Of a stretch of DNA of 64,000 nucleotides, positions 1 through 64,000 are shown piece by piece. The position numbers and the translations under genes were made by a program. How positions within the stretch are numbered: the stretch's first letter is position 1; each line of letters opens with the position of its first letter. Origin of the DNA: Oopsacas minuta (lineage: Eukaryota; Animalia; Porifera); the NCBI GenBank assembly GCA_024704765.1, contig JAKMXF010000334.1, positions 1 to 64,000 of the forward strand. Direction: 5' to 3'. The notes under the pieces were generated by a model. The model had not been told where the DNA came from. It saw only the letters and a program-made list of their open reading frames with translations, and did no database searches.

Positions 1-322
1 TCCTATTTATACTAATTTCTCAGATGCCTGCAAAACACCTGCAAACAATTTCCTGACCACCTGCACCTAGTGCAACACCTGCAATAATTTTCTATGTAAA
101 ATATAATACTTTAAGACAGGTTGCAACACCTACAGAACAGGTTACAACACCTGCACTATAAATATGTTACTATAGTAACGATATAGTATTTGTATTGAAT
201 TAATACTGTAATGCAATTTCTATTGAAATTTTAATGCAAATTTCTATTGAATATTTGGGCTTATTTTGCTGTTAATTAATTTGAATATTACCGAATATTT
301 ATTATTTATCTGAAGCTAACAA

Positions 323-420
323 TAGAGGGTAGGCTCTGCTTAATAGGGCTCTCGGTAAATAGTGTTAATACTTCACTTAACCTGGTCCCGAAGTGACCCT
401 ATTGAGCGGAGTCTACTCTA
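323..420. mobile_element. MITE with terminal inverted repeats (TA-flanked, Tc1/pogo-like non-autonomous element)
   Basis: Left end tagagggtaggctctgcttaatagg matches the reverse complement of the right end, tagagtagactccgctcaatagg. Related fragments occur near 17695-17722, 35110-35180 and 39290-39318. Confidence 0.65.
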
Positions 421-571
421 CTTAGATGTTACCTAGCCTTCTCTCTTCCATCTCAATAAAAAATATCTCACTAGATCCTACTCCAGAAGATAGTGATTTC
501 TCTGACAGTATGGCAACAATTAACTCAATTCATTTCGTCCCTAAGAGTAACATCAATCAGCGTGGAGTTAG

Positions 572-979
572 AGCTCTACTAAAACACAAGCTGAATATCT
601 ATCACAGTTTATTGATCGTATAGTCATGAGGTCTAGGAGTAGTATACTAAATATTGGGAGTATTGGGGAAGTATTGAGGGTAGAGAGTTGTAATTCTGAT
701 CATGTTGATTATGATTATAAGGTTTGTTTGTTTGTTTGTACAGTGTATGCCGGTTATATGAACACCCTTGGGAGTAGCAATGCATGTTCTTATAACCTGC
801 ATCCACTGTGTATATGCTTGCTTGTTTACTTGTTTACTACTTATTTGTTTATTCTCTTCATAATTACATTCTAGGGTTTACCAAACTCTTCTCTAACTTC
901 ACATCCCTATTTTTCAGATGACATCAACAACAACAAACGAATAGAATATATAACTCAGATGCAATTCCTACCAGTCTAA
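572..979 (+). CDS. Possible 3' end of an unidentified spliced gene (candidate exons 572-721 and 875-979)
   Basis: Open frame 572-721 ends at AAG|GTTTG (phase 0). It pairs with TTCTAG|GGT at 875, which is open to TAA at 977-979. No homology recognised, and the acceptor at 571 is weak. Confidence 0.3.
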
Positions 980-1000
980 TAGTATGATTAATTGAATACA

Positions 1001-1152
1001 TACAGTCAATTCCTGTTATATCGAAGCTCAAGGGACCGCGATAATTACTTTGATATAAGTGGTGTTCTGTATTAACGATGAAATATATGTTACTTTGACG
1101 GTTTGGAGGCATATTTGTACAATTTCAGATTTCGATATAACGGGATATTGTA
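1001..1152. mobile_element. MITE family A copy (TACAGTCAACTC...TTATATCGAAGCTCAAG type)
   Basis: Starts tacagtcaattcctgttatatcgaagctcaag and ends ttcgatataacgggatattgta. Shares its core with the copies at 4114, 7141, 27818 and 57107. Confidence 0.75.
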
Positions 1153-1532
1153 TAGTGGAACCCCGCTTAACCGCGAGCCGCCACCTCAAATTACGGCGAC
1201 TTGGCAGGCTAAGACCTACTAATTTTGGCATGTGTATGGAATGTGATAAATCTGGGAATATATCCTAATAATATCTAAGTGACATCTCAAAGCAAGCAAA
1301 TATGTATAATGAATAATTAAAATCAGAATTTTGGGAAACCACAAAAACCACTTCCTACGAAACGCTATCATCATACCCTGAATATTTAATTACCACGAGA
1401 TATTTCTTACATTCTAAACACTTCCATAACAACCAATGAGGTATTATGGTATGCTCAAGCTACACAAGTATAAATAGAGTCAGAATTAACTAAATCTTTA
1501 CATTCAAATAAATCAAACTACTAATCGCTAAA

Positions 1533-2774
1533 ATGGCGACTAATGAGCCTAAGAATATTCAAATCGACGAGATGGCACAATTCGATGCTGTCGCTTCAGA
1601 AATTCTACAGACATTCGATCCTCTCATTACCCTGCTGATCGAGAGGAGGGATGCTCTTCTGCACCAACTTTCTCAGCTCAGAGAGGATTACACGACCAAA
1701 GAGACTACTCGCAAGGCAGCAATTCAAGAGCTAGATAAAACTAGAAAACAATTGGAAGAAATGAGTTTGAAAGTAAATAAAAACATTCCAGTACATAACC
1801 AAGCTACTATGGTGTATCAACAAGGTCTCCAGGATCTGGAAGCTCCTACAAAACTACCATATCCTCTCTTCCTTTTCCCCACACTTCAAACAATTCGATC
1901 AGCTATCTCAGAATTCGGAGAGGTCAAAGAGTGGGAGGTACCAGACTATTCACTGAAGAAAGTACCTATTCTAACAACTGGTAAGATAGGAAAGGATAAG
2001 AATGAACTTAATGCTATTGGTCTATTCCTTGATGAAGATAATCATAGATTATACATAGCTGATTTTGGGAATAGTCGAGTACAAGTTATGTCATTTGAGG
2101 GAGAATTCCTTACTAGTTTCGGTCAAGATATCCTGAAGGAACCATACGGAATAGTTGTGAATAAAGAATTTATCTTCATAACTGACAGAGAATATGACTC
2201 TCTGTTCAAGTTTTGTAAGAACAAACTTTATCTTCTGAAAAGAACTGATAACTCAGATAGTGAAGAAGAAGAAGAGTTAAATTTCCCTAGAGGAATATGT
2301 ATAGACACAAATGGAGATGTGTTTGTAGCGAATAGCATTAAGCACAGAGTTTCCATCTTCTCTACACTTCTACAATTCAAATCAAACTTAGGTACTAAAC
2401 AGCTGTACTATCCTCATGATGTTAAGCTTACTCAAGATTGTGTAGTGGTGCTAGACTTGAGTCCTAGATGTGTGCATTTATTTTCTAGAAATGGAGACTA
2501 TCTCAGCTCTTGTATCTCTCAGGGAGATAAACCAAATTGTTTGCTAAATTATCCACGATTCTTCTGTTTCGACCTCTCCGGTAATATTATCATAAGCGAT
2601 ACTAATAACCACTGTATCAAGATATTCACACAATCAGGAGAATTCATACACTCCATAGGACGTAAGGGAAAGAAGAGAGGAGAGTTCATCGATCCATATG
2701 GTATTGGTATCTCTAAATTAGGAATTATTTTTGTTCTATCTGATAATTCTAACTATTCATTGCAATGTTTCTAG
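1533..2774 (+). CDS. Coiled-coil + NHL-repeat beta-propeller protein (TRIM2/3/71-like C-terminus, no RING or B-box), 413 aa, intronless
   Basis: N-terminal heptad region, then NHL blades such as LYIADFGNSRVQV, LNFPRGICID, IIISDTNNHCIKIF and EFIDPYGI. Confidence 0.9.
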   Translation: MATNEPKNIQIDEMAQFDAVASEILQTFDPLITLLIERRDALLHQLSQLREDYTTKETTRKAAIQELDKTRKQLEEMSLKVNKNIPVHNQATMVYQQGLQDLEAPTKLPYPLFLFPTLQTIRSAISEFGEVKEWEVPDYSLKKVPILTTGKIGKDKNELNAIGLFLDEDNHRLYIADFGNSRVQVMSFEGEFLTSFGQDILKEPYGIVVNKEFIFITDREYDSLFKFCKNKLYLLKRTDNSDSEEEEELNFPRGICIDTNGDVFVANSIKHRVSIFSTLLQFKSNLGTKQLYYPHDVKLTQDCVVVLDLSPRCVHLFSRNGDYLSSCISQGDKPNCLLNYPRFFCFDLSGNIIISDTNNHCIKIFTQSGEFIHSIGRKGKKRGEFIDPYGIGISKLGIIFVLSDNSNYSLQCF

Positions 2775-3529
2775 TTTGGTCTATATTTTACAGTTAGTTG
2801 ATATTAAACTTATTGCCTTATTACAATAGCCTACTCCCGTCAGTTCCGGATAGCCGCACGTGCGGACTATGCGATCGACAGGGCACGGACTAGTTGAGCC
2901 CTTGACTCCCGTTACATCGAAGCTCAAGGGACTGCGAAAATTACTTCGATATAACTGATGTAATATGTACACATTTGGGGGTTCTTATATTTTTCTACTT
3001 GTATTAGATAACTTCCAAAAGTGTCAAAATCTCGTATCTTACAACTTATCAATAGGAGAACAAAATTCATGGATTGAGGTTAGATAAACTTTCATCCAAA
3101 ATTTACCCTAAAATTGTTTGGTGAAATTATTTTTAGGTCATAGATTTTTGGTGATAAAATATGATAACTTCCTCATTGAGTCGTCAAAAATTGACGAAGT
3201 GGAGTCAAGCTTAGGCTTGTACTTCCACCCTTTCTTGTTTTTAACCCTGATGTTACAATCAATAAACGTTCAACTCTCAATAATACGAAATTCAACATAA
3301 TACATAATCTTACAACCCAGGGCTTACAAGCATAGTACACCAGGTAAGGCCATTGCCATTTGACCATGCTCTGGCCAAGATCTATAGAAAAATATATAAT
3401 ACAAATGATTCCGTCGCCCTCAACAGGTCTCTATTAACGATAGTTTTAAATCGACAGCATAACAATCTAATAACTGACTATAATTATCACAACATGGATA
3501 CAATCCAACTAACAAATAACTAACAAAAA

Positions 3530-4649
3530 CTATTTCTCCATAAGAGTCAATCTCTCAGGAGGTAGTCCTGGATCCTGATCTAACAACACATCCTTGGTTA
3601 TCACTACATTACTTCTGATACCCTCCTTAGTGATAATGTATATATTGAAGCTAGATAAGTTCAGTACCAGTCTCTTGTTGATCTCACGGATACACTGGTG
3701 TAGCTGTTCTATACTTTTATCTTGATTCTGTGAGCTGGAATGCAGCCTATCCATTGTGCTAAGAGTGAAATATGATCCATAACCATGTGCACCATATGGT
3801 ACCTACAAAAAATAAATGCAGTGTATCCTCCACAAATGGGGCTGTGGGAACGGAAGAAATAGCAATAGAGCGAATTTAGTCCCATACAAAGAGCCTCCAC
3901 AAACGGGCTAGCATTTTTCGACGTCCCTAACCGCGTTTGTGGAAGTTACACTGTCACTAAAATCTTGACAAATGAAAAAGTCAATGCGAGATGTATTTGT
4001 CATAATTTTGAAGTTGTCATTTGTCAGAACAGACGTATAGACGGATGTCATACATCATCTATGCCAATAGGCCATCTCCCTATTGGACCCGAACTAAAAA
4101 TCTCGTCACGAGCTACAGTCAACTCTCGTCATATCGAAATACCCGTTTATATCAAAGTTTGAAAATGAACACATATGGCACCAAACCGTAAAAAGCTCTT
4201 ATCGAAATATGTATCGCGGTTTCTTGAGCTTCGATATAACAGGAGTTGACTGTATTCTAATCTTAACTTACTTTTGCTTTAGTCCCTAGATAATCCAGAT
4301 AATACAACTCACTACTCCCTTCCTCATTAACTCCACCCACCAGCACATTAACCATATAAGGATGTCTGCTACGAATTGCCTTAGCCAATTGATACCTGAT
4401 ATAGTCTGCTATCTCAGCAATACTCAATCCATACTCGTACTTCATACTGTGAAGTTTGAATTGTTTCTTTAAGAATTCACCAAAATGTGTAGTATCCCCC
4501 GCTTCGCCAGCTACTACCATGGCGCATGTTGGTGATAGTTGATACATTTTTTCTACGTCACTCTTCATGAGGAGTACACTACGTCCCCCTGTACGGTCGG
4601 CTCCTAGGATGACATGCTCCTTACCAACAACTCCCAGTAGACATTCCAT
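3530..4649 (-). CDS. PSMB2: Proteasome subunit beta type-2 (beta4), 2 exons: 4649-4272 and 3802-3530, 216 aa
   Basis: Motifs MECLLG, VAGEAGDTTHF, AIRSRHPYMVNVLVGG and ELYYLDYLGT, spliced in frame to VPYGAHGYGSYFTLSTMDR. Donor AAA|GTAAG and acceptor TTTGTAG|GTA. Confidence 0.93.
3819..3953. mobile_element. MITE family B copy (CAGTGTAACCTCCACAAACG type) in the PSMB2 intron
   Basis: TIR cagtgtatcctccacaaa / tttgtggaagttacactg. Internal motif gcatttttcgacgtccc is shared with the copies at 5770, 9941, 25535 and 35201. Confidence 0.75.
4114..4254. mobile_element. MITE family A copy in the PSMB2 intron
   Basis: Perfect 12-bp inverted ends tacagtcaactc / gagttgactgta, including the TA flanks. Confidence 0.85.
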
Positions 4650-4820
4650 TCAAGCGTGATATAATAAATACTATTCATTTACAAAATTATTAATGGCATT
4701 AAAATAAGTATGAATACTTTATTGGAGGTGATCGCTATTGGATGTTCCTTCCTAAATATGTTCTTAAGAAAATTTCATTTTTTCCCTTAACTTGGTTACA
4801 TTTCGTGTTAGCCTTTAGAG

Positions 4821-5016
4821 CAGAGTTTCCCAACCTTTGTACGAATCTACACTTAACAATTTTCAGTAGGCCCACTCCCATAGGCTACTATGCTATCCGT
4901 GCAGGGGCGAATATTCCAAAACTGATTAAGCTCGTCAGCCCAGCGGTCCCCAGGCCTACGCCCCATTTGCGTGTATACCCAATAACAAGTCGTGGACATC
5001 AGGTTGGGAAACACTA
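4821..5016. mobile_element. hAT-like MITE (CAGxGTTCCCAACC ends)
   Basis: Ends cagagtttcccaacc ... ggttgggaaacacta. The end motif resembles those of the elements at 31640 and 37151. Confidence 0.55.
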
Positions 5017-5769
5017 GTGAGTGAAAATTATGAAATAATTGTAAATTTGTAGATATCTGAATATTTTAGTATACTATGATCAAAAATATTCAGAGTCCTG
5101 GAGAGTTACATAAAAATTGAATTAGAATTCAAATTATGGAATTTGATGTATCTAAAAAGGTGTCCAACACAGGTGTGCCTTTAAATAGTTATTGAAATTA
5201 TCTATAAACGGTAAATAACAAAAGCCCAAATATTACATAAATGTAACCACTACTATTCAGTTAATAAGTTCTATTAATCAATTACAGAAATTTATCAGAA
5301 CATCAGTGTATAGCATATTTGAGTGTATGATTATGTAAAGAGTATGAGGATATGCTAACAGTCAAGGTATTATATAAATAGGATATAGTGAGAAGATAAT
5401 GTCTGTAATTTAGTGAGAATTTAGGAAATCTTGTATTATTTGAAGAATGGCATTGAAAAGGAATTTGCAGTAAGTTGAATATTCGTGAATTACTTGTAGT
5501 ATACAGTGGAGTTTGACTATTAGCAAATCGTATTTGTATGAATCTATATGCTATATCCATGAAAAGGCGGATTTTGCTATTAGGCAAATTGCTAATAGGC
5601 GATTACACTACTGTAGTTAAAATAATGCTCATAAGGTTATATGAATAAATATATAAATTTTTGAGGGGTGAATTCACGATTATGGTATTCGTATTATGAA
5701 GTGTTCACAAAACCCCTGCTAGAACAATTTTTGTGAAATTCCTACTTCAACCCAGATTGCGGGAAAATA

Positions 5770-5915
5770 CATTGTAACCTCCACAAACGGTGCCTATGGA
5801 AACGCAGTGAAAAATAAATAGAGCGAATTCCTACACCCATACAAATGAGCCCCCACAAACGGGGAAGCATTTTCGGCGTCCCAGGCACCCCGTTCACGTT
5901 TGTGGGGTTACACTG
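5770..5915. mobile_element. MITE family B copy
   Basis: TIR cattgtaacctccacaaacg / cgtttgtggggttacactg. Confidence 0.8.
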
Positions 5916-6084
5916 ACAATAATGGATAATGTACAATCAATATAATTCGCGATTTCTAATAGTGTAACCAAGTATAACACTTGGTACAATTACACTCATC
6001 ACTTTTGAAGCCCACTAAAAGCATTATTCGAAACTTGAATCTCTACTAATAATAATAAAGCCAAGAGACCTTACGTTCTAATAA

Positions 6085-7681
6085 CTAACTATAAATCTTG
6101 GTTGCTACACCAGTAGCTATTGTCTTCCTAGAATCTCTCACTGTAAAGCGTTTCCCCTCCTCAATAGCCAGCGGGATAACAAACTCAAACGTTAGTTCGA
6201 CATCTTCCCCTGGCATAACCATTTCTTTACCACCTTTCAGTTCCGTCACGATGGCTGATACAGCTGACATTCTAGAGAAAACCACAGGCTTGTAACCCTT
6301 CATAAACGGAGTATGTCTCCCTCCCTCCTCTTTAGATAGGACGTAGAGCTTCACGTCTGCTTTTTTCACAAGTTTTATTGATCCAGGTTTCGCGATTATT
6401 GACCCTCTCCTAACCTTATCCTTACTCACGCCACGGAGTAGAGCTCCTATAGAATCACCAGACATTGCCTTAGGTACTTCTTTATAGAACATTTGTATCT
6501 GCGAAATAACCGTACGGATTTTACCAGACTTCCCGAGTATTTCCGCTTCATTTCCTTTCTCTATAATTCCCCTCTCAAGCGACCCAACAGCGACCGTCCC
6601 CCTGCCCTTTACAGTGATCGCTTTCTCTACATTAAAGAAGAATGGTTTATCGACAATCCTTGTGGGTAGTCTCACGTGTTTATCTAACATCTCAACCAGA
6701 TTTATAATAGAATCGCGGCCTTTCACAGGATCCTTATCATTAAGCGCATACAGAGCAGAACCAGCTACGAACGGTATTTTATCAGAATCAAATCCATGGA
6801 TATCTAACAGTTCTCTAACTTCTAATTCGACTAATTGTGTAATCTCGTCATCATCTACTGTATCAGTCTTGTTAATATAAACAACTAAATCTTCTACTCC
6901 TATTTGTTTGGCTAGGATAACGTGTTCTTTTGTTTGAGGCATTACACTATCAGTAGCAGCTACTACTAGGATAGTACCATCCATCTGTACTGTACCTGAA
7001 TAGAGGAGAGCAAAATTAATAAATACCAAAAATATTTTATAAATACCAAATGGCACTGTGCACTGTCACAAAAATCGGTCACTTGGCTCGAGTCTTCTGG
7101 TTTTTGAGATTTGCTTAGACGTATAATACGTCCAAATAGATAAAGTCGCCTCACGTATATCGAAGTCACAGGAACCGTGATAATTATTTAAATATAAGCG
7201 GAATTCGAAGCTATTAACAATGTGTTACTTCGACGGTTTGGGACCATATTTGTACAATTTTAGGCTTCAATATAACGGTAGTTGTCTGTACATATAATTA
7301 CGTACCAGAAATCATGTTTTTGATATAATCAGCATGTCCTGGACAATCCACATGTGCATAATTCCTCAATTTAGATTGGTAATTAACACTCGCAGCATTG
7401 ATAGTAATCCCTCTTCTCTTCTCCTCGATTGTACTATCAATTCTATCATATGTCTGATATTGAGCTAGTCCTTCTGCCTCCAAAACTTTAGTTATAGCGG
7501 ATGTAAGGGTTGTTTTGCCATGATCCACGTGGCCAATGGTTCCAACAGTTACCCACGGTTTTTCACGTTGTATAGCTTCTACATTGGTCGAGAGGCAACC
7601 AATAGAAATACTTAATGGGGATAGCTTGAGGAAGTCAGTGACTCTATAGCGGAGGAGGTTACGTGCAAAAAGTGAATTCAT
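6085..7681 (-). CDS. TUFM: Mitochondrial elongation factor Tu (divergent), 2 exons: 7681-7306 and 6995-6085
   Basis: N-terminal transit-like peptide, [12 protein letters not shown] (G1), [25 protein letters not shown] (G4), GSAL, GRGTV and EGGRHTPF. Phase-1 intron G|GTACGT ... TTCAG|GT. Confidence 0.93.
7141..7290. mobile_element. MITE family A copy in the TUFM intron
   Basis: Shares gttacttcgacggtttgggaccatatttgtacaatt with the copy at 1001-1152. Ends caatataacggtagttgtctgta. Confidence 0.7.
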
Positions 7682-9940
7682 TTCAATTATTTTATTTCAA
7701 AAGTGATAAGGCTATAATAGAATATACGTATTATTGTGTAAATATACATGAGTTACAAATTGCATAAGTGGGAGGGCGGAATGGCATACAGCTTTAGTGT
7801 GTAATGTTGATGTGAGATTTTGGACAGTATTTTTGGGTTGTCTCGTCGAAAAGTGCCAGAAGAGCAATATTGCCTTGAGGCCAGACAAGATTCTCATCAA
7901 AAGGCATAGCTAGGCCAATATGCATATCTGATGGTACTGGGTAAGTGCGGCCAGGGCCGTGTGAAGCCTATATAAAGTGTCGCCCCTCTTCCGACGACCC
8001 TGAGTGCGGCAAAGAAGCAACATAAGTCGCACTGTAGTACTATTCTTTAGGAAATATAAGTGAGCCAATATATTTATGGCAATAGCGGCATGCACACTCT
8101 AGCTATGCGCTGGCTAGTGGCTACATGCTATATCATACTAAATAATAATGTCCATAATTACTTTAATTGAAGTTTTATATCATATATTCTAACATGCTTT
8201 GGAACACCATCAATCCATTTCTTACCTAAATGCAAGGCTCTCAACTCTCACGATTTCGGGTCTACAAATACTGCAGAATCCCCGGTCTTTTCATTGAAAA
8301 CCAATACTAAATTGTATCTATCTTGAGATTTTGGACGAATTTCACGATTTTGAAGGTTTCCAGGTTGAAAGCGATGTAAATAAGCTATAAAATCCGACGA
8401 TATAAAGTTCATTTAATTTACAGAGTAAAGATGACACAAATAAGTGTCGCATAGAGCCAGTGAGTCGGGAAATAAAGATAAGTTGTACCCTGACAGCAGT
8501 GACATTTTCAAAACACAGTCGTAGAATACTATTTTAGTGCTATAAGCCATAGAATTATGTAACCACAGATATATTGTCAATCACTCATAGCTATACTTTT
8601 ACGTATATTATTGATGGTATCAATAATTTACCTAATTTTGTAGACAAACGAAATGACAATAACAATAAAATGAGACTATAAATGACAGTAATTGAAGGGC
8701 TGCGAGAAACAATGCTGTATATTACAAATAATATTAGCTTTGGAGATGTCAGTTCTTGCGAGAAGAATAGGTGAGTAATGGATGAGATTATTCTGAGATT
8801 AATCAATGAAATATCCTAACAAATTCACTGCAAATACATGAACTTTTGCGAATATTTTGTGCTTTCTAATCAGGTGACATAATTATTAAATTTTCAGCTA
8901 ATGATATGATTACAATAGTTAGTTGGCTACTTAGAACTTGTATTAATTTGATGACCAGATATCAAATATGATAAGTGATTTCCTAATTCAGATATTCAGA
9001 GATGGAAGTTCATGGCACCAAAGAAATATTTTAACTTTTTCGAATTCCTCATATACATTCCGTGGGTTTCAATGGTGATTGATGAATCATGGGCCCAAGA
9101 TGCCTAGATGGCGCTGAGTGGCGATTCGAAGGTATTTCTATTTTGTCGAATTGATAGCAGATTTTACACACACACATATGCACTGGTTAGGAAATTAGTT
9201 TCTCTTCTGTGAAGTTGTGTAGCAGTTAAATTAGTTGAAAATGCTGTATTATGGCAATGTCGATATAATCTCCCGTTTTCCCGATTTTACAGTTTGAGTG
9301 TAATGTGCTTATGTCCAGTCGAAACCTGCCAAAAAGCGGACGTTCCACCTTCGGTAGCCCAGACATATGTTCACATTTTATTCCCGGTTAAAACTCATAA
9401 AACACTGAAAACCAACATTCAGTCTAATTTCTTCCCTTTGGTAAAGTATACGTACATCACACTCTCTATAGTAAATAAGCTTATGTTGGTGGGTGTGCTT
9501 GTCATCTCGCATATAAGCAATACGAATACAAAAGAATTCCCTCAACCACACACAGACTTAAATTTAGTTCCTCTTTTTAATAGAACACACTGCATGAGGC
9601 TTTCATTGTATTCACATTTAACTAGAATATCCGTGCAATTATTTGTATTCTTCGTGTGGTAATTCAATAGAATAGCACAGTACATGCTTATAATATGTGA
9701 GTCCTGGGCATACCTTACATGTTCAAGAAGACTTAACTTAATAACATAAAAAGCCATTGAACTTCTATTCATATTTGTTCAAACTCTTACCAACACGCTT
9801 GCGTAGCAAATAGTCCCAGATTCGCTCTCTCGGCGACACAATTTAATGTTTTAAAACTTCTTTGTAAGATAATAGTATTTGCAGGTAAATAATTGTAATT
9901 TTTTGAGTTATCCAATTCTAACTGGCATAAACTTTATAGC

Positions 9941-10025
9941 CAGTGTGACCGCCACAAACGGGGTGCCAGGGAGGCCGAAAAATGCTACCCCGTTTCCACA
10001 GGCCCAGTTTGTGAAGGTTTTGCTG
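9941..10025. mobile_element. MITE family B, short copy
   Basis: cagtgtgaccgccacaaacgggg ... ccgaaaaatgctacccc ... tttgtgaaggttttgctg. Confidence 0.65.
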
Positions 10026-10976
10026 TAATGTTTGAATTTGTTTCTGTTACGAACTTTTAAGTGTTTTGCTCAGATTGACTGGTTTGTTGGAGGCGCAATT
10101 TCACAAGACTCACTCAAAATTGCGTGTCAACCAAAAGCAATTGTTTTTGCCCGTATCTGGCCCAACCAATCCGTTTGAGTTAGTCTATCGTCCCGGAATG
10201 TCTGAAACCCAATCGAATCCATTTTTATCAGTGCATTTATTTTTTCGAAGGAACAGATCTTTTTTACACAACCTAATCAATGAATTTATGTGACAGTCAC
10301 AGTAAGTTTGGTGTCCTGCTATTTAAGGTCTCACGCATCGTTCTAGCAGCCATTAGATCCCTAGTTTCCATATTTTAAGTCATAACCCTACTAAACACAA
10401 CGTACATAACTCTCAACACTTTGAATTGTATAAGAGATCTGGATTACACTTCTATTCATTGAAACATGGTTTTCATACCTTTTATGGATTTGTAAACTCA
10501 AGAAATTTGAATATATATTAGGCTAATTATAGTTAATAAATAATTATTAATATTTTAAGAAATATATCTTTGTGACAAGTCAGAATTTCAAAACTACGTT
10601 ATACGAATTGCCTGCTTTCTTGTCCATCAAACTTATACTGTAAGGTATGGCTTATTATGGCTGTCAACAGTTTTGTTTATTAATTGCAAATTGATTGCTT
10701 AGAAATATTTACAAAATCATTACTGCTAATATGAAATTAGTTCCTTTCTATTATTACTCTATAATAATGTAATTAGCGTACTATGCTATGGGTTTACACC
10801 TTTAGTTTTGATATAAAATGATTGAAGGACGGTTTATATGTAATTTGGATTGTAAGTTGAGTTACAATGTGTGTGTCATAGTTTACTTCTTTGATAAAAT
10901 ACTGTAAATTTCACCTATATAATCTATAGAGCAGCTATAGGACAACGTTTACCTTATTCACTCCAGTAGATTCACT

Positions 10977-16103
<5,127 letters not shown>

Positions 16104-17874
16104 CATCAGATGACTTAGCGTCATAGAAATACACTTACACACATGCAAACACAGCTCAATAACAAAGAGAAGTGATTATCAATTTTAATAGCCCCTTCCC
16201 TCCATACATGTCAATTATTATAATGCTCACTAAGGTAATTATCATATCATTTTGTATACTGAATGAATTATCTAATATCTTATTTATTATTATTGTTGTT
16301 TGTAGTTATTTCTTACTTACATTCTTAGTTTGATATTAATTTGGAATTTGGAATAATTATTTAGAAATAATGTACTAATATTTTGTGGGTATTTATTAAC
16401 GAGTTTATATGCGGACTGAGATACAATTGAAGGTTTTATTTTAGTGTAATATATTGTTAAAACGGGTTTTGCTGTCTCTTCTAACAGAATTCTTGCTCAT
16501 TTCAGAGACGTAGTTAGGCAAACATGAAGGTTGCGGCAAGGATGGTCGTATACTTACCAATCCCAAAATATCCACAATTTTCAAAATTTCCAATGGAAAT
16601 ATTATTGAAATCCCAGGATAATCTATGGATCTTGGAAAGCTGGCTAATATGGTGTCGCACACTACGCTTATGATTGAGATTATTTCTATTTCTACCAGGT
16701 TCCTTACCACAATTTTTGGAATGAAATGATAAGAAATCATGTTTATATTGTGCTGTTACATTTTCCCATTTTATTGCAGCATAGATCAGCTGTTCAATGT
16801 ATAATTGTCCTAATCGATTAGCTAAGCAACAAATATGGCAAAATGTATGTATACTATTTTGTCCTTTCGCCTAATTCTATATTTAAGAATAAAATTAATC
16901 ATATAAATACTATTAGAATACCGACACAAATTCCCAAATATTTTCCATCATTATATCACCATTGACCATTTATGATCACCCAATCCGTGTAGCACATTTA
17001 GTCCTCACCAAGGTTTCTTCTATTGTTTAAACTTTCTATCAATTAAAATTTTCAAATGCTGTATGACTGTATGGAGAAATTCCCTCTTCTTTATTTCCCA
17101 GTTCAAAACATAATTTTTGCAATAATTACAGTTTTTATAGAACTGTAAAATTGAAATTCAGCCCCGGAAGATAAGAAACTGACTTCTAATGTTGTTGGTT
17201 AATTACAATATTTTATCAAAGGTCTGTAATATTATGCTATACTTATATGCTTGGATCTAATTTGATGTATGTAACTGTGTATAAATATTGCAACTACAGT
17301 GGAACTTGCATATTCCGGCCACTATCAGTAATCCAGAATTCTACTAAACTGACATTATTTGTCCTGACAGAAAATCGAAATGTTTATACTGTCAACTCCC
17401 CGTTATATCGAAGCTCAAGGAACCGCAATAATTACTCCTATATAACCGATAAAACATATTTTACTTAGACAGTTTGTGGCAATTTCGGATTGGTATAAAC
17501 GGAATATTTTTGATATATTCGTGTTCGATTTAATAGGAGTTGCTATGTACGTAGATTTCCTACACGTCTAGGGGCCAGGCTATTTTGACCCCGATTAACT
17601 ATAGCGTATTATCCAGTAATTCACGACTGGAGCTATTTGATAATTTAACACTATTTGTATGGTTTTGTTTCTGGCCAAATGATCCAATCAACGGTGAACC
17701 AAGCTTAAGCGGAGTCTACTATACCTTGAAATTACATTTCCCACCTTTAAAATATTTCTATTTCTATTCTTGTTCCTAAAATAGCTGCAATTCACTTCAA
17801 ATCGTAATACTTACAGATTTCTAAGAATATAAATTTATTATACAAATCATATCAAGAATTATCGAATCTGGTCT

Positions 17875-20839
17875 ATGTCAATGTACGGAAATTCACAAGC
17901 AAACTCGTTAGATTTCGGTCAACCAGGCGGCCTCAATAAAAACAGAAAAATGGCTTTTGGATTTGGACAAACTTTTGAAGGAAATGAAGAAGATTTTCCA
18001 GGAGGAATGGGTTTATATTCTAGACCCACAATGGAGAAAGAACAATTCCAATATTATAACCAACAACTAAATCCATTACCAGATTCTACATATTTTGGAT
18101 CACAAGCTAATAATGCTATTGGTATGCTGACATATATTTCTAGTTGACTCGTCTTATAAGCTACTTGTATATTATAATCAGAGCTTAAGCCTCTCAATCC
18201 CTACTCAGTGCATAAGAGGCACCGACAATCGAACCACATTTTAGAAGGTTTTCAACCAGGGGTCTATGGACCCTTGGTGGTCCACGGACGACAGCAGGGG
18301 GACAAAGAACGTGTTCAAATTGGTATAGGGAGTCCACGGGGTAAAAAGTTTGGAAACTGCTATATTTCATCGTTTATATTGAATTTCAAATACAGTAGAT
18401 GCCGAATATAAGCACAATCCTCTGGAAAACTGGTCCTAGGATATTCCTGTATATTTATGCCGGTTATAAGAACATGTATGCTACTCCCAAGGGTGTTCTT
18501 ATAGCCAGTATCCACTGTATCTCCAAGTATTATCGAGGTTCTTTGAGCTTCCTTATAACGGGGGTCGACTGCATTTCATTTATCCTTTCATTTCTTTCTA
18601 TTCTAATAGGAAACAACACAATGTTACCTCCATTGTTAAACACAACAAACAATACAAGTAGTTCAATAAACAGAATTACACATACAGGACCATTATCCAG
18701 ACCCCAACCTCAACCAGGATTATCAAGTCACAATTCATTCGGTATGCCTCAACTAACGCCGGGTTCTTCAGTTATAGGCTCACCAAGTCGTGGGTCAGGT
18801 ATGCTCCTAGGAGGACAGGGACAACCCACACACGGATTGTTACCAGATACGGGCAATAGGAATGCAGCTCCTGGTATGATGAATATGGGTATGGGTATGT
18901 CTATTAATAAATCTAACCTCAGACTTGGTGGAGTTGGTATTTCTCAGCCTGGCAACTTCCCTGGAGGTTAGATATGTTTGTTTACAGTTTTTGTTTTGTA
19001 TCAATATTGTAAGGATATATTATAGGAGAATACTACAGTAAAACTCGGTTAATACGTAATACTTCTATTCATTATAATATGACTACCATTCAGATAAGAC
19101 GTACACTCGGATAGTATATACCCGGTGGGGAAACAAAAAATAGTACAATAGTCTTTTCCGAATATTCTTCACTGATAATTATTGATACAAGAATGGAAAT
19201 TATTCGTGAGGTTTGGTAACTATACGAGTATGCGTATAGGATAATTAGTGAAATAGTAAATTTATGGAATTGTGTGTTACAAAAACTTTGAATTAAATTA
19301 ATACAAATCTATTCAACTCGTTCAAATCCTCATTAATAATTAACAATTTGTAAATTAGGTCTCTCCAGCATAGACTCAACAGCTCAGAACTTAGATATAG
19401 ACTTCCCAACCTTGAGAGGAATGGGATTAAGAAGAGACATTCCACAATCTCTACCTAACAACCAAACACTACAATTTCCTCATAACCCAAATTCTCAAAT
19501 CGGATTTCATAATCAACAACACCAGTTACATCCTGTACCAACATCACAGGTATTAATATGGTAATCATTGGTCAAATTCCTATAAAGTGTGAAAATATCC
19601 GCGAAATATTATAGGGTACACTAATGGAATGGGATAATATGAATTTTGCTGTTATTCAAGGAAAATTTTGTTACTATACTTCTATACCTCACTGAAACGT
19701 AATATCTGCTTATATCAAAGTAATTCTTGCGGTTCTTTGAGCTTCGATATAACTGGAGTTACACGCATTGAAAGTAAATTATTAATGCTGAATAGTGTAA
19801 TTAACTTTGTATATTCGAAAGCTTCTAGAACATTCAATCACTTCTCCTTTTATAGGTACCAGAACCAGCAGCTGAATTCCAGATGCATCACGAAGATTTC
19901 CCCGCCCTCCCCGGTCTGAATTCAGACACTACACAAGACCAACAACACAATTCAGTACACGTTATATCTAACACAAATTCTAACGCTATAACTCCAGGAG
20001 CTGTTTCATATCAAACTAAACTGAATACTAATCTTAATGCTCCTTCAACGAACTTTTCTACAGTAGCTAGTGCTCAACTGAACCCTCCAAATGATAACAG
20101 AAATACATTACATTATGATCTAGCTCCTGGATCAGGCAAAGAGCGTATGACAAGTATTCCAGGGCCAATTGGACCGCCTAATAAAGGCATGAAGGACCGT
20201 GTACAAGAAACCGTCACAACTCTATCGATACCAGAAGGAATGGTCCGAAATCAATTCGGTATGTTCGGATTATTAACGTTTATCCGTGCGGCAGAGACTG
20301 ATAATAAACTCGTATCACTCGCACTTGGAAGTGACCTTACAACCTTAGGCTTGAACCTGAACTCTCCTGAGAGTTTATTCGCTTCATTCGCTAGTCCATG
20401 GTCAGATACACCCGCGCGGCCACAAGACATTGACTACCATGTACCCCAAGAGTATATTATAAACCTGCGGATTCGTGATAAGCTCGCTCCGATCAAACTG
20501 AACAAATACGGCGATGAACTACTATTCTATCTCTATTACAATAACGGGAATGATATCCTACAGATGTACGCTAACTACGAGCTACACACACGGAATTGGA
20601 GATACCATAAAGAAGAGAGGGTTTGGATTATGAAAGTGCAAGGCCTAGAGCCAGTTACGAGATCACAAGCTTATGAACAAGGCACATATCTCGTATTTGA
20701 CGTAAAACAATTCAAAAAGGTACATAGGGAGATGACAGTTGAATACAGCAAATTAGAAGATCGGCCTTATTCAAATATGAATATACCACCACATAACAAC
20801 AACAGCATTTATACAACATCCGCACCAAACCTGACTTAA
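17875..20839 (+). CDS. CNOT2: CCR4-NOT transcription complex subunit 2, exons 17875-18121, 18610-18966, 19359-19549 and 19856-20839
   Basis: NOT-box region NQFGMFGLLTFIRAAETD, LALGSDLTTLGLNLNS, FASFASPWSD, LLFYLYY and RNWRYHKEERVW, plus EDFPAL motifs. All three introns are GT-AG with compatible phases (1,1,0). Confidence 0.92.
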
Positions 20840-22099
20840 AATTAGTTTAATGAAAATCGTTTCATTTTGGGAAAAACGAATAAAAATCTGATCCCAAAAA
20901 TATAAAATCTTTCCTCTGTCGTCTATCAACAAAAAGTTAAAACCTTTTGTAAGGTTTTAAAATTCTTTTTATTTCTCACTCTTGTAGCTTTATCTGGGTG
21001 TCAATACTTGCTTATCAATCGAGTCTAGAAGTGTTTTGGTTCAATATTATATATTATTATTGTTAGTTATTGTGGACAATTAATAAGGCATTTCGGTTTG
21101 AAGCTGTGTTCAATGTCAAAACAAAATTATTAGAAAAAGAAATAACCTTAATAATGTCTATTTTATTGTAGTTACGATGAAGGGGGTTTGGTATGCGGTA
21201 TCATTCCTAGAACTTTCAGTTTAACTCGAGTAGATAATTTGGTTAATAAGGCTGTAGGTAAGGTGTATTATACCAAAATTTCTCGGACCAGCTTTAGCTT
21301 CTAAATCTGGTCTGGAGCAAATTTGGACTTTGGGGAGTTGCGGACCATTTTTGGCTACCAAAGTAGTCCCTGGTCTAAATAAACGCTGTTTTCGCCCTCT
21401 CCCCATGATATTGTGAACGAACCAATTTTTTCCATGATTTGTTTCAAATTTTCATCGCTTACATTTGGAATGACACTTGGCCTTCTCTATCTACTTGCCA
21501 CTCGATATACCTACCACATGCTGTATACAGCTTATAGAATATCTCGTTACTGTCCTGGCTAGACACCTATTGAAATAATTATACAAAAATTTCTATAATT
21601 TATCTGGTGTTACAGCCTATAAATAACCAAATATTGTTTAATTAAGAAGTCACTTCAATGGAAATTCTTACAATTTTAACTTGGAAGTTATGCGAAACCA
21701 ATAAATAGATCCATGCTCGAATTCTATTTACTATTGTGTTTGAGCTGAATCCTTCTTGGAAAATCTTTAACTGTTAGAAGCGTAACAAACCAGGGTCATT
21801 CTTTGGCCGATTACGGTCGGAGTTTTACGCTTGTAATGGCAAGGAACACTAACATATTACCCCTTCCCGCATCAGAAACGAGATTTTAGCACCTTTTCGA
21901 CGTCATAAATCACTCATTTTCCTGGCCGTATTCGGTTAAAAAATTTCAATTTTCGGATTGAGACAACATCCATTTGAAATCAGTGTTTCGCCTGTATTCA
22001 GTTATTCAGTTTATAACTGTCTGAACTTATGTGTCTCAATTAGCTGGAATTTACTCTACCAATATTAATATTAGTCATATTATTTATACAATTCTAGAA

Positions 22100-25000
22100 A
22101 TGTTAAAATACAGAGCATTGTCTTATCTTGACAAAAAATCCCCAACCGGGCCGGTATCTACTCCCTCTGTATCCAGGGCCTCCTGTGTGTATCTTGTAGA
22201 AGAGAAGAAAACAAAGAAACAATTCGTAATGCGTAAAATCGAGGTCGAAGATCAAATAATCGCAGATTCCGCGGATAATCAGTTCAATGACGTCATATCA
22301 TTTACCACTGATAAGCGTGTAGCACTTTATATGGAGTGTTTTATAACTTATAGCAAACTTGACTCAGCTTTGTTCGTATGTTTAATAGGGGAATATTGTC
22401 CTGGGGGTAGTCTCGAGGGTCTGCTAGCGGATCGTAGGGAGAGAGGGCTTACTATTGGAGAGGGGGAGATTAAGAAATGGTACGGACAGTTACTGGAGGG
22501 GCTAGAAGGAATGCATAGAGAGGAGAGGGTGCATAGGAGGATTAGAAGCTCTAATGTGTTTGTTAGAGATGGAGGATTGATATTAGGGTATATTGGATTA
22601 CAAATTGAAGAAGGTAGATATGTTTATTCAATATTATCTACATGTACACAAGGGCTTAACATTATTACCTGGATTCTCAAAATCATCTTTGGATTCCTCG
22701 TAAATCTCAGGATAATCCAGAGATCTCGAAAAGATAGGCCAGTATAAGTAAAAGTCATTCATAGGCCAACTTTTCTGTGTACCTTAATCCCCAAAAATAT
22801 GTGGAACTGTCTGTGAAATTTTTCAAAATATCTATTACCCCCTATCCATAATTCCACACACCCCCTCTCCCCCCAAAAAGACGCTATCTATAGATGTGTA
22901 TTATTAATTTTCATATATTTGCTTGTAGGTGACATCAAGAGAGAATACAGTTCAATTCTTCCTCCTGAATACAGGAATAAAAAAACAGATACCCATCACC
23001 TATCCTACAGTTATGATATATGGTGCTTTGGAATATTACTATTAGAGATATGTACTATTAATAGAATCTGTTGGAAAAATATAGTACAGTATCTGAATAG
23101 GGAAGATATTGATATAGAGTTGAACCGTGTGTTTGATGCGATTGAGAGTAATTACAGTATTGAGATAGTAAATGTAAGTACAGTATTCTACTGTTTTTGA
23201 GTTAGTGATCATTTACAGGATAATCTACCAACTTTACAATGAATTATCTGCTTTATTTTAAAATAATATTTACAAATTTGTATATTTTATGGAAATTTAA
23301 TCCATTTTAGGTAATCTCATCATGTCTAAAGCTAAACCCAATAAACAGATGTAATATCACATATCTCTGCTCTCTCCCTTTCACTCAAGATTGTCTCTCT
23401 CTAATATCCTCCCCCCTTCTAGCTCGTATCCGTTCCTTAGAGACTAACCATTTACCAATACCCCCCTCTCCTCCTTGCCCTATACAAGATATATTTCAGT
23501 ATATGAGAGATAACACTGATATACGACAATGCCAAATAATAGGATTGGAAAAATTGCTAATTTGTGTGAATTATTATAGTGGAAAGTTGAATAATTCTGA
23601 TAAGAGATTTCTACGGAATATTCTAGAACATTATTTTGATATAATGTTATTCCAGCTGTCAGTTGTTCGACTGTTTGTTTGTTCTATGAAAGATATTGAA
23701 GATAATTCTATTGATGTATTGTTAACACAGCCTTATGTTGATATTGTAGCGAGGATTTCTCTTCAACAAACTGGTTTGTTTGTTAAGTAATTTAGAATAA
23801 TTAAGCTACATATCTTTCCACTAGCCTTGGTATAGCTTTTTATATCTCTTCTTGACACAATAAAGAGCGGATCCAGGAGAAAGGAGAGCTAAAATGGATG
23901 TAGGATTATCCCAGACATCCCTAAGGTACTCGCAAGGATCAAACTCAGCCCCACTTTGACCAATCCTGGATCTGCTCCTACCATATTCTGAGTATCATTC
24001 TAGAGAATATTTGATTTATTTCTCATTTCGAGGAATTTTACTAAATTTCTAGCATGTCATTATTTCGAAAATTTTCACCGTCTCTTGTCAAAACTCTGAG
24101 AAGTGTCAAAGTCGAACATTTTGACTACAAAATTCTCGCTTATGATCACCCCCATCATTTTGTACTAGTCCCTTGACTGTGGCCAGATGGGAGCTTGCCT
24201 CGCTCTAACCACACTGTAATTTACAATTGTACATCTTATAGACACAACAGAGCTATTCAGTATCAGCTGTGTGTATTTACTCCTGGTATCACAATATGAG
24301 GATAATCCTACTATAATAGCTAATCACGGAATAATACAACATATATTGAGTATTGTATCACATAACAGTCAGGATACTGTATGTATATCTAGTGTGTGTA
24401 GTTTGTTATGGTCTCTTACTGTTATACCGGATAATCTACGTGCTATGACCGAGGTAAGTTCATACTTGTAATTTATACACTAGAACTCGGATAAGACGTA
24501 CCTATACACCAAACAAATTAGTGTGTGCTATTCCAGTGTATGTCTTATCCAAATAGGATTGTATTGTATGGAACTAAATTTGGGGTAAAAGAAGTAGAGT
24601 TCTACCGTATTAAGTTCTTCAATATAAAAACCTGTAACTATGTTTGTTAATTGAAAATTACGCAATAATTAACCTAATTAACAACTCCTGTTTCGCCCTT
24701 GAAAGCTAACACGTGGAACCTTACAAACACCTTAAAATACCTCTCTCGAATGCTATTAGCACCCTCACCACAGACATTATTTATGTAATCTATCCATCTA
24801 GTTAAACGCGTTAAAATGGACTATAGATATTACCAAACATTTTCACGACAACCCTTCAATCCTCTTACCAGCTACTAACTTATTATGGAGTTTATTTCAA
24901 GATAATATTAACCTTGCTAAAGCTTATTACTACGATATAGTCAGTATTTGTATTAATTCTATACACAAACATGCTTCATCACATGAACTAGGTGTTTCTA

Positions 25001-25287
25001 TTCTAAAACTACTCGTTTGTGTTTGTGGAATTGAAAGTTGCGCTTTTCAACTGTTAGAAGATGAATGTTCAGGCCTGAAGATTTTATTAGAGTTTATGAA
25101 GAAATATTTTGCACACCTATCAATTGCAGAGAAGATGATTGAATTAATGACTGTTCTTTTTAACTTTAAAGATTTGAAGGAAGAATTAATATCTTTGGAT
25201 TTGAGGGAGATTTTAACTAACTGGGTCGATGAAGTTGATAATCCGTTATTGAGTGAATTTATTCAGAAATTAGTTACAGAAAACTAG
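22100..25287 (+). CDS. STKLD1: STKLD1-like pseudokinase with C-terminal helical (ARM-like) region. Exons 22100-22613, 22929-23173, 23311-~23773; later exons are not fully resolved.
   Basis: Kinase fold with ECFITYSKLDSALFVCLIGEYC, similar to STKLD1 [21 protein letters not shown]. HRD is HRR, DFG is YIG, and DIWCFG is present. Helical exon fragments continue to 25287. Confidence 0.7.
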
Positions 25288-25534
25288 CACAGAGTTATCC
25301 GATCATTTATTAAATTCAAGTATACAGTTTGGTATATTTATGTGTGTTTTTAACTTATTTGAATATTTATTTCCAAGTACATCTATATCATGAGGCTTAA
25401 TGAATAGGAACAGGAAATCTTTTACGCTACGTTTTCCCAATTGGCACAAACATTGCGAATTTTAGGTACAGTGGACGCTTCATTTTGTCCTTATTTGACT
25501 ATGAATTCGTGTATTACTTCATAAATTTGTAATC

Positions 25535-25695
25535 CAGTGTAACATTCACCAAAAGGGTGTCAGGTTTGCCGAAAAATGCTACCCCTTTTCCTCCTTTGTG
25601 GAGGTTCATATGTATGGGACTAGGAATTCGTCTTATTTCACTCCGTCTCTCGAGGTTTCTTGTTTCCACCGGTCCCGTTTGTGGAGGTTACACTG
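25535..25695. mobile_element. MITE family B copy ending 24 bp upstream of the MICU1 start codon
   Basis: cagtgtaacattcaccaaaag ... cccgtttgtggaggttacactg. Confidence 0.75.
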
Positions 25696-25718
25696 CACAA
25701 TTGTGATATAGAATAGCT

Positions 25719-28700
25719 ATGGCTCTTTACAAGACTATATTACTCCCTCCTCGAATTGCTGAAACACTCTTGATTACGTCATCATATACATGCAATGCAA
25801 GAAGATATTCAAACACCAGATTCCATCAAAGCACATTCAACTGGCGTTTATATATAGCCAGTGGTCTGTGTATTACAAGCTATTTCCTATACAAGCATAA
25901 CTATGGTACAAATGTGTTGTGTGAAGAAGCATTAAATCCTACTGAAACAATGCCAGATAAGATTCAGCTTAAAACTAATGCATTTAAAAGACGTTATACA
26001 TTGAATTATGAGAATAGAATAAGAATGTATTCTCTTCCTGACAAGATATTCAGGTTTGTGTTATACTAGTAATGCATAGTTACGGCATATGGTCATTGAT
26101 ATGTTATTCGTGTTTGTTTGCAATAGCCCTGGAATCCCTGGTTGTCATGTCTGAAAAGGGCATAGGTCTTGGGGATCCCCGAATTCCTTAGAAGGGACAC
26201 TTTCCAGGGGAAATTTGCCGTTTCTGGCTATATTTGGTTGAAATTGTAACCCATATGACAGTCACCTTATTACTTGGATGAAAAATTCTATCATTCCTTA
26301 TTAATTTCAATTCTTCTTAGATACTTCGCTTCTATTCAAGTAGAATTCCCAGACGGACGTACAGAAGTATTTATGAATCCTGATGACTTCGTCCGGTCCA
26401 TTATACCAAACGAAATGCAGCCTACAAACGTAGATCTAGATCATTTCCATAAAGTCAAATCGGAATCTCAAACTCTCAAGCATTTATCCGCTGCGAAAAG
26501 TACCAAATCAACTCGATTTTTCCATACTTTATCCACAGAAAGTAACGGGCTGATCTCTCTATCTGAGTATATTTTCTTATTAACAATTCTAATGGTACCT
26601 AAAAGGAAATTAGAGCTTATATTTAAAGCTATGGATTTATCGGGAGATAATTTGGTAGAGTATGAAGAGTTTCAAAGGATTGAGCAGTTAATTAGGTCAA
26701 GATATTCTGGGTTGAAAGTTGTATCAGCTAATTTGAACAATACTGGAGGGTTAGGTAAGTTACGTCATTATTTCGAAATTTAGGATATATGCGAAGGTTC
26801 ACAGAAAATCGTAATGGTCCATTCGGAAAATTTTGAAAATACATTTAGATTCAAGGCAGAGGGGTTACACCAAAATTGATACCCGTTAATGCGTAGGTTC
26901 ATTTGTATGGTACAATAAATCGCTCTATTTATTTTTCACTTTGTTCCAGAAGTTACCTGTTTCCACAGCCCAGTTTATGAAGGTTTCACTGTAGTTTACT
27001 CCAATGCTTACGACAGATGTCGTGTAATGCTTATCTTGAAAATTGTTTTATGTTGTGGCCTATTTTAATTCCGAAAATTTACCAAAATTTTTGGCCAGGA
27101 GCAAGACTCCTGGGAGATAACAACCACTTGTTTTAGGGGAGCAGTAGGAGGAAATTGGGAATTTATCCACAGGTTAATACTTTTCTTCTCGACCTGGCCC
27201 CCGGTATGCCCCCTCCTCACTCATTGGCATGACATCTCTGGTTATGTAACGTTTCAACAACTCCTTACCAATTATACGATTTACTACAGATTACCAAAAT
27301 CTCCCAAATTTTAGGGGAATACTTGTTTGGTAAAGATCTTTCTAAGAAATTGAGCTTACAAGAACTAGAAAAATTTTATGATGACATCCATCATGATATT
27401 TTGAAGATGGAATTTGATATTTATAATCCTACCAATGGGAAATTGTCTGAATACAAATTCGCGAAATTTATCATAAACAGTTGCGATTTTAAGCAAGATA
27501 AAGTTGAGAAATATCTCGAGAGAATCGAGAAGAAATTCACCAAAAAAGTTTCACAAGGTATTTCCTTTGATCAAGCTGAATTATTGATGACTGCTGTGAA
27601 GGACATTGATAGTATTGATGTAGCATTAAATATGTATTTTATGGGTGGATTGTCAATACCTCAGGATGAATTCAGGTAAGAAGTTATTGCCAAGTTAAGA
27701 TATTACACCTTCAGTCTTGCTTTTTTCTTCATTCAGGTTGGCAAATATGACTACCTGGCGAATGCATTGGAGCACTCACTCTCTACCATTTATGGTACAA
27801 GTAGTGACATGCAAAAATACAGTCAACTCCCCGTTATATCTAACACGGATACATTGAAATTCCCGCTTGAAACGTAATATGAATGGGAGTAATTATTGCG
27901 GTCCCTTGAGCTTCGTTATAACATGAGTTAACTGTATATGGATTATTCGGTGGAGATTGCGAAAAATCCTATATACAAGGTTGATGAACTAATTGTCCAA
28001 AAAATTGTAATTTCTACTGTATGCAACTAAAGTGGATATCGCTGCTAGTTGTGCCAATTGTGGCTCGAATACTTTTTTGCCAGGTCCTTTAATGGCCTAG
28101 TTCTATTTGTTCTCTAAATTCCTGTGCGTCAGGCCTTTCAATTCTTTTATGAATCTAATGCCGCGTATATACATATATCTGCAAATACGTTTCGTATTTA
28201 TTAGAATTTGCTAATACATGTGAGATTCATTTTAAATAGTTATCACTAACCTTTATCGTATAAGATTCCTTATTGTACACTTCTACTTCCAATTACATGT
28301 CTATATCTCTAGTGGTTACAATTATTTGTACTTCTGGTTAGTATGTCTTCTGTTTTCAGGACGAAAATGTAATTTCAAAACTCTGTTAGTACAGATTTCT
28401 GGTTGGAATAGAGACATAAATTTTTATTAGAGAATGCCGTGGAAAGAAGGCTTAGTCAACAGCTAATCCATGAATATCTGTCTTAACATTTCTAAAACGC
28501 GTTAAGAATTTAAGACACTTTTTGGTAGCAAGTAGAGTCTAGATTTATTTCGGATATTCCATTTCTGACAATAGTTATAAAAATCGAATTTCTGATTAAA
28601 GTTCTACATCATTTTTATCAAAATATACCGTCCCTGCTAAAGATTATTTCAAACGTTAGTACACGTGGTTAAGACATCATTATACGCTCTTAGAACCTCG

Positions 28701-29037
28701 AGCAGCACCACCAGTCTGTCAGCTGGATATTTTATACTTCCCAAGGTGTACATGTTAACTATTAACCTACTTCTACTGGATGTATATATGTAGGTACGTA
28801 ATAAAGTGTATAACAAAGATAGAATTAGATGAACACTTAGTCAGTGTACTATTCACCTTACTAGACCAGGATGGAGATGGAATGTTGAGTAGAAAGGAGT
28901 TTGTGCGTGTAATAAAACGTAGATCAGCAAGAGGGTTTAACAAGCCAAGAGATTTCGGTTTTGCTAGAGCTGTATCTGCTCTGTTTCAATGTGGGAAGAA
29001 AGTTATTTCTATCAATTCACAGCCTACAGCAGGGTGA
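25719..29037 (+). CDS. MICU1: Mitochondrial calcium uptake protein 1 (EF-hand), exons 25719-26053, 26321-26754, 27315-27675 and 28794-29037
   Basis: YENRIRMYSLPDKIF|RYFAS...EVFMNPDDFVRSIIPNEMQP matches MICU1. EF-hands DLSGDNLVEYEEF and DQDGDGMLSRKEF. Splice phases are consistent. Confidence 0.92.
27818..27936. mobile_element. MITE family A copy in MICU1 intron 3
   Basis: tacagtcaactccccgttata ... tataacatgagttaactgta. Confidence 0.8.
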
Positions 29038-29371
29038 TTGGATATTCCATATATAGCAATGTCAATTATTCTTCTACAAATACATATTATTTTTTGTTTA
29101 ATTGGGCCAGCACTTTAATTGTGGTTAATTGGGTTAAAATGATTTGGTACCAAATATTTTAAAGTTACAGTTTCAGGAAAATAGCATTAATTATCATACA
29201 AACGTATTTAGTCGAATATTGTGGAGGCACTAAACATTTTATCCGCCTGCAAGAGGAGGTAATATTCTTTGAAATATTGTCATTACTAGCAGATTATATA
29301 TCATGATAATTACTTTTAGTGCTGAATATAATACTTTGTACTGAAATTCTAGCCTGTTAACCATTGTTGTA

Positions 29372-30574
29372 ATGTCACGCGAGGGTCTTGCTTTACCACC
29401 TCCCGTTTTCGGTTTAAAACACCGTCCGGCAGCACCACAAGCCCTACAGATACAAATACAGGTCCCCTGTCAAATTTCAAAGTACGTAAACGAGAAATGG
29501 GATATGCTATCTACTAATGCACTAGTTCAGCTTGTTAATCAATCAAATATAGAGCTATTACGAGTACTGGATATACAGAATCAACCAATGGTTGATCAAC
29601 CGCTAACCGAATTAAAATGGACAGCATTGACTCCTTTGACCTTTGAACTCGATATTTTACGAGAAGGAATACTGGAGAATGTGTATGCTGTGACATTTGC
29701 TGATGATCAACATTCTCAACAGTTCAATAAAGCATTCGAAGAATCTAACAATCGGAATTTATTGAGTTCAGATCAACTTTATCCATTCCTTGTGCCATTA
29801 ACCGATGCTATACAACGCGGTGATGCAAATGAAGCAATGAATAGATTCAGATATCTCTGTCATTTTCCAGCGGAGCAACGGAGATTTAGAATAGTCGCAG
29901 AACCCCCACTGACCCCAGAGGAAATAAAACTTCGTAACACAGTTAATATTAATATTACCGTTGAAAACTGTGAGGGCAATGAAGCCGAGATTACCTTACG
30001 TGTACCTAAGGGGTCTAGTATTGGAGATTTGAAGGAGATAATGTTTATGACGTATGAAATACCACCGGAAGTTCAAAAGTGGCTAGGCGAGCAATCTTTG
30101 TTCAAAACATCCGATTCGGTTTTGGAAAATAATGGTGAGCCGAAGAAGATATATCTTTATATACTTAACGCAGCTAAAGTAGGTCTTAATAGAGTAGATT
30201 TCATGCGTAGACTTGAGACAAGTAGGAATAATTTAAAGCAGAAAAAGGCGCCAGTTGTAGCGCCGCAAGAACTTCATCATCCAACCCACGAAGACGATGT
30301 GCCATTGCCTGCAATTGTTGACCATGTTTACTCTCATCGGGGTCCACATATGGAACATAGCAATCCTCATATGGGACAGAACCCACCAACGTCCTCTTAT
30401 ATGCCATCTTACCCTCAGGATTCCGTTCCTAGCGACACCCTCTCTCAAGAAGAAGAAAGCCCAAAATTTTTACCAGGGGTGCTGTGGACATGTAACTGTA
30501 AATATACAAATGCATGGGAGAGTATACGATGTGAGAAATGCAGAAATACTAGAGATACTGTTGTTAAGCCTTGA
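29372..30574 (+). CDS. SHARPIN: SHARPIN-like protein (PH-like, LTM, UBL, NZF), 400 aa, intronless
   Basis: LTM-like LTDAIQRGDANEAM. UBL IPPEVQKW...IYLYILNA, compared with human FPPAVQRW...FLYLLSA. C-terminal zinc finger WTCNCKYTNAWESIRCEKC. No RBR domain follows. Confidence 0.75.
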   Translation: MSREGLALPPPVFGLKHRPAAPQALQIQIQVPCQISKYVNEKWDMLSTNALVQLVNQSNIELLRVLDIQNQPMVDQPLTELKWTALTPLTFELDILREGILENVYAVTFADDQHSQQFNKAFEESNNRNLLSSDQLYPFLVPLTDAIQRGDANEAMNRFRYLCHFPAEQRRFRIVAEPPLTPEEIKLRNTVNINITVENCEGNEAEITLRVPKGSSIGDLKEIMFMTYEIPPEVQKWLGEQSLFKTSDSVLENNGEPKKIYLYILNAAKVGLNRVDFMRRLETSRNNLKQKKAPVVAPQELHHPTHEDDVPLPAIVDHVYSHRGPHMEHSNPHMGQNPPTSSYMPSYPQDSVPSDTLSQEEESPKFLPGVLWTCNCKYTNAWESIRCEKCRNTRDTVVKP

Positions 30575-31017
30575 ATATTTCTTGTTTCATATTGTCTGGA
30601 TTTTTGTGTCATGTTCGGTTGATCTACAATGTCTGAACTAAAAGATTCTATGTATACTTTTCAATTTCCTATGTTCAATTTTGTAGCTAGGTATGACTTT
30701 TGCTAAGTGCTATTGTATAATGAGCTAAAAGGTTTAATGCGATGAATTGTTGGTTGTCATTAGATGGCAGATAATGCTACGAATCTGCATACTAGGTTGA
30801 GCTGTGTGTGAGTGTATTTGTGGGACATTACAGATACTTTCGTATACTATAGTAATATTAATTACAGCAATAAATCTCCTCCAGTCAACTTTGCTCCCCG
30901 CGTTCATTTTTGAATATTTTCAATTATAAATTCATAATTTTGTGATATCTATTTACCGGATTTTTACTGTATCAACTGTATTTGACTATATACGTATTAG
31001 CTATAATCTCGATCTCA

Positions 31018-31203
31018 ATGGATAATCACACGGAACAAGCTACAAATAATACAGAACAGAAACAGACTGACTTAACATTAACTGACCATTTGAATAAGAA
31101 ACTTCTAGAAGCCTTCAAGACCGCATTAGATACACCTGGTAATACAATACCACAGACTGAACCTACTGATTCTGTAGGAAATGATGATGCATGGCAGAAA
31201 TAA
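31018..31203 (+). CDS. Putative 61-aa acidic microprotein
   Basis: ATG at 31018 with natural-looking composition and a central amphipathic helix, TLTDHLNKKLLEAFK. It sits in the gap between SHARPIN and PFDN4 on the same strand. Confidence 0.55.
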   Translation: MDNHTEQATNNTEQKQTDLTLTDHLNKKLLEAFKTALDTPGNTIPQTEPTDSVGNDDAWQK

Positions 31204-31639
31204 TTGCTATAGGAATTGAATTCACTTTACATTGATTTCGTTGCACACAAACAATTCTATCTCAATATTTACTGTTGTATATTTAGTTATGTTAAGTTTG
31301 ATAATATGTGATTAGTAAGTTGATTATTAAGTAAGTAGCCAAAAATAGCATTACTTTCGTATGGAGACATCTTTTTCAAACAGCTGTTTCGCATACTTGC
31401 GACAATTGTTAGTGATACGTCCCCATTACTTGGACATATGTTGAGTATCCTGCTTTGGAGCCGTTTAAATGTTACGTAGCATCACCAAGTAGTATGGAAA
31501 TGTGACCCCCTATTCTTTTGTATTGCAAAAAGAGTGATACAGTGGGAGGGTCTAATACTCAGAAGTTTAGCGTTATGTAAGTTCTCGCAATTTCTTTCAT
31601 TTCTTTGATACTTATAGATTTATAGTTTATCCTATACGA

Positions 31640-31765
31640 CAGCGGTTCCCAACCATTTCACCAGTGAACCCCTATACCGATTTAAGTTTGAACGCATTCT
31701 GCAGACCTCCTTCTGTCGTCCATTAATCACCAATGGTTTCATGGACTCCGGGTTGGGAACCGCTG
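31640..31765. mobile_element. hAT-like MITE with perfect 15-bp TIR
   Basis: cagcggttcccaacc / ggttgggaaccgctg. The 8-bp flanks ctatacga / ctctacta match at 6 of 8 positions (degenerate TSD). Confidence 0.85.
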
Positions 31766-31866
31766 CTCTACTAATATAACGTGAATACCGTCATTAACTC
31801 GTTGGAAAAATTCTTATAATCCGCAAGATTAAACGCATTTTATGATTTAGCATAGTGCAAATCACC

Positions 31867-32268
31867 ATGACTTCAAAAACAGAATCTCTAGACGGTGTTG
31901 TGGTAAAGAAGGAGGATCAAAGTAGAATAAATAAGTTCGCACGTAAAAACGCACTTTTACAAGAATTGAAAGATGAACTGAAAAGTAAACAAGATATTCT
32001 CCAAGATATTGAAGAAGGGGAAAACAGTATGTTACTAACTCAAGAACAGATAATCCCATATCGTGTAGGTGAGGTATTCTTTGAATTGACAAATGAAAGA
32101 ACAATATCAATGCTGGAAATTGCGAAAAAAGAATGTTTAGAGAGGATTAGTAACCTTGAAGTGGAGATTATTGAAATTGAAAAGATTCTAAAGGATCTTA
32201 AGGCTGAGCTATACGCTAGGTTTGGGAATAATATTAACCTAGAGCCTACAGCGCCTAATGAAATATAA
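31867..32268 (+). CDS. PFDN4: Prefoldin subunit 4, intronless
   Basis: EDQSRINKFARKN, IPYRVGEVF and LKAELYARFGNNINLE. The true ATG is at 31867. Confidence 0.95.
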   Translation: MTSKTESLDGVVVKKEDQSRINKFARKNALLQELKDELKSKQDILQDIEEGENSMLLTQEQIIPYRVGEVFFELTNERTISMLEIAKKECLERISNLEVEIIEIEKILKDLKAELYARFGNNINLEPTAPNEI

Positions 32269-32476
32269 TTAGTGTTGATAATAGTATTATTTAAGCATTA
32301 GAATTGATGGGTAATATATCATTAATTGAGTATAGTAATTAGTGAATATTTCTCATTTATATCTACTGCTATACTACGTGTGACCTTTTACCGAAATACT
32401 TTGAATATAATCAGTTTCATTCATAAATGAGTTGGAAAATATGTACTAAACTAATATTGAGTATTTATTTTAATTT

Positions 32477-32546
32477 TACAGTGGAAACTCCCGAAGCGGA
32501 AAGATTGGGTCCCCAAGGGACTTCTCCGCTTTTAGAGGTTCAGTAT
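32477..32546. mobile_element. Short degenerate MITE
   Basis: tacagtggaaactccgaagcgg compared with the reverse complement of the right end, tatactgaacctctaaaagcgg. Confidence 0.5.
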
Positions 32547-32988
32547 AATACAATTGATGTGATGACTGCATTCATGAATCTTAAGAAAAACAAATTTCGA
32601 GCGATGATATTTTATAAAAGTGGGCGCTAGCTGATGATGGAATCAATTTATACACTTGTAGGGGATGATTCTCTCAGATTGACAATTAACTTACAGGCTT
32701 GCCATGGATATGGATAATCCGGTATCCACGTAAAATTGTACTGAATGTGAATGGGATTATTTATCTCCAAGGAAAGCCTGGTAAATTTGTGCAAAGTTGT
32801 TTCCTTTTAAGGTATATACTATTCCTGTATAATTCTACTAATTATGATTTCTAATTCCCGATCATTATGGAATTGTCTAGAATTAATTAATTCACTCCAT
32901 AATGTTCTATATTTACCCCAAAAGCGCAGCTATAAATATAATAATTGCACTAATGTAAATCAAAGTACAGAGTTTTTAATATCAAATT

Positions 32989-33762
32989 ATGTCTGATATA
33001 ACTATTTTGAAACTATTCATAGTTAAAATCTCAAGAACTTTACCGAAGGAAGATCGAGATAAATTTCTTCCCAAACTGAGATCATTTTGCGCTAAAATAA
33101 ATCTCGATTTCCCTGCGGAATTATCAATACAACCTAATTTCCTAAAATTAGCCGAATTCGCTATTAACAGTTCATGTATTACTCCAAAAGATACAGATTT
33201 ATTGACTCAGCTACTCGAAGAGACGGACAATACGAAACTTCGTGATGAACTCTTCGGCTTAGAAATCGGTTATCATAGAAAGTCACATAGACGTAGTAGC
33301 TCATATCATACGTTTACACAACCGAAAAAGCATGTATTGCATTACACAACACAACCGAACTTTTGTACAGATCGGAAGACTGAAAAGATCAAATTTTTCG
33401 ATGCCCCCTCACGAAAACACCCTCCTACTTTCGCACGTAGCAATTCGCGAACTTCTTGTGATGTGAGAGAGAGAAATGATGATACAATGCTTACTGATAT
33501 ACAAGTTATCACATTTTGTCGCCACATTGGTCAAAGTGAATGGAAGCAATTAGGAGTTATTGGGTTTAATTTATCTTTGACAGAAATACAAAGAATTGAT
33601 TATGATGAAAGGTATATGCAAGATAAACTAATTAAAATGTTTTCTGTTTGGAAGAATCTAGCCCTTGGTTCGAGTGATTATCCTCCTTTCACTACACTAG
33701 GTCTGAGACAAGCTGCAATTACTGCCGGACTTAATGGACTTGTACACAGATTGAAAATATAA
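32989..33762 (+). CDS. FADD-like adaptor: N-terminal DED-like domain and C-terminal death domain, 257 aa
   Basis: ITPKDTDLLTQLLEETDNTKLRDEL resembles DED helices 5-6. HIGQSEWKQLGVIGFNLSLTEIQRID...KMFSVWK...LRQAAITAGLNGLVHRL is a death domain. Confidence 0.7.
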   Translation: MSDITILKLFIVKISRTLPKEDRDKFLPKLRSFCAKINLDFPAELSIQPNFLKLAEFAINSSCITPKDTDLLTQLLEETDNTKLRDELFGLEIGYHRKSHRRSSSYHTFTQPKKHVLHYTTQPNFCTDRKTEKIKFFDAPSRKHPPTFARSNSRTSCDVRERNDDTMLTDIQVITFCRHIGQSEWKQLGVIGFNLSLTEIQRIDYDERYMQDKLIKMFSVWKNLALGSSDYPPFTTLGLRQAAITAGLNGLVHRLKI

Positions 33763-33788
33763 ATATTTCAGTATTTTCGAACCTCCAA

Positions 33789-33975
33789 TACAGTAGACTC
33801 TCGTTAATACGTACACCAGGGGACTGCCAAAATTCGCACTCCTTATCCAGAGTACGTATTATCCGGACTAGTTTACATTGAAAAGGTATCGAAGGGAAAT
33901 GATAAAGTGTACAAATTTGTGATCCTTACCGGAGTTACTCCTTAACCGTGTTCGTATTAACGAGACTCGACTGTA
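33789..33975. mobile_element. MITE with 23-bp TIR (21 of 23 matching), TA-flanked
   Basis: tacagtagactctcgttaatacg / cgtattaacgagactcgactgta. Relatives occur near 55525-55690 and 60348. Confidence 0.85.
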
Positions 33976-34694
33976 AATCCTAAATTTAACAGATTGTTAT
34001 ATAAGTTGTCCTTAAGATTATGTAAATTTCCTTCACCTTTTGAATTAATATATTATCTTTTATCAAATTTAATAATAACACTATGAGAATAGCCAGTTAT
34101 CAGAGATTGTTTTCATACAGTGGAACTTGCATAACCAACACTTGTATAATCCGAAAGACCTCTTTAATCTGACAGTGCGACAATACAAATTCATCTACAA
34201 AATTTTCATGTCCCAACTAGTATCGTTTATGCAGGTTCCACCGTTACAAGAAGACAAGATTCAACGTTAGATACTATGTAAAAGATAGTGACTTCACATA
34301 TATCATCCAGGGTCTACAAACATTTTGAATACCCTAAGTATTACGTCCATAGTCAGATCTACAAGTGACTGGCCAGTTGAACAACTAAGTAAGTTCGACA
34401 ATTGCATAGTAGCTAACTTGATTTAAGAAAAATGCTGAAGACACTAATTTGCGGACGTCGCGGAATGTAGAATATTTGTATTAGACTGGACTACAAAAAA
34501 TCGTGAATAATTAGTTGGGGCAAGTATGTAATTTACTACAACACTATACAATGGGTATCGCATATAAGAACACCTGTTATAAGGACAGATCGGATATAAG
34601 AATCATACCTGGAAATAGTTTTCATATACTCTTTTATATTTCATTAAGCGATAACCACTGTAATTAAATTCGATTAGCATTCCAAATTAGCAAA

Positions 34695-34991
34695 ATGGTA
34701 TCCAAAAATTGCCATCTCCAGCTCACAGGCACCGAAGTAAAAGCTCCTCCTCCTCCTAAAGGCACTAAGATATGGACTCCATTTATAGAAGATCTATACA
34801 GACTCCAATTATCTGGGTATATAAATGAATCTAATTATACACAACTATCGAATGAGCCAAGTATAGATCGTTGGCCAGAAAATGAGGGCGGATTTATTAA
34901 GAAGCTGAAGCGACAAGATGGGTCATATTATTATTTTAACCGAGGAAGAGAGTGTATGGATAAAGATGTTGCTACTGTTCAAATCAAATAA
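34695..34991 (+). CDS. MEIG1: Meiosis-expressed gene 1 protein homolog
   Basis: WTPFIEDLYRLQLSGY...DRWPENEGGFIKKLKRQDGSYYYFNRGRECMDKDV matches MEIG1 WSEEIENLYRFQQAGY...[33 protein letters not shown]. Confidence 0.9.
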   Translation: MVSKNCHLQLTGTEVKAPPPPKGTKIWTPFIEDLYRLQLSGYINESNYTQLSNEPSIDRWPENEGGFIKKLKRQDGSYYYFNRGRECMDKDVATVQIK

Positions 34992-35344
34992 GAATTGGAA
35001 CAGTTCGAAGTATCAGTTAATCAGCCTATCACTATGTACTATGGATTATGCGATTTGATTCTTATAGTATTTCACTTGTATGTATCGATTAATATATACT
35101 CGTATTGATGTTTACTGGAGTAGAGTGGAATGCGATTAATAAGATCACTTCGGGACCACGACCAGGTCATTTTGATCTGATTAAGAAGAGTTAAAAATGT
35201 TGGCTTCACAAACGGGCAACCGGTGTAGCATTTTTCGGCGTCCCTCGCAGCCCATTTGTGTTACACTGTGTTTCCAAAAATAATCAATTTCAAATATTAT
35301 AATATAATCGAATACATTTACAAACGTATATACTTTTCCTATAA

Positions 35345-36778
35345 TTAATAAATATTAATACAATTAATGCCCTCAGCAAACACACACACAACCTTGTTAT
35401 CACTAGTAATACAAATCCCTTGAGTATTTGATTGCACTTCTTTCTTACTACCAATCTCTTGCATCAATTTTCCTTCCTTTGAGAACACTATGAGAGTATT
35501 CCCATACAAAATACTGAGGATTATTAGTTCATCATGAGTAACACATAAATAGCTAGGGATACAGCATTCTCTGCTAATTTCAGTTAAGTTTATCATCGAG
35601 TTAACATGCTCTCCTTCTTTTGAAAATGTATGTACACACGTGTTTACTTCTAGATCCAAAACATAAACAAAGTCCCTTACAGCTATATCCTGTGGTTGTT
35701 GTAGTACTCCTGAACCAAGGACACTTTCAATTGATAATTTCAGGTTAAAAATGCATACTTGATTATTTCCTGTATCGACAAGGTAAATGCTGTCCGCATA
35801 CACCGTAATACCTTTTAGTGATTTGAATTTTCCTGGTTCAATTCCGCGCTTGAATCTTGTTATATTTAGCAATCTCCAATCTTCTATTGAGAATTCTATA
35901 ACGCTATTTAGCTTATCATCTGTTATATAGCAAATACCCTTATGTGTAGCAATGCAGGAAGGTCCTTCCAATGCCTCTTGTCCAAATTCCGCTCTGAAAT
36001 CACCGGTAACATGGAAAACGATTACTTTTCGCAGTTCCCTAGAAACAACATAGATATCCTGTCTTGTTGGTTCAAAATGAATTCCTCTTGGCTGGGTCAG
36101 TTGTCCGTATTTAATCCCTCTTTTTCCGAAACTTAAACTCGGGTTTTTCCTTCCCACGAAACTCTTTACCGAAAGCTTATCTTTCGTTTGCACAGATTTT
36201 TTGATAGGTTTTGAGGCAACTTTTGGCTTCTCAACTGTTACATCTGGTGAATCCAATTCTGTATAAATATCTGATAAATATTCATAGTCAGGAGTTTGTT
36301 TTGCCATCTTTGCTGGTTCGCTTCTCTTTCTAGGTGGTGGGTGCGGGGGAGCTTTTCGTTGAACCACGGGATGGTTCTCCACTGAAGCCATCGGTTCATA
36401 CTCCAATTCTTCTTTGCATTTTGTTGTTATTATGCTTCCCAACACCCTGATAGAATCAATTATTTCGTGTAATTCACCCTCAACAATATATCGAGGCATT
36501 TCTATATTTTTCCTCAATTCTTCCAATTCATTATTTACGGTAATAAGTCTCCCTTGAAGTATGTTAAAGGCTCTATCGCTTGTTACTTTCATGGCGTTAA
36601 TCTTTGTAATTTTGTCTTCTAGCTCTGTGATACTAGTTCGAGTTTCTTCTCGTTTATTTTTGTATTTCTTTTTCAAAATAATAATTTCCTCTAATAATTC
36701 GTTCTTCCTTCCCAGCGCACATTGTATAATCTTATCGAATATTGATTTAATTGTTGATTCGATTTCTGTGAACTCCAT
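35345..36778 (-). CDS. Coiled-coil + Pro/Tyr-rich linker + NHL-repeat protein, 477 aa, intronless
   Basis: N-terminal heptads, then NHL blades FGKRGIKYGQLTQPRGI, IYLVDTGNNQVCIF and LQQPQDIAV. Confidence 0.88.
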   Translation of the reverse strand: MEFTEIESTIKSIFDKIIQCALGRKNELLEEIIILKKKYKNKREETRTSITELEDKITKINAMKVTSDRAFNILQGRLITVNNELEELRKNIEMPRYIVEGELHEIIDSIRVLGSIITTKCKEELEYEPMASVENHPVVQRKAPPHPPPRKRSEPAKMAKQTPDYEYLSDIYTELDSPDVTVEKPKVASKPIKKSVQTKDKLSVKSFVGRKNPSLSFGKRGIKYGQLTQPRGIHFEPTRQDIYVVSRELRKVIVFHVTGDFRAEFGQEALEGPSCIATHKGICYITDDKLNSVIEFSIEDWRLLNITRFKRGIEPGKFKSLKGITVYADSIYLVDTGNNQVCIFNLKLSIESVLGSGVLQQPQDIAVRDFVYVLDLEVNTCVHTFSKEGEHVNSMINLTEISRECCIPSYLCVTHDELIILSILYGNTLIVFSKEGKLMQEIGSKKEVQSNTQGICITSDNKVVCVFAEGINCINIY

Positions 36779-37150
36779 TCATAAGAATAAGAACTGTTAT
36801 TCAAATATTAAGAATTTTAATATAATTCTTATATTAGCACCTATATAGCAGTTATAGAAATTCAGCAAAGTACATAGAGAGATTAAATTTCACTTTATAA
36901 GTACGTATATTAATGGATTGGAAAACAGGTTTGAATTCTTCTGCAAAGGTTTTTTAAATGTGTATCTTCTAAAGGAAACGTTTCAGCTAGATAAGTAACT
37001 ATAGCTATTTCCTAGTGTGCTAACTGGGGTATTATCTATACGTAAGCTGCTGCCTACAAGGACATAGATTTCAGTTAGCTCTCATATCTCTAGGCATATA
37101 CAAATTTGACCAATACTCCCATATCCTATTACAAATTGTATAGTCTGGGT

Positions 37151-37297
37151 CCAGGTTCCCAACCTTTTTCACATGTGGACCCCCTATACCAAATTCAACA
37201 CATTGTGTGGAACCCTCCCATAGACTGCATTCACTGCATTATATGTATACTGCACTGTCGTCCATTGACCTCATGGTCCTCCGGTTGGGAACCACTG
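37151..37297. mobile_element. Second copy of the hAT-like MITE at 31640
   Basis: ggttcccaacc ... ccctatacc ... ctgtcgtccatt ... ggttgggaaccactg. Confidence 0.7.
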
Positions 37298-37484
37298 ATA
37301 CCTTGAGAAGCTGGCTGAAATCCTGTATGTAACTCTCCTAACTAAATTGTTAATTCGAAATTAGCTAAAATTATACGTAACTTACACATTTCCATTCTAA
37401 GGTTTTCATTGAATGTCACGTATTGCTACACATAATGTTATCACTTAAACTTGTTAAAGTTGTTCACTATTGTTAGATAGCGAA

Positions 37485-40310
37485 ATGACCACATCATTTT
37501 TCGCTCCCAATCCTCAAGGAACTGGACTATTTCAATCCCAGAAGCCGCAGCTAAATCTTAATCTCTCCGGGACGGGAGGTACAGGAGGAGGAACTGGTCT
37601 ATTTGCTCCTAAGAGCCCTGCAGGTAACTTGCCCTAGACGACTGCCTAGTTCGCCTGTTGTTGAGTAGGAATGGACACTCACAAGTCACAACTCCCCAAA
37701 TTGTGACCAACCAAATTATAAATGGCCAATTTTTAAATTTATTAGTTGTGCCATTCTAAAATATTCAGAAATATAACCACTTCAAATTTACAGGCTCTCA
37801 AAGTGGTCTTGTTCGTGATTCCCTGATATACTATGTATTGATTTTTCCCTTTAGGTACTACAGGCTTAGGACTAGGCATGAATCCTAGCTTTACAGGATT
37901 GGGTACATCAGCACGGCCAGGTGTACTAGGTGGAGGTGCAACAACTGGGCTAGGAGGTGGTCTAGGTGGCATGACAGGACTGGGAGGTGGTTTGGGCGGG
38001 GGATTAGGTGGTACGGCTGGATTGGGAGGTGGTTTGGGCGGTGGTTTAGGTGGCACGGCTGGATTGGGAGGTGGTTTAGGTGGCACAACTGGATTGGGGG
38101 GTGGTTTGGGCGGTGGTTTAGGTGGCATGACAGGACTGGGAGGTGGTTTGGGCGGTGGTTTAGGTGGCACAACTGGATTGGGAGGTGGATTAGGTGGAGG
38201 TTTAGGTGGCACAACTGGACTGGGAGGTGGATTAGGTGGAGGATTAGGTGGAGGTTTAGGTGGCACAACTGGACTGGGAGGTGGATTAGGTGGAGGTTTA
38301 GGTAGCACAACTGGACTGGGAGGTGGATTAGGTGGAGGTTTAGGTGGCACAACTGGACTGGGAGGTGGATTAGGTGGAGGTTTAGGTGGCACAACTGGAC
38401 TGGGAGGTGGATTAGGTGGAGGTTTAGGTGGCACAACTGGATTGGGAGTTGGTTTGGGTGGAGGTTTAGGTGGCACTACAGGGCTAGGTGGTGGTTTGGG
38501 CGGGACAGGCGGATTAGGTGGTTTAGGTGGCGGTTTGGGTGGGACAACTGGCCTTGGAGGTGGTTTAGGCGGGGTGACTGGATTAGGAGGAGGGCTAACT
38601 GGGATGGGGAGGGGTACAACAGGTGGACTTGGTATTGGAACAGGTCTAGGAGGAGGGATCGGAGGAGGTTTAGGTGGTCAGACAGGTCTCGGAATGGGGC
38701 TGGGCGCGGGCACCGCCGGAGGACTCGGGAGAGGTCCAGGCACAACAGGGGGTCTGTTTGGCCTGAAACCCCAAACAAGTTTACTTAATCCTTCGAGCAC
38801 AGGACAAATTGGTGTAGGCACTAAACCACAATCCCATGATGAGCAACTACAACTAACAGCTATGTCACTAAGTTCTCCTACGATATTCGGGGATGAGAGA
38901 GATACTGTGATTACAAAACTGAATCAGCTACAAGTATATTGGGGCAATGGAAAGGGTATTTGTAATTCTATGGGTACTACTGTAGACTTCAGAGAAACTA
39001 ATCCATTCTTTGTTATGAAGTCTGTCGGGTAAGTTTATCTTATATTAGACACCGCTAAATAGAGCCATCGGTATAGTGAGATGTCCGTCAGCGCGCGGCA
39101 TGCGAAATCTAGCAGTCCGATTAACATGAAAATTGGTTCACATATACATTTTTGATCGGAGATATGCACCTCGGGTTTGATTTTTTATAAAGTGAAATTC
39201 ACACCTATAATTAATTATATTTGGTGATTAATTATTCATATTTTCACTCCTTTCTATGAAATTCAAATTTCTTAGTAATGTTTTTGGCTAATTGACCCTA
39301 TTAAGTGGAGTCTGCTGTATATCGCATGCGTATTTATATTTTATATTTCTAGTTACGTAAAGCTACCAACAACAGAGGATAAAGAAGGATTAGTTCGTAT
39401 CATTGTCAACAAACCAGAGAGCGAAATAAAAACCCTCAAAGCCAGTATTTGTAACACTTTACGTCAAATAATAAACGATCAAAACATTACCCCCGTTATT
39501 GACTCAATACATGGCATTATTGAGACAAAATTGAGTGAAATTAGATTTTATCTGCTTGATGGTAACAAAAATCGTATTTCAACACGAATAGTTGTAGCGT
39601 TTTTTTCAACAGCTGATATGACTATGAAGCTTCGTAATATGGGTGTACAGGAGTTACACCCTTGCTTACGACCGTCTGATGAATCAATTAAGGCATACTT
39701 AGCGAAAACTCCCGATGGATTTGATCCGAATGTTTGGACACAGGCCCTAAAGAATAATCCTAACCCCCAGGAAATGATTCCAGTACCGATTTTAGGGTTC
39801 CAAGCTTTGAAAGCAAGGGTCCTCGCTCAAAAAAGTCAAACTGAACAACATGAATCGCGGCTCAAACTTATTGGTAACGAAATCGCAACTCTACAGCAAA
39901 CACAAACAAGCATTGTATCAAAATATGAACAAGCAAAACGTAAACAGTTAGAATTGAATCATAGACTTTTGAAAATTATGGTTCAACAAGAAACAACTCG
40001 CAAATCAGGACACTCCATACAAGAAGATGAGGAAATTCTACGTATTAATTTTGAAACAACTCTAAACGAACTAACATCACCATCAGGTGTAAAAAGCGAA
40101 TTAACAGAAATGACGTCAATGGTGCGATTAACCTTACCCAACACTCAATACAAAGAAAATAACTATAAACTCGGAGATGATGTCACTATAGGAATTCAAA
40201 TGCATCTCAGTGATCAGCAAGAAAGGATTGAAAATCTTATGAAAGTTATAACCGAAGATATGGAAGATTTGTGTGTAATACAAGAGGCTCTGGTTGATGG
40301 TAGAATGTAA
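37485..40310 (+). CDS. NUP54: Nucleoporin 54, exons 37485-37623, 37855-39028 and 39353-40310
   Basis: Core PTIFGDERDTVITKLNQLQVYWGNGKG and TPDGFDPNVWTQALKNNPNPQEMIPVPILGFQALKAR, plus a coiled coil QAKRKQLELNHRLLKIM. Splice phases are consistent (1,2). Confidence 0.92.
37930..38720 (+). repeat. Coding minisatellite, 42-bp unit encoding LGGTTGLGGGLGGG
   Basis: Repeated ttaggtggcacaactggactgggaggtggattaggtggaggt, near-perfect over about 38160-38470. Confidence 0.9.
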
Positions 40311-41772
40311 TAGATTGTTACTACACTGTCTGTAATGGTATTTCATTATGTAGAGGTATTTTTGTTTGTTTGCCTTATTTTAGAATAGCATGATTCACTT
40401 CTTAGTTCTTACAAATAGTTTAGGTATAATTGTATGTATTGGACAATGAGTCACGAATGGTGAGTGGTGATATATTAGCCATCACACAATTTTGAAAATT
40501 CAACATTGTGAAATACAACACGCTGCGAATCACCAATTTCTCGAGCGCATCATTTAACGCGCTTACCTATCTATGTGTATTAAAATCTGGACGATTAATA
40601 TAGCAAATGCGTCAGCTCTCAATCCGTATTATGATCGCTTTACCAAATGGCCCCTAACCACCAAAGTTACGTTTTCATCGAAGTAATTATTACGGTCCCT
40701 TACCTTCGATAAAACTGACTGTATTTTAATTTGTAATTGTCCAACTTTATTATCCCAAACAATAAATAAAATTCCTATCCAAACGTGCACAAGAGAAACA
40801 ATGCAACACAAAAATAATATTTACTAAATAATTAATGGATATAATGGACTGAATGAGTATTTGAATAAATCAGTCATTTGACAAACAATCTATGTAAATG
40901 TAACATGTGCAATAATTTTGGGCTAAGACCCGACTCTAGTTGTCAAACATACAAATGGAAGCCTGTGCTGACAGTACATCAGCTATTTACGTTATACAAA
41001 AGAGATTTAATCTAATTCTTTACAGTACAAAATTTTAGTTTTGTCAGAAGCGGGAAAAGAAACCATTTATCTTAAATGGTAACCCATGTCTTATGCTATC
41101 GTATGTTATAAAATTGACAGGCAGGATGGGTAACAGTTAGTTTGAAAGTTATTCTAATGTATTTGGAGAATATTGTAATTCCTTAAAGTGTACTGATCTA
41201 TTTCTCACTTCATTTCTATCATTTCATTTTCTTGTAATTTCTACTGAAGTCACTGCTATACTAATTGTCATTACTCCATCGAACTGCTTAACTGTATATT
41301 TTACAAATCCATTTAGTTAGGGATAGCATATGTAATTACTGTGCTGACTATAATATTACTTAGCATTGGTATCTCCGAGCATATTTAGTACGTTGTCTAT
41401 GCATGTGTTTAGCTGTAACTATATAAAAGCTAAACAATCATTGATTTCCAACTTATGTAGGATGTAAACTTCACCATTGTTATGTGTTCTGAGTCTTGTG
41501 ACATCACCATGATCATGTGTGATAGAATTTTACAACCTGGCGCCGAATATCTTTAATGGATAAATTACATATATTATTTAAATATTGAACACTTCATTAT
41601 CGATTCGAGTATTCATCGAGTTATGCAAATATTCTGAATATTAAGCAAGGGAAGCCTTACTATTGCGACTCAGGGCTAAGCGTGTATTGATTACTATAAA
41701 AAGGAAGTTGAACTATCAATGTTGTTACATTGTCCATATACAAATATATTGTACTGTCTAAATACGTAATAA

Positions 41773-44700
41773 ATGGATGACCAGAATACAAGTGTCGAAT
41801 ATATTTCTGATAACGAAAACGCTCCACAAGAAGAGACAAACTCATTCCAGAAATCAGAATTAGGCGATTTGAGATTGTTAGCTAAACAGAATAAGTTTTT
41901 AACTTTGCATAGAGGTCATGTACAATTCCATCGGTTGCTCCGTATGATGTTAAGCATCGTATGTTGTATATTATACATATCACAGACTTGGTTGTCCCCC
42001 AGTCATTATCCGTACCCGTCGTATTGCTGTGGTGTTGCACAATACACTACACAGCCTTGTGTATTAGACAGTTACAAGAACAGGACCGTAGGCTGGGCCA
42101 TGAAGCGAGCTGGTTGTATTTACACGAACAATCTTTATAAAGTGTACCCAGACGCTAGTGCACAATATGTGTTAGCGAATAGTAGTGAGGTTAGTTTCTC
42201 TGAATATACGAATGGCCAGTGTAGATCTTATTGCAATAAGGGTATTAACTGTAGTAACGAAATTATACAATTGTGTCATTGCGCAATTATGTGTGGCGAT
42301 ACACTTTTCTGTGGAATATATGAGCCAGAAGATTGCAATGGTTTTAACTACTTGAAATTAATCTTCTATGAAAAGCCCCTTTGGTTGTACTTGCTGCAGA
42401 TCGTGTGTTCATTATTGGCTACTTCTTATGCAATTGTTCGGTCTGTATTGTTATGGAAACGTGGACTATGGATTACAAAAATAATCGACGGTTATTTTAT
42501 AATAGATTGTATAAACGGTGCTCTGTCGCTTTCCAGTTTAGCATACGTACCGTGCTTTAAGGATGTCTACATACCATTGTTCCTACAGTGTTTCACTGCT
42601 AGAATCATTATAAATAACATTCTATACAGTTTTGACGTCACTAATAGTCCAAATAAACTCCTGACACCTGTTATACAAAAAATCATAGCAGCTCTATTAG
42701 GTTTGGCTTGTATTCTATTTTCATTTATTTGCCTAGTGCATTATCTCGAGAGAATTGCCTGTCCTCAGTCATCGCATGTTACAACACTTTTCCAAAGCCT
42801 ATGGTTTGTCGTGGTAACCATAACAACCGTGGGGTATGGTGACAAATACCCGAGCACACCACTTGGACAACTGGCAGTTATTTTCCTCATCCTAATAATT
42901 CTCCTATTCCTGCCACAAACCTTGAATGATATTTTGGAATTGATCGACGACTCAAAACAAAATTATAAATTTTATAGCGGTCGTAAGAAGAACAAACACG
43001 TAGTACTATGTGTATCCAAACTCGACATGACATTATTAAACGATTATTTGGATGAGTTCTACTCACAAGAGGAAAACGTGTCACTCGTCACTGTCATATT
43101 GACGTCACAACCACCTACTCCACTTGTTAAGATCCGGTTGAGTAGTTCATTATGGAAGAAAAAAGTTTTAGTTATTGTCGGTTCGGCTCTGAAACAACGT
43201 GATTTGGAACGTGTAAAGTTGGAGTTAGCGAAAGCGTGTATTCTTCTGTCCGACCGTACGACAGACGATGCCCAGTTTTCAGATCAAGAAACCATTCTCC
43301 GTGCTTCTTCTATACAGCGTTTAGCCCCGCATGTCAATCTGTATGTCCATATATTGAAACCTGAAAACCGTATGAATGTAAAGTTCGCAAACCAAGTTGT
43401 TTGTGAAGGCCAGCTGAAACAAGTTTTAATGGCAAATAATTGCATATATCCCGGGCTATCTTCGTTCGTAACACTTCTTCTACGTACTACTTCTCCTGGT
43501 CAAGCGAAAGATAGGGCAAGTTGGCAGAAGTTGTATGATTATGGCTCTGGAAATGAGATTTATGATATAAAGCTGAAAGATAGCATGCTTTTTAGTGGTT
43601 TAGCTGGACGGAATTTCTTGTTTGCATCTGTAATAATTGTACGTACTACACAGGTGTTACTTTTCGCAGTAAAACCCGCGAATGAAACTGAGATATTACT
43701 CAATCCAGGTCGACACCATATTTTACAAAATGAGGATATTCTCTACTATATTTCACAAGACAGAGAGGAGGAAATGTTGGTGGAAGGAGGGATTAGCGAT
43801 GAAGAAATCGGACGTTTGGGCAAGATTTTCATGCCCGGCGCTCCTGGTACTGTAACCAAAGGGAACGACACGTTATCTCGTGTAGCATATGATAGTTGTC
43901 TAAGCGATTCAATACAAATTGATGAGATTAATGTTTCAATAGATCAATCTAGAGATATGAGTCGAAGGGAAAACAGACGTAGTTTGATAAAACAGAGAGC
44001 AATATCACCAGAACACGACGTAGAACCTGGTAAAGTCGAAGAACAACCACAAGGGAAACTCACTCCACTGTTGAAATCGTTAACAATCGGACATAACTTC
44101 AATCCAATTCATTTCAGATCAGATCATAATACTGAGAAAGGATTAAAGCAAACAGATTTCCACGGTCGCATGTCTACAATGCTACGAGACAGTGCTCAGA
44201 CTTTTGAATTACAAAGCTTAGTTGATACAGAGCAATGTGCTAGAAATGAGATTCTTGAGAATTTCTATAATCAAGATTCTGAGACAACAAATATTTCTGT
44301 TAATCAAGTCCCAACTTATTTTGGTGTTAAAGAGAGAGTCCGCCATCTGAACAAAGAACCTCTCAGCTTGTGCTGCCTACAGTCTGGCTGGAAAATCCCC
44401 TGTCACGATTCGGAATTCACAGCTGTCAAGAAAATCCAACAACCAGATGACGTTGAGCGCATGCTATTCCTAACCGGATATAAGAATCCGTTAATTGTCT
44501 GCGCTAGTGAATCCGGCTCACAGCTATACGAATTTCTATTACCCCTCAGAGCTTATCATATCCCCAGAGAAGAGTTAATACCAATCGTACTGTTACTACC
44601 TAGCATTCCTGATACAGCATTCCTCGAGGCTATATCCTGGATACCATATATTAAGTTCATAATTGGTAACCAAGATTCTGTGGATGACCTTATAATAGCT

Positions 44701-46218
44701 GGAGCTCTTGATGCAGTAGGGATTATTATATGTCTAGGTGATGGCACTCCAGAATTGAAAGAGGAAGGCAATATGGTGGATGCAAGTCGCATCAGTACCG
44801 CTCAGAAAATGTCACAAATATTTGTAAGCACAAAGTTCTACGTTGAGTTGACAGAGAGATGGAGTATGCGATATTTGAAACTAGAAAGTGGACATTCGTT
44901 CCATACTCTGATGCCTAAAAATATAAGAGATTTTATACATACACCCTATTTCATGTCGAGCCAAGCGTTCGCACCGTCTATGATGGATACACTTCTCTAC
45001 CAGTGTACGCAGAAAGATTATATCCTTGATTTAGTCTGCTTATTGCTTGGGTTAAAACAAACACCTGGGTCTGGGTATATTGGGAAGTTTGAAGTCACTC
45101 AATCAGATATTGATACTTATCAAACATACGGACGATTAATGCTGAGCTTGGCCAATAGTACAAATGATTTACCACTTGCAATATACCGTACGCGAATAGT
45201 AAAAGTTAAAAATTCATTGGAAAAAATGAACTACGAATATGAAAGTACTAAATTATACTTAGCAAAACGTGCGCGTAACTTGAAAATATTTGATCAAATC
45301 CCAGATTATCCAACAAAATTCGAACACAGTCACATTCTAGTCAACCCCCCAGTAAACACGCCATTGAGACGTAAAGACGTTTTACTAGTGCTTAAGGTAT
45401 GCTCACAAGAACAATACAATATTATACATAACTTTAAGTCTCCGACAAGACGCGCATTCCTATTGCCTCGAGATTTATCCGGTTGTAGTGAGGATAGTGA
45501 TGACGAGCCTAAATTGGCTGCATCTCGTAAGAGACTGTCTTTTAAGAAAATAAACCCTGGTTTCCAAAAGAAGGATTTTTCAAAGAAATTCTCAGTTTCA
45601 AGTTTCAGAAAACGCTCACATAAATCTACCTACATTGGCAGTCGTTTCCCAACTGAGGTGCCGCAGAGAAGGGGAATTTATGAAAAATCGCATAGTTTCG
45701 ATATTGCCATGTTTGAGCGGCCAATGCTGGAGGATATTCGAAGACAACACTCTTTGGATGTTACTTGTCCAAGCAAGAACAAGTCGCACTTTTCCTTTGG
45801 AAGACAGCATTCATTGGACGTTACTCGGCATAATGAGAATAAGTCGGACATTTCAAGTAGTCCCAGTGATTTAGATTTTATAGAAATAGTCGATAGGAAG
45901 GAAACATGTAATGAAGAAGTGAGGAACAAACCTTTTCTATTAAAATCCCCGCGAGCACAAAAACAGCCAGGTAAGAGGCAAGTTCGCAAAACGCCTGCTG
46001 TAAAACAAAATCCTCCATCGAAACAATTTGGAATTGCAGGAATGTTTCTCAAGAAAACTCCAAAACCGATTCAAATGAAAAACAGACGAGCAGTAGTAAA
46101 CAAACAGAAACCTGCCATGAAACGGATGATGTATGCTAATTCCGCATCGGAAAGACCTGAGATAACTATAACAAGTATTGATATGGAAACACAACATTAT
46201 TCTGACCTGAACGATTAA
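41773..46218 (+). CDS. KCNT: Slo2/KCNT-family potassium channel, 1481 aa, single exon
   Basis: S1-S6 helices, pore LWFVVVTITTVGYGD, RCK1 KHVVLC and SGNEIYDI, RCK2 PYFMSSQAF, and ILVNPPVNTPLRRKDVLLVL. Confidence 0.9.
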   Translation: MDDQNTSVEYISDNENAPQEETNSFQKSELGDLRLLAKQNKFLTLHRGHVQFHRLLRMMLSIVCCILYISQTWLSPSHYPYPSYCCGVAQYTTQPCVLDSYKNRTVGWAMKRAGCIYTNNLYKVYPDASAQYVLANSSEVSFSEYTNGQCRSYCNKGINCSNEIIQLCHCAIMCGDTLFCGIYEPEDCNGFNYLKLIFYEKPLWLYLLQIVCSLLATSYAIVRSVLLWKRGLWITKIIDGYFIIDCINGALSLSSLAYVPCFKDVYIPLFLQCFTARIIINNILYSFDVTNSPNKLLTPVIQKIIAALLGLACILFSFICLVHYLERIACPQSSHVTTLFQSLWFVVVTITTVGYGDKYPSTPLGQLAVIFLILIILLFLPQTLNDILELIDDSKQNYKFYSGRKKNKHVVLCVSKLDMTLLNDYLDEFYSQEENVSLVTVILTSQPPTPLVKIRLSSSLWKKKVLVIVGSALKQRDLERVKLELAKACILLSDRTTDDAQFSDQETILRASSIQRLAPHVNLYVHILKPENRMNVKFANQVVCEGQLKQVLMANNCIYPGLSSFVTLLLRTTSPGQAKDRASWQKLYDYGSGNEIYDIKLKDSMLFSGLAGRNFLFASVIIVRTTQVLLFAVKPANETEILLNPGRHHILQNEDILYYISQDREEEMLVEGGISDEEIGRLGKIFMPGAPGTVTKGNDTLSRVAYDSCLSDSIQIDEINVSIDQSRDMSRRENRRSLIKQRAISPEHDVEPGKVEEQPQGKLTPLLKSLTIGHNFNPIHFRSDHNTEKGLKQTDFHGRMSTMLRDSAQTFELQSLVDTEQCARNEILENFYNQDSETTNISVNQVPTYFGVKERVRHLNKEPLSLCCLQSGWKIPCHDSEFTAVKKIQQPDDVERMLFLTGYKNPLIVCASESGSQLYEFLLPLRAYHIPREELIPIVLLLPSIPDTAFLEAISWIPYIKFIIGNQDSVDDLIIAGALDAVGIIICLGDGTPELKEEGNMVDASRISTAQKMSQIFVSTKFYVELTERWSMRYLKLESGHSFHTLMPKNIRDFIHTPYFMSSQAFAPSMMDTLLYQCTQKDYILDLVCLLLGLKQTPGSGYIGKFEVTQSDIDTYQTYGRLMLSLANSTNDLPLAIYRTRIVKVKNSLEKMNYEYESTKLYLAKRARNLKIFDQIPDYPTKFEHSHILVNPPVNTPLRRKDVLLVLKVCSQEQYNIIHNFKSPTRRAFLLPRDLSGCSEDSDDEPKLAASRKRLSFKKINPGFQKKDFSKKFSVSSFRKRSHKSTYIGSRFPTEVPQRRGIYEKSHSFDIAMFERPMLEDIRRQHSLDVTCPSKNKSHFSFGRQHSLDVTRHNENKSDISSSPSDLDFIEIVDRKETCNEEVRNKPFLLKSPRAQKQPGKRQVRKTPAVKQNPPSKQFGIAGMFLKKTPKPIQMKNRRAVVNKQKPAMKRMMYANSASERPEITITSIDMETQHYSDLND

Positions 46219-46845
46219 GAGCATTATATTTGTTTAGAACATATATATGTATCTCCCTTTAATTAACATTGATTATTGATATAGAATAATATGAAATAGC
46301 TGTAGTAGAGAAATCTTGGATTGATTACCTCTCCCTGTAACCGACACATTGGGATTGCCTATTGTCCTTTGTAGGGAGATATCCGCTTCTAGGAGATTGA
46401 TTAAGTATTACGTACAGTCTTGCTTGAATGATAAATTATTTTCATTAAAATATTAACATTTATTGTGCGAAAGGTCACAGAGAGGCAAATTCTCACTGGT
46501 TATCCTTGAGTCTCGCGGATTTTTGGCTCCTAAACTGTACATTTTGATGCCAAATCCGAATCTCAAGCATTTTTAGGATGGATCTGATCGGTTGGTGAGT
46601 GGCCAGGTTGGCATCTATGGATGTCGTGTTGCAAATTTTCCCTGAACATCTTTCTCCAACAATAATTAATAGCCAATTACCATGAGTAGTTCGAACACAA
46701 CCAAGGGTTAAAAACGAAAAACATACATAACTTTCCACTCAGATTAATACTGAGCCTTATAACTAATGTATAGTCAGCACAGTAAAATAGGGTTTCTTCC
46801 CAACAAAATACATTTTCTAATCCATATACGTACATAATTAAAAGT

Positions 46846-49800
46846 ATGGCAATTAGTATGAGTAGTGAAATGAATGATGCTGATATAGAGATGTTGTTTG
46901 GAGAAGATCAGGAAGGTTTCAATCTTGAAGAGATGCTCATGTTTCCAGAGGAGGTTGAAGTTGCATTAGAAAAAGTTAGTTCCAATTGGCCTTATATTTC
47001 AATACATTTATTACTATTTTATGTTTTCTAATTATTCATGCTAGCCAACCTTTAGATTCCACTAAATGACTGTCCAGGTTATTTCTGGTTTTCTCATTTA
47101 GGCGTTCAGGGATTCACTGCACTTATCAATGCATATTTCTCACCAACTATTGCATAAATATTTGGCATTTCTGCCTCTTAATGATTTTAAAGTTCATCCA
47201 CGCATAATTTACATCTTATTTTTGTAATTATTTATGGATTCCTTGAGTTTCCCCGAATTTATTTAATTAGCCATTAAATGGTTCTCAACGAGCTTAGCAT
47301 CAGGAAGAGAAATTCTGATGTTTACAGGCAAAAGTATACTAAGAAATTGACAGGCATGAGTTGGCAGTTAGCAGTCATGCGTATGTAAAACAGCTACAGT
47401 GGATGGCGGTTATAAGAACACAGGATATACGTTGAGCTGCCATCCTCTGGAAAACTTTTCTCATATAATTCTGTATATTTTATACTGGTTAAAGAAATGT
47501 CTTACTAATTTGCTACTCGCAAGGGCGTTCTTATAGCCAGCATCCACTGTAGTAGTTCAATATTGTAAAATACACAGATTCCGATGCTAATAGTATTGAT
47601 AAATTTGATTTATTCCATAAGCAAGGCACTGGCCATCCGAAATTAAATTAAATCCAGTTCTCACCAAACCATAACTAATAGAATTACATATTATTTTTAT
47701 ATTTTCCTTGACTTTCGTAAACAATGGACATTTTGGGAATCATCACTCATGGCTAGCAGTCGACAATCTGAAAGCAACGAAAACGAACAATTGGCATTCT
47801 CACTAGAAACCTATCCACTAGTTATCCAACCGCCTGATCATTCACCTGAACTTATCCTTGTCGACTCGATTGATGAGGATTTTGATTACGACAACCCCCG
47901 AAAACGTAAGCACCCTGTGAACCCGATTGAATGCTCCCAGGTAGTTGTATCTCCACCCAAACCAAAATTAGATACATCAGCAGAACTCGATTCTTATTGT
48001 TGTTCAATTTGCTATGAACCATGGACAACTACTGGGATACATAGATTAGTGTCATTGAAATGTGGGCATCTTTTTGGGGAGAATTGCATCGACAAATGGT
48101 TGCGTCAGTCAGCACAGACCTCTGAGAGGAAATGCCCTCAGTGTAAACGTCTCGCAGCTTTCAAAGACATTCGACCAATCTACGCAACAAAACTTGTAGC
48201 AGTTGATAATTCTGAATTAGCATCTGCACAGAAACAGGTTGAGTCTGAAAAAGCTAATACAATTCAGGCCAAAAAGTCTGAAACGAATATGGCTCTCAAA
48301 TACCAGCTTTCTAGAGCTGAATGCGAACGTTTGAAATTACAAGTGCTAGAACTTGAGGGGAAATTACAAAATAAACAAATCATTAACGATGAAAGTGACA
48401 GTCAGGAATCGGAGATGGATTTAGTGAGTTGTAAAGATGACTCAAAAATGGAATTAGCTGTCTCGAAAATCAAAGAGCTTTCCCTTTCCTCATCAGGAGG
48501 TTGTCGTATTTTAGAAATCAGTTCATCTCTAGGTATGATTCTCGTATCACGTCCATCCACTTCATTATTATTCCGTGGTTGCGGACTGGCTAAAATAAGC
48601 ACACGAGACTTGAAGGAATATCAATTCGTTCCTGTGCATAGTAATGTTATTCGTGACGTCAAATTTTGTCCAAATAAGGAAGATTTGCTGCTTAGCGTTT
48701 CAACTGATAAAACTGCGAAACTTACCAGTATTATTACCAATTTGAATGTATCTAGCTATGTGCTATCCGCACAGTCTTGGGCATGTTCATGGGATATTGA
48801 AGATCCGAATTATTTCTACGCAGCTCTGAATAACGGTAAAATTGAACAGTTTGATATTCGACTGACTAACAGTTGTGTAAAAACTCTATCCATTGGTGTT
48901 TCAAAGCCAATAACTTCAATTTGTTCTGTACCGCCAGCGAATGTTGGTGGGATTCTTGTAGCGACTATTGGAGGGTGTTATTTTCTTGAGAAACATAATG
49001 TGGACAATTTCACATCTCTCTGTTTACCTGATTTAACTGGGAATTGTACCAGTGTGACCTATGACCATGAAAATGCTAAATTTCTCGCTTCATTCCGTCC
49101 AACGTTGACAATGCCGATGACACGACATGTGGTGTGTGAATTCTCGCGATATAATCTCCCTTCGCAAGCCACAGACACTTTGATTGTTTCAACACACCTT
49201 CATCAATTTACAGGTGGCTCCAGCCAGAGTGCACTTTCTAGATCGCAACTTTTCACACCTGTTTCTCGGCCATCTCGCCTATGTATCGCATTTGGTGACG
49301 AATCAACGCGCTCACTCGAAATCTGCGATACTTCAAATTCGAAAAAACTAACATGCTATACTAGTAAAGCAGTAGTTGATGTCAAATCTTATTTCAATAC
49401 TATTGCAGCTCTCACTGATGAAAAATTGTTTATTTATGAATTGAAATAATTACATACCAATCGTACTTATTAGAAACTTTATGGACTGATTGTTCTCTAT
49501 ACTCTCAAATTAGACTTACCTCAATTATCAAATTTTAATGAAATGGTGATGTGTATTTGAAAATCCTGTTTAGAAATATGTGAGTATTCTATATTAGTAA
49601 ATACAGTAAGACCGCCACAAACGAGGGCAATAACCCCGAAAATTGTTACCGGTTTTCGTTAAACAATCCCACTTTGTGGAAGTTCATTTATATGGCACTA
49701 GGAATTCGCATTCTAAATCACAGGAGAATACATTGGTACATTCTGTAAGGGACAGGTTAGTATGGCTTCAGGAATAGCGATAAGTGATGAGGATGTGTAT

Positions 49801-52800
49801 ATCAGTGATGCACGACTCCATTGCATATTTGAGTTTAAATTACCGAATTTCAAATTAATAACTAGAGTAGGAAAGGTAGGATCTGGTATGGGAAGTTCCT
49901 TTATCCTCGTAGCATCACCATAGCTCATAACGAGGACATATTTGTTACTGATAGTCATGACAACAGAGTTGTTGTTATGACACCTAAACTAAACTATAAA
50001 CATTCCATTACACACAGCTCCATGACAAGACCATATGACGTCAAACTACTGGACGATAAGGTTTACATTCTGAGCTGTAAAGACAATCCTTGTCTCCATC
50101 TATTCAATCTTACTGGTGAAAAGCTCCGTTCATATATTTCATGTAGTGAGCAAGGCAACGAACAAGTTATGCAATGTCATTCATTCTGTTTCGATAAGAA
50201 ACAGAATATTATAATGGGTGACTGTCGTGCTAATAACATAAAAGTGTTCACTCAGGAAGGAGTTCTGCTACACACACTGGGAGATACTCAAGAAGAATAC
50301 AAGAAAATCTACTCTGAGGGCATTGTAGTTACCAATGATAACAAAATTATTTGTAGTTCTCATTGTACTATCTTTGCATACACATTTTCTGTAACTAATT
50401 TAATCTATCAAAAGCTCCCTAAATAACAATTGTGTAGCAATGGTATCTATTACTATGGGCTTCTAACAAGGTATCACCAGGATACCACAGTTATCAGCCT
50501 ACGAATATATCACAGATACAAATCATCAAGTTTATAGCTCTTTTCAATACGATTCGAATAATACGTATCATTAATTTTACAAACACTCTTCACTTTGCTT
50601 GCTCGCGATCAGTTCGTATCCTATCGGTTGCTTCCTAACTGTATTTTATTCCCCATTAGATTTGGTGTTATGGTTGTCAGGATTGAAATTAGTTTCGATT
50701 ATTCCTCTTAATCAATTCTTTAATGTCTTAGAGCACGTTTGATTAACATGAAAAATACAAAAAAGTAGAGTATTACAATACAATTTTAATTCTAAGTTCA
50801 AAACTTGAACAAACCTAAGAAATTCATTACTGTGTCTGTCTGAGAACTGCCCTACACATCCTCACTAAATTTCCGCTATTTTTCTGTTCCCATTTGGCCG
50901 CAGCTATATTCAAAGCATTTTTGAATTCGCTTCTTTCTTCTCTACTTAAATACACCCAAAGACAATCGAACAAATCCTGAATGAATAATGGTTCAATGAT
51001 AATGTCGTGTTTAACTAAATTTAACTGTTTTCCAAAATGTATCATATACCGATTCCGATATTCATCATTATATTCATTGTGTAGTTTAGTTCTATGAGGT
51101 TGTTCTGTGTCTGGTTTCAAACTGAATCCTGTCAGGCAATGCACTCCATCATTTCGGCATTTCTCACATAGACTTGATAAGTGTGGTTTTTTCATCACCC
51201 AATCATTAGTGACATTTTCCAAATGATATACTTTTGTCGGCCATTCAAATAACCACATTCTTTACATTCTAACTTGTAACCTTGCCATGAATACCCAGAT
51301 GTCCATGCACTTCTACAATTCTCACACTTATAATGCCCGAAAAAACGCTTCGAATCTATACCATTCGCTAATGGTAGTGTTTCTAAATATCCACTCACAA
51401 TTTCAATGTTCTCTCCAGGTATACGATAGTATATTGGTATGAGTTGTGGTTTCCTTGATTTTCTGCTTTTTCTTGAACGACCTGGGTATCTACTTGCCAT
51501 TAGAATGTTGTAATTGTTGGAAGAATCTTGTTATTTTAATTCAAGAATTACAAAGCCTAATAATTAAATCTTAATTAACTCCTTTGTTCATAAAAATAGA
51601 ATTTTCTTACGTCCTTTTGTCCTAAAATTATCATAATTCACATGGCATGACCGCATGAGGTTCTTATTATTACATCACTGAATAATCATTTTCAGACAAT
51701 TAATATTTCCGATAACTAATGATACAGTCGAACCTCCAAGATCCAGGTACTTTTTCCAAAAAGTTTGATTTGACCATTTCCAGCTACTCTTCCTAAAATA
51801 GAGTTGTACTTCATGTCTGACACGTTTCTTAGTGACCACCAATTATAACCTCTAGTTCCGAGAATTCTTATGCATCTCGATATTTCATTATATGTCTACC
51901 ATTAATTAATAATGCATACTTGCCATCGTGAGTGAATAAAAAATCAGACAGAACGTACCGGGGCATTTCGGGACGTAGCATACCTACATTAGGTCAGACT
52001 CCAAAAAAACGGACATCTACTATTTTTGGCAAGCTTTGGCTGGACATTAGTCTCAACACATGTCCGAAAATCAGGAGAGTTAGCAAGGCACCCTCCAGAC
52101 AAACCTGTCCGGATCTGAGGTTCGACAGTACAAATCTCCCTGATACTCCAATTCCCCAGCTAAGCCATTGAATGTAAATATATTATTCAAAACAACTAGT
52201 TAATCTAGAAATGACTAAACACAAATGAAGTTAAGTATTACAAATACAATTATATGGGTAATTATTAATTCAAATCTAGTTAGAACTAAAATGAAACATT
52301 AACGTGTTTGTCTAAGTACATCCTTACAGATATCTGCTAAATCTTCTCTATTTCTTTGCTGCCATTTGGCCGCGGTTATTTTCAAAGCTTCTTTGAACTC
52401 GCTTTTATCCTTTTTATTTAAAGTATCCCAGAGATTATCGAATAATTCTTGAATGAATTGTCCTTCAATCTTAATCTCCTGCTTATGTAGACCCAGCTGT
52501 TTTCCAAAGTGTATCATAAACTGATTTCGATGTGAATAATCATCATCATTATGCAGCTTTGTTTTACGCTTTTTATCTGTGTCAGGTTTTAAAGCCAATC
52601 CAGTGAGACAATGTACTCCATCGTCTTGACATTTCTCACATAGACTTGATAAATGCGGTTTTTTCATTACAAAATCATCATCTTTATTTTCCAAATGATA
52701 AACTTTTGTCGGCCATTCAAACAAATCACATGTTTTACATTCTAACTGGTACCCTTGCCATGAATACCCAGATGTCCATTTATTTCTACAAATCTTACAT

Positions 52801-55800
52801 TGATAATGCCCGAAAAATCGTTTCGGATCTATCCCATCTTCTAATGGTTCTTTTACCAAATATCCACTTACAATTTCCTCATTTTCTCCAGGAATTCTAT
52901 AGTATATTGGAATTAATTCTTGTTGCTTTGATTTTCTCTTTTTTCTTGAACGACCTGGATATTTGCTTGCCATTGAAGTTTTTTTTTGACAGAATATGTG
53001 ATAATTATATGTGTAAAGTTTCAATGCCTAATTTATTTGGTAAACTTATCCTTCTGAATTCATAATAATAAAATTTAATTGTGCTGACTATAGTGTAACA
53101 GTATTAATGTATTCTAAATCTATCAGAAAACTGTAATAATGGGTAAGTATTATCTTATTCCATAAAATTTCTCTACATTTTTAGACATTTACGAATTTGT
53201 CAAATCATTAATTAGTGATCCTAACAGAGACCAAAGGTTTTTGAGATGAAATTGATGGCTAATAGGATATTTGCCCATCATAATATCCCTACAGTTATTT
53301 CGTTATGAATCAATGTTATTGCATCTAAGTCTGACTTTTTGGATCAGGGGTTTATCTAAGTGCTTGGCTGACACCTAAAAACCCGACTGTGAGACCCATA
53401 TTAGTACAGGATATGTTTCTGTCTAAAAAAGGGACATCCAAGAGAGTTCCTGCAAGAACATTGTCGGACCAGAAATTCCTGGATGAACTCTTGCTTTCGA
53501 TCCGTGAGACTTGACAACTATGATACTACCATCAATTGTAGATTATTATAAACTATATGATAATGACACATAACTGCATTGCAACCTTTGACCAGAAAGA
53601 GGTTATGCTGTATCTATAATAACGACCCTATGATTTATATCAAACGTCAAATTTCGCATCGTCTACTCATCGGTGTAGTCGCCGTGTGGCCTGAGTGGCT
53701 GGTCCAATGATCCCCTAACAATTATATCAGTCCCCAAATAATTGTTCTCCACTATGCCCACGAGTCTAGTTAGCCTTCTTGTTAGAAAAATGTGTTTATA
53801 TTTCCTTTATACATTTCAAATATATTTCGAGTTAAAGGCATATTCCCTAGTCTTAAGCATGTAGATGCAAAGCACCCAGCGGTGTAGCTTGCTTTGGCAG
53901 ACTACTGGCTCACGGGTGCCGCATTAGGGGGGAGGTGACTTGAAATAAGGGGAATGTGGTGCAACATAAAAAAACACCCTGTCTAAGCCACTGAAACTAC
54001 CACAACTTAAATTACACCATACACGATGCAACAAAGTTACATCGTGTATGGTTGGTTAACTGTGTCATTGTACGTAAAATTATTCAGAGCAAACTTAACA
54101 ACAATAAATTAGATAGTATAGAAATAGAATTTGAATAAATACAAAAGTAAATAAATACCTAATTCTCAAATGAATCAGTAAGTAGTCTGTCTTAGTACAT
54201 CCATACACTTATCAGATATATCTACTCTATTTTTCTGCTTCCATTTTATTGACGCTATTTTCAAAGCTTCTTTGAATTCGCTTTTACATTCTCGACTTAA
54301 ACTATCCCAGAGATTATCGAATAAATTTTGTATGAATTGTGGCTCAATGACAATATCGTACTTATCCAGACCCAGTTGTTTTCCAAAGTGTATCATATAT
54401 TTATTATTCTCTTTCAGACGCGTTCCATCAAACTCAGGAATAATGTGCACGTTATGGTTCAACATGTGTCCAGTTAGACAATGTACTCCATCCTTTTGGC
54501 ATTTCTCACATAGATCTGTTAAATGCGGGGTTTTCATTTCATGATCATCACTGACATTTTCCAAATGAAATACTTTTGTTGGCCATTCGAAGAAATGGCA
54601 TTTTTTGCATTCTAACTGGTAACCTTGCCATGCATACCCAGATGTCCATCTACTACTGCAATTCTCACATTGATAATGCCCGAAAAATCGCTTTGATTGT
54701 GTACCTTTCTTTAGTCTTCTTTTTTCCAAATATCCACTCACAATTTCAACTCCTCCAGGAAGACGATAGTATATTGGTATGAGTTCATGTTCGGCTGATT
54801 CACTCTTTTTCCTTGAACGACCTGAGAGCCTACTTGCCATTAGAATATTGTTATTATACACTCCATTTGTTAACAATTGTGATATATATGAAGTTGTGAA
54901 CAATTAAGAATGCTTACCAGCAATGCCTAATTCTCAAAAGTAACAAATTCTGCACGAATTCTAGCTTGTGAGCATAATATAGAATTTCAAAATGTGCAGA
55001 ATTCCTGAATTGTTGGTGGGTGTTCTCTTATTTCAGTCATATGATTAACTACATAGATGGCAATTAACCTCATTTTCCAAACATAATTCAAACAGTTTAT
55101 CCCTCCCAATAGATCAGCCCTTGACCCCTTGGGTAGAAATTATTACAGGGACTCTATTTTACTCTATGATGCGTACTAACGTCAAATATATATTTACAAT
55201 TTGTACATACATAATATGTGTTTGTCCACTTATATTTCTTGTTAGAAATTATTGCAAATTTCTTTTAGTTATTTCCAGATATGGATCCTTTATGTGCAAG
55301 AAAGTTTAATGAGATCGATTTCATAAATAAGGAGTTTCCTACTGAACAGGTATTGTTGTTGACTTCTTGTTAATTGTTGTTCCCTACAACTTAATAATAT
55401 ATTTTCATTTAGTCTTTAGCTAATATCGATGACTTTATGAGTAGGATGAAGTTAGAAATAAGGTAAGTACAAAGTTAACACCCACTTGTCCTGCAGTTTG
55501 CATACTCACAACAAACTTTCAATAGACCCTCGTTAATACACCAAATGACCTTCAAATTTCATTATGCATATCCAAATTAGCCGAAATATGTAAGAATCTT
55601 TAAAGAGAATATTTAATAATGGGTCTAACGAAGTGAATGTAAATTCTGCGTTATGCTCTCCGCGGCCATATTTTAACGAGAGTCTAGATCCATTGTCCTG
55701 AAACAGTGTTTCCCGCATAATTTTGGTAATCGCTCATTTTGGGATTGTGTGGGGCTTCCGTCGCATATACACATATTAAGCCATATGTATAGAGTCTTCA

Positions 55801-58800
55801 TTTTAACGCAGCTAGATATTCTAAGTGCGTTAATTGACGCGCTTAACGCGCGCTTTGGGGGAAACACTGTCCCAAAGTATCTATATGATAATCCTTTATC
55901 CATATTCTTATATACCAGAAATCTGGATAAAGATATTCGTCAGATAGTACATGGTGAAGCTGGAGTAGGATATGAAGGAGAAGTGGTGAGTATATTCTGT
56001 AGTGAATTTGAAAACAAATATTAGTATACTTTTGTAGCTTAAAGTTATGGTCAGGTATTGAATTAATTCAGTATGTACTTCTATGGTGGATAATATAGTA
56101 CGTGGTTCTTTATTCAATACAATATTTGCAATTCGTCTATTTGCTATAAGCAATTTTTCATGTATTTGTTGTATAGTAAATACTAATACACATTATAAAT
56201 TCTCGGATTAACAATGTATGCAATATATGATTTGCTTTTAGACAAACTCCATTGTATTTCTGTTGGACAATAGTCGATGGTGGAATTAGAGACCTCATAT
56301 TTTAGAAACATACAATCTTTGTCAATTTCTATCTACCATCATATACATACATTGATATCATTTAGGCATTATCTGAGGCAAGAGATGCAATCAACAAGCT
56401 ATTTTCGAGAATAAAAGACATAAAGGAAAAAGCAGAAACTTCTGAGAAAATGGTTTGTATATGCTTAATGAATGCACACATCTTCTGATAGTAAATATTG
56501 TCTGGGTGAACTATTCCATCCCTCGCCTACTAGTTGTTAGTGCTAATCGCTTATAAGAACACCCTTAGGATAGTAAAACATGTTTTTATAATAAGTAGAG
56601 CTCCGCCTTAAACATTTAACACACGATCCGATAGCATCTGGGATTTTACTGTCACTAGAAAAATCCTAGCAAAATCAACTTTCAATATCAGTTTAGGGTG
56701 ATTGGTGAGTTAATACAAGTTTGCATTTTAATAACCAGTTGTAATGTCGAAAAGAAAATCTAAATTAGATTTCCCATTATCTGTTACTTCATTTGTTTCA
56801 ATGAAGATGCATACATGTGAGTTAATTACATTGGAACCTTCTACAACACTCCCATATCATGAGTACTTGAAATTTGAGCTACAAAACGGATCACAAGATC
56901 TAACTAATATATCTTTCAATGAAGAAAGTATTAGATATTGTATAGCCTTCAAATTTGGTGACATAACTTCTACCAGGATGATTCTGTAATACAGAGTTTC
57001 ATGAAACAGTAGCTCGAATGTTTATGAGAAATCTCGCATAATTATCAACTTAAGTATAGAATACGTATATGATCATTTTGAAATTTAGTCAAGTCTTCGC
57101 TTGTCAAATTGTGAACTTCCGTTATATCGAACACGGATATTTCGAAATACCCGCTCATATCGAAGTCCGAAATTGTACAAATATGGTCCCAAACCGTCCA
57201 ATTCACATTAATTCGTCAGTTATATCGTACTCCGATTTTATCGTTATTTTTCGCGGTCCCTTAAGCTTCGATAAAACATGAATTTACTGTACAACTTCGA
57301 GCTAAACCTATTGCTATAACCCATTGACAAGAGAGTAGTATTCACCATTAATTCTGTTTATAGGTTAAAGCCATTACAAAAGAAATTAAGGAACTCGATA
57401 CAGCCAAAACTAATCTAACATTCTCTATTACAACTTTAGAGAATCTCTCAATGCTAGTTCGTTCTATTGAAGATTTATCGTGAGTTATCTCCTCGATAAA
57501 TGAGTTGAAATATCACATTTGATTCAACTAAAGTGCTAAACCTTATTTTGCAATCAGACAAACGGATAGACAGAGTCGAATAAACAGACGAACAAACAAA
57601 CAATATAAGGGAACAACTGAGATTTTTAAAATACATTACACGTAATTATGTAATTATGTAATTATGTAATTATGTATATTCTTTATATAGCAAATGGTTT
57701 GTCGTATGGAAATGTCCTATACAACATCGAAAGGTTACTTTTCAAAAAATCCTTTGCTATTTGAACAATATTTTGAGTGAAATTATATTTACTAAATTAA
57801 GATTCATGTTGTAGGCAGTGGCGCTGCCAGGTTTTTGTCACGGTGGTGTCGGCCATGCGGGTGGTGCGAGCAGTGTTGAATTGTATTGAGCTATTAAGTA
57901 ATTATTTGTCAAGTAACTCAAGAAAGAGATTAATTAGTTCATAGATTGTCCTAAATCTAAACACTACTGCCTGAAACCATACAGAAATTATATTTATCAA
58001 ATATTCACTACCATTTTACTAATTTCAGCTTACATTCGTCTGAACAAGTTCAGATGATCCGCATCAGCCCCGCAACATCTTGGCTACACCTCTGGTTGTA
58101 GGTACGTATCTGCATCAATGTACACCAGTTAAAGTATACGTATTTTAATTTATGCCCAGGATCTGTTATTTAAATTTGATTATTCTTAATACGTACTATC
58201 GTAATTTGTCCTACTTGCCACCAATCACGAGGAAGAATATTATACTTGTTATGGGTTATGAAAAAATCTAACTGATGTAGCCACAATATATTATTGTCCA
58301 GTTTAAACAAATTGGACACTGCACAATAAGAGTGTTTACTAGCTTCAATACTATTTTCAATTCATGAACATTTATTTCAAAGGCATTTATTGAAACTAAA
58401 AGTGAAACATGAGCGGATTCATTTCTCGTATTTGGCCAAACCTCTCTCATATTGAAACATCATATTTCAAAACATATTTTGATTGCATAACAACCTTCAT
58501 GATTCGGTAGACGTTTATTAATTAAACAAAATTATAGTTTAGTGCTTTCATTTTGTAATTGAATTTCTTCTAGAAATTGGTACTTTTTCATATCTTATAT
58601 TGCTAATTTTGACACGAATATATTCTATTAAATCATTTTAAATATTCTAAGAATGTAATTCCTTAAAATTTATTTCTCCTTATTTTATATAAATGTCAAT
58701 ATCAGATTATTAAACAATAAATTAGATTTGACCATATAAGTCAAGCTCGTTTAACTCAACTATATTTCTAAGAAATCAATCTTCTATGTATAGCAATTTG

Positions 58801-60060
58801 CTTATACGATTGATTCCTTATACTTTACTATTAATAATTCAATATATATTACTCACTTGCAATTACTGTAACATAATACTACAAATGCACACATTTGCGA
58901 ACATAACTCATTTGAAATATATATTAAGTACAGGCGTTAAATTTCTAGGCAGAATATTGCTCAGAAAAAGTACTTAGAGGTTGAGAAGATTCTTGAAAGA
59001 ATTGGCTCTGTAAGTGATACGTTCAAACTTTTTACAGATATCAAAGAAATTACAGAATTGTTACAAAGGTAATAATAAATATTCAATATTAAGGTCATAT
59101 AATTATGAGAAATGAAAGTATTTTTATTCACAGGAAACTTACATCCTGGTATTAATATGATTATTTATACTGATAGCTTATACTCTTCGCTCCCAGCCTT
59201 CCTCACAGTTTGACCTGTTATTTGTACATTTTAGTCCGGGTTTAGCTCATCTAAACTGAAGAATATTGTCTATACTATGTCTGTGTACTGCTTGGAATAC
59301 ACATGGCATAATCGTATTTGTAGACCAGTAGATTTACAGGATAACGGGAATAGTTAAACTATTTCCTTTTTGTATTACGTATGTGTTTAAGATTCAGTAA
59401 AATGAAAAATGAACTGCATGCCCCATAAATTATATCTGGATTACTCTTAATGAGTAACAAGGTATTGAATAAGAGTTGTCTAATAATTAGACAAAACCTA
59501 TCATACACAACATAACTAGCAGGGATTTAGTGAAAGTCAAGGGAGAAATTGAACTCCATCCAGGCAGTAAAGTCATTAAGGTTTGCACTTTGGAGGTAAA
59601 TGAGCACTGACAATTTCTGAATGTTCATAAGGCAGTCAGACTACTATAATGTTGACCATTATCTAGGTGGTTGGAGGCGCCTACAAGTGTCAGTTCAGCA
59701 GTACATAAATTTCCGACCCTACATTGTTGACAGATCAAGTATAAAGTTAATATATTGGGCTTTGGAAATTTGCATGAATTTGGCATTAAATATTCAAGTT
59801 TGTGTGGCATGAACTTTTTTGGAACATCACCTGGCAACCTGCGACCATGAGACTCTAATGTTTCCGTCCAAAAAGTGTCACGCGAGGATAGTTCATACTA
59901 GATAAAGTGTGACATGGATTCCTATTAGTATTTGAAAAACCTAATATTCTTAACACTTCACCTATCTCTCTCTATATTTAGTGTTACTCAAATACAAAAT
60001 GATTTAAAAATACAAATAAAGAAGGATTTTGAAGAAGGAACAACCACAAAAGGAATAAAG
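46846..60060 (+). CDS. VPS53: Vacuolar protein sorting 53 (GARP/EARP subunit), 5' part. Exons 46846-46974, 55269-55349, 55413-55462, 55919-55985, 56366-56452, 57364-57479, 58949-59068 and 59982-60060 (243 codons); it presumably continues past the window.
   Basis: Spliced translation LMFPEEVEVALEK|LFPDMDPLCARKFNEIDFINKEFPTEQ|SLANIDDFMSRMKLEIR|NLDKDIRQIV...|ALSEARDAINKLFSRIKDIKEKAETSEKM|VKAITKEIKELDTAKTNLTFSITTLENL follows human [21 protein letters not shown]...INTLFPTEQSLANIDEV...[42 protein letters not shown]. All junctions are GT-AG and in phase. Confidence 0.9.
47749..49449 (+). CDS. RFWD3: E3 ubiquitin ligase RFWD3 (RING + coiled coil + WD40), intronless, nested in VPS53 intron 1
   Basis: [34 protein letters not shown]...KCPQC, then WD40 segments [13 protein letters not shown] and [17 protein letters not shown]. 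Confidence 0.92.
   Translation: [566 protein letters not shown]
49604..49712. mobile_element. Truncated MITE family B copy abutting the NHL pseudogene
   Basis: cagtaagaccgccacaaacg ... ctttgtggaagttcatttatatggcactaggaattcg, shared with the copy at 25535. Confidence 0.6.
49719..50426 (+). pseudogene. 5'-truncated, frameshifted NHL-repeat gene fragment
   Basis: The + frame reads ITGEYIGTFCKGQ...VYISDARLHCIFEF...RVGKVGSG, shifts near 49890, then reads FLYPRSITIAHNEDIFVTDSHDNRVVVMTP...IIMGDCRANNIKVF. No start codon or coiled coil upstream. Confidence 0.75.
50827..51500 (-). pseudogene. zf-3CxxC + death-fold-like gene, copy 1, with a 1-nt frameshift near 51250
   Basis: Paralogous to 52299 and 54175. 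The minus strand reads tgt ggttatttgaatgg (14 nt) where copy 2 has tgt gatttgtttgaatgg (15 nt). Confidence 0.8.
51723..52130. mobile_element. Tigger/pogo-like MITE between zf-3CxxC copies 1 and 2
   Basis: tacagtcgaacctccaagatcc ... ggatctgaggttcgacagta. Confidence 0.65.
52299..52973 (-). CDS. zf-3CxxC (ZCCHC24/ZAR1/RTP-type) zinc finger + death-fold-like C-terminus, copy 2, 224 aa
   Basis: KRFFGHYQCKICRNKWTSGYSW...ECKTC...PHLSSLCEKC...HC follows the ZCCHC24-type pattern FGEYRCPKCNRKWMSGNSW...CIKC...HPQHLCEKC. ATG at 52973. Confidence 0.85.
   Translation of the reverse strand: MASKYPGRSRKKRKSKQQELIPIYYRIPGENEEIVSGYLVKEPLEDGIDPKRFFGHYQCKICRNKWTSGYSWQGYQLECKTCDLFEWPTKVYHLENKDDDFVMKKPHLSSLCEKCQDDGVHCLTGLALKPDTDKKRKTKLHNDDDYSHRNQFMIHFGKQLGLHKQEIKIEGQFIQELFDNLWDTLNKKDKSEFKEALKITAAKWQQRNREDLADICKDVLRQTR
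54175..54840 (-). CDS. zf-3CxxC + death-fold-like protein, copy 3, 221 aa
   Basis: Same architecture as copy 2: KRFFGHYQCENCSSRWTSGYAW...CKKC...PHLTDLCEKC. ATG at 54840. Confidence 0.85.
   Translation of the reverse strand: MASRLSGRSRKKSESAEHELIPIYYRLPGGVEIVSGYLEKRRLKKGTQSKRFFGHYQCENCSSRWTSGYAWQGYQLECKKCHFFEWPTKVFHLENVSDDHEMKTPHLTDLCEKCQKDGVHCLTGHMLNHNVHIIPEFDGTRLKENNKYMIHFGKQLGLDKYDIVIEPQFIQNLFDNLWDSLSRECKSEFKEALKIASIKWKQKNRVDISDKCMDVLRQTTY
55704..55869. mobile_element. hAT-like MITE in VPS53 intron 3
   Basis: TIR cagtgtttccc / gggaaacactg. Flanks tcctgaaa / tcccaaag match at 5 of 8 positions. Confidence 0.65.
57107..57291. mobile_element. MITE family A, longer copy, in VPS53 intron 5
   Basis: Contains ccgttatatcgaacacggata, aaattgtacaaatatggtcccaaaccgt and gcggtcccttaagcttcgata, all shared with other family A copies. 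Confidence 0.7.
57642..57676. repeat. Tandem repeat (GTAATTAT)x4
   Basis: Seen directly. Confidence 0.85.
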
Positions 60061-60211
60061 GTACTTAAACTTTCCCAAATCCATCAATTCTCATATAATA
60101 TTTGCTTATAATACAAGTATACTTGCTTAGAAACTTTCGATGATAACTTAACTTCTTACTGAAGTTTCTAAGCAGGTCAAGGTGATCTGAAACTATCCCT
60201 ATAATTATATT

Positions 60212-60598
60212 TACAGTCACATCACTCATATCGAAATAAATATCTCAATCCCTTGCGCTTCGATAACCCCTGATTCCTTATCGGGCCTACATGTTAACTG
60301 TATTCTTATTACAGAGATTCTACTTTATAGTGTCAGCGTATACAGAATACAGTGAACCTCGTTAATACGAACACCAACGGAGTTTCATGTTAACCAGACT
60401 GATACCAATTCCACTGTAGGGACCTGATAATGTGTATACACAGTTATACGAATTATGGATAAGACTAACTTATTTTTCGTCTTGTCCGTAAATTCTTATA
60501 ACTGAGTTTGTCATAAAAGGTAACTCACGATAAGGAGTCTCGTTTTATCGAAGCACACCGGATTGAGATATTAACCTTGATATGAGTGATGAAGTGTA
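60212..60598. mobile_element. Composite MITE with ~75-bp imperfect inverted ends
   Basis: catcactcatatcgaaataaatatctcaatcc...gcttcgataa...ccttatcg is mirrored by cgataagg...ttatcgaagc...ggattgagatatt...gatatgagtgatg. Confidence 0.65.
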
Positions 60599-60881
60599 AT
60601 TATAAGAAAAGTTCATATAAGCTAATTTATGCATACACAGATTGATTTCTGAAAACTATACAAAAGCTTAACGCTCTATTAGGGTTGTGATAAGTATTAG
60701 GGTTATGATAATATTGAAAGTAATGGAATTCTGGTAATTAATTAAGGAACTTAACTCTTAATAGTGAATCTGGAAAGAAAATACATTCTAAGCGAATTTA
60801 ACATTTGAGTTAATATAAATAGCAACTGAGAAAATAAACAAAACAACAAACAAGTAAATAAATAAATTGAAAATAAATATA

Positions 60882-61202
60882 ATGGAATATTCAACATACG
60901 AATCAATTGACATTAATCAAATGAGTTACTCAATGGAGCATATTTGCGAAATGCCTATTCCTGAGTTAAATGAACTCATTTTCAAAGCGAATATGACACA
61001 AAAAGAGAAATTGGATATAAAGAATAGAAGAAAATATTACAAAATCAACAAAGCTTCTTTGAAACAGCAACTAAATCGTCTTACACAGGAAATAACTGAA
61101 TTGGAGAGGGTAAAGAAGGAATTGGAAGATGAGAGAATTCAATATAGAAGAGATATACTTTTCTACAAGATGGAGTTGAAGAAGGGGAACACAGTATATT
61201 GA
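60882..61202 (+). CDS. Small Maf/CNC-like bZIP protein with degenerate basic region, copy 1 (106 aa from the ATG at 60882)
   Basis: YSMEHICEMPIPELNELIF resembles the Maf extended homology region LSDDELVSMSVRELNQHL. It is followed by IKNRRK and the zipper TQEITELERVKKEL (MafK TQKEELERQRVEL). Confidence 0.7.
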   Translation: MEYSTYESIDINQMSYSMEHICEMPIPELNELIFKANMTQKEKLDIKNRRKYYKINKASLKQQLNRLTQEITELERVKKELEDERIQYRRDILFYKMELKKGNTVY

Positions 61203-61620
61203 GAATTCTTCCCTTCAAAACTCGCAGTGCAAGACCAGGCAACTTCAACTTAGCAAAAAGCGCAATAATTCAGGATTATCGCATTATCTCTGATCAAACA
61301 ATTTTGCCTCAATTTTTGCTGTTCTTAGATTTGTTATCAATTTATAATCGTTTACAATAAATAAGCCAGCTTCTATTTTATACATAAACATACACCTTAT
61401 GAAGTGAACTGAGTAGAATTGTATGCCAACATACAAATTTACTGAAAGTGTTTGTAAAAGGTATACACTTACTTGCAACTTAAGGAAATTCCACTCTTAT
61501 AGATTTCGGCTATTTGTATCTATGACAGAACCATTTCTCTGGCAAAATGAAAGTTTGGGAGTCAAACATTCCCAACAACACTCAGGGAGGATGGAGCGAA
61601 TAATTGTCTTAAAAAGTGAT

Positions 61621-62373
61621 CAGGGCCGTGCCAGTAATGTAATCTGCTCAGGTCAAACCTAGGTATAATTTTCCAGACCAGGTTTTGACCAGGTGACAGC
61701 CTGGGCACTGGAAATAGTGGATACATTTAGAAGGTAGATAGTTGGCAACTATAGTATATGTTCGCATGTAATAAAATCGATAAGAATATACGTAGTTCCA
61801 CATCGCTTGTTTGTTCTAATATATAACTATGAGGTTTTGAATTAATATCATATAATATTTTAAAACTGATGTGCATCAAAAATGGAATAATACTTTTTCC
61901 GTATCTTTTAATGATTCAGAGAATAATCACACCTCATTGGGAGCTGTCACGGAACTGGTCCGGGACCAGTTATGGCCAACTATAACTGGTCCATCGCGCT
62001 GTAGTAGCCCCAGAATATACGCCCACTAGAATATGCCTCTCGGGGTTATATTCTGGGCTTACCCACTTCATACCAGTGTATATTTGAGGACGGGGTATAA
62101 TCTCGGCTGTTACACCAGAAAGATCTATCATGATCAGTATTGGCGCCCACTAAACTACCACTTAGTTATGACTGTCCATAAATCTGTTCTAAGTATAATA
62201 AGTGAATGGAAATCCCTAAAGAGACCTTCCATACAGCCTGGCCAGTTATGGATGCCACAACTGGCCCGAGCCGGACAAGTTATGGGCCGGGCCAGTTGTA
62301 TCATAACAGAGCCCTGATGTTTACTCTAATTAGGTTTGACCTGGTCAGAGATAATTAGGCTCGCATGGCCCTG
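61621..62373. mobile_element. Non-autonomous TIR element (hAT-like CAGGGCC ends) interrupting the left palindrome arm; it contains a probable nested element at ~61946-62308
   Basis: Left end cagggccgtgccag...caggtcaaaccta; reverse complement of the right end cagggccatgcgag...caggtcaaaccta. Confidence 0.75.
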
Positions 62374-63065
62374 GAAATGCTCATTCAATCAATAAATAAT
62401 GAATGAGTTTGCCTTGTTGAGCAACAGTATTGGACATGCATATTCAATATTGGCAACACTAAGAATATATACTCAGGACATTAAAGTAGTGTGCTTCAAA
62501 GAGCGACGCTCCTACTTGTTTGTAAACAATTTACAAATTTCATGGTTATTCTGAATTTCAATATTAGGTTCAGTGTTGCAATAATGAATATGTTTGCTGT
62601 ATCCAATTCTGTTGTTTGATCTAAACCATATTCTTGATTGAATGAGCATTTCTTTTTAAGACAATTATTCGCTCCATCCTCCCTGAGTGTTGTTGGGAAT
62701 GTTTGACTCCCAAACTTTCATTTTGCCAGAGAAATGGTTCTGTCATAGATACAAATAGCCGAAATCTATAAGAGTGGAATTTCCTTAAGTTGCAAGTAAG
62801 TGTATACCTTTTACAAACACTTTCAGTAAATTTGTATGTTGGCATACAATTCTACTCAGTTCACTTCATAAGGTGTGTGTTTATGTATAAAATAGAAGCT
62901 GGCTTATTTATTGTAAACGATTATAAATTGATAACAAATCTAAGAACAGCAAAAATTGAGGCAAAATTGTTTGATCAGAGATAATGCGATAATCCTGAAT
63001 TATTGCGCTTTTTGCTAAGTTGAAGTTGCCTGGTCTTGCACTGCGAGTTTTGAAGGGAAGAATTC

Positions 63066-63386
63066 TCAATATACTGTGTTCCCCTTCTTCAACTCCATCT
63101 TGTAGAAAAGTATATCTCTTCTATATTGAATTCTCTCATCTTCCAATTCCTTCTTTACCCTCTCCAATTCAGTTATTTCCTGTGTAAGACGATTTAGTTG
63201 CTGTTTCAAAGAAGCTTTGTTGATTTTGTAATATTTTCTTCTATTCTTTATATCCAATTTCTCTTTTTGTGTCATATTCGCTTTGAAAATGAGTTCATTT
63301 AACTCAGGAATAGGCATTTCGCAAATATGCTCCATTGAGTAACTCATTTGATTAATGTCAATTGATTCGTATGTTGAATATTCCAT
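63066..63386 (-). CDS. Small Maf/CNC-like bZIP protein, copy 2 (identical protein, convergent orientation)
   Basis: Mirror image of 60882-61202 within the inverted repeat. Confidence 0.7.
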   Translation of the reverse strand: MEYSTYESIDINQMSYSMEHICEMPIPELNELIFKANMTQKEKLDIKNRRKYYKINKASLKQQLNRLTQEITELERVKKELEDERIQYRRDILFYKMELKKGNTVY

Positions 63387-64000
63387 TATATTTATTTTCA
63401 ATTTATTTATTTACTTGTTTGTTGTTTTGTTTATTTTCTCAGTTGCTATTTATATTAACTCAAATGTTAAATTCGCTTAGAATGTATTTTCTTTCCAGAT
63501 TCACTATTAAGAGTTAAGTTCCTTAATTAATTACCAGAATTCCATTACTTTCAATATTATCATAACCCTAATAGAAAGTGCTTAATACTGTACTCAGAAT
63601 TGTTGGATAGATTTAGACACGTGATACGTGAGCCTCTCTTCCATAAAAATACTTTCAATAATCTATGAATACAAATTCACAGCTTTCACGACATTTAACT
63701 TCTAAGCATATCTTTTGTTTATTTTGAGATCTTACACGATTGATCGGGGATTTTGTATTAATTCACATTTATTATGATAAATTCTAATTTTTGAGGATTA
63801 TTTCTTTGGAATTTTTGTTTGATTTAACCAACTTTGTGATTTGTATACAGGACATGATACATGTCTGATGATATACCGGTAGTATGCAATCTAGCATTTT
63901 CTATTCGAAATGTATTTCCCTACAAACAACTGGGTAATGTACAAGTATGCATTTGAAGATACTTCACGAAGAACTGAAAATATTATTGTCAAATGGTTCA

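What the first reader, a model, noticed from the sequence alone, without database searches (positions are those of the whole stretch)
46846..60060. VPS53 is a hidden host gene whose 8.3-kb first intron contains five nested loci
Seen: the isolated ORF at 46846 ends at AAA|GTTAGT and splices in frame to TTTTAG|TTA at 55269, giving ...EVEVALEK|LFPDMDPL...FPTEQ. Knowledge: this matches the VPS53 N-terminus (PEVQLAIEQVFPSQDPL). Six further in-phase exons follow. Intron 1 (46975-55268) therefore contains RFWD3, an NHL pseudogene and three zf-3CxxC genes. Inference: the introns of this housekeeping gene act as a landing and duplication zone for fast-evolving genes.
Basis: partly seen in the sequence, partly recalled or inferred. 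Interest (0 to 1): 0.8.

Follow-up and report, generated by a model that had tools for sequence, protein, structure and literature searches.

The report
Sponge VPS53 gene hosting nested genes
In the glass sponge Oopsacas minuta the first coding exon of the housekeeping gene VPS53 lies 8.3 kb upstream of the second, with five other gene loci inside that intron; this is real, but gene nesting is already known to be common in glass sponges, so the main news is a corrected gene model.

Summary
The observation and its main reading are confirmed. The window is Oopsacas minuta contig JAKMXF010000334.1.

- **Junction seen in transcripts.** A transcript-like contig of run X4 carries the last 30 nt of the proposed exon 1 (46945-46974) directly in front of 55269. 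The same run shows GT..AG joints for introns 2-5.
- **Exon 1 is conserved.** It occurs in six related glass-sponge loci (five contigs) as 39 codons with a conserved ATG and GT donor. Changes fall almost only at third codon positions.
- **Exon 1 is VPS53.** A profile of the N-termini of 67 non-sponge VPS53 proteins hits only this ORF in the whole window (E = 2e-4). The phase-0 intron position is shared with a rotifer and an annelid.
- **The GenBank model is wrong at both ends.** The 245-aa model starts at an unconserved 8-aa mini-exon (54992) and ends in a foreign bZIP-like ORF. The annotators capped introns at 5 kb.
- **Intron 1 content.** It holds an intact intronless RFWD3, a truncated and frameshifted NHL fragment, and a tandem trio of zf-3CxxC genes, one of them frameshifted.
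- **The nest is old.** RFWD3 plus 1-6 zf-3CxxC copies lie in the same intron in every relative, and the copies cluster by species.

Nesting is published as common in glass sponges. This scan has already confirmed other host genes in this genome (Dicer, VPS13, Twinkle, EXD2, AGAP). Interest is modest.

The parts
46846..46974 (+). VPS53 coding exon 1. The first ATG is at 46846; the ATG conserved in relatives is at 46858. The donor GTTAGT starts at 46975.
   Evidence: Sequence. VPS53 N-terminal profile hit E = 2.2e-4, unique in the window. Conserved in six related loci, with changes at third codon positions. Its last 30 nt are joined to 55269 in an X4 contig.
46975..55268 (+). VPS53 intron 1: 8294 nt, GT..AG, phase 0.
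   Evidence: The same intron is 4435-13807 nt long in relatives. The same phase-0 position is found in a rotifer and an annelid.
47749..49449 (+). Nested gene 1: intact, intronless RFWD3 (566 aa, RING + RFWD3 WD40), on the same strand as the host.
   Evidence: Pfam. GenBank gene call. 63-71% identical orthologues lie at the same place in relatives.
49723..50426 (+). Nested locus 2: NHL-repeat fragment. It lacks about 190 N-terminal residues and has a frameshift between 49884 and 49902. The remaining ORF is 49977-50426.
   Evidence: tblastn of window paralogues 1533-2774 (Pfam NHL 1.8e-22) and 35345-36778 matches it in two frames, with a stop codon. It is absent from the relatives' intron 1.
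50827..51515 (-). Nested locus 3: zf-3CxxC copy C, split over two frames near 51252. GenBank annotates only the 143-aa C-terminal ORF.
   Evidence: Pfam PF17180 2.1e-9 on the N-terminal part. The tblastn frame break is at 51255/51252. There is a 1-nt register change between repeat families D2 and D4.
52299..52973 (-). Nested gene 4: zf-3CxxC copy A, 224 aa as annotated (the ORF is open up to 53024).
   Evidence: Pfam PF17180 6.5e-10. GenBank call. High X4 depth over 52600-52993.
54175..54840 (-). Nested gene 5: zf-3CxxC copy B, 221 aa as annotated (the ORF is open up to 54903).
   Evidence: Pfam PF17180 2.4e-10. GenBank call.
54992..55015 (+). GenBank's 8-aa first exon (MCRIPELL). Rejected as the main start.
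   Evidence: Inferred from P0002 and the start of the gene range. No counterpart in relatives, no VPS53 similarity, and no joint listed in X4.
55269..55349 (+). VPS53 exon 2.
   Evidence: Conservation in relatives begins exactly at the AG acceptor, and the four codons before the internal ATG change only synonymously. X4 joint 55349|55413.
55413..55462 (+). VPS53 exon 3.
   Evidence: X4 joints; P0002.
55919..55985 (+). VPS53 exon 4.
   Evidence: X4 joints 55462|55919 and 55985|56366.
56366..56452 (+). VPS53 exon 5.
   Evidence: X4 joints.
57364..57479 (+). VPS53 exon 6.
   Evidence: X4 joint 56452|57364. The loose end behind 57480 equals 58950-58979. VPS53 hits in the library search.
58949..59068 (+). 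VPS53 exon 7.
   Evidence: P0002.
59982..60060 (+). VPS53 exon 8, the last one in the window. The donor GTACTT starts at 60061.
   Evidence: P0002. 85% identical in L007 and L008.

Best explanation
This is the 5' third of the Oopsacas minuta VPS53 gene (a subunit of the GARP/EARP tethering complexes). Transcription starts upstream of 46846, about 630 nt after the stop codon of a Slo-type K+ channel gene. The polymerase then reads through 8.3 kb that holds five loci: an intronless RFWD3 gene and an NHL fragment on the same strand, and three tandem zf-3CxxC genes on the opposite strand. The spliceosome joins 46974 to 55269 in phase 0.

The intron itself is ancient: it sits at the same position and phase in a rotifer and an annelid. 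In the glass-sponge lineage it came to hold RFWD3 and a zf-3CxxC gene. The zf-3CxxC gene has since been duplicated independently in different species (1 to 6 copies), and O. minuta additionally acquired an NHL fragment.

- **Shown:** the exon structure, the junction, the conservation, and the identity and state of the nested loci.
- **Inferred:** the transcription start site, that the nested genes use their own promoters, and the order of the insertion events.
For: 1. **Transcript evidence.** X4 has GT..AG joints at 55349|55413, 55462|55919, 55985|56366 and 56452|57364, at contig depth about 965-1280, against 5-40 in the introns. These joints are absent from X1-X3. X4 also has a loose end before 55269 whose 30 letters occur only at 46945-46974.
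2. **Homology.** The profile of VPS53 N-termini hits only this ORF (E = 2.2e-4) and the match ends at the exon end. The spacing F-P-x-E-V-x-x-A-[IL]-x-x-[VL]-[LF]-P across the junction has no gap relative to 67 orthologues.
3. **Purifying selection.** Exon 1 is present in L002, L004, L005, L006, L007 and L008 with a conserved ATG, 39 codons and a GT donor. Differences by codon position are 4/0/17, 5/2/21 and 6/2/20, and the flanks cannot be aligned.
4. **Acceptor.** Conservation of exon 2 begins exactly at the AG.
5. **Linkage.** Exon 1 stays next to RFWD3, zf-3CxxC and VPS53 even where the upstream neighbour changes. The Slo gene is inverted in L007 and replaced by TRAF/Nup54 genes in L008.
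6. **Intron position.** It is shared with Adineta vaga and Paralvinella palmiformis.
7. **Why it was missed.** The annotators mapped RNA with TopHat -I 5000, so an 8.3-kb intron could not produce a hint.
Against: - The library type of X4 is not on record. It is treated as RNA-derived only from how it behaves.
- All four runs come from the sample and study of the assembly itself, so they are not independent of it.
- The junction rests on one Logan contig (31-mers), not on counted reads.
Its coverage and the transcription start are therefore unknown.
- An unspliced X4 contig (54239-55298, depth 87) crosses the acceptor, so a minor form that starts inside intron 1 cannot be excluded.
Confidence: 0.95

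Rival explanations
1. The GenBank model is right. VPS53 starts at the 8-codon exon 54992-55015 (MCRIPELL), which is spliced to 55269, and the ORF at 46846 is something else.
For: The deposited BRAKER/Augustus model P0002 begins this way. GTGGGT follows 55015.
Against: - No joint 55015|55269 is listed in X4, and X4 contig 23 runs unspliced over this stretch.
- The mini-exon has no counterpart in any related locus and no similarity to VPS53 N-termini.
- The pipeline could not see introns longer than 5 kb.
- The same model is demonstrably wrong at its 3' end, where it runs into a bZIP-like ORF.
Confidence: 0.02
2. A second promoter inside intron 1 yields a minor VPS53 transcript that begins just upstream of 55269 and is translated from the ATG at 55281.
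For: X4 contig 54239-55298 (depth 87, against about 965 for the spliced path) crosses the acceptor unspliced. An in-frame ATG lies at 55281.
Against: - That contig may equally be pre-mRNA, DNA carry-over, or the 5' end of the minus-strand zf-3CxxC gene at 54175-54903. Contigs do not show strand.
- The four codons before this ATG change only synonymously, and conservation starts exactly at the AG. This marks them as coding sequence of a spliced exon.
Confidence: 0.1
3. Exon 1 belongs to another transcription unit, for instance as a shared 5' exon of RFWD3, and the X4 junction is an assembly chimera.
For: RFWD3 lies on the same strand only 775 nt downstream of exon 1.
Against: - A chimera would not fall exactly on a GT|AG pair in phase 0.
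- A chimera would not reproduce the ungapped VPS53 N-terminal motif.
- The intron position is the ancestral one.
- Use by VPS53 does not exclude additional use by RFWD3; that remains untested.
Confidence: 0.02

Closest known systems
Nested genes of glass sponges (Aphrocallistes vastus genome, Francis et al. 2023, PMC10282587)
   Same: - Complete genes lie inside introns of a host gene in a compact hexactinellid genome.
- Many of these nests are conserved between species.
- Automatic annotation misses them or cuts the host. The paper counts 2432 nested genes (12.4%) in A. vastus but only 83 in the O. minuta annotation, and blames the annotation method.
   Different: That paper does not describe this locus. 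Specific here are the pairing of VPS53 with RFWD3, the zf-3CxxC array of 1-6 copies in one intron, and the reason for the miss (TopHat -I 5000).
Nested intronic genes across Metazoa (Hormiphora californensis, Schultz et al. 2021, PMC8527503)
   Same: Several nested genes occur in one host, on both strands, including genes parallel to the host that the host transcript must read through.
   Different: That is a ctenophore, where spliced-leader trans-splicing is frequent. No leader was seen or tested at this locus.
Human NF1 intron 27b, which holds OMG, EVI2A and EVI2B (from my own knowledge, not checked here)
   Same: One large intron of a housekeeping-type host carries several small genes with few or no introns.
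   Different: Those three genes are all antisense to the host and are not a tandem family. Here one nested gene is on the sense strand, and three are recent tandem paralogues.

Membership tests
VPS53 (GARP/EARP subunit) gene | Vps53_N domain (PF04100) in the product | tested here: met
   The GenBank product that covers exons 2-8 carries PF04100. ORFs holding exon 6 in relatives also carry PF04100. Exon 6 retrieves VPS53 proteins such as P0029 of Penaeus chinensis.
VPS53 (GARP/EARP subunit) gene | Conserved N-terminal motif (F-P-P-E-V-Q-x-A-I-E-x-V-L-P-S-x-D-P-L), encoded across exons 1 and 2 | tested here: met
   Profile hit E = 2.2e-4, unique in the window. The spacing is ungapped relative to 67 orthologues.
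VPS53 (GARP/EARP subunit) gene | Remainder of the protein, including the VPS53_C domain (PF16854) | not testable with these tools
   No VPS53 exon was found between 60061 and 64000, so the gene runs off the window. In relative L004, exons matching orthologue residues about 235-615 lie downstream.
Nested intronic gene arrangement | Each nested locus lies wholly inside one intron of the host | tested here: met
   All five loci lie within 46975-55268.
Nested intronic gene arrangement | The host transcript is spliced across the nested genes | tested here: met
   An X4 contig joins 46945-46974 to 55269.
Nested intronic gene arrangement | Nested genes are expressed as units of their own | tested here: inconclusive
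   X4 depth is high over zf-3CxxC copy A (52600-52993) and raised over copy B, but contig depth is a poor measure of expression. RFWD3, the NHL fragment and copy C were outside the laid stretch.
RFWD3 E3 ligase | RING finger plus the RFWD3-type WD40 propeller | tested here: met
   PF23419 1.7e-82 and RING models at residues 85-133. Orthologues are named RFWD3 in many animals.
zf-3CxxC proteins | Zn_ribbon_3CxxC_2 domain (PF17180) above the gathering score | tested here: met
   39.4, 40.7 and 37.8 bits against a cut-off of 27 for the three copies.

The most novel reading that the evidence does not exclude
The intron-1 nest might be an operon-like unit conserved across glass sponges. On this reading the same-strand RFWD3, only 775 nt after VPS53 exon 1, has no promoter of its own. 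It would be cut out of the VPS53 pre-mRNA by spliced-leader trans-splicing or alternative polyadenylation, so host and guest would be co-regulated. The intron would also serve as a protected nursery for the expanding zf-3CxxC family. Nothing here excludes this, because no RNA was laid over 46500-52600.
Probability: 0.1. Interest if true: 0.5.

Novelty: new member of a known kind. Interest (0 to 1): 0.3.

Why it matters
- **Corrected model.** This fixes a core trafficking gene in a reference glass-sponge genome. The deposited VPS53 is a 245-aa chimera that lacks its true first exon and ends in a foreign ORF.
- **A systematic cause.** The 5-kb intron cap during RNA mapping, and a gene caller that handles nests poorly, probably fragment many host genes in O. 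minuta. That bears on this genome's published intron statistics and on claims that genes are missing.
- **A datable example.** An ancient metazoan intron was colonised in the hexactinellid lineage and then grew from 4.4 to 13.8 kb through lineage-specific tandem duplication of zf-3CxxC genes.
- **No new mechanism is needed.** The phenomenon itself is already published.

Tried and rejected
- **Pfam and PDB sequence searches with exon 1 and exon 2 alone** found nothing useful, because the peptides are too short.
- **No run on record as RNA** was found. The RNA-like nature of X4 only appeared once the runs were laid.
- **The library search with exon 6** returned only 35 hits, mostly fragments. 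These nevertheless gave the handles P0001, P0003, P0004 and P0029.
- **tblastn with eight orthologues** found no VPS53 exon after 60060 in the window.
- **No tRNA, Rfam family or inverted repeat** was found in 46200-60100.
- **Paper searches** for the sample ids of the related loci and for 'VPS53' with 'nested gene' found nothing. The species of L002-L008 therefore remain unnamed. They are taken as hexactinellids because their RFWD3 is 63-71% identical to the O. minuta protein, against 34-38% for demosponge RFWD3.
- **The demosponge Ephydatia muelleri** has a multi-exon RFWD3 spread over 12 kb, with no VPS53 within 10 kb. The nest is therefore not shared with that demosponge.
- **Rejected readings:** the GenBank mini-exon, the internal ATG as the main start, and a chimeric contig (see the rival explanations).

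Full report
**Source.** The RFWD3 ORF of the window is found exactly once in the public collection, on contig JAKMXF010000334.1 of GCA_024704765.1. JAKMXF is the Oopsacas minuta (Hexactinellida) genome project. That paper gives a mean intron size of 341 bp and 1.59 introns per gene, so an 8.3-kb intron is an outlier in the published annotation.

**Observation.** An ATG lies at 46846. Exon 1 ends at 46974 and is followed by GTTAGT. TTTTAG ends at 55268, and exon 2 begins at 55269. Both boundaries are phase 0, and intron 1 is 8294 nt. Exons 3 to 8 are 55413-55462, 55919-55985, 56366-56452, 57364-57479, 58949-59068 and 59982-60060. All are GT-AG and in phase.

**The deposited model.** A library search with exon 6 returned the GenBank product P0002, 245 aa.
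- It contains exactly exons 2-8.
- It begins with eight residues encoded at 54992-55015.
- After exon 8 it continues into the tail of a bZIP-like ORF at 60858-61199.

In the relative L004, exons matching orthologue residues about 235-615 lie further downstream, so the real gene continues and the deposited 3' end is not VPS53. The authors mapped RNA with TopHat -I 5000 before running BRAKER/Augustus. A junction across 8.3 kb could therefore never have become a hint.

**Transcript evidence.** No run is on record as RNA. I laid the four listed runs, all from the assembly's own sample and study, on 52600-58500. This stretch was chosen to test the GenBank mini-exon against a far upstream exon while staying within the 6-kb limit.
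- X1-X3 behave as DNA.
- X4 shows GT..AG joints at 55349|55413, 55462|55919, 55985|56366 and 56452|57364, at contig depth about 965-1280. Intron contigs lie at 5-40. None of these joints occurs in X1-X3, which argues against a processed DNA copy.
- X4 also has a loose end in front of 55269. Its 30 letters occur once in the window, at 46945-46974, the last 30 nt of exon 1. Thirty letters is k-1 for Logan's 31-mer graph, which is what a branch into the spliced path should look like.
- A second loose end, behind 57480, equals 58950-58979, the start of exon 7.
- No joint from 55015 to 55269 is listed. One X4 contig (54239-55298, depth 87) crosses the acceptor unspliced. It could be pre-mRNA, DNA carry-over, the 5' end of the neighbouring minus-strand gene, or a minor internal start.

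**Homology of exon 1.** P0029 (Penaeus chinensis VPS53) served as the query for 100 full-length VPS53 proteins.
- 69 of them show the P-x-x-D-P motif, and in 67 it is preceded by enough N-terminal sequence. The conserved F-P-P-E-V-Q-x-A-I-E-x-V-L stretch lies directly in front of it.
- O. minuta reads F-P-E-E-V-E-V-A-L-E-K | L-F-P-D-M-D-P-L, with the same spacing across the junction.
- A profile built only from the part before the junction hits, among 3327 six-frame pieces of the whole window, only piece 46786-47028 (19.0 bits, E = 2.2e-4; next best E = 4). The match ends at the last residue but one of the exon.

**Comparative evidence.** Fragments P0001, P0003 and P0004, and RFWD3 orthologues P0139 and P0141, led to loci L002-L008 in metagenome-labelled assemblies. 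L003 and L006 are the same contig read in opposite directions, and L003 does not reach exon 1. Their RFWD3 is 63-71% identical to the O. minuta protein, against 34-38% for demosponge RFWD3, so I take them as other glass sponges. Their species are unknown.
- The six loci that reach far enough upstream (L002, L004, L005, L006, L007, L008) all hold an exon 1 of 39 codons. It has a conserved ATG (aligned with 46858), ends in GAAAA[AG], and is followed by GTT[AC]G[TC]. Exon 2 follows [CT]AG.
- Amino-acid identity of exon 1 is 77-90%.
- Nucleotide differences fall at codon positions 4/0/17, 5/2/21 and 6/2/20, with synonymous sites saturated. Sequence outside the exon cannot be aligned.
- Conservation of exon 2 starts exactly at the acceptor, and the four codons before the internal ATG change only synonymously.
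- The GenBank mini-exon has no counterpart in any of these loci.
- Exon 1 stays linked to RFWD3 and VPS53 where the upstream neighbour differs. The Slo gene is inverted in L007 and replaced by TRAF/Nup54 genes in L008.
- The intron position (…Q | [IV][LI]PS…, phase 0) is the same in Adineta vaga and Paralvinella palmiformis. The intron is therefore ancestral, and glass sponges enlarged it.

**Content of intron 1.**
- *RFWD3* (47749-49449, +) is intact and intronless. In the demosponge Ephydatia muelleri, RFWD3 is spread over about 12 kb in at least eight pieces, with no VPS53 within 10 kb.
- *The NHL locus* (49723-50426, +) matches residues about 190-376 of a 413-aa NHL paralogue of the window, in two frames and with a stop codon. 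It is a truncated, frameshifted copy. It is absent from the relatives' intron 1.
- *Three zf-3CxxC copies* form a tandem array on the minus strand, with periods of about 1472 and 1870-1879 nt. Copy C is frameshifted near 51252.

In relatives, intron 1 is 4435 to 13807 nt long. It always holds RFWD3 plus 1 (L007, L008), 2 (L002, L004, L005) or 6 (L006) zf-3CxxC genes. In a tree of 13 copies each species' copies group together: 3 label changes (the minimum possible), against a shuffled mean of 6.5, with 0 of 200 shuffles as low. L002 has 100/100 support; the other species groups are supported more weakly. This fits independent duplication or gene conversion within each species.

**What is known.** Francis et al. 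2023 report 2432 nested genes (12.4% of genes) in the glass sponge Aphrocallistes vastus, and say many of them are conserved. They count only 83 in the O. minuta annotation and attribute low counts to annotation settings. Schultz et al. 2021 document nested intronic genes across animals, including genes parallel to the host. Follow-up notes of this scan on other host genes of this genome reached the same verdict. I checked their claim that this is known against the paper itself. The locus is therefore a well-supported new example of a known kind, plus a correction of the annotation.

**Left out.** I did not search, fold or look up the joined protein.

Noticed in passing
window 57131-57327 (VPS53 intron 5): Summed contig depth jumps to about 8,400-12,600 in the DNA-like runs, against about 70-220 nearby. 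Many loose ends lie at 57114-57201. This looks like a short, very high-copy repeat.
   Followed up: no
window 60061-61199: The GenBank VPS53 model joins exon 8 to the last 37 codons of a 114-aa bZIP-like ORF (60858-61199; no Pfam hit). The real VPS53 continues beyond the window.
   Followed up: partly
window 55161-55263: Runs X1 and X3 have a contig that matches up to 55263 and then continues into 30 letters that are not in the window. Depth at 55256 reaches 1246 in X1. A short repeat or a structural variant seems to end 5 nt before the exon 2 acceptor.
   Followed up: no
L002:5544-7370 versus L008:12628-13305: L002 and L008 encode the identical exon 1 peptide. L002 has a near-identical inverted pair of zf-3CxxC genes (branch lengths 0.03 and 0.06), while L008 has one copy. 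This points to a very recent inverted duplication.
   Followed up: partly
L007:429-4892; L008:256-8942: Synteny breaks directly upstream of VPS53 exon 1. The Slo channel gene is inverted in L007 and is replaced by Nup54 and TRAF-type genes in L008.
   Followed up: partly
L009:13446-21780 (Ephydatia muelleri): The demosponge RFWD3 is split into at least eight coding pieces over about 12 kb, whereas every glass-sponge RFWD3 seen here is one ORF. This fits retroposition or wholesale intron loss.
   Followed up: partly
window 1533-2774 (+) and 35345-36778 (-): Two intact single-ORF NHL-repeat genes (413 and 477 aa) are paralogous to the fragment in intron 1.
   Followed up: partly
window 41773-46218: A Slo/BK-type K+ channel is encoded as a single 1481-aa ORF that ends about 630 nt before VPS53 exon 1.
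   Followed up: no

Follow-up and report, generated by a model that had tools for sequence, protein, structure and literature searches.

Here we present a trio of tandem genes on the minus strand of a 64,000-nucleotide stretch of the Oopsacas minuta genome (the window), which, at a probability of roughly 55%, we take for a lineage-restricted RNA-binding family with a new helical domain that would bind a partner or act in regulation. The N-terminal half of each protein is a true 3CxxC zinc module of the ZAR1/ZCCHC24 type and is in itself ordinary. The interest lies in the C-terminal domain, which is confidently folded, has no Pfam family and is found only beside the zinc module; judged by profile searches, its family is narrow and uncatalogued. 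The joining of a lineage-specific domain to an old RNA-binding module of animals would be a clean case of domain addition. The glass sponge genome is without many standard metazoan genes (PMC10280926). The analysis also removes a false lead, in that the computational evidence speaks against the trio being a death-fold adaptor.

Architecture of the gene trio

All three paralogs are intronless, and a repeat search returned them as three-copy direct repeats that cover no more than the coding sequence and some 40 nt besides, with spacings of 1472 and about 1870 nt. Together with the open reading frames and their translations, these repeats bear out the layout proposed in an earlier sequence-only reading of this DNA, namely three diverged minus-strand paralogs, each with a basic N-terminus, a zinc finger, a linker and a helical C-terminus. 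An Rfam scan of 49500-56500 gave no match. The features are as follows.

50827..51500, minus strand: copy 1, split in two ORFs, as the assembly lacks 1 nt
about 50830-51057, minus strand: helical domain of copy 1
51250..51251, minus strand: frameshift site of copy 1 (alignment column 357, sequence, X4 contig)
52299..52973, minus strand: copy 2, intact, single exon, 224 aa (P0001; ORF and translation)
52920..52973, minus strand: copy 2 residues 1-18, basic tail RSRKKRKSK (translation; pLDDT <50 at residues 1-15)
52602..52919, minus strand: copy 2 residues 19-124, beta-rich 3CxxC zinc module of the ZAR1/ZCCHC24 type (PF17180, 9jko match)
52521..52601, minus strand: copy 2 residues 125-151, variable low-confidence linker (pLDDT, indels, dN/dS)
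52302..52520, minus strand: copy 2 residues 152-224, four-helix C-terminal domain (AlphaFold; family absent from Pfam)
54175..54840, minus strand: copy 3, intact, 221 aa (P0008)
about 54178-54408, minus strand: helical domain of copy 3

The N-terminal tail of copy 2, whose low AlphaFold confidence predicts disorder, looks like a nuclear localisation signal in its RSRKKRKSK run. In the linker of copy 2 the AlphaFold pLDDT drops to 57-61 (ten-residue block means). This is the most variable region of the protein, with indels in the family alignment and a dN/dS of 0.46-0.98 among the three copies, in keeping with its earlier description as hypervariable.

Frameshift in copy 1 and coverage of copy 2

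In the assembly, copy 1 appears as two overlapping ORFs (51195-51500 and 50827-51258) because one base is missing at 51250/51251, where the plus strand reads AA in the assembly, as it does in the contigs from runs X1-X3, and AAA in the contig of run X4. The X4 contig alone carries the extra A behind 51250, at a depth of 115.3 of 115.3, and its version of copy 1 keeps the frame open, with CGLFEWP at this place in resemblance to copies 2 and 3. This frameshift had gone unmentioned in the earlier reading. The dN/dS of copy 1 versus copy 2 is 0.32, and copy 1 has therefore evolved under constraint.

Run X4 is also distinctive over copy 2, the most deeply covered of the three copies in that run: depth over 52262-53003 is about 700-2400, versus 32-36 in both flanks, a rise of 20- to 60-fold exactly over the gene, and the other three runs are flat. 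We call this coverage RNA-like, a term for its shape rather than for the type of the run; depth along a contig gauges expression poorly. The genome paper does describe RNA-seq, produced within the same project.

The zinc module

The Pfam family PF17180 (Zn_ribbon_3CxxC_2) matched copies 2, 3 and 1 with 39.5, 40.9 and 37.8 bits, respectively, against a gathering cutoff of 27 bits. In copy 2 the module contains the motifs CKIC, CKTC and PH-x4-CEKC-x5-HC, which supply three CxxC pairs (C59/C62, C79/C82 and C112/C115) and the further ligands H107 and C122. The pattern CxxC...CxxC...H-x4-CxxC...HC read earlier from the letters is thus present, and its ligands are invariant across 22 aligned members of the family (C59, C62, C79, C82, H93, H107, C112, C115 and C122 in copy 2 numbering).

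The best solved structural relative of copy 2 residues 46-124 is 9jko, deposited as the RNA-binding domain of human ZAR1. Using a predicted model of the sponge protein rather than a solved structure, VIA-align superposed 79 of 98 residues on this chain (Z 8.0, rmsd 2.7, 27% identity) and Foldseek gave a probability of 1.00 and a TM by target of 0.54. An HMM profile of the family searched against PDB sequences reached the same chain at E 2e-4, in an alignment that matches up the PH..LC.KC...C motif as well as the CxxC pairs, and a ZCCHC24-like cluster in the ESM Atlas matched model residues 18-126 at TM 0.63. The earlier assignment to the ZAR1/ZCCHC24 kind of 3CxxC finger is supported by these comparisons. 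By homology to ZAR1 and ZCCHC24, the module would bind zinc and most likely binds RNA.

Neighbouring Pfam families were matched less evenly. For ZCCHC24_C (PF23490), the relatives P0024 and P0025 scored 34 and 37.4 bits versus a cutoff of 27, and P0026 and P0028 fell below it; the window copies were unlisted even at E 10, though the knuckle motif is visibly present. The RTP-type family PF13695 remained under its cutoff of 23 bits for the window copies (15.6 and 16.0).

The C-terminal helical domain

In the AlphaFold model of copy 2, the C-terminus forms four helices (residues 153-164, 172-184, 187-206 and 210-222; pLDDT 90-97), and a domain-only model also gave four helices in 77 residues (pLDDT 89). 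The two confident models agree, with the helices predicted to be arranged as two stacked hairpins. The ~75-residue helical C-terminus and its motifs (FGKQLGL..I.IE, LFDNLW, EFKEALK, NREDLADIC), noted previously, are recovered in both the alignment and the models.

No Pfam family was found for the domain in the window copies or in the 18 members scanned, and its profile gave only chance-level matches to PDB sequences, for example to fragments of protein A and troponin C. Among 1.84 billion cluster representatives, the C-terminal profile matched 10 clusters and no others, and every complete match also has the zinc module; within the Oopsacas minuta genome, the domain is confined to these three genes. 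A feature search of the ESM Atlas with the domain returned no usable match, and a structure search there returned generic helical hairpins. Literature on 3CxxC proteins in sponges, or on zf-3CxxC with a death domain, yielded nothing relevant. The claim that no protein of this architecture had been described therefore held, in that no catalogued protein with the C-terminal domain was found in Pfam, the clusters or the literature searched.

Structural comparison (VIA-align against 48,161 chains; Foldseek against the PDB) placed the domain, among the best 50 neighbours listed, beside designed bundles and helical repeats. Most of these lie at Z 6-7.8; a single designed repeat reaches 8.4-9.0. This four-helix arrangement is generic, and the fold is therefore uninformative on function. 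A predicted docking of residues 16-130, which hold the zinc half, onto the helical domain scored 0.00, which is evidence neither way.

The death fold is a Greek-key bundle of six antiparallel helices and about 80-90 residues. The sequence-only reading had likened the C-terminus to helices 2-6 of death domains, and had seen in the trio a nucleic-acid-binding module coupled to a death-fold signalling domain and expanded in tandem: an RNA sensor that would signal by polymerising, through its death fold, with adaptors like the product of the ORF at 32989. The 3CxxC module and the tandem expansion stand; the death fold does not. The sponge domain does resemble the death-fold superfamily (DD, DED, CARD, PYD) in being of similar size, all-helical and C-terminal in a multi-domain protein, but both AlphaFold models, which span 73-77 residues at pLDDT 89-95, give it four helices as stacked hairpins rather than six, and sequence, profile and structural matches to the superfamily are all lacking. 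A C-terminus that fails to model with six helices is the very outcome that the sequence-only reading had named as refuting it. No DD, DED, CARD or PYD chain occurs among the top 50 of Foldseek against the PDB or of VIA-align (four lists). Likewise, the Death clan of Pfam has no match in the window copies and no consistent match across 18 members, one of which touched PYRIN at E 0.063; this match and a loose motif resemblance are all that favours a death-fold sensor. Against the four Death domains of this genome itself, hhalign gave a probability of 0.2% over 5 columns, and a whole-genome scan with PF00531 found four loci, none inside the window. The ORF at 32989 was rejected as a death-domain adaptor, having no Pfam or PDB sequence match, Death domain included. 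We find a death-fold sensor scarcely credible and consider that reading already refuted at the level of the computational tools used; the idea of an immune adaptor falls with it, because it depended on the death fold.

Distribution, copy number and selection

At a syntenic locus beside RFWD3, four related genomes carry 1, 2, 3 and 7 copies. Copies group by genome, so the expansions are lineage-specific. The handful of related genomes that carry the helical domain are probably hexactinellid, and from the sequences found the gene family appears restricted to glass sponges and near relatives. The related assemblies are ERZ20067936, ERZ25071281, ERZ25072730, ERZ25072740 and SRR2064712. Only three relatives (P0021, P0024 and P0027) terminate in a hydrophobic segment, a C-terminal membrane anchor. 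A divergent array adjoins an AIG1/GIMAP-type GTPase gene.

Among the three window copies, dN/dS is 0.23-0.41 in the zinc module and 0.18-0.39 in the helical domain; the two folded domains evolve under purifying selection, the linker close to neutrality. Between species dN/dS is about 0.09, at a dS near saturation. Copies 2 and 3 differ by a dN of 0.27 at a dS of 0.56, which equals the between-species dN (0.25) at a dS of about 2.9, and protein change was therefore faster after duplication.

These data bear on two other accounts of the trio. That it is a decaying or non-functional duplicate array without selected function is very improbable: copy 1 does carry its frameshift in three runs as well as in the assembly, and one copy of a related array, A_5, is shortened to 188 aa, but neither copy 2 nor copy 3 is disrupted, both domains show a dN/dS well under 1 with copy 1 included, and the family has been kept at the syntenic locus across several genomes over a span that saturated synonymous sites. 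The RNA-like coverage of copy 2 and the open frame of copy 1 in the X4 contig also argue against decay.

The second account, that the proteins are antiviral restriction factors, a sponge counterpart of vertebrate RTP4 or Shiftless that binds foreign RNA and has diversified in tandem in an arms race, is a special case of our preferred reading with an immune role added. It would suit the variable copy number at one locus, the lineage-specific expansions, the acceleration after duplication, the anchors of some relatives, as in amniote RTPs (PMC8172065), the GTPase gene beside the divergent array, and the appearance of Shiftless, weakly (E 0.3), in second place in Foldseek. An arms race fits poorly with a dN/dS below 1 in both folded domains, where the disordered linker alone approaches or exceeds 1, on few sites; the PF13695 score falls short of its cutoff, and tandem expansion is known too in germline and housekeeping RNA-binding families. 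We regard an antiviral role as unlikely. A fuller version, which we hold to be quite unlikely, is that the four-helix domain is an effector-recruiting or oligomerising module and that the family comprises glass-sponge-specific RNA-binding restriction factors, soluble and, in sister genomes, also membrane-anchored. If this were true, the RTP4/Shiftless strategy would have been invented independently in one of the earliest-branching animal lineages.

Proposed function

Our preferred reading remains that of a lineage-restricted RNA-binding family, for which we infer the role of the helical domain and the biological process as follows. The trio arose by recent tandem duplication within a family of small intronless genes, and each protein consists of a basic disordered tail, the zinc module, a freely evolving linker and a compact four-helix domain. 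The zinc module, like its ZAR1/ZCCHC24 homologs, would bind RNA; the helical domain would bring in a partner protein or else pack against the zinc module and tune it; and the protein would thereby control the fate of the bound RNAs. For comparison, human ZCCHC24 binds UGUWHWWA in 3'UTRs and stabilises mRNAs (PMC11624195). Should the helical domain recruit a partner, it could reveal how RNA is regulated or policed in glass sponges.

Comparison with known systems

The closest comparison is with human ZCCHC24 (PF17180 and PF23490), which shares with the sponge proteins a zinc module with two beta strands before the first CxxC and, by motif, the closing knuckle PH-x4-LCEKC-x5-C; its near-identical terminal motif is seen in the tagging oligo of PMC11624195. 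The likeness stops at the zinc half, as the representatives of the ZCCHC24-like Atlas cluster cover only model residues 17-139, and unlike ZCCHC24 the sponge proteins have an extra linker and a 75-residue four-helix domain, are much shorter N-terminally, and are encoded by intronless, tandemly multiplied genes.

The RNA-binding domain of ZAR1 (ZAR1/ZAR1L) matches residues 46-124, as described above. ZAR1 differs by an additional cysteine-rich segment, inserted after the second CxxC and ahead of the PH motif, and it is without the C-terminal helical domain. ZAR1 has a long disordered N-terminal region.

The RTPs (RTP1-4, PF13695) and Shiftless (SHFL) are zinc-ribbon proteins of the 3CxxC or a related kind, some of them fast-evolving antiviral RNA binders that expand in families. 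The C-terminal membrane anchor of amniote RTPs has its parallel in P0021, P0024 and P0027, whereas the three window proteins have none and end instead in the helical domain. PF13695 stays under its cutoff in the window copies and Shiftless matches the sponge model weakly, and neither the RTPs nor Shiftless has the four-helix domain.

Organization of the gene trio

ORF calling on the minus strand revealed three related reading frames at 50.8-54.9 kb of the window, all of them readable without an intron:

50827-51500, minus: copy 1, two overlapping ORFs in the assembly
52299-52973, minus: copy 2, intact, 224 aa
54175-54840, minus: copy 3, intact, 221 aa

The window also has a clear RFWD3 ortholog at 47749-49449 on the plus strand (RING and RFWD3 WD40 domain, E 2e-82).

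A repeat search returned the same three minus-strand units, set 1472 and about 1870 nt apart, with the likeness limited to the coding sequence and about 40 nt, and a DNA alignment traced the break in copy 1 to one base absent at column 357, the frame being otherwise open on either side. The tandem trio of minus-strand paralogs described in the sequence-only reading is confirmed. No splice-like joints were found inside the copies in four public runs.

Copy 1 is adjoined by a 149-aa ORF (49977-50426, plus) with weak beta-propeller (TolB-like/NHL) similarity, which looks like a fragment of an NHL family with full-length members at 1533-2774 and 35345-36778. Elsewhere, identical 111-aa ORFs in inverted orientation (60867-61202, plus; 63066-63401, minus) make up a gene-bearing palindrome.

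The N-terminal half is a 3CxxC zinc module

All three copies matched Pfam Zn_ribbon_3CxxC_2 at 38-41 bits, against a cutoff of 27, and several relatives also passed the ZCCHC24_C model. A profile of 22 family members matched the solved structure of the human ZAR1 RNA-binding domain (9jko) at E 2e-4, the alignment taking in the two CxxC ribbons as well as the PH..LC.KC...C knuckle. The full-length AlphaFold model of copy 2 (pLDDT 82, pTM 0.77) retrieved 9jko as the first Foldseek match, with probability 1.00, and VIA-align superimposed the two at Z 8.0 (rmsd 2.7, 79 residues, 27% identity). In the ESM Atlas, a ZCCHC24-like cluster matched residues 18-126 (TM 0.63). The assignment of this half as a 3CxxC zinc finger is supported. 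Human ZCCHC24 is an mRNA-stabilising protein that recognises a 3'UTR motif (PMC11624195), and the antiviral core of RTP4 is a related 3CxxC domain (PMC8172065); by analogy with these proteins, it is reasonable to infer that the sponge module binds RNA.

Two residues, H93 in the zinc module (copy 2 numbering; window about 52695-52697) and C216 in the last helix (about 52326-52328), are invariant across the family and lie outside the ZAR1 ligand positions; most members have either His or Cys at position 155. A zinc site linking the zinc module to the helical domain is conceivable.

No support for a death fold in the C-terminal helical domain

The sequence-only reading had proposed a death-fold-like C-terminus, with the proteins as candidate immune adaptors. 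Pfam gave no match to this half of the window copies, and among 18 family members only scattered noise, including one PYRIN match at E 0.063. Both the full-length and the domain-only AlphaFold models (the latter with pLDDT 89.4, pTM 0.77) have four helices. For this half, Foldseek reached a best E of 3.5 against the PDB, with no death-fold chain among the matches listed. VIA-align, searching 48,161 chains, listed designed helical repeats, aminopeptidase C-terminal domains, and CID and HEAT-like hairpins, mostly at Z 6-7.8 with one designed repeat at 9.0, a range that the tool describes as common for helical models; no DD, DED, CARD or PYD chain was among the matches listed. The Pfam Death model hit four loci in the genome of the glass sponge Oopsacas minuta, none inside the window, and when the profile of the helical family was aligned to a profile of these four domains, the probability was 0.2% over five columns. 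The death fold failed each test run, and neither it nor the adaptor interpretation is supported.

A partner adaptor with a death domain had also been proposed:

32989-33762, plus: ORF of 257 aa

Searched in full and as separate halves, it had no Pfam match up to E 10, and PDB sequences gave no match either; the last 90 residues are death-domain-like by eye only. In one relative, protein P0009, about 18 residues (about 146-163) are duplicated in tandem within the protein, so that helix 1 of the helical domain is repeated.

Distribution of the two-domain architecture

A word-based search yielded 23 relatives, all from ENA assemblies. When 1.84 billion representatives were searched exhaustively by HMMER with a profile of the helical domain, only 10 proteins had E < 0.001, and every complete helical-domain match carries the zinc module. 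Across the O. minuta assembly (61,460,524 bases, 365 contigs, about 35% GC; published as 365 scaffolds, about 61 Mb, 36% GC, PMC10280926), the helical domain is restricted to copies 1-3. Other 3CxxC genes in this genome lack it:

contig C255, about 373.6 kb: ZAR1-like gene (locus L006), 380 aa, long disordered N-terminus
contig C66, about 432.6-444.1 kb: second, unrelated cluster in tandem (loci L007, L008, L010, L011), encoding short 3CxxC proteins of 145-161 aa

A literature search found no paper on the combination of zinc module and helical domain.

Array turnover and selection

The trio locus is syntenic across assemblies. One related assembly has a single copy adjoining RFWD3 and a Slo2 channel gene, a second has two copies at the matching position next to the Slo2 channel, and a third has seven, flanked by a VPS53 exon and RFWD3; the window has the same neighbours. 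Annotated RFWD3 flanks the 3CxxC array in two related assemblies; the matching position in the third is taken by a gene of 574 aa for which no Pfam match is on record. Copy number at the syntenic locus is one, two, three and seven in the four genomes, and the proposed tandem expansion is supported. In a maximum-likelihood tree the O. minuta copies form one clade (support 94/88) and those of other arrays likewise cluster by array; the expansions are therefore lineage-specific or homogenised. A divergent subfamily, some members of which have long low-complexity tails and a terminal hydrophobic anchor, forms a second array in one assembly:

L017 (ERZ20067936, ptg000249l), 247-17229: five genes, with a class C GPCR gene and a GTPase gene of AIG1/GIMAP type alongside

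Two of the five encode long proteins of 574 and 673 aa, and in one an Asn/Pro/Ser-rich tail leads to a hydrophobic anchor at the end.

Among the O. minuta copies, Nei-Gojobori dN/dS in the folded parts was 0.23-0.41 (zinc module) and 0.18-0.39 (helical domain), not exceeding the neutral rate, and the linker gave 0.46-0.98. Synonymous sites are near saturation between species, where dN/dS was about 0.09. Copies 2 and 3 differ by dN 0.27 at dS 0.56, as large as the between-species dN of 0.25 at dS about 2.9; protein change was therefore faster after duplication. This acceleration, the copy-number turnover and the anchored relatives are all compatible with a hypothetical antiviral role resembling RTP4's.

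Expression and the copy 1 frameshift

Four runs of one study cover the stretch. Three have flat depth and the frameshift site as in the assembly. In the fourth (X4), depth rises to 700-2400 over 52262-53003, exactly copy 2, with flanks at 32-36, and is about 115 on copy 1 and about 87 on copy 3. X4 resembles the project's RNA-seq, its run kind not being on record and contig depth being a crude measure; copy 2 is likely transcribed. An X4 contig has one additional base behind 51250 (minus strand, GGTTATTTG to GGTTTATTTG), which gives copy 1 an open frame reading CGLFEWP, as in the other copies. We read the frameshift as polymorphic or individual-specific.

Between copies 2 and 3, the segments 53292-53579 and 53868-54155 have higher summed depth in the three flat-depth, DNA-like runs, many contigs of which continue there into unlike sequence, and a contig omitting 183 nt (53316 to 53500) is present in all four runs. 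These features probably reflect a structural variant or else short dispersed repeats.

Proposed function and relation to known proteins

The most likely picture is that of an RNA-binding protein, in which the zinc module would engage RNA and the four-helix domain would recruit a partner or else pack against the zinc module, an arrangement at which the high pTM of the full-length model hints. In the profile alignment, ZAR1 has an additional cysteine-rich insert relative to the sponge family. The family is a ZCCHC24/ZAR1-type module bearing an uncatalogued, lineage-restricted helical domain.

Follow-up and report, generated by a model that had tools for sequence, protein, structure and literature searches.

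A gene-bearing palindrome in a VPS53 intron of the glass sponge Oopsacas minuta, probably old and homogenised by gene conversion between its arms

Results

An intron of the housekeeping gene VPS53 of the glass sponge Oopsacas minuta contains a palindrome with a Maf-like gene in each arm, in which two very different levels of divergence are found side by side. The outer parts of the arms differ at a single position, whereas their inner continuation is strongly mismatched, and the switch from one to the other coincides with the insertion site of a transposon, called hereafter TE1. We favour, with a probability of about 0.68, the reading that the palindrome is old, and that its outer 922 bp were homogenised by arm-to-arm gene conversion up to the barrier formed by TE1. 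Positions refer to the window, a stretch of 64,000 nt (positions 1 to 64,000 of contig JAKMXF010000334.1), and beyond it to the continuation of the same contig. The features are collected in Table 1.

Table 1. Features of the palindrome and its surroundings.
Feature	Position	Strand	Details
VPS53 exon just upstream (exon 8 by the count of the initial annotation)	59982..60060	+	from reading frame and splice sites
Tandem near-copy of the left-arm tip (its first 18 nt)	60677..60694	+	18 nt, 2 mismatches
Left arm, near-identical outer part	60695..61616	+	922 nt
TATAAA, putative core promoter within the arm	60814..60819	+	68 nt before ATG; mirror 63449-63454; motif scan
Maf-like small bZIP gene, left copy	60882..61202	+	106 aa + stop, intronless
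AATAAA, putative poly(A) signal	61356..61361	+	154 nt past stop; mirror 62907-62912; motif scan
Single arm-to-arm mismatch	61391	strandless	T; partner 62877 G
Left target-site duplication copy	61616..61620	+	now GTGAT, versus GAAAT intact in right arm
TE1, non-autonomous DNA transposon	61621..62373	+	753 nt; terminal inverted repeats of ~40 nt, start CAGGGCC
Right target-site duplication copy	62374..62378	+	GAAAT
Left inner arm, diverged palindrome continuation	62379..62460	+	
True central spacer	62461..62571	strandless	111 nt
TE2, piece of another dispersed repeat, from its 5' end	62495..62565	+	71 nt
Right inner arm, diverged	62572..62647	-	
Unoccupied TE1 target site in right arm	62648..62652	-	reads GAAAT on minus strand
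Right arm, near-identical outer part	62652..63573	-	922 nt
Maf-like small bZIP gene, right copy	63066..63386	-	protein identical to left copy

Geometry of the arms and position in VPS53

A repeat search returned two inverted arms separated by 1035 nt, and a base-by-base comparison of the two gave 921 matches in 922 positions without any indel, in full agreement with the initial annotation. The sole mismatch, a T facing the complement of a G, falls in the 3' non-coding part. The arms have no further copy in the 61.46-Mb O. minuta assembly, the sequence from 59 to 64 kb contains no N, and an Rfam scan of 60–64 kb at E ≤ 1 gave no match. Identity ends abruptly at both outer edges, beyond which no leftover homology was found across up to 600 nt of flank. 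A palindrome that had decayed outwards was rejected, as alignments of the flanks scored no better than shuffles. Such sharp edges, devoid of an eroded zone, would also be expected of a young duplication, a point that counts against the conversion reading. The 18-nt near-copy of the arm tip is present at the left end only, with no equivalent at the right end.

The VPS53 model was assessed exon by exon. The exon just upstream of the palindrome terminates in an AAG/gt donor at 60060/60061, which leaves the annotated 635 nt up to the start of the left arm. Alone, this exon is too short to score against Pfam, and its neighbours match Vps53_N. Positions 127–163 of that family are matched upstream of the palindrome, at 58941–59069, and positions 215–242 and 242–288 downstream, at about 67289–67372 and 67854–67997, so that the proposed intronic position is borne out from both sides. 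The following exon, which the annotation had left to be located, has a splice-bounded candidate at 65345–65409, downstream of the palindrome and not upstream of 60695. The intron measures 5.3 kb.

A transposon and diverged inner arms between the outer arms

The size initially given for the gap between the arms was right, but the gap is not a plain spacer: it is occupied by a transposon, by further palindrome sequence that has diverged, and by part of a second repeat. TE1 is present in the left arm only. At least 60 fragments of its family are found elsewhere in the genome, with 66–93% identity, and its ends and 5-nt target-site duplications were set from eight other copies. Among its relatives, none is closer than 81–84% over about 450–550 nt. 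The family tree is star-like, with terminal branches of 0.08–0.21, that of the palindrome copy being 0.10 changes per site. In the right arm, the corresponding GAAAT is intact and unoccupied, and the insertion of TE1 is therefore later than the palindrome. The left copy of the target duplication has decayed at two of five bases, which are adjacent to each other; an untidy insertion could be another cause of this difference.

Past TE1, the inner arms match perfectly over 14 nt at their outer end, and then decay. Their alignment, made with the TE2 fragment left out, comprises 70 aligned columns with 9 mismatches (about 13%), plus 18 gap columns, and corresponds to a K2P distance of 0.14 (bootstrap 0.06–0.25). 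It scores 65, versus −5 ± 8 in shuffles. The TE2 fragment, which starts with a GC-rich palindromic motif of 12 nt, belongs to a repeat with at least 27 other copies (nhmmer E 1.4e-15, on one strand only). A view of the 277-nt middle as a diverged palindrome devoid of spacer, with its axis at 62506, was rejected, because the segment 62495–62565 is this one-sided fragment of a dispersed repeat.

Evidence for an old palindrome with converted outer arms

The contrast between 1 difference in 922 positions for the outer arms, and 9 in 70 (plus 18 gap columns) for the inner arms, gave p = 2.5e-10 in a Fisher test. Even at the lower bootstrap bound of 6%, the 601 non-coding positions of the arm should show about 36 differences, and one was seen. 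The inner arms offer a small sample of 70 aligned columns, which weighs against the conversion reading. The place of the switch is telling as well: the arms match up to 61616, and the two bases that follow are precisely those at which the target duplication has decayed.

The palindrome is probably old, since the TE1 branch of 0.10 fits the inner-arm divergence of 0.14: twice that branch, 0.20, falls inside the 0.06–0.25 interval. As a cut-and-paste element brings its old mutations along when it moves, the branch bounds the local age only loosely. The initial annotation had left the choice between a very recent inverted duplication and gene conversion between the arms. Conversion is the half of that statement that we favour, and the very recent duplication agrees poorly with inner arms at about 13% mismatch and with an old transposon sitting at the identity boundary.

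From these comparisons, we infer conversion itself and the following order of events. The original palindrome would have reached almost as far as its axis, each arm being about 1.0 kb long. The 753-nt cut-and-paste transposon would then have entered the left arm, 87 nt from its inner end. Since then, intrachromosomal conversion would have repeatedly copied one arm over the other along their outer 922 nt, up to TE1, while the inner stubs, separated by 753 nt of heterology, would have decayed freely along with the transposon. The outcome would be two permanently identical copies of a regulator gene, in a palindrome kept by its transposon-derived spacer from a perfect, fragile state; any benefit of having two copies is likewise conjectural.

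The GC enrichment of the arms expected from GC-biased conversion is absent, a point against the conversion reading, with 0.307 in the arms and 0.338 and 0.304 in the two flanks. Such enrichment is common in palindromes undergoing gene conversion, but not obligatory.

Alternative origins of the near-identity

Palindromic duplications are known to start from short inverted repeats, through fold-back priming. The palindrome might thus have arisen in two steps, an old inverted repeat of about 80 nt (the present 62379–62460 and 62572–62647) lying beside a single gene, until a recent fold-back or template switch copied 0.9 kb in inverted orientation, with the transposon arriving later. A single difference in 922 nt, sharp edges with no eroded homology beyond them, and the perfect 14-nt match on the outer side of the inner arms all speak for this scenario. 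It nevertheless requires TE1 to have inserted within a very short time, and the TE1 family looks long dead, judging from its long terminal branches and from the lack of a close copy. Had fold-back copied a TE1 already in place, both arms would be filled, and the target site of the right arm is empty. Moreover, TE1 would have had to land within 18 nt of the boundary between old and new sequence, a chance of roughly 1 in 25 over about 940 nt. Lastly, several other Maf-gene palindromes of the genome are near-identical too (see below), as is more readily explained by an ongoing process than by a large number of recent events at the same time. We consider this two-step origin improbable.

The near-identity might also be a product of the assembly, with true differences of as much as a few percent between arms that the assembler and polisher collapsed, or, in the extreme form, the palindrome being a fold-back mis-join. 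The O. minuta genome was obtained by hybrid SPAdes assembly (k up to 99), followed by SSPACE, Pilon and GapFiller (PMC10280926). Bulge removal in De Bruijn graphs and polishing with multi-mapping reads can wipe out sparse differences between repeat copies, so that the arms may in truth be about 99% identical instead of 99.9%. Against this, each arm is anchored at both ends in distinct unique sequence, the left one in the left flank and the transposon, the right one in the diverged inner arm and the right flank, and with four distinct unique junctions, two arm copies must exist. With k = 99, sequences that differ by about 13% would stay apart in the assembly, and the contrast between outer and inner arms therefore stands. 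The palindrome is internal to a contig of 282,663 nt that continues into more VPS53 exons, and its asymmetric 1035-nt middle, free of N, is unlike a read-chimera fold-back. Inspection of the assembled sequence for the marks of such an artefact, namely symmetry, arms without unique anchors and location at a contig end, revealed none of them. An assembly origin thus appears slightly less probable still than the two-step duplication.

Finally, a mobile origin of the 2.9-kb unit, as a DNA transposon of the foldback or long-TIR type with a captured host gene, is most improbable. Despite its long inverted termini, its sharp ends and the 18-nt motif repeated at its left tip, the arms are found nowhere else in the genome, no target-site duplication flanks the single copy, no transposase was detected in the region by ORF or Pfam search, and the gene carried has conserved orthologues in other assemblies.

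The Maf-like gene of each arm

Identical Maf-like ORFs in convergent orientation, one per arm, had been annotated, and are indeed present. Each arm contains the small gene whole, from a putative TATA box to a putative poly(A) signal. Translation from the ATG gives 106 aa, in agreement with the orthologues, and a TTG start giving 111 aa was rejected.

Direct domain searches were silent. Pfam yielded no bZIP match at E ≤ 1 for this ORF and no family for two other ORFs of the region, a genome-wide PF03131 scan did not include the palindrome locus among its matches, and a profile search of PDB sequences found nothing significant, Nrf2 appearing only at E 7.5. Kinship to Maf proteins is supported by hhalign, in which the orthologue alignment was compared to four in-genome Maf paralogues, of which three exceed the Pfam cut-off (probability 96.4%, E 1e-9, 87 columns). 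It is also supported by structure. An AlphaFold model (pLDDT 86) predicts helices at residues 18–23, 26–35 and 40–104, and Foldseek ranks 1 to 11 obtained with it are all MafG, MafA, MafB, Nrf2 or NF-E2, with probabilities up to 0.98 and E-values of only 0.2–1. The Atlas neighbours of the protein are Maf clusters. Judged by profile and predicted fold, the 106-aa protein is a divergent Maf/CNC bZIP, as its initial naming implied.

The predicted arrangement, a long helix after two short ones, is shared with Maf/CNC bZIPs (PF03131), as is the heptad register of leucines L60, L67, L74 and L81, and the protein resembles small Mafs such as MafG in size and in having no other domain. In contrast, the basic region contains fewer basic residues than that of the Maf paralogues, with a one-residue difference in length, and of the usual Maf/CNC signature it retains the Lys-Asn-Arg start while the subsequent Cys/Ser-Arg is missing. 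Because this segment is invariant in alignments of the orthologues, the basic region is constrained but atypical, and its departure from the paralogues makes DNA binding by the protein doubtful.

Other assemblies contain orthologues, eight of them full-length proteins with 77–84% identity and an invariant core of 40 residues, by which measure the ORF is a real, constrained gene. Two of the proteins, P0004 and P0011, are one residue apart and have the same longest contig (622,609 nt), and there is a frameshifted relative, P0009; these cases hint that two gene copies may be present in relatives as well. No relative was found in JGI metagenomes scanned with the protein alignment.

Possible hairpin RNA

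Hairpin RNA loci producing endogenous siRNA are known in Drosophila, and long intronic inverted repeats are edited by ADAR. The sponge palindrome resembles both in being a long, perfect inverted repeat that would lie whole within one transcript, the VPS53 pre-mRNA. It differs from the hairpin RNA loci in that its arms are intact, conserved coding genes, whereas theirs are decayed gene fragments. A hairpin requires one transcript spanning both arms. Since each gene copy has its own AATAAA 154 nt past the stop, the two mRNAs would be identical in sense and sequence, and not complementary to each other. Genes for ADAR-like, Argonaute/Piwi and RNase III proteins are present in the genome. By analogy, the VPS53 pre-mRNA might, each time it is transcribed, form a perfect 0.9-kb hairpin open to Dicer- or ADAR-type processing, which would couple expression of the regulator to VPS53 transcription, and the recurrence of near-identical inverted pairs in the greatly expanded family of tiny Mafs (at least five loci) might then reflect selection for hairpin-forming or self-correcting pairs. 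We regard this as quite unlikely. If true, its products would be edited RNA, or small RNAs complementary to the mRNA of the Maf-like gene.

Discussion

Gene conversion is a well-known process, of which the sponge locus would be a clear though rather unremarkable example. The palindromes of primate and mouse sex chromosomes (human Y P1–P8, and X) are reported to be kept more than 99% identical by arm-to-arm conversion (PMC8600007, PMC8327919, PMC8981503, bioRxiv 10.1101/800185). The sponge palindrome shares with them coding genes in inverted arms and a spacer that is not duplicated. An identity beyond the age of the structure is probable in the sponge as well, and the same mechanism is proposed. 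Yet its arms are 0.9 kb, against more than 8–10 kb in sex-chromosome palindromes, they bear no GC-bias signature, and the structure lies inside the intron of another gene, in a host with no known sex chromosomes. Its age, moreover, is read from an internal clock, the transposon and the inner stubs, and not from orthologous palindromes.

On the conversion reading, the locus would be a compact case of concerted evolution between the arms of a palindrome, dated from within, in which the interrupting transposon doubles as conversion barrier and clock, and from which one may see, with no need of an outgroup, that near-identity is not youth. For annotation of the O. minuta genome, it is a caution that near-identical inverted pairs are not by default recent duplicates or assembly errors. 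The corrected VPS53 model gains one nested gene pair.

Maf-gene palindromes were also found on contigs C55, C321, C310 and C345 of the genome, with arms of 0.5–0.9 kb that are 98–100% identical. Their genes are of the same family, tiny Maf-type bZIPs of 106–171 aa. The proteins are 27–41% identical to that of the VPS53-intron gene, and the arms have no DNA similarity to the palindrome studied here. The pairs on C55 and C310 are convergent like the VPS53-intron pair, whereas those on C321 and C345 are divergent. Location in VPS53 and a transposon at the identity boundary were established for the VPS53-intron locus. Among neighbouring Maf pairs, 5 of 14 inverted ones were at least 98% identical, versus none of 8 direct ones; this orientation bias is suggestive only (Fisher p = 0.12). 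Taken with these loci, the palindrome suggests that tiny Maf-type bZIP genes, several of which form palindromes, have undergone a large and undescribed expansion in a glass sponge.

Structure and position of the palindrome

A repeat search found one long inverted repeat in the entire window, with two 922-nt arms separated by 1035 nt (see the table of features). Comparison of each base in the two arms revealed no indels and a single mismatch (61391 T vs 62877 G). The match stops sharply at both outer ends, the flanks up to 600 nt outside the arms aligning no better than shuffled sequence, and no further copies of the arms were found in the 61.46-Mb, 365-scaffold assembly (published genome, 61 Mb, 365 scaffolds, 36% G+C; PMC10280926). 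Both arms carry the same ORF, in convergent orientation. Since the repeat search, base comparison, uniqueness and ORF checks agree, the palindrome is confirmed as the initial annotation had described and positioned it. The arms showed no GC enrichment, and an Rfam search of the region returned no known RNA. An 18-nt tandem near-repeat of the left-arm tip (60677–60694, TTAGGG, the metazoan telomere hexamer, in both units) is not mirrored at the right end.

The palindrome had also been tentatively assigned to a VPS53 intron, a claim whose own test was the location of the next exon. VPS53 was examined exon by exon, by reference. Vps53_N parts were found on both sides of the palindrome; the exon ending at 60060 and a downstream candidate exon containing the peptide LLSDACRVVKLSDPSLR arithmetically close the gap between them, and no Vps53 signal was detected in the open segments of 60061–60694. 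These observations place the palindrome within a VPS53 intron of a predicted 5.3 kb, of which it takes up 2.9 kb. Nested genes as such are nothing unusual in glass sponges; in Aphrocallistes vastus, about 2400 have been reported (PMC10282587). Just upstream in the same intron lies a 64-nt inverted repeat (60220–60283/60528–60591, 81% identity, 244 nt apart), probably another small transposon.

Features of the palindrome, its host gene and other Maf palindromes (contig JAKMXF010000334.1 unless another contig and locus are named)
Feature	Position	Strand	Details
Vps53_N (Pfam) 85–128	57361–57492	+
Vps53_N (Pfam) 127–163	58941–59069	+
VPS53 exon	ending 60060		26 codons
Left arm	60695–61616	+	922 nt
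Maf-like gene, left copy	60882–61202	+	106 aa
TE1	61621–62373		753-nt non-autonomous DNA transposon
Inner arms	62379–62460 vs 62572–62647		aligned after reverse complement
TE2 fragment	62495–62565		71 nt, nhmmer E 1.4e-15
Right arm	62652–63573	-	922 nt
Maf-like gene, right copy	63066–63386	-	106 aa
TATAAA	within each arm		68 nt upstream of ATG
AATAAA	within each arm		154 nt downstream of stop
Candidate VPS53 exon	65345–65409		acceptor tatag|G, donor GAG|gt
Vps53_N (Pfam) 215–242	~67289–67372	+
Vps53_N (Pfam) 242–288	67854–67997	+
Vps53_N (Pfam) 283–326	68339–68596	+
Maf palindrome, C55	L035:1919–5781		arms 935 nt, 99%
Maf palindrome, C321	L036:1966–3395		arms 517 nt, 99%
Maf palindrome, C310	L037:1932–3579		arms 495 + 238 nt, 100% + 99%
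Maf palindrome, C345	L038:2010–5878		arms 536 nt, 98%
Older Maf pair, C362	L040:1475–4769
Older Maf pair, C341

Insertions between the arms

The main new result is the composition of the inter-arm region. Its largest component, the transposon TE1, is present elsewhere in the genome as at least 60 fragments (66–93% identity). Its ends, set from eight other copies, are inverted termini of about 40 nt starting with CAGGGCC, with a 5-nt target duplication. For the window copy this duplication reads GAAAT on the right and GTGAT on the left. Because the right arm keeps a single, unoccupied GAAAT, TE1 appears to have entered one arm only, of an already existing palindrome.

Inward of TE1 the palindrome continues, the first 14 nt matching perfectly. 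These inner arms differ at 9 of 70 columns, plus 18 gap columns (K2P 0.14, bootstrap 0.06–0.25), with an alignment score of 65 versus −5 +/− 8 for shuffles. The centre is 111 nt long and includes a one-sided fragment of TE2, a dispersed repeat with at least 27 copies; an earlier reading of the middle as a spacer-less palindrome is ruled out by this fragment. Among TE2 copies (loci L026–L034) a core of about 240 nt is common, and homology reaches about 690 nt between some. The 5′ end starts with a GC-rich 12-nt palindromic motif, with more tandem motif copies upstream in some cases; the palindrome centre retains just the first 71 nt of the element.

Probable gene conversion between the arms

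The outer arms differ by 0.1%, in contrast to the inner arms (Fisher p = 2.5e-10). The tree of the ~750-nt TE1 family (window copy and loci L005–L015) is star-like, as after one old burst, with terminal branches of 0.08–0.21 and 0.10 for the window copy. If exchange between the inner stubs ceased once TE1 arrived, they would be expected to lie about 0.20 apart, the TE1 branch being a loose bound on residence time since a cut-and-paste element carries old mutations along. The inner-arm distance (0.14, 0.06–0.25), from a small sample of 70 aligned columns, is compatible with this value.

The pattern is best read as ongoing gene conversion between the two arms, which would homogenise their outer parts, with the 753-nt heterology of TE1 as its inward limit; under this model TE1 lies exactly at the identity boundary because conversion stops there. 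A recent fold-back duplication would also give near-identical arms, but would place TE1 there by chance only about 1 time in 25, and is less favoured. The annotation had left open a very recent duplication or conversion; its interpretation is partly supported. Conversion is favoured, the divergence of the inner arms and the location of TE1 speaking against the duplication. The assembler may have collapsed sparse arm differences, so that 99.9% is possibly about 99% or more in reality: a hybrid SPAdes graph followed by scaffolding, Pilon polishing and gap filling (PMC10280926) can merge sparse differences between two repeat copies. Collapse is nevertheless unable to erase a 13% divergence, nor can assembly have made the palindrome, because the four arm ends adjoin four different unique sequences the contig continues for more than 200 kb with further VPS53 exons, and the palindrome region (59–64 kb) contains no N. 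Purifying selection cannot account for identity across 600 non-coding nucleotides, since the protein itself is about 20% different between species; even a divergence of 6% would predict about 36 differences over the 601 non-coding arm positions, against a single one seen.

There are hints that relatives carry two copies as well. Two related proteins, P0004 and P0011, are one residue apart and have the same longest contig (622,609 nt). In another assembly, the 131-aa P0009 has its first 65 residues in common with the orthologue P0002, then a 3-residue deletion, after which the frame changes; this protein probably represents a second copy decaying in its species.

Like sex-chromosome palindromes, the locus has gene-bearing, probably homogenised arms, but it is miniature, autosomal and intron-nested. 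The proposed mechanism is already known and the locus adds none new; it offers a neat internal clock, in TE1 and the inner stubs.

The Maf-like gene

The product is taken as 106 aa because orthologues begin at ATG. Eight full-length relatives (77–84% identity, ENA and Logan assemblies) keep an invariant block of about 40 residues between variable termini, which indicates that the gene is real and under constraint. Pfam gave no family for the protein, nor was it recognised in a profile search against PDB sequences. Three lines place it with the Maf/CNC bZIPs, as the annotation had proposed. Weak same-genome paralogues exceed the Pfam bZIP_Maf cut-off, and the orthologue alignment matches them in profile-profile comparison (probability 96.4%, E 1e-9, 87 columns). 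The AlphaFold model (pLDDT 86) has one long and two short helices, and its best 11 Foldseek matches are without exception MafG, MafA, MafB, Nrf2 or NF-E2, with E of only 0.2–1, to be set against so short and helical a query. Its neighbours in the ESM Atlas are Maf clusters. The basic region, though atypical, does not vary across orthologues. Given TATAAA 5′ and AATAAA 3′ of the gene, each arm is plausibly a complete transcription unit.

The mRNAs of the two arm genes are of the same sense and not complementary. A hairpin, as suggested initially, requires a single transcript over both arms; the VPS53 pre-mRNA would qualify. Consequences through dsRNA, siRNA or A-to-I editing may be possible, the genome encoding candidate machinery: ADAR-like deaminases (2 loci), several full-length Piwi/Argonaute proteins and RNase III with paired domains.

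Maf genes and palindromes elsewhere in the genome

A genome scan with PF03131 gave 92 matches at E <= 1, mostly in intronless open frames of 100–170 aa; about 80 of them lie over the cut-off. These ~80 loci far exceed the bZIP complements reported in other animals (446, all families together, in 20 holozoan genomes, hexactinellids not among them; PMC4736632). Tiny Maf-type genes have apparently undergone a large expansion specific to this glass-sponge lineage, one that seems undescribed so far.

Further Maf palindromes, on contigs C55, C321, C310, C345 and C362, have arms of 0.3–0.9 kb and 92–100% identity, in both convergent and divergent layouts; gene pairs on the first three encode identical proteins. 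Where neighbouring genes lie in direct orientation, pair identity does not exceed 86–91% over 200–300 nt. The orientation bias (pairs at least 98% identical: inverted 5/14 vs direct 0/8) was not significant (p = 0.12). The gene of the C310 palindrome (C310:601219–602294) is a truncated C55 copy whose N-terminal part contains stop codons and whose C-terminal 67 aa are nearly identical to the C55 protein. This palindrome would be either a pseudogene palindrome still homogenised or a palindrome duplicated as one unit.
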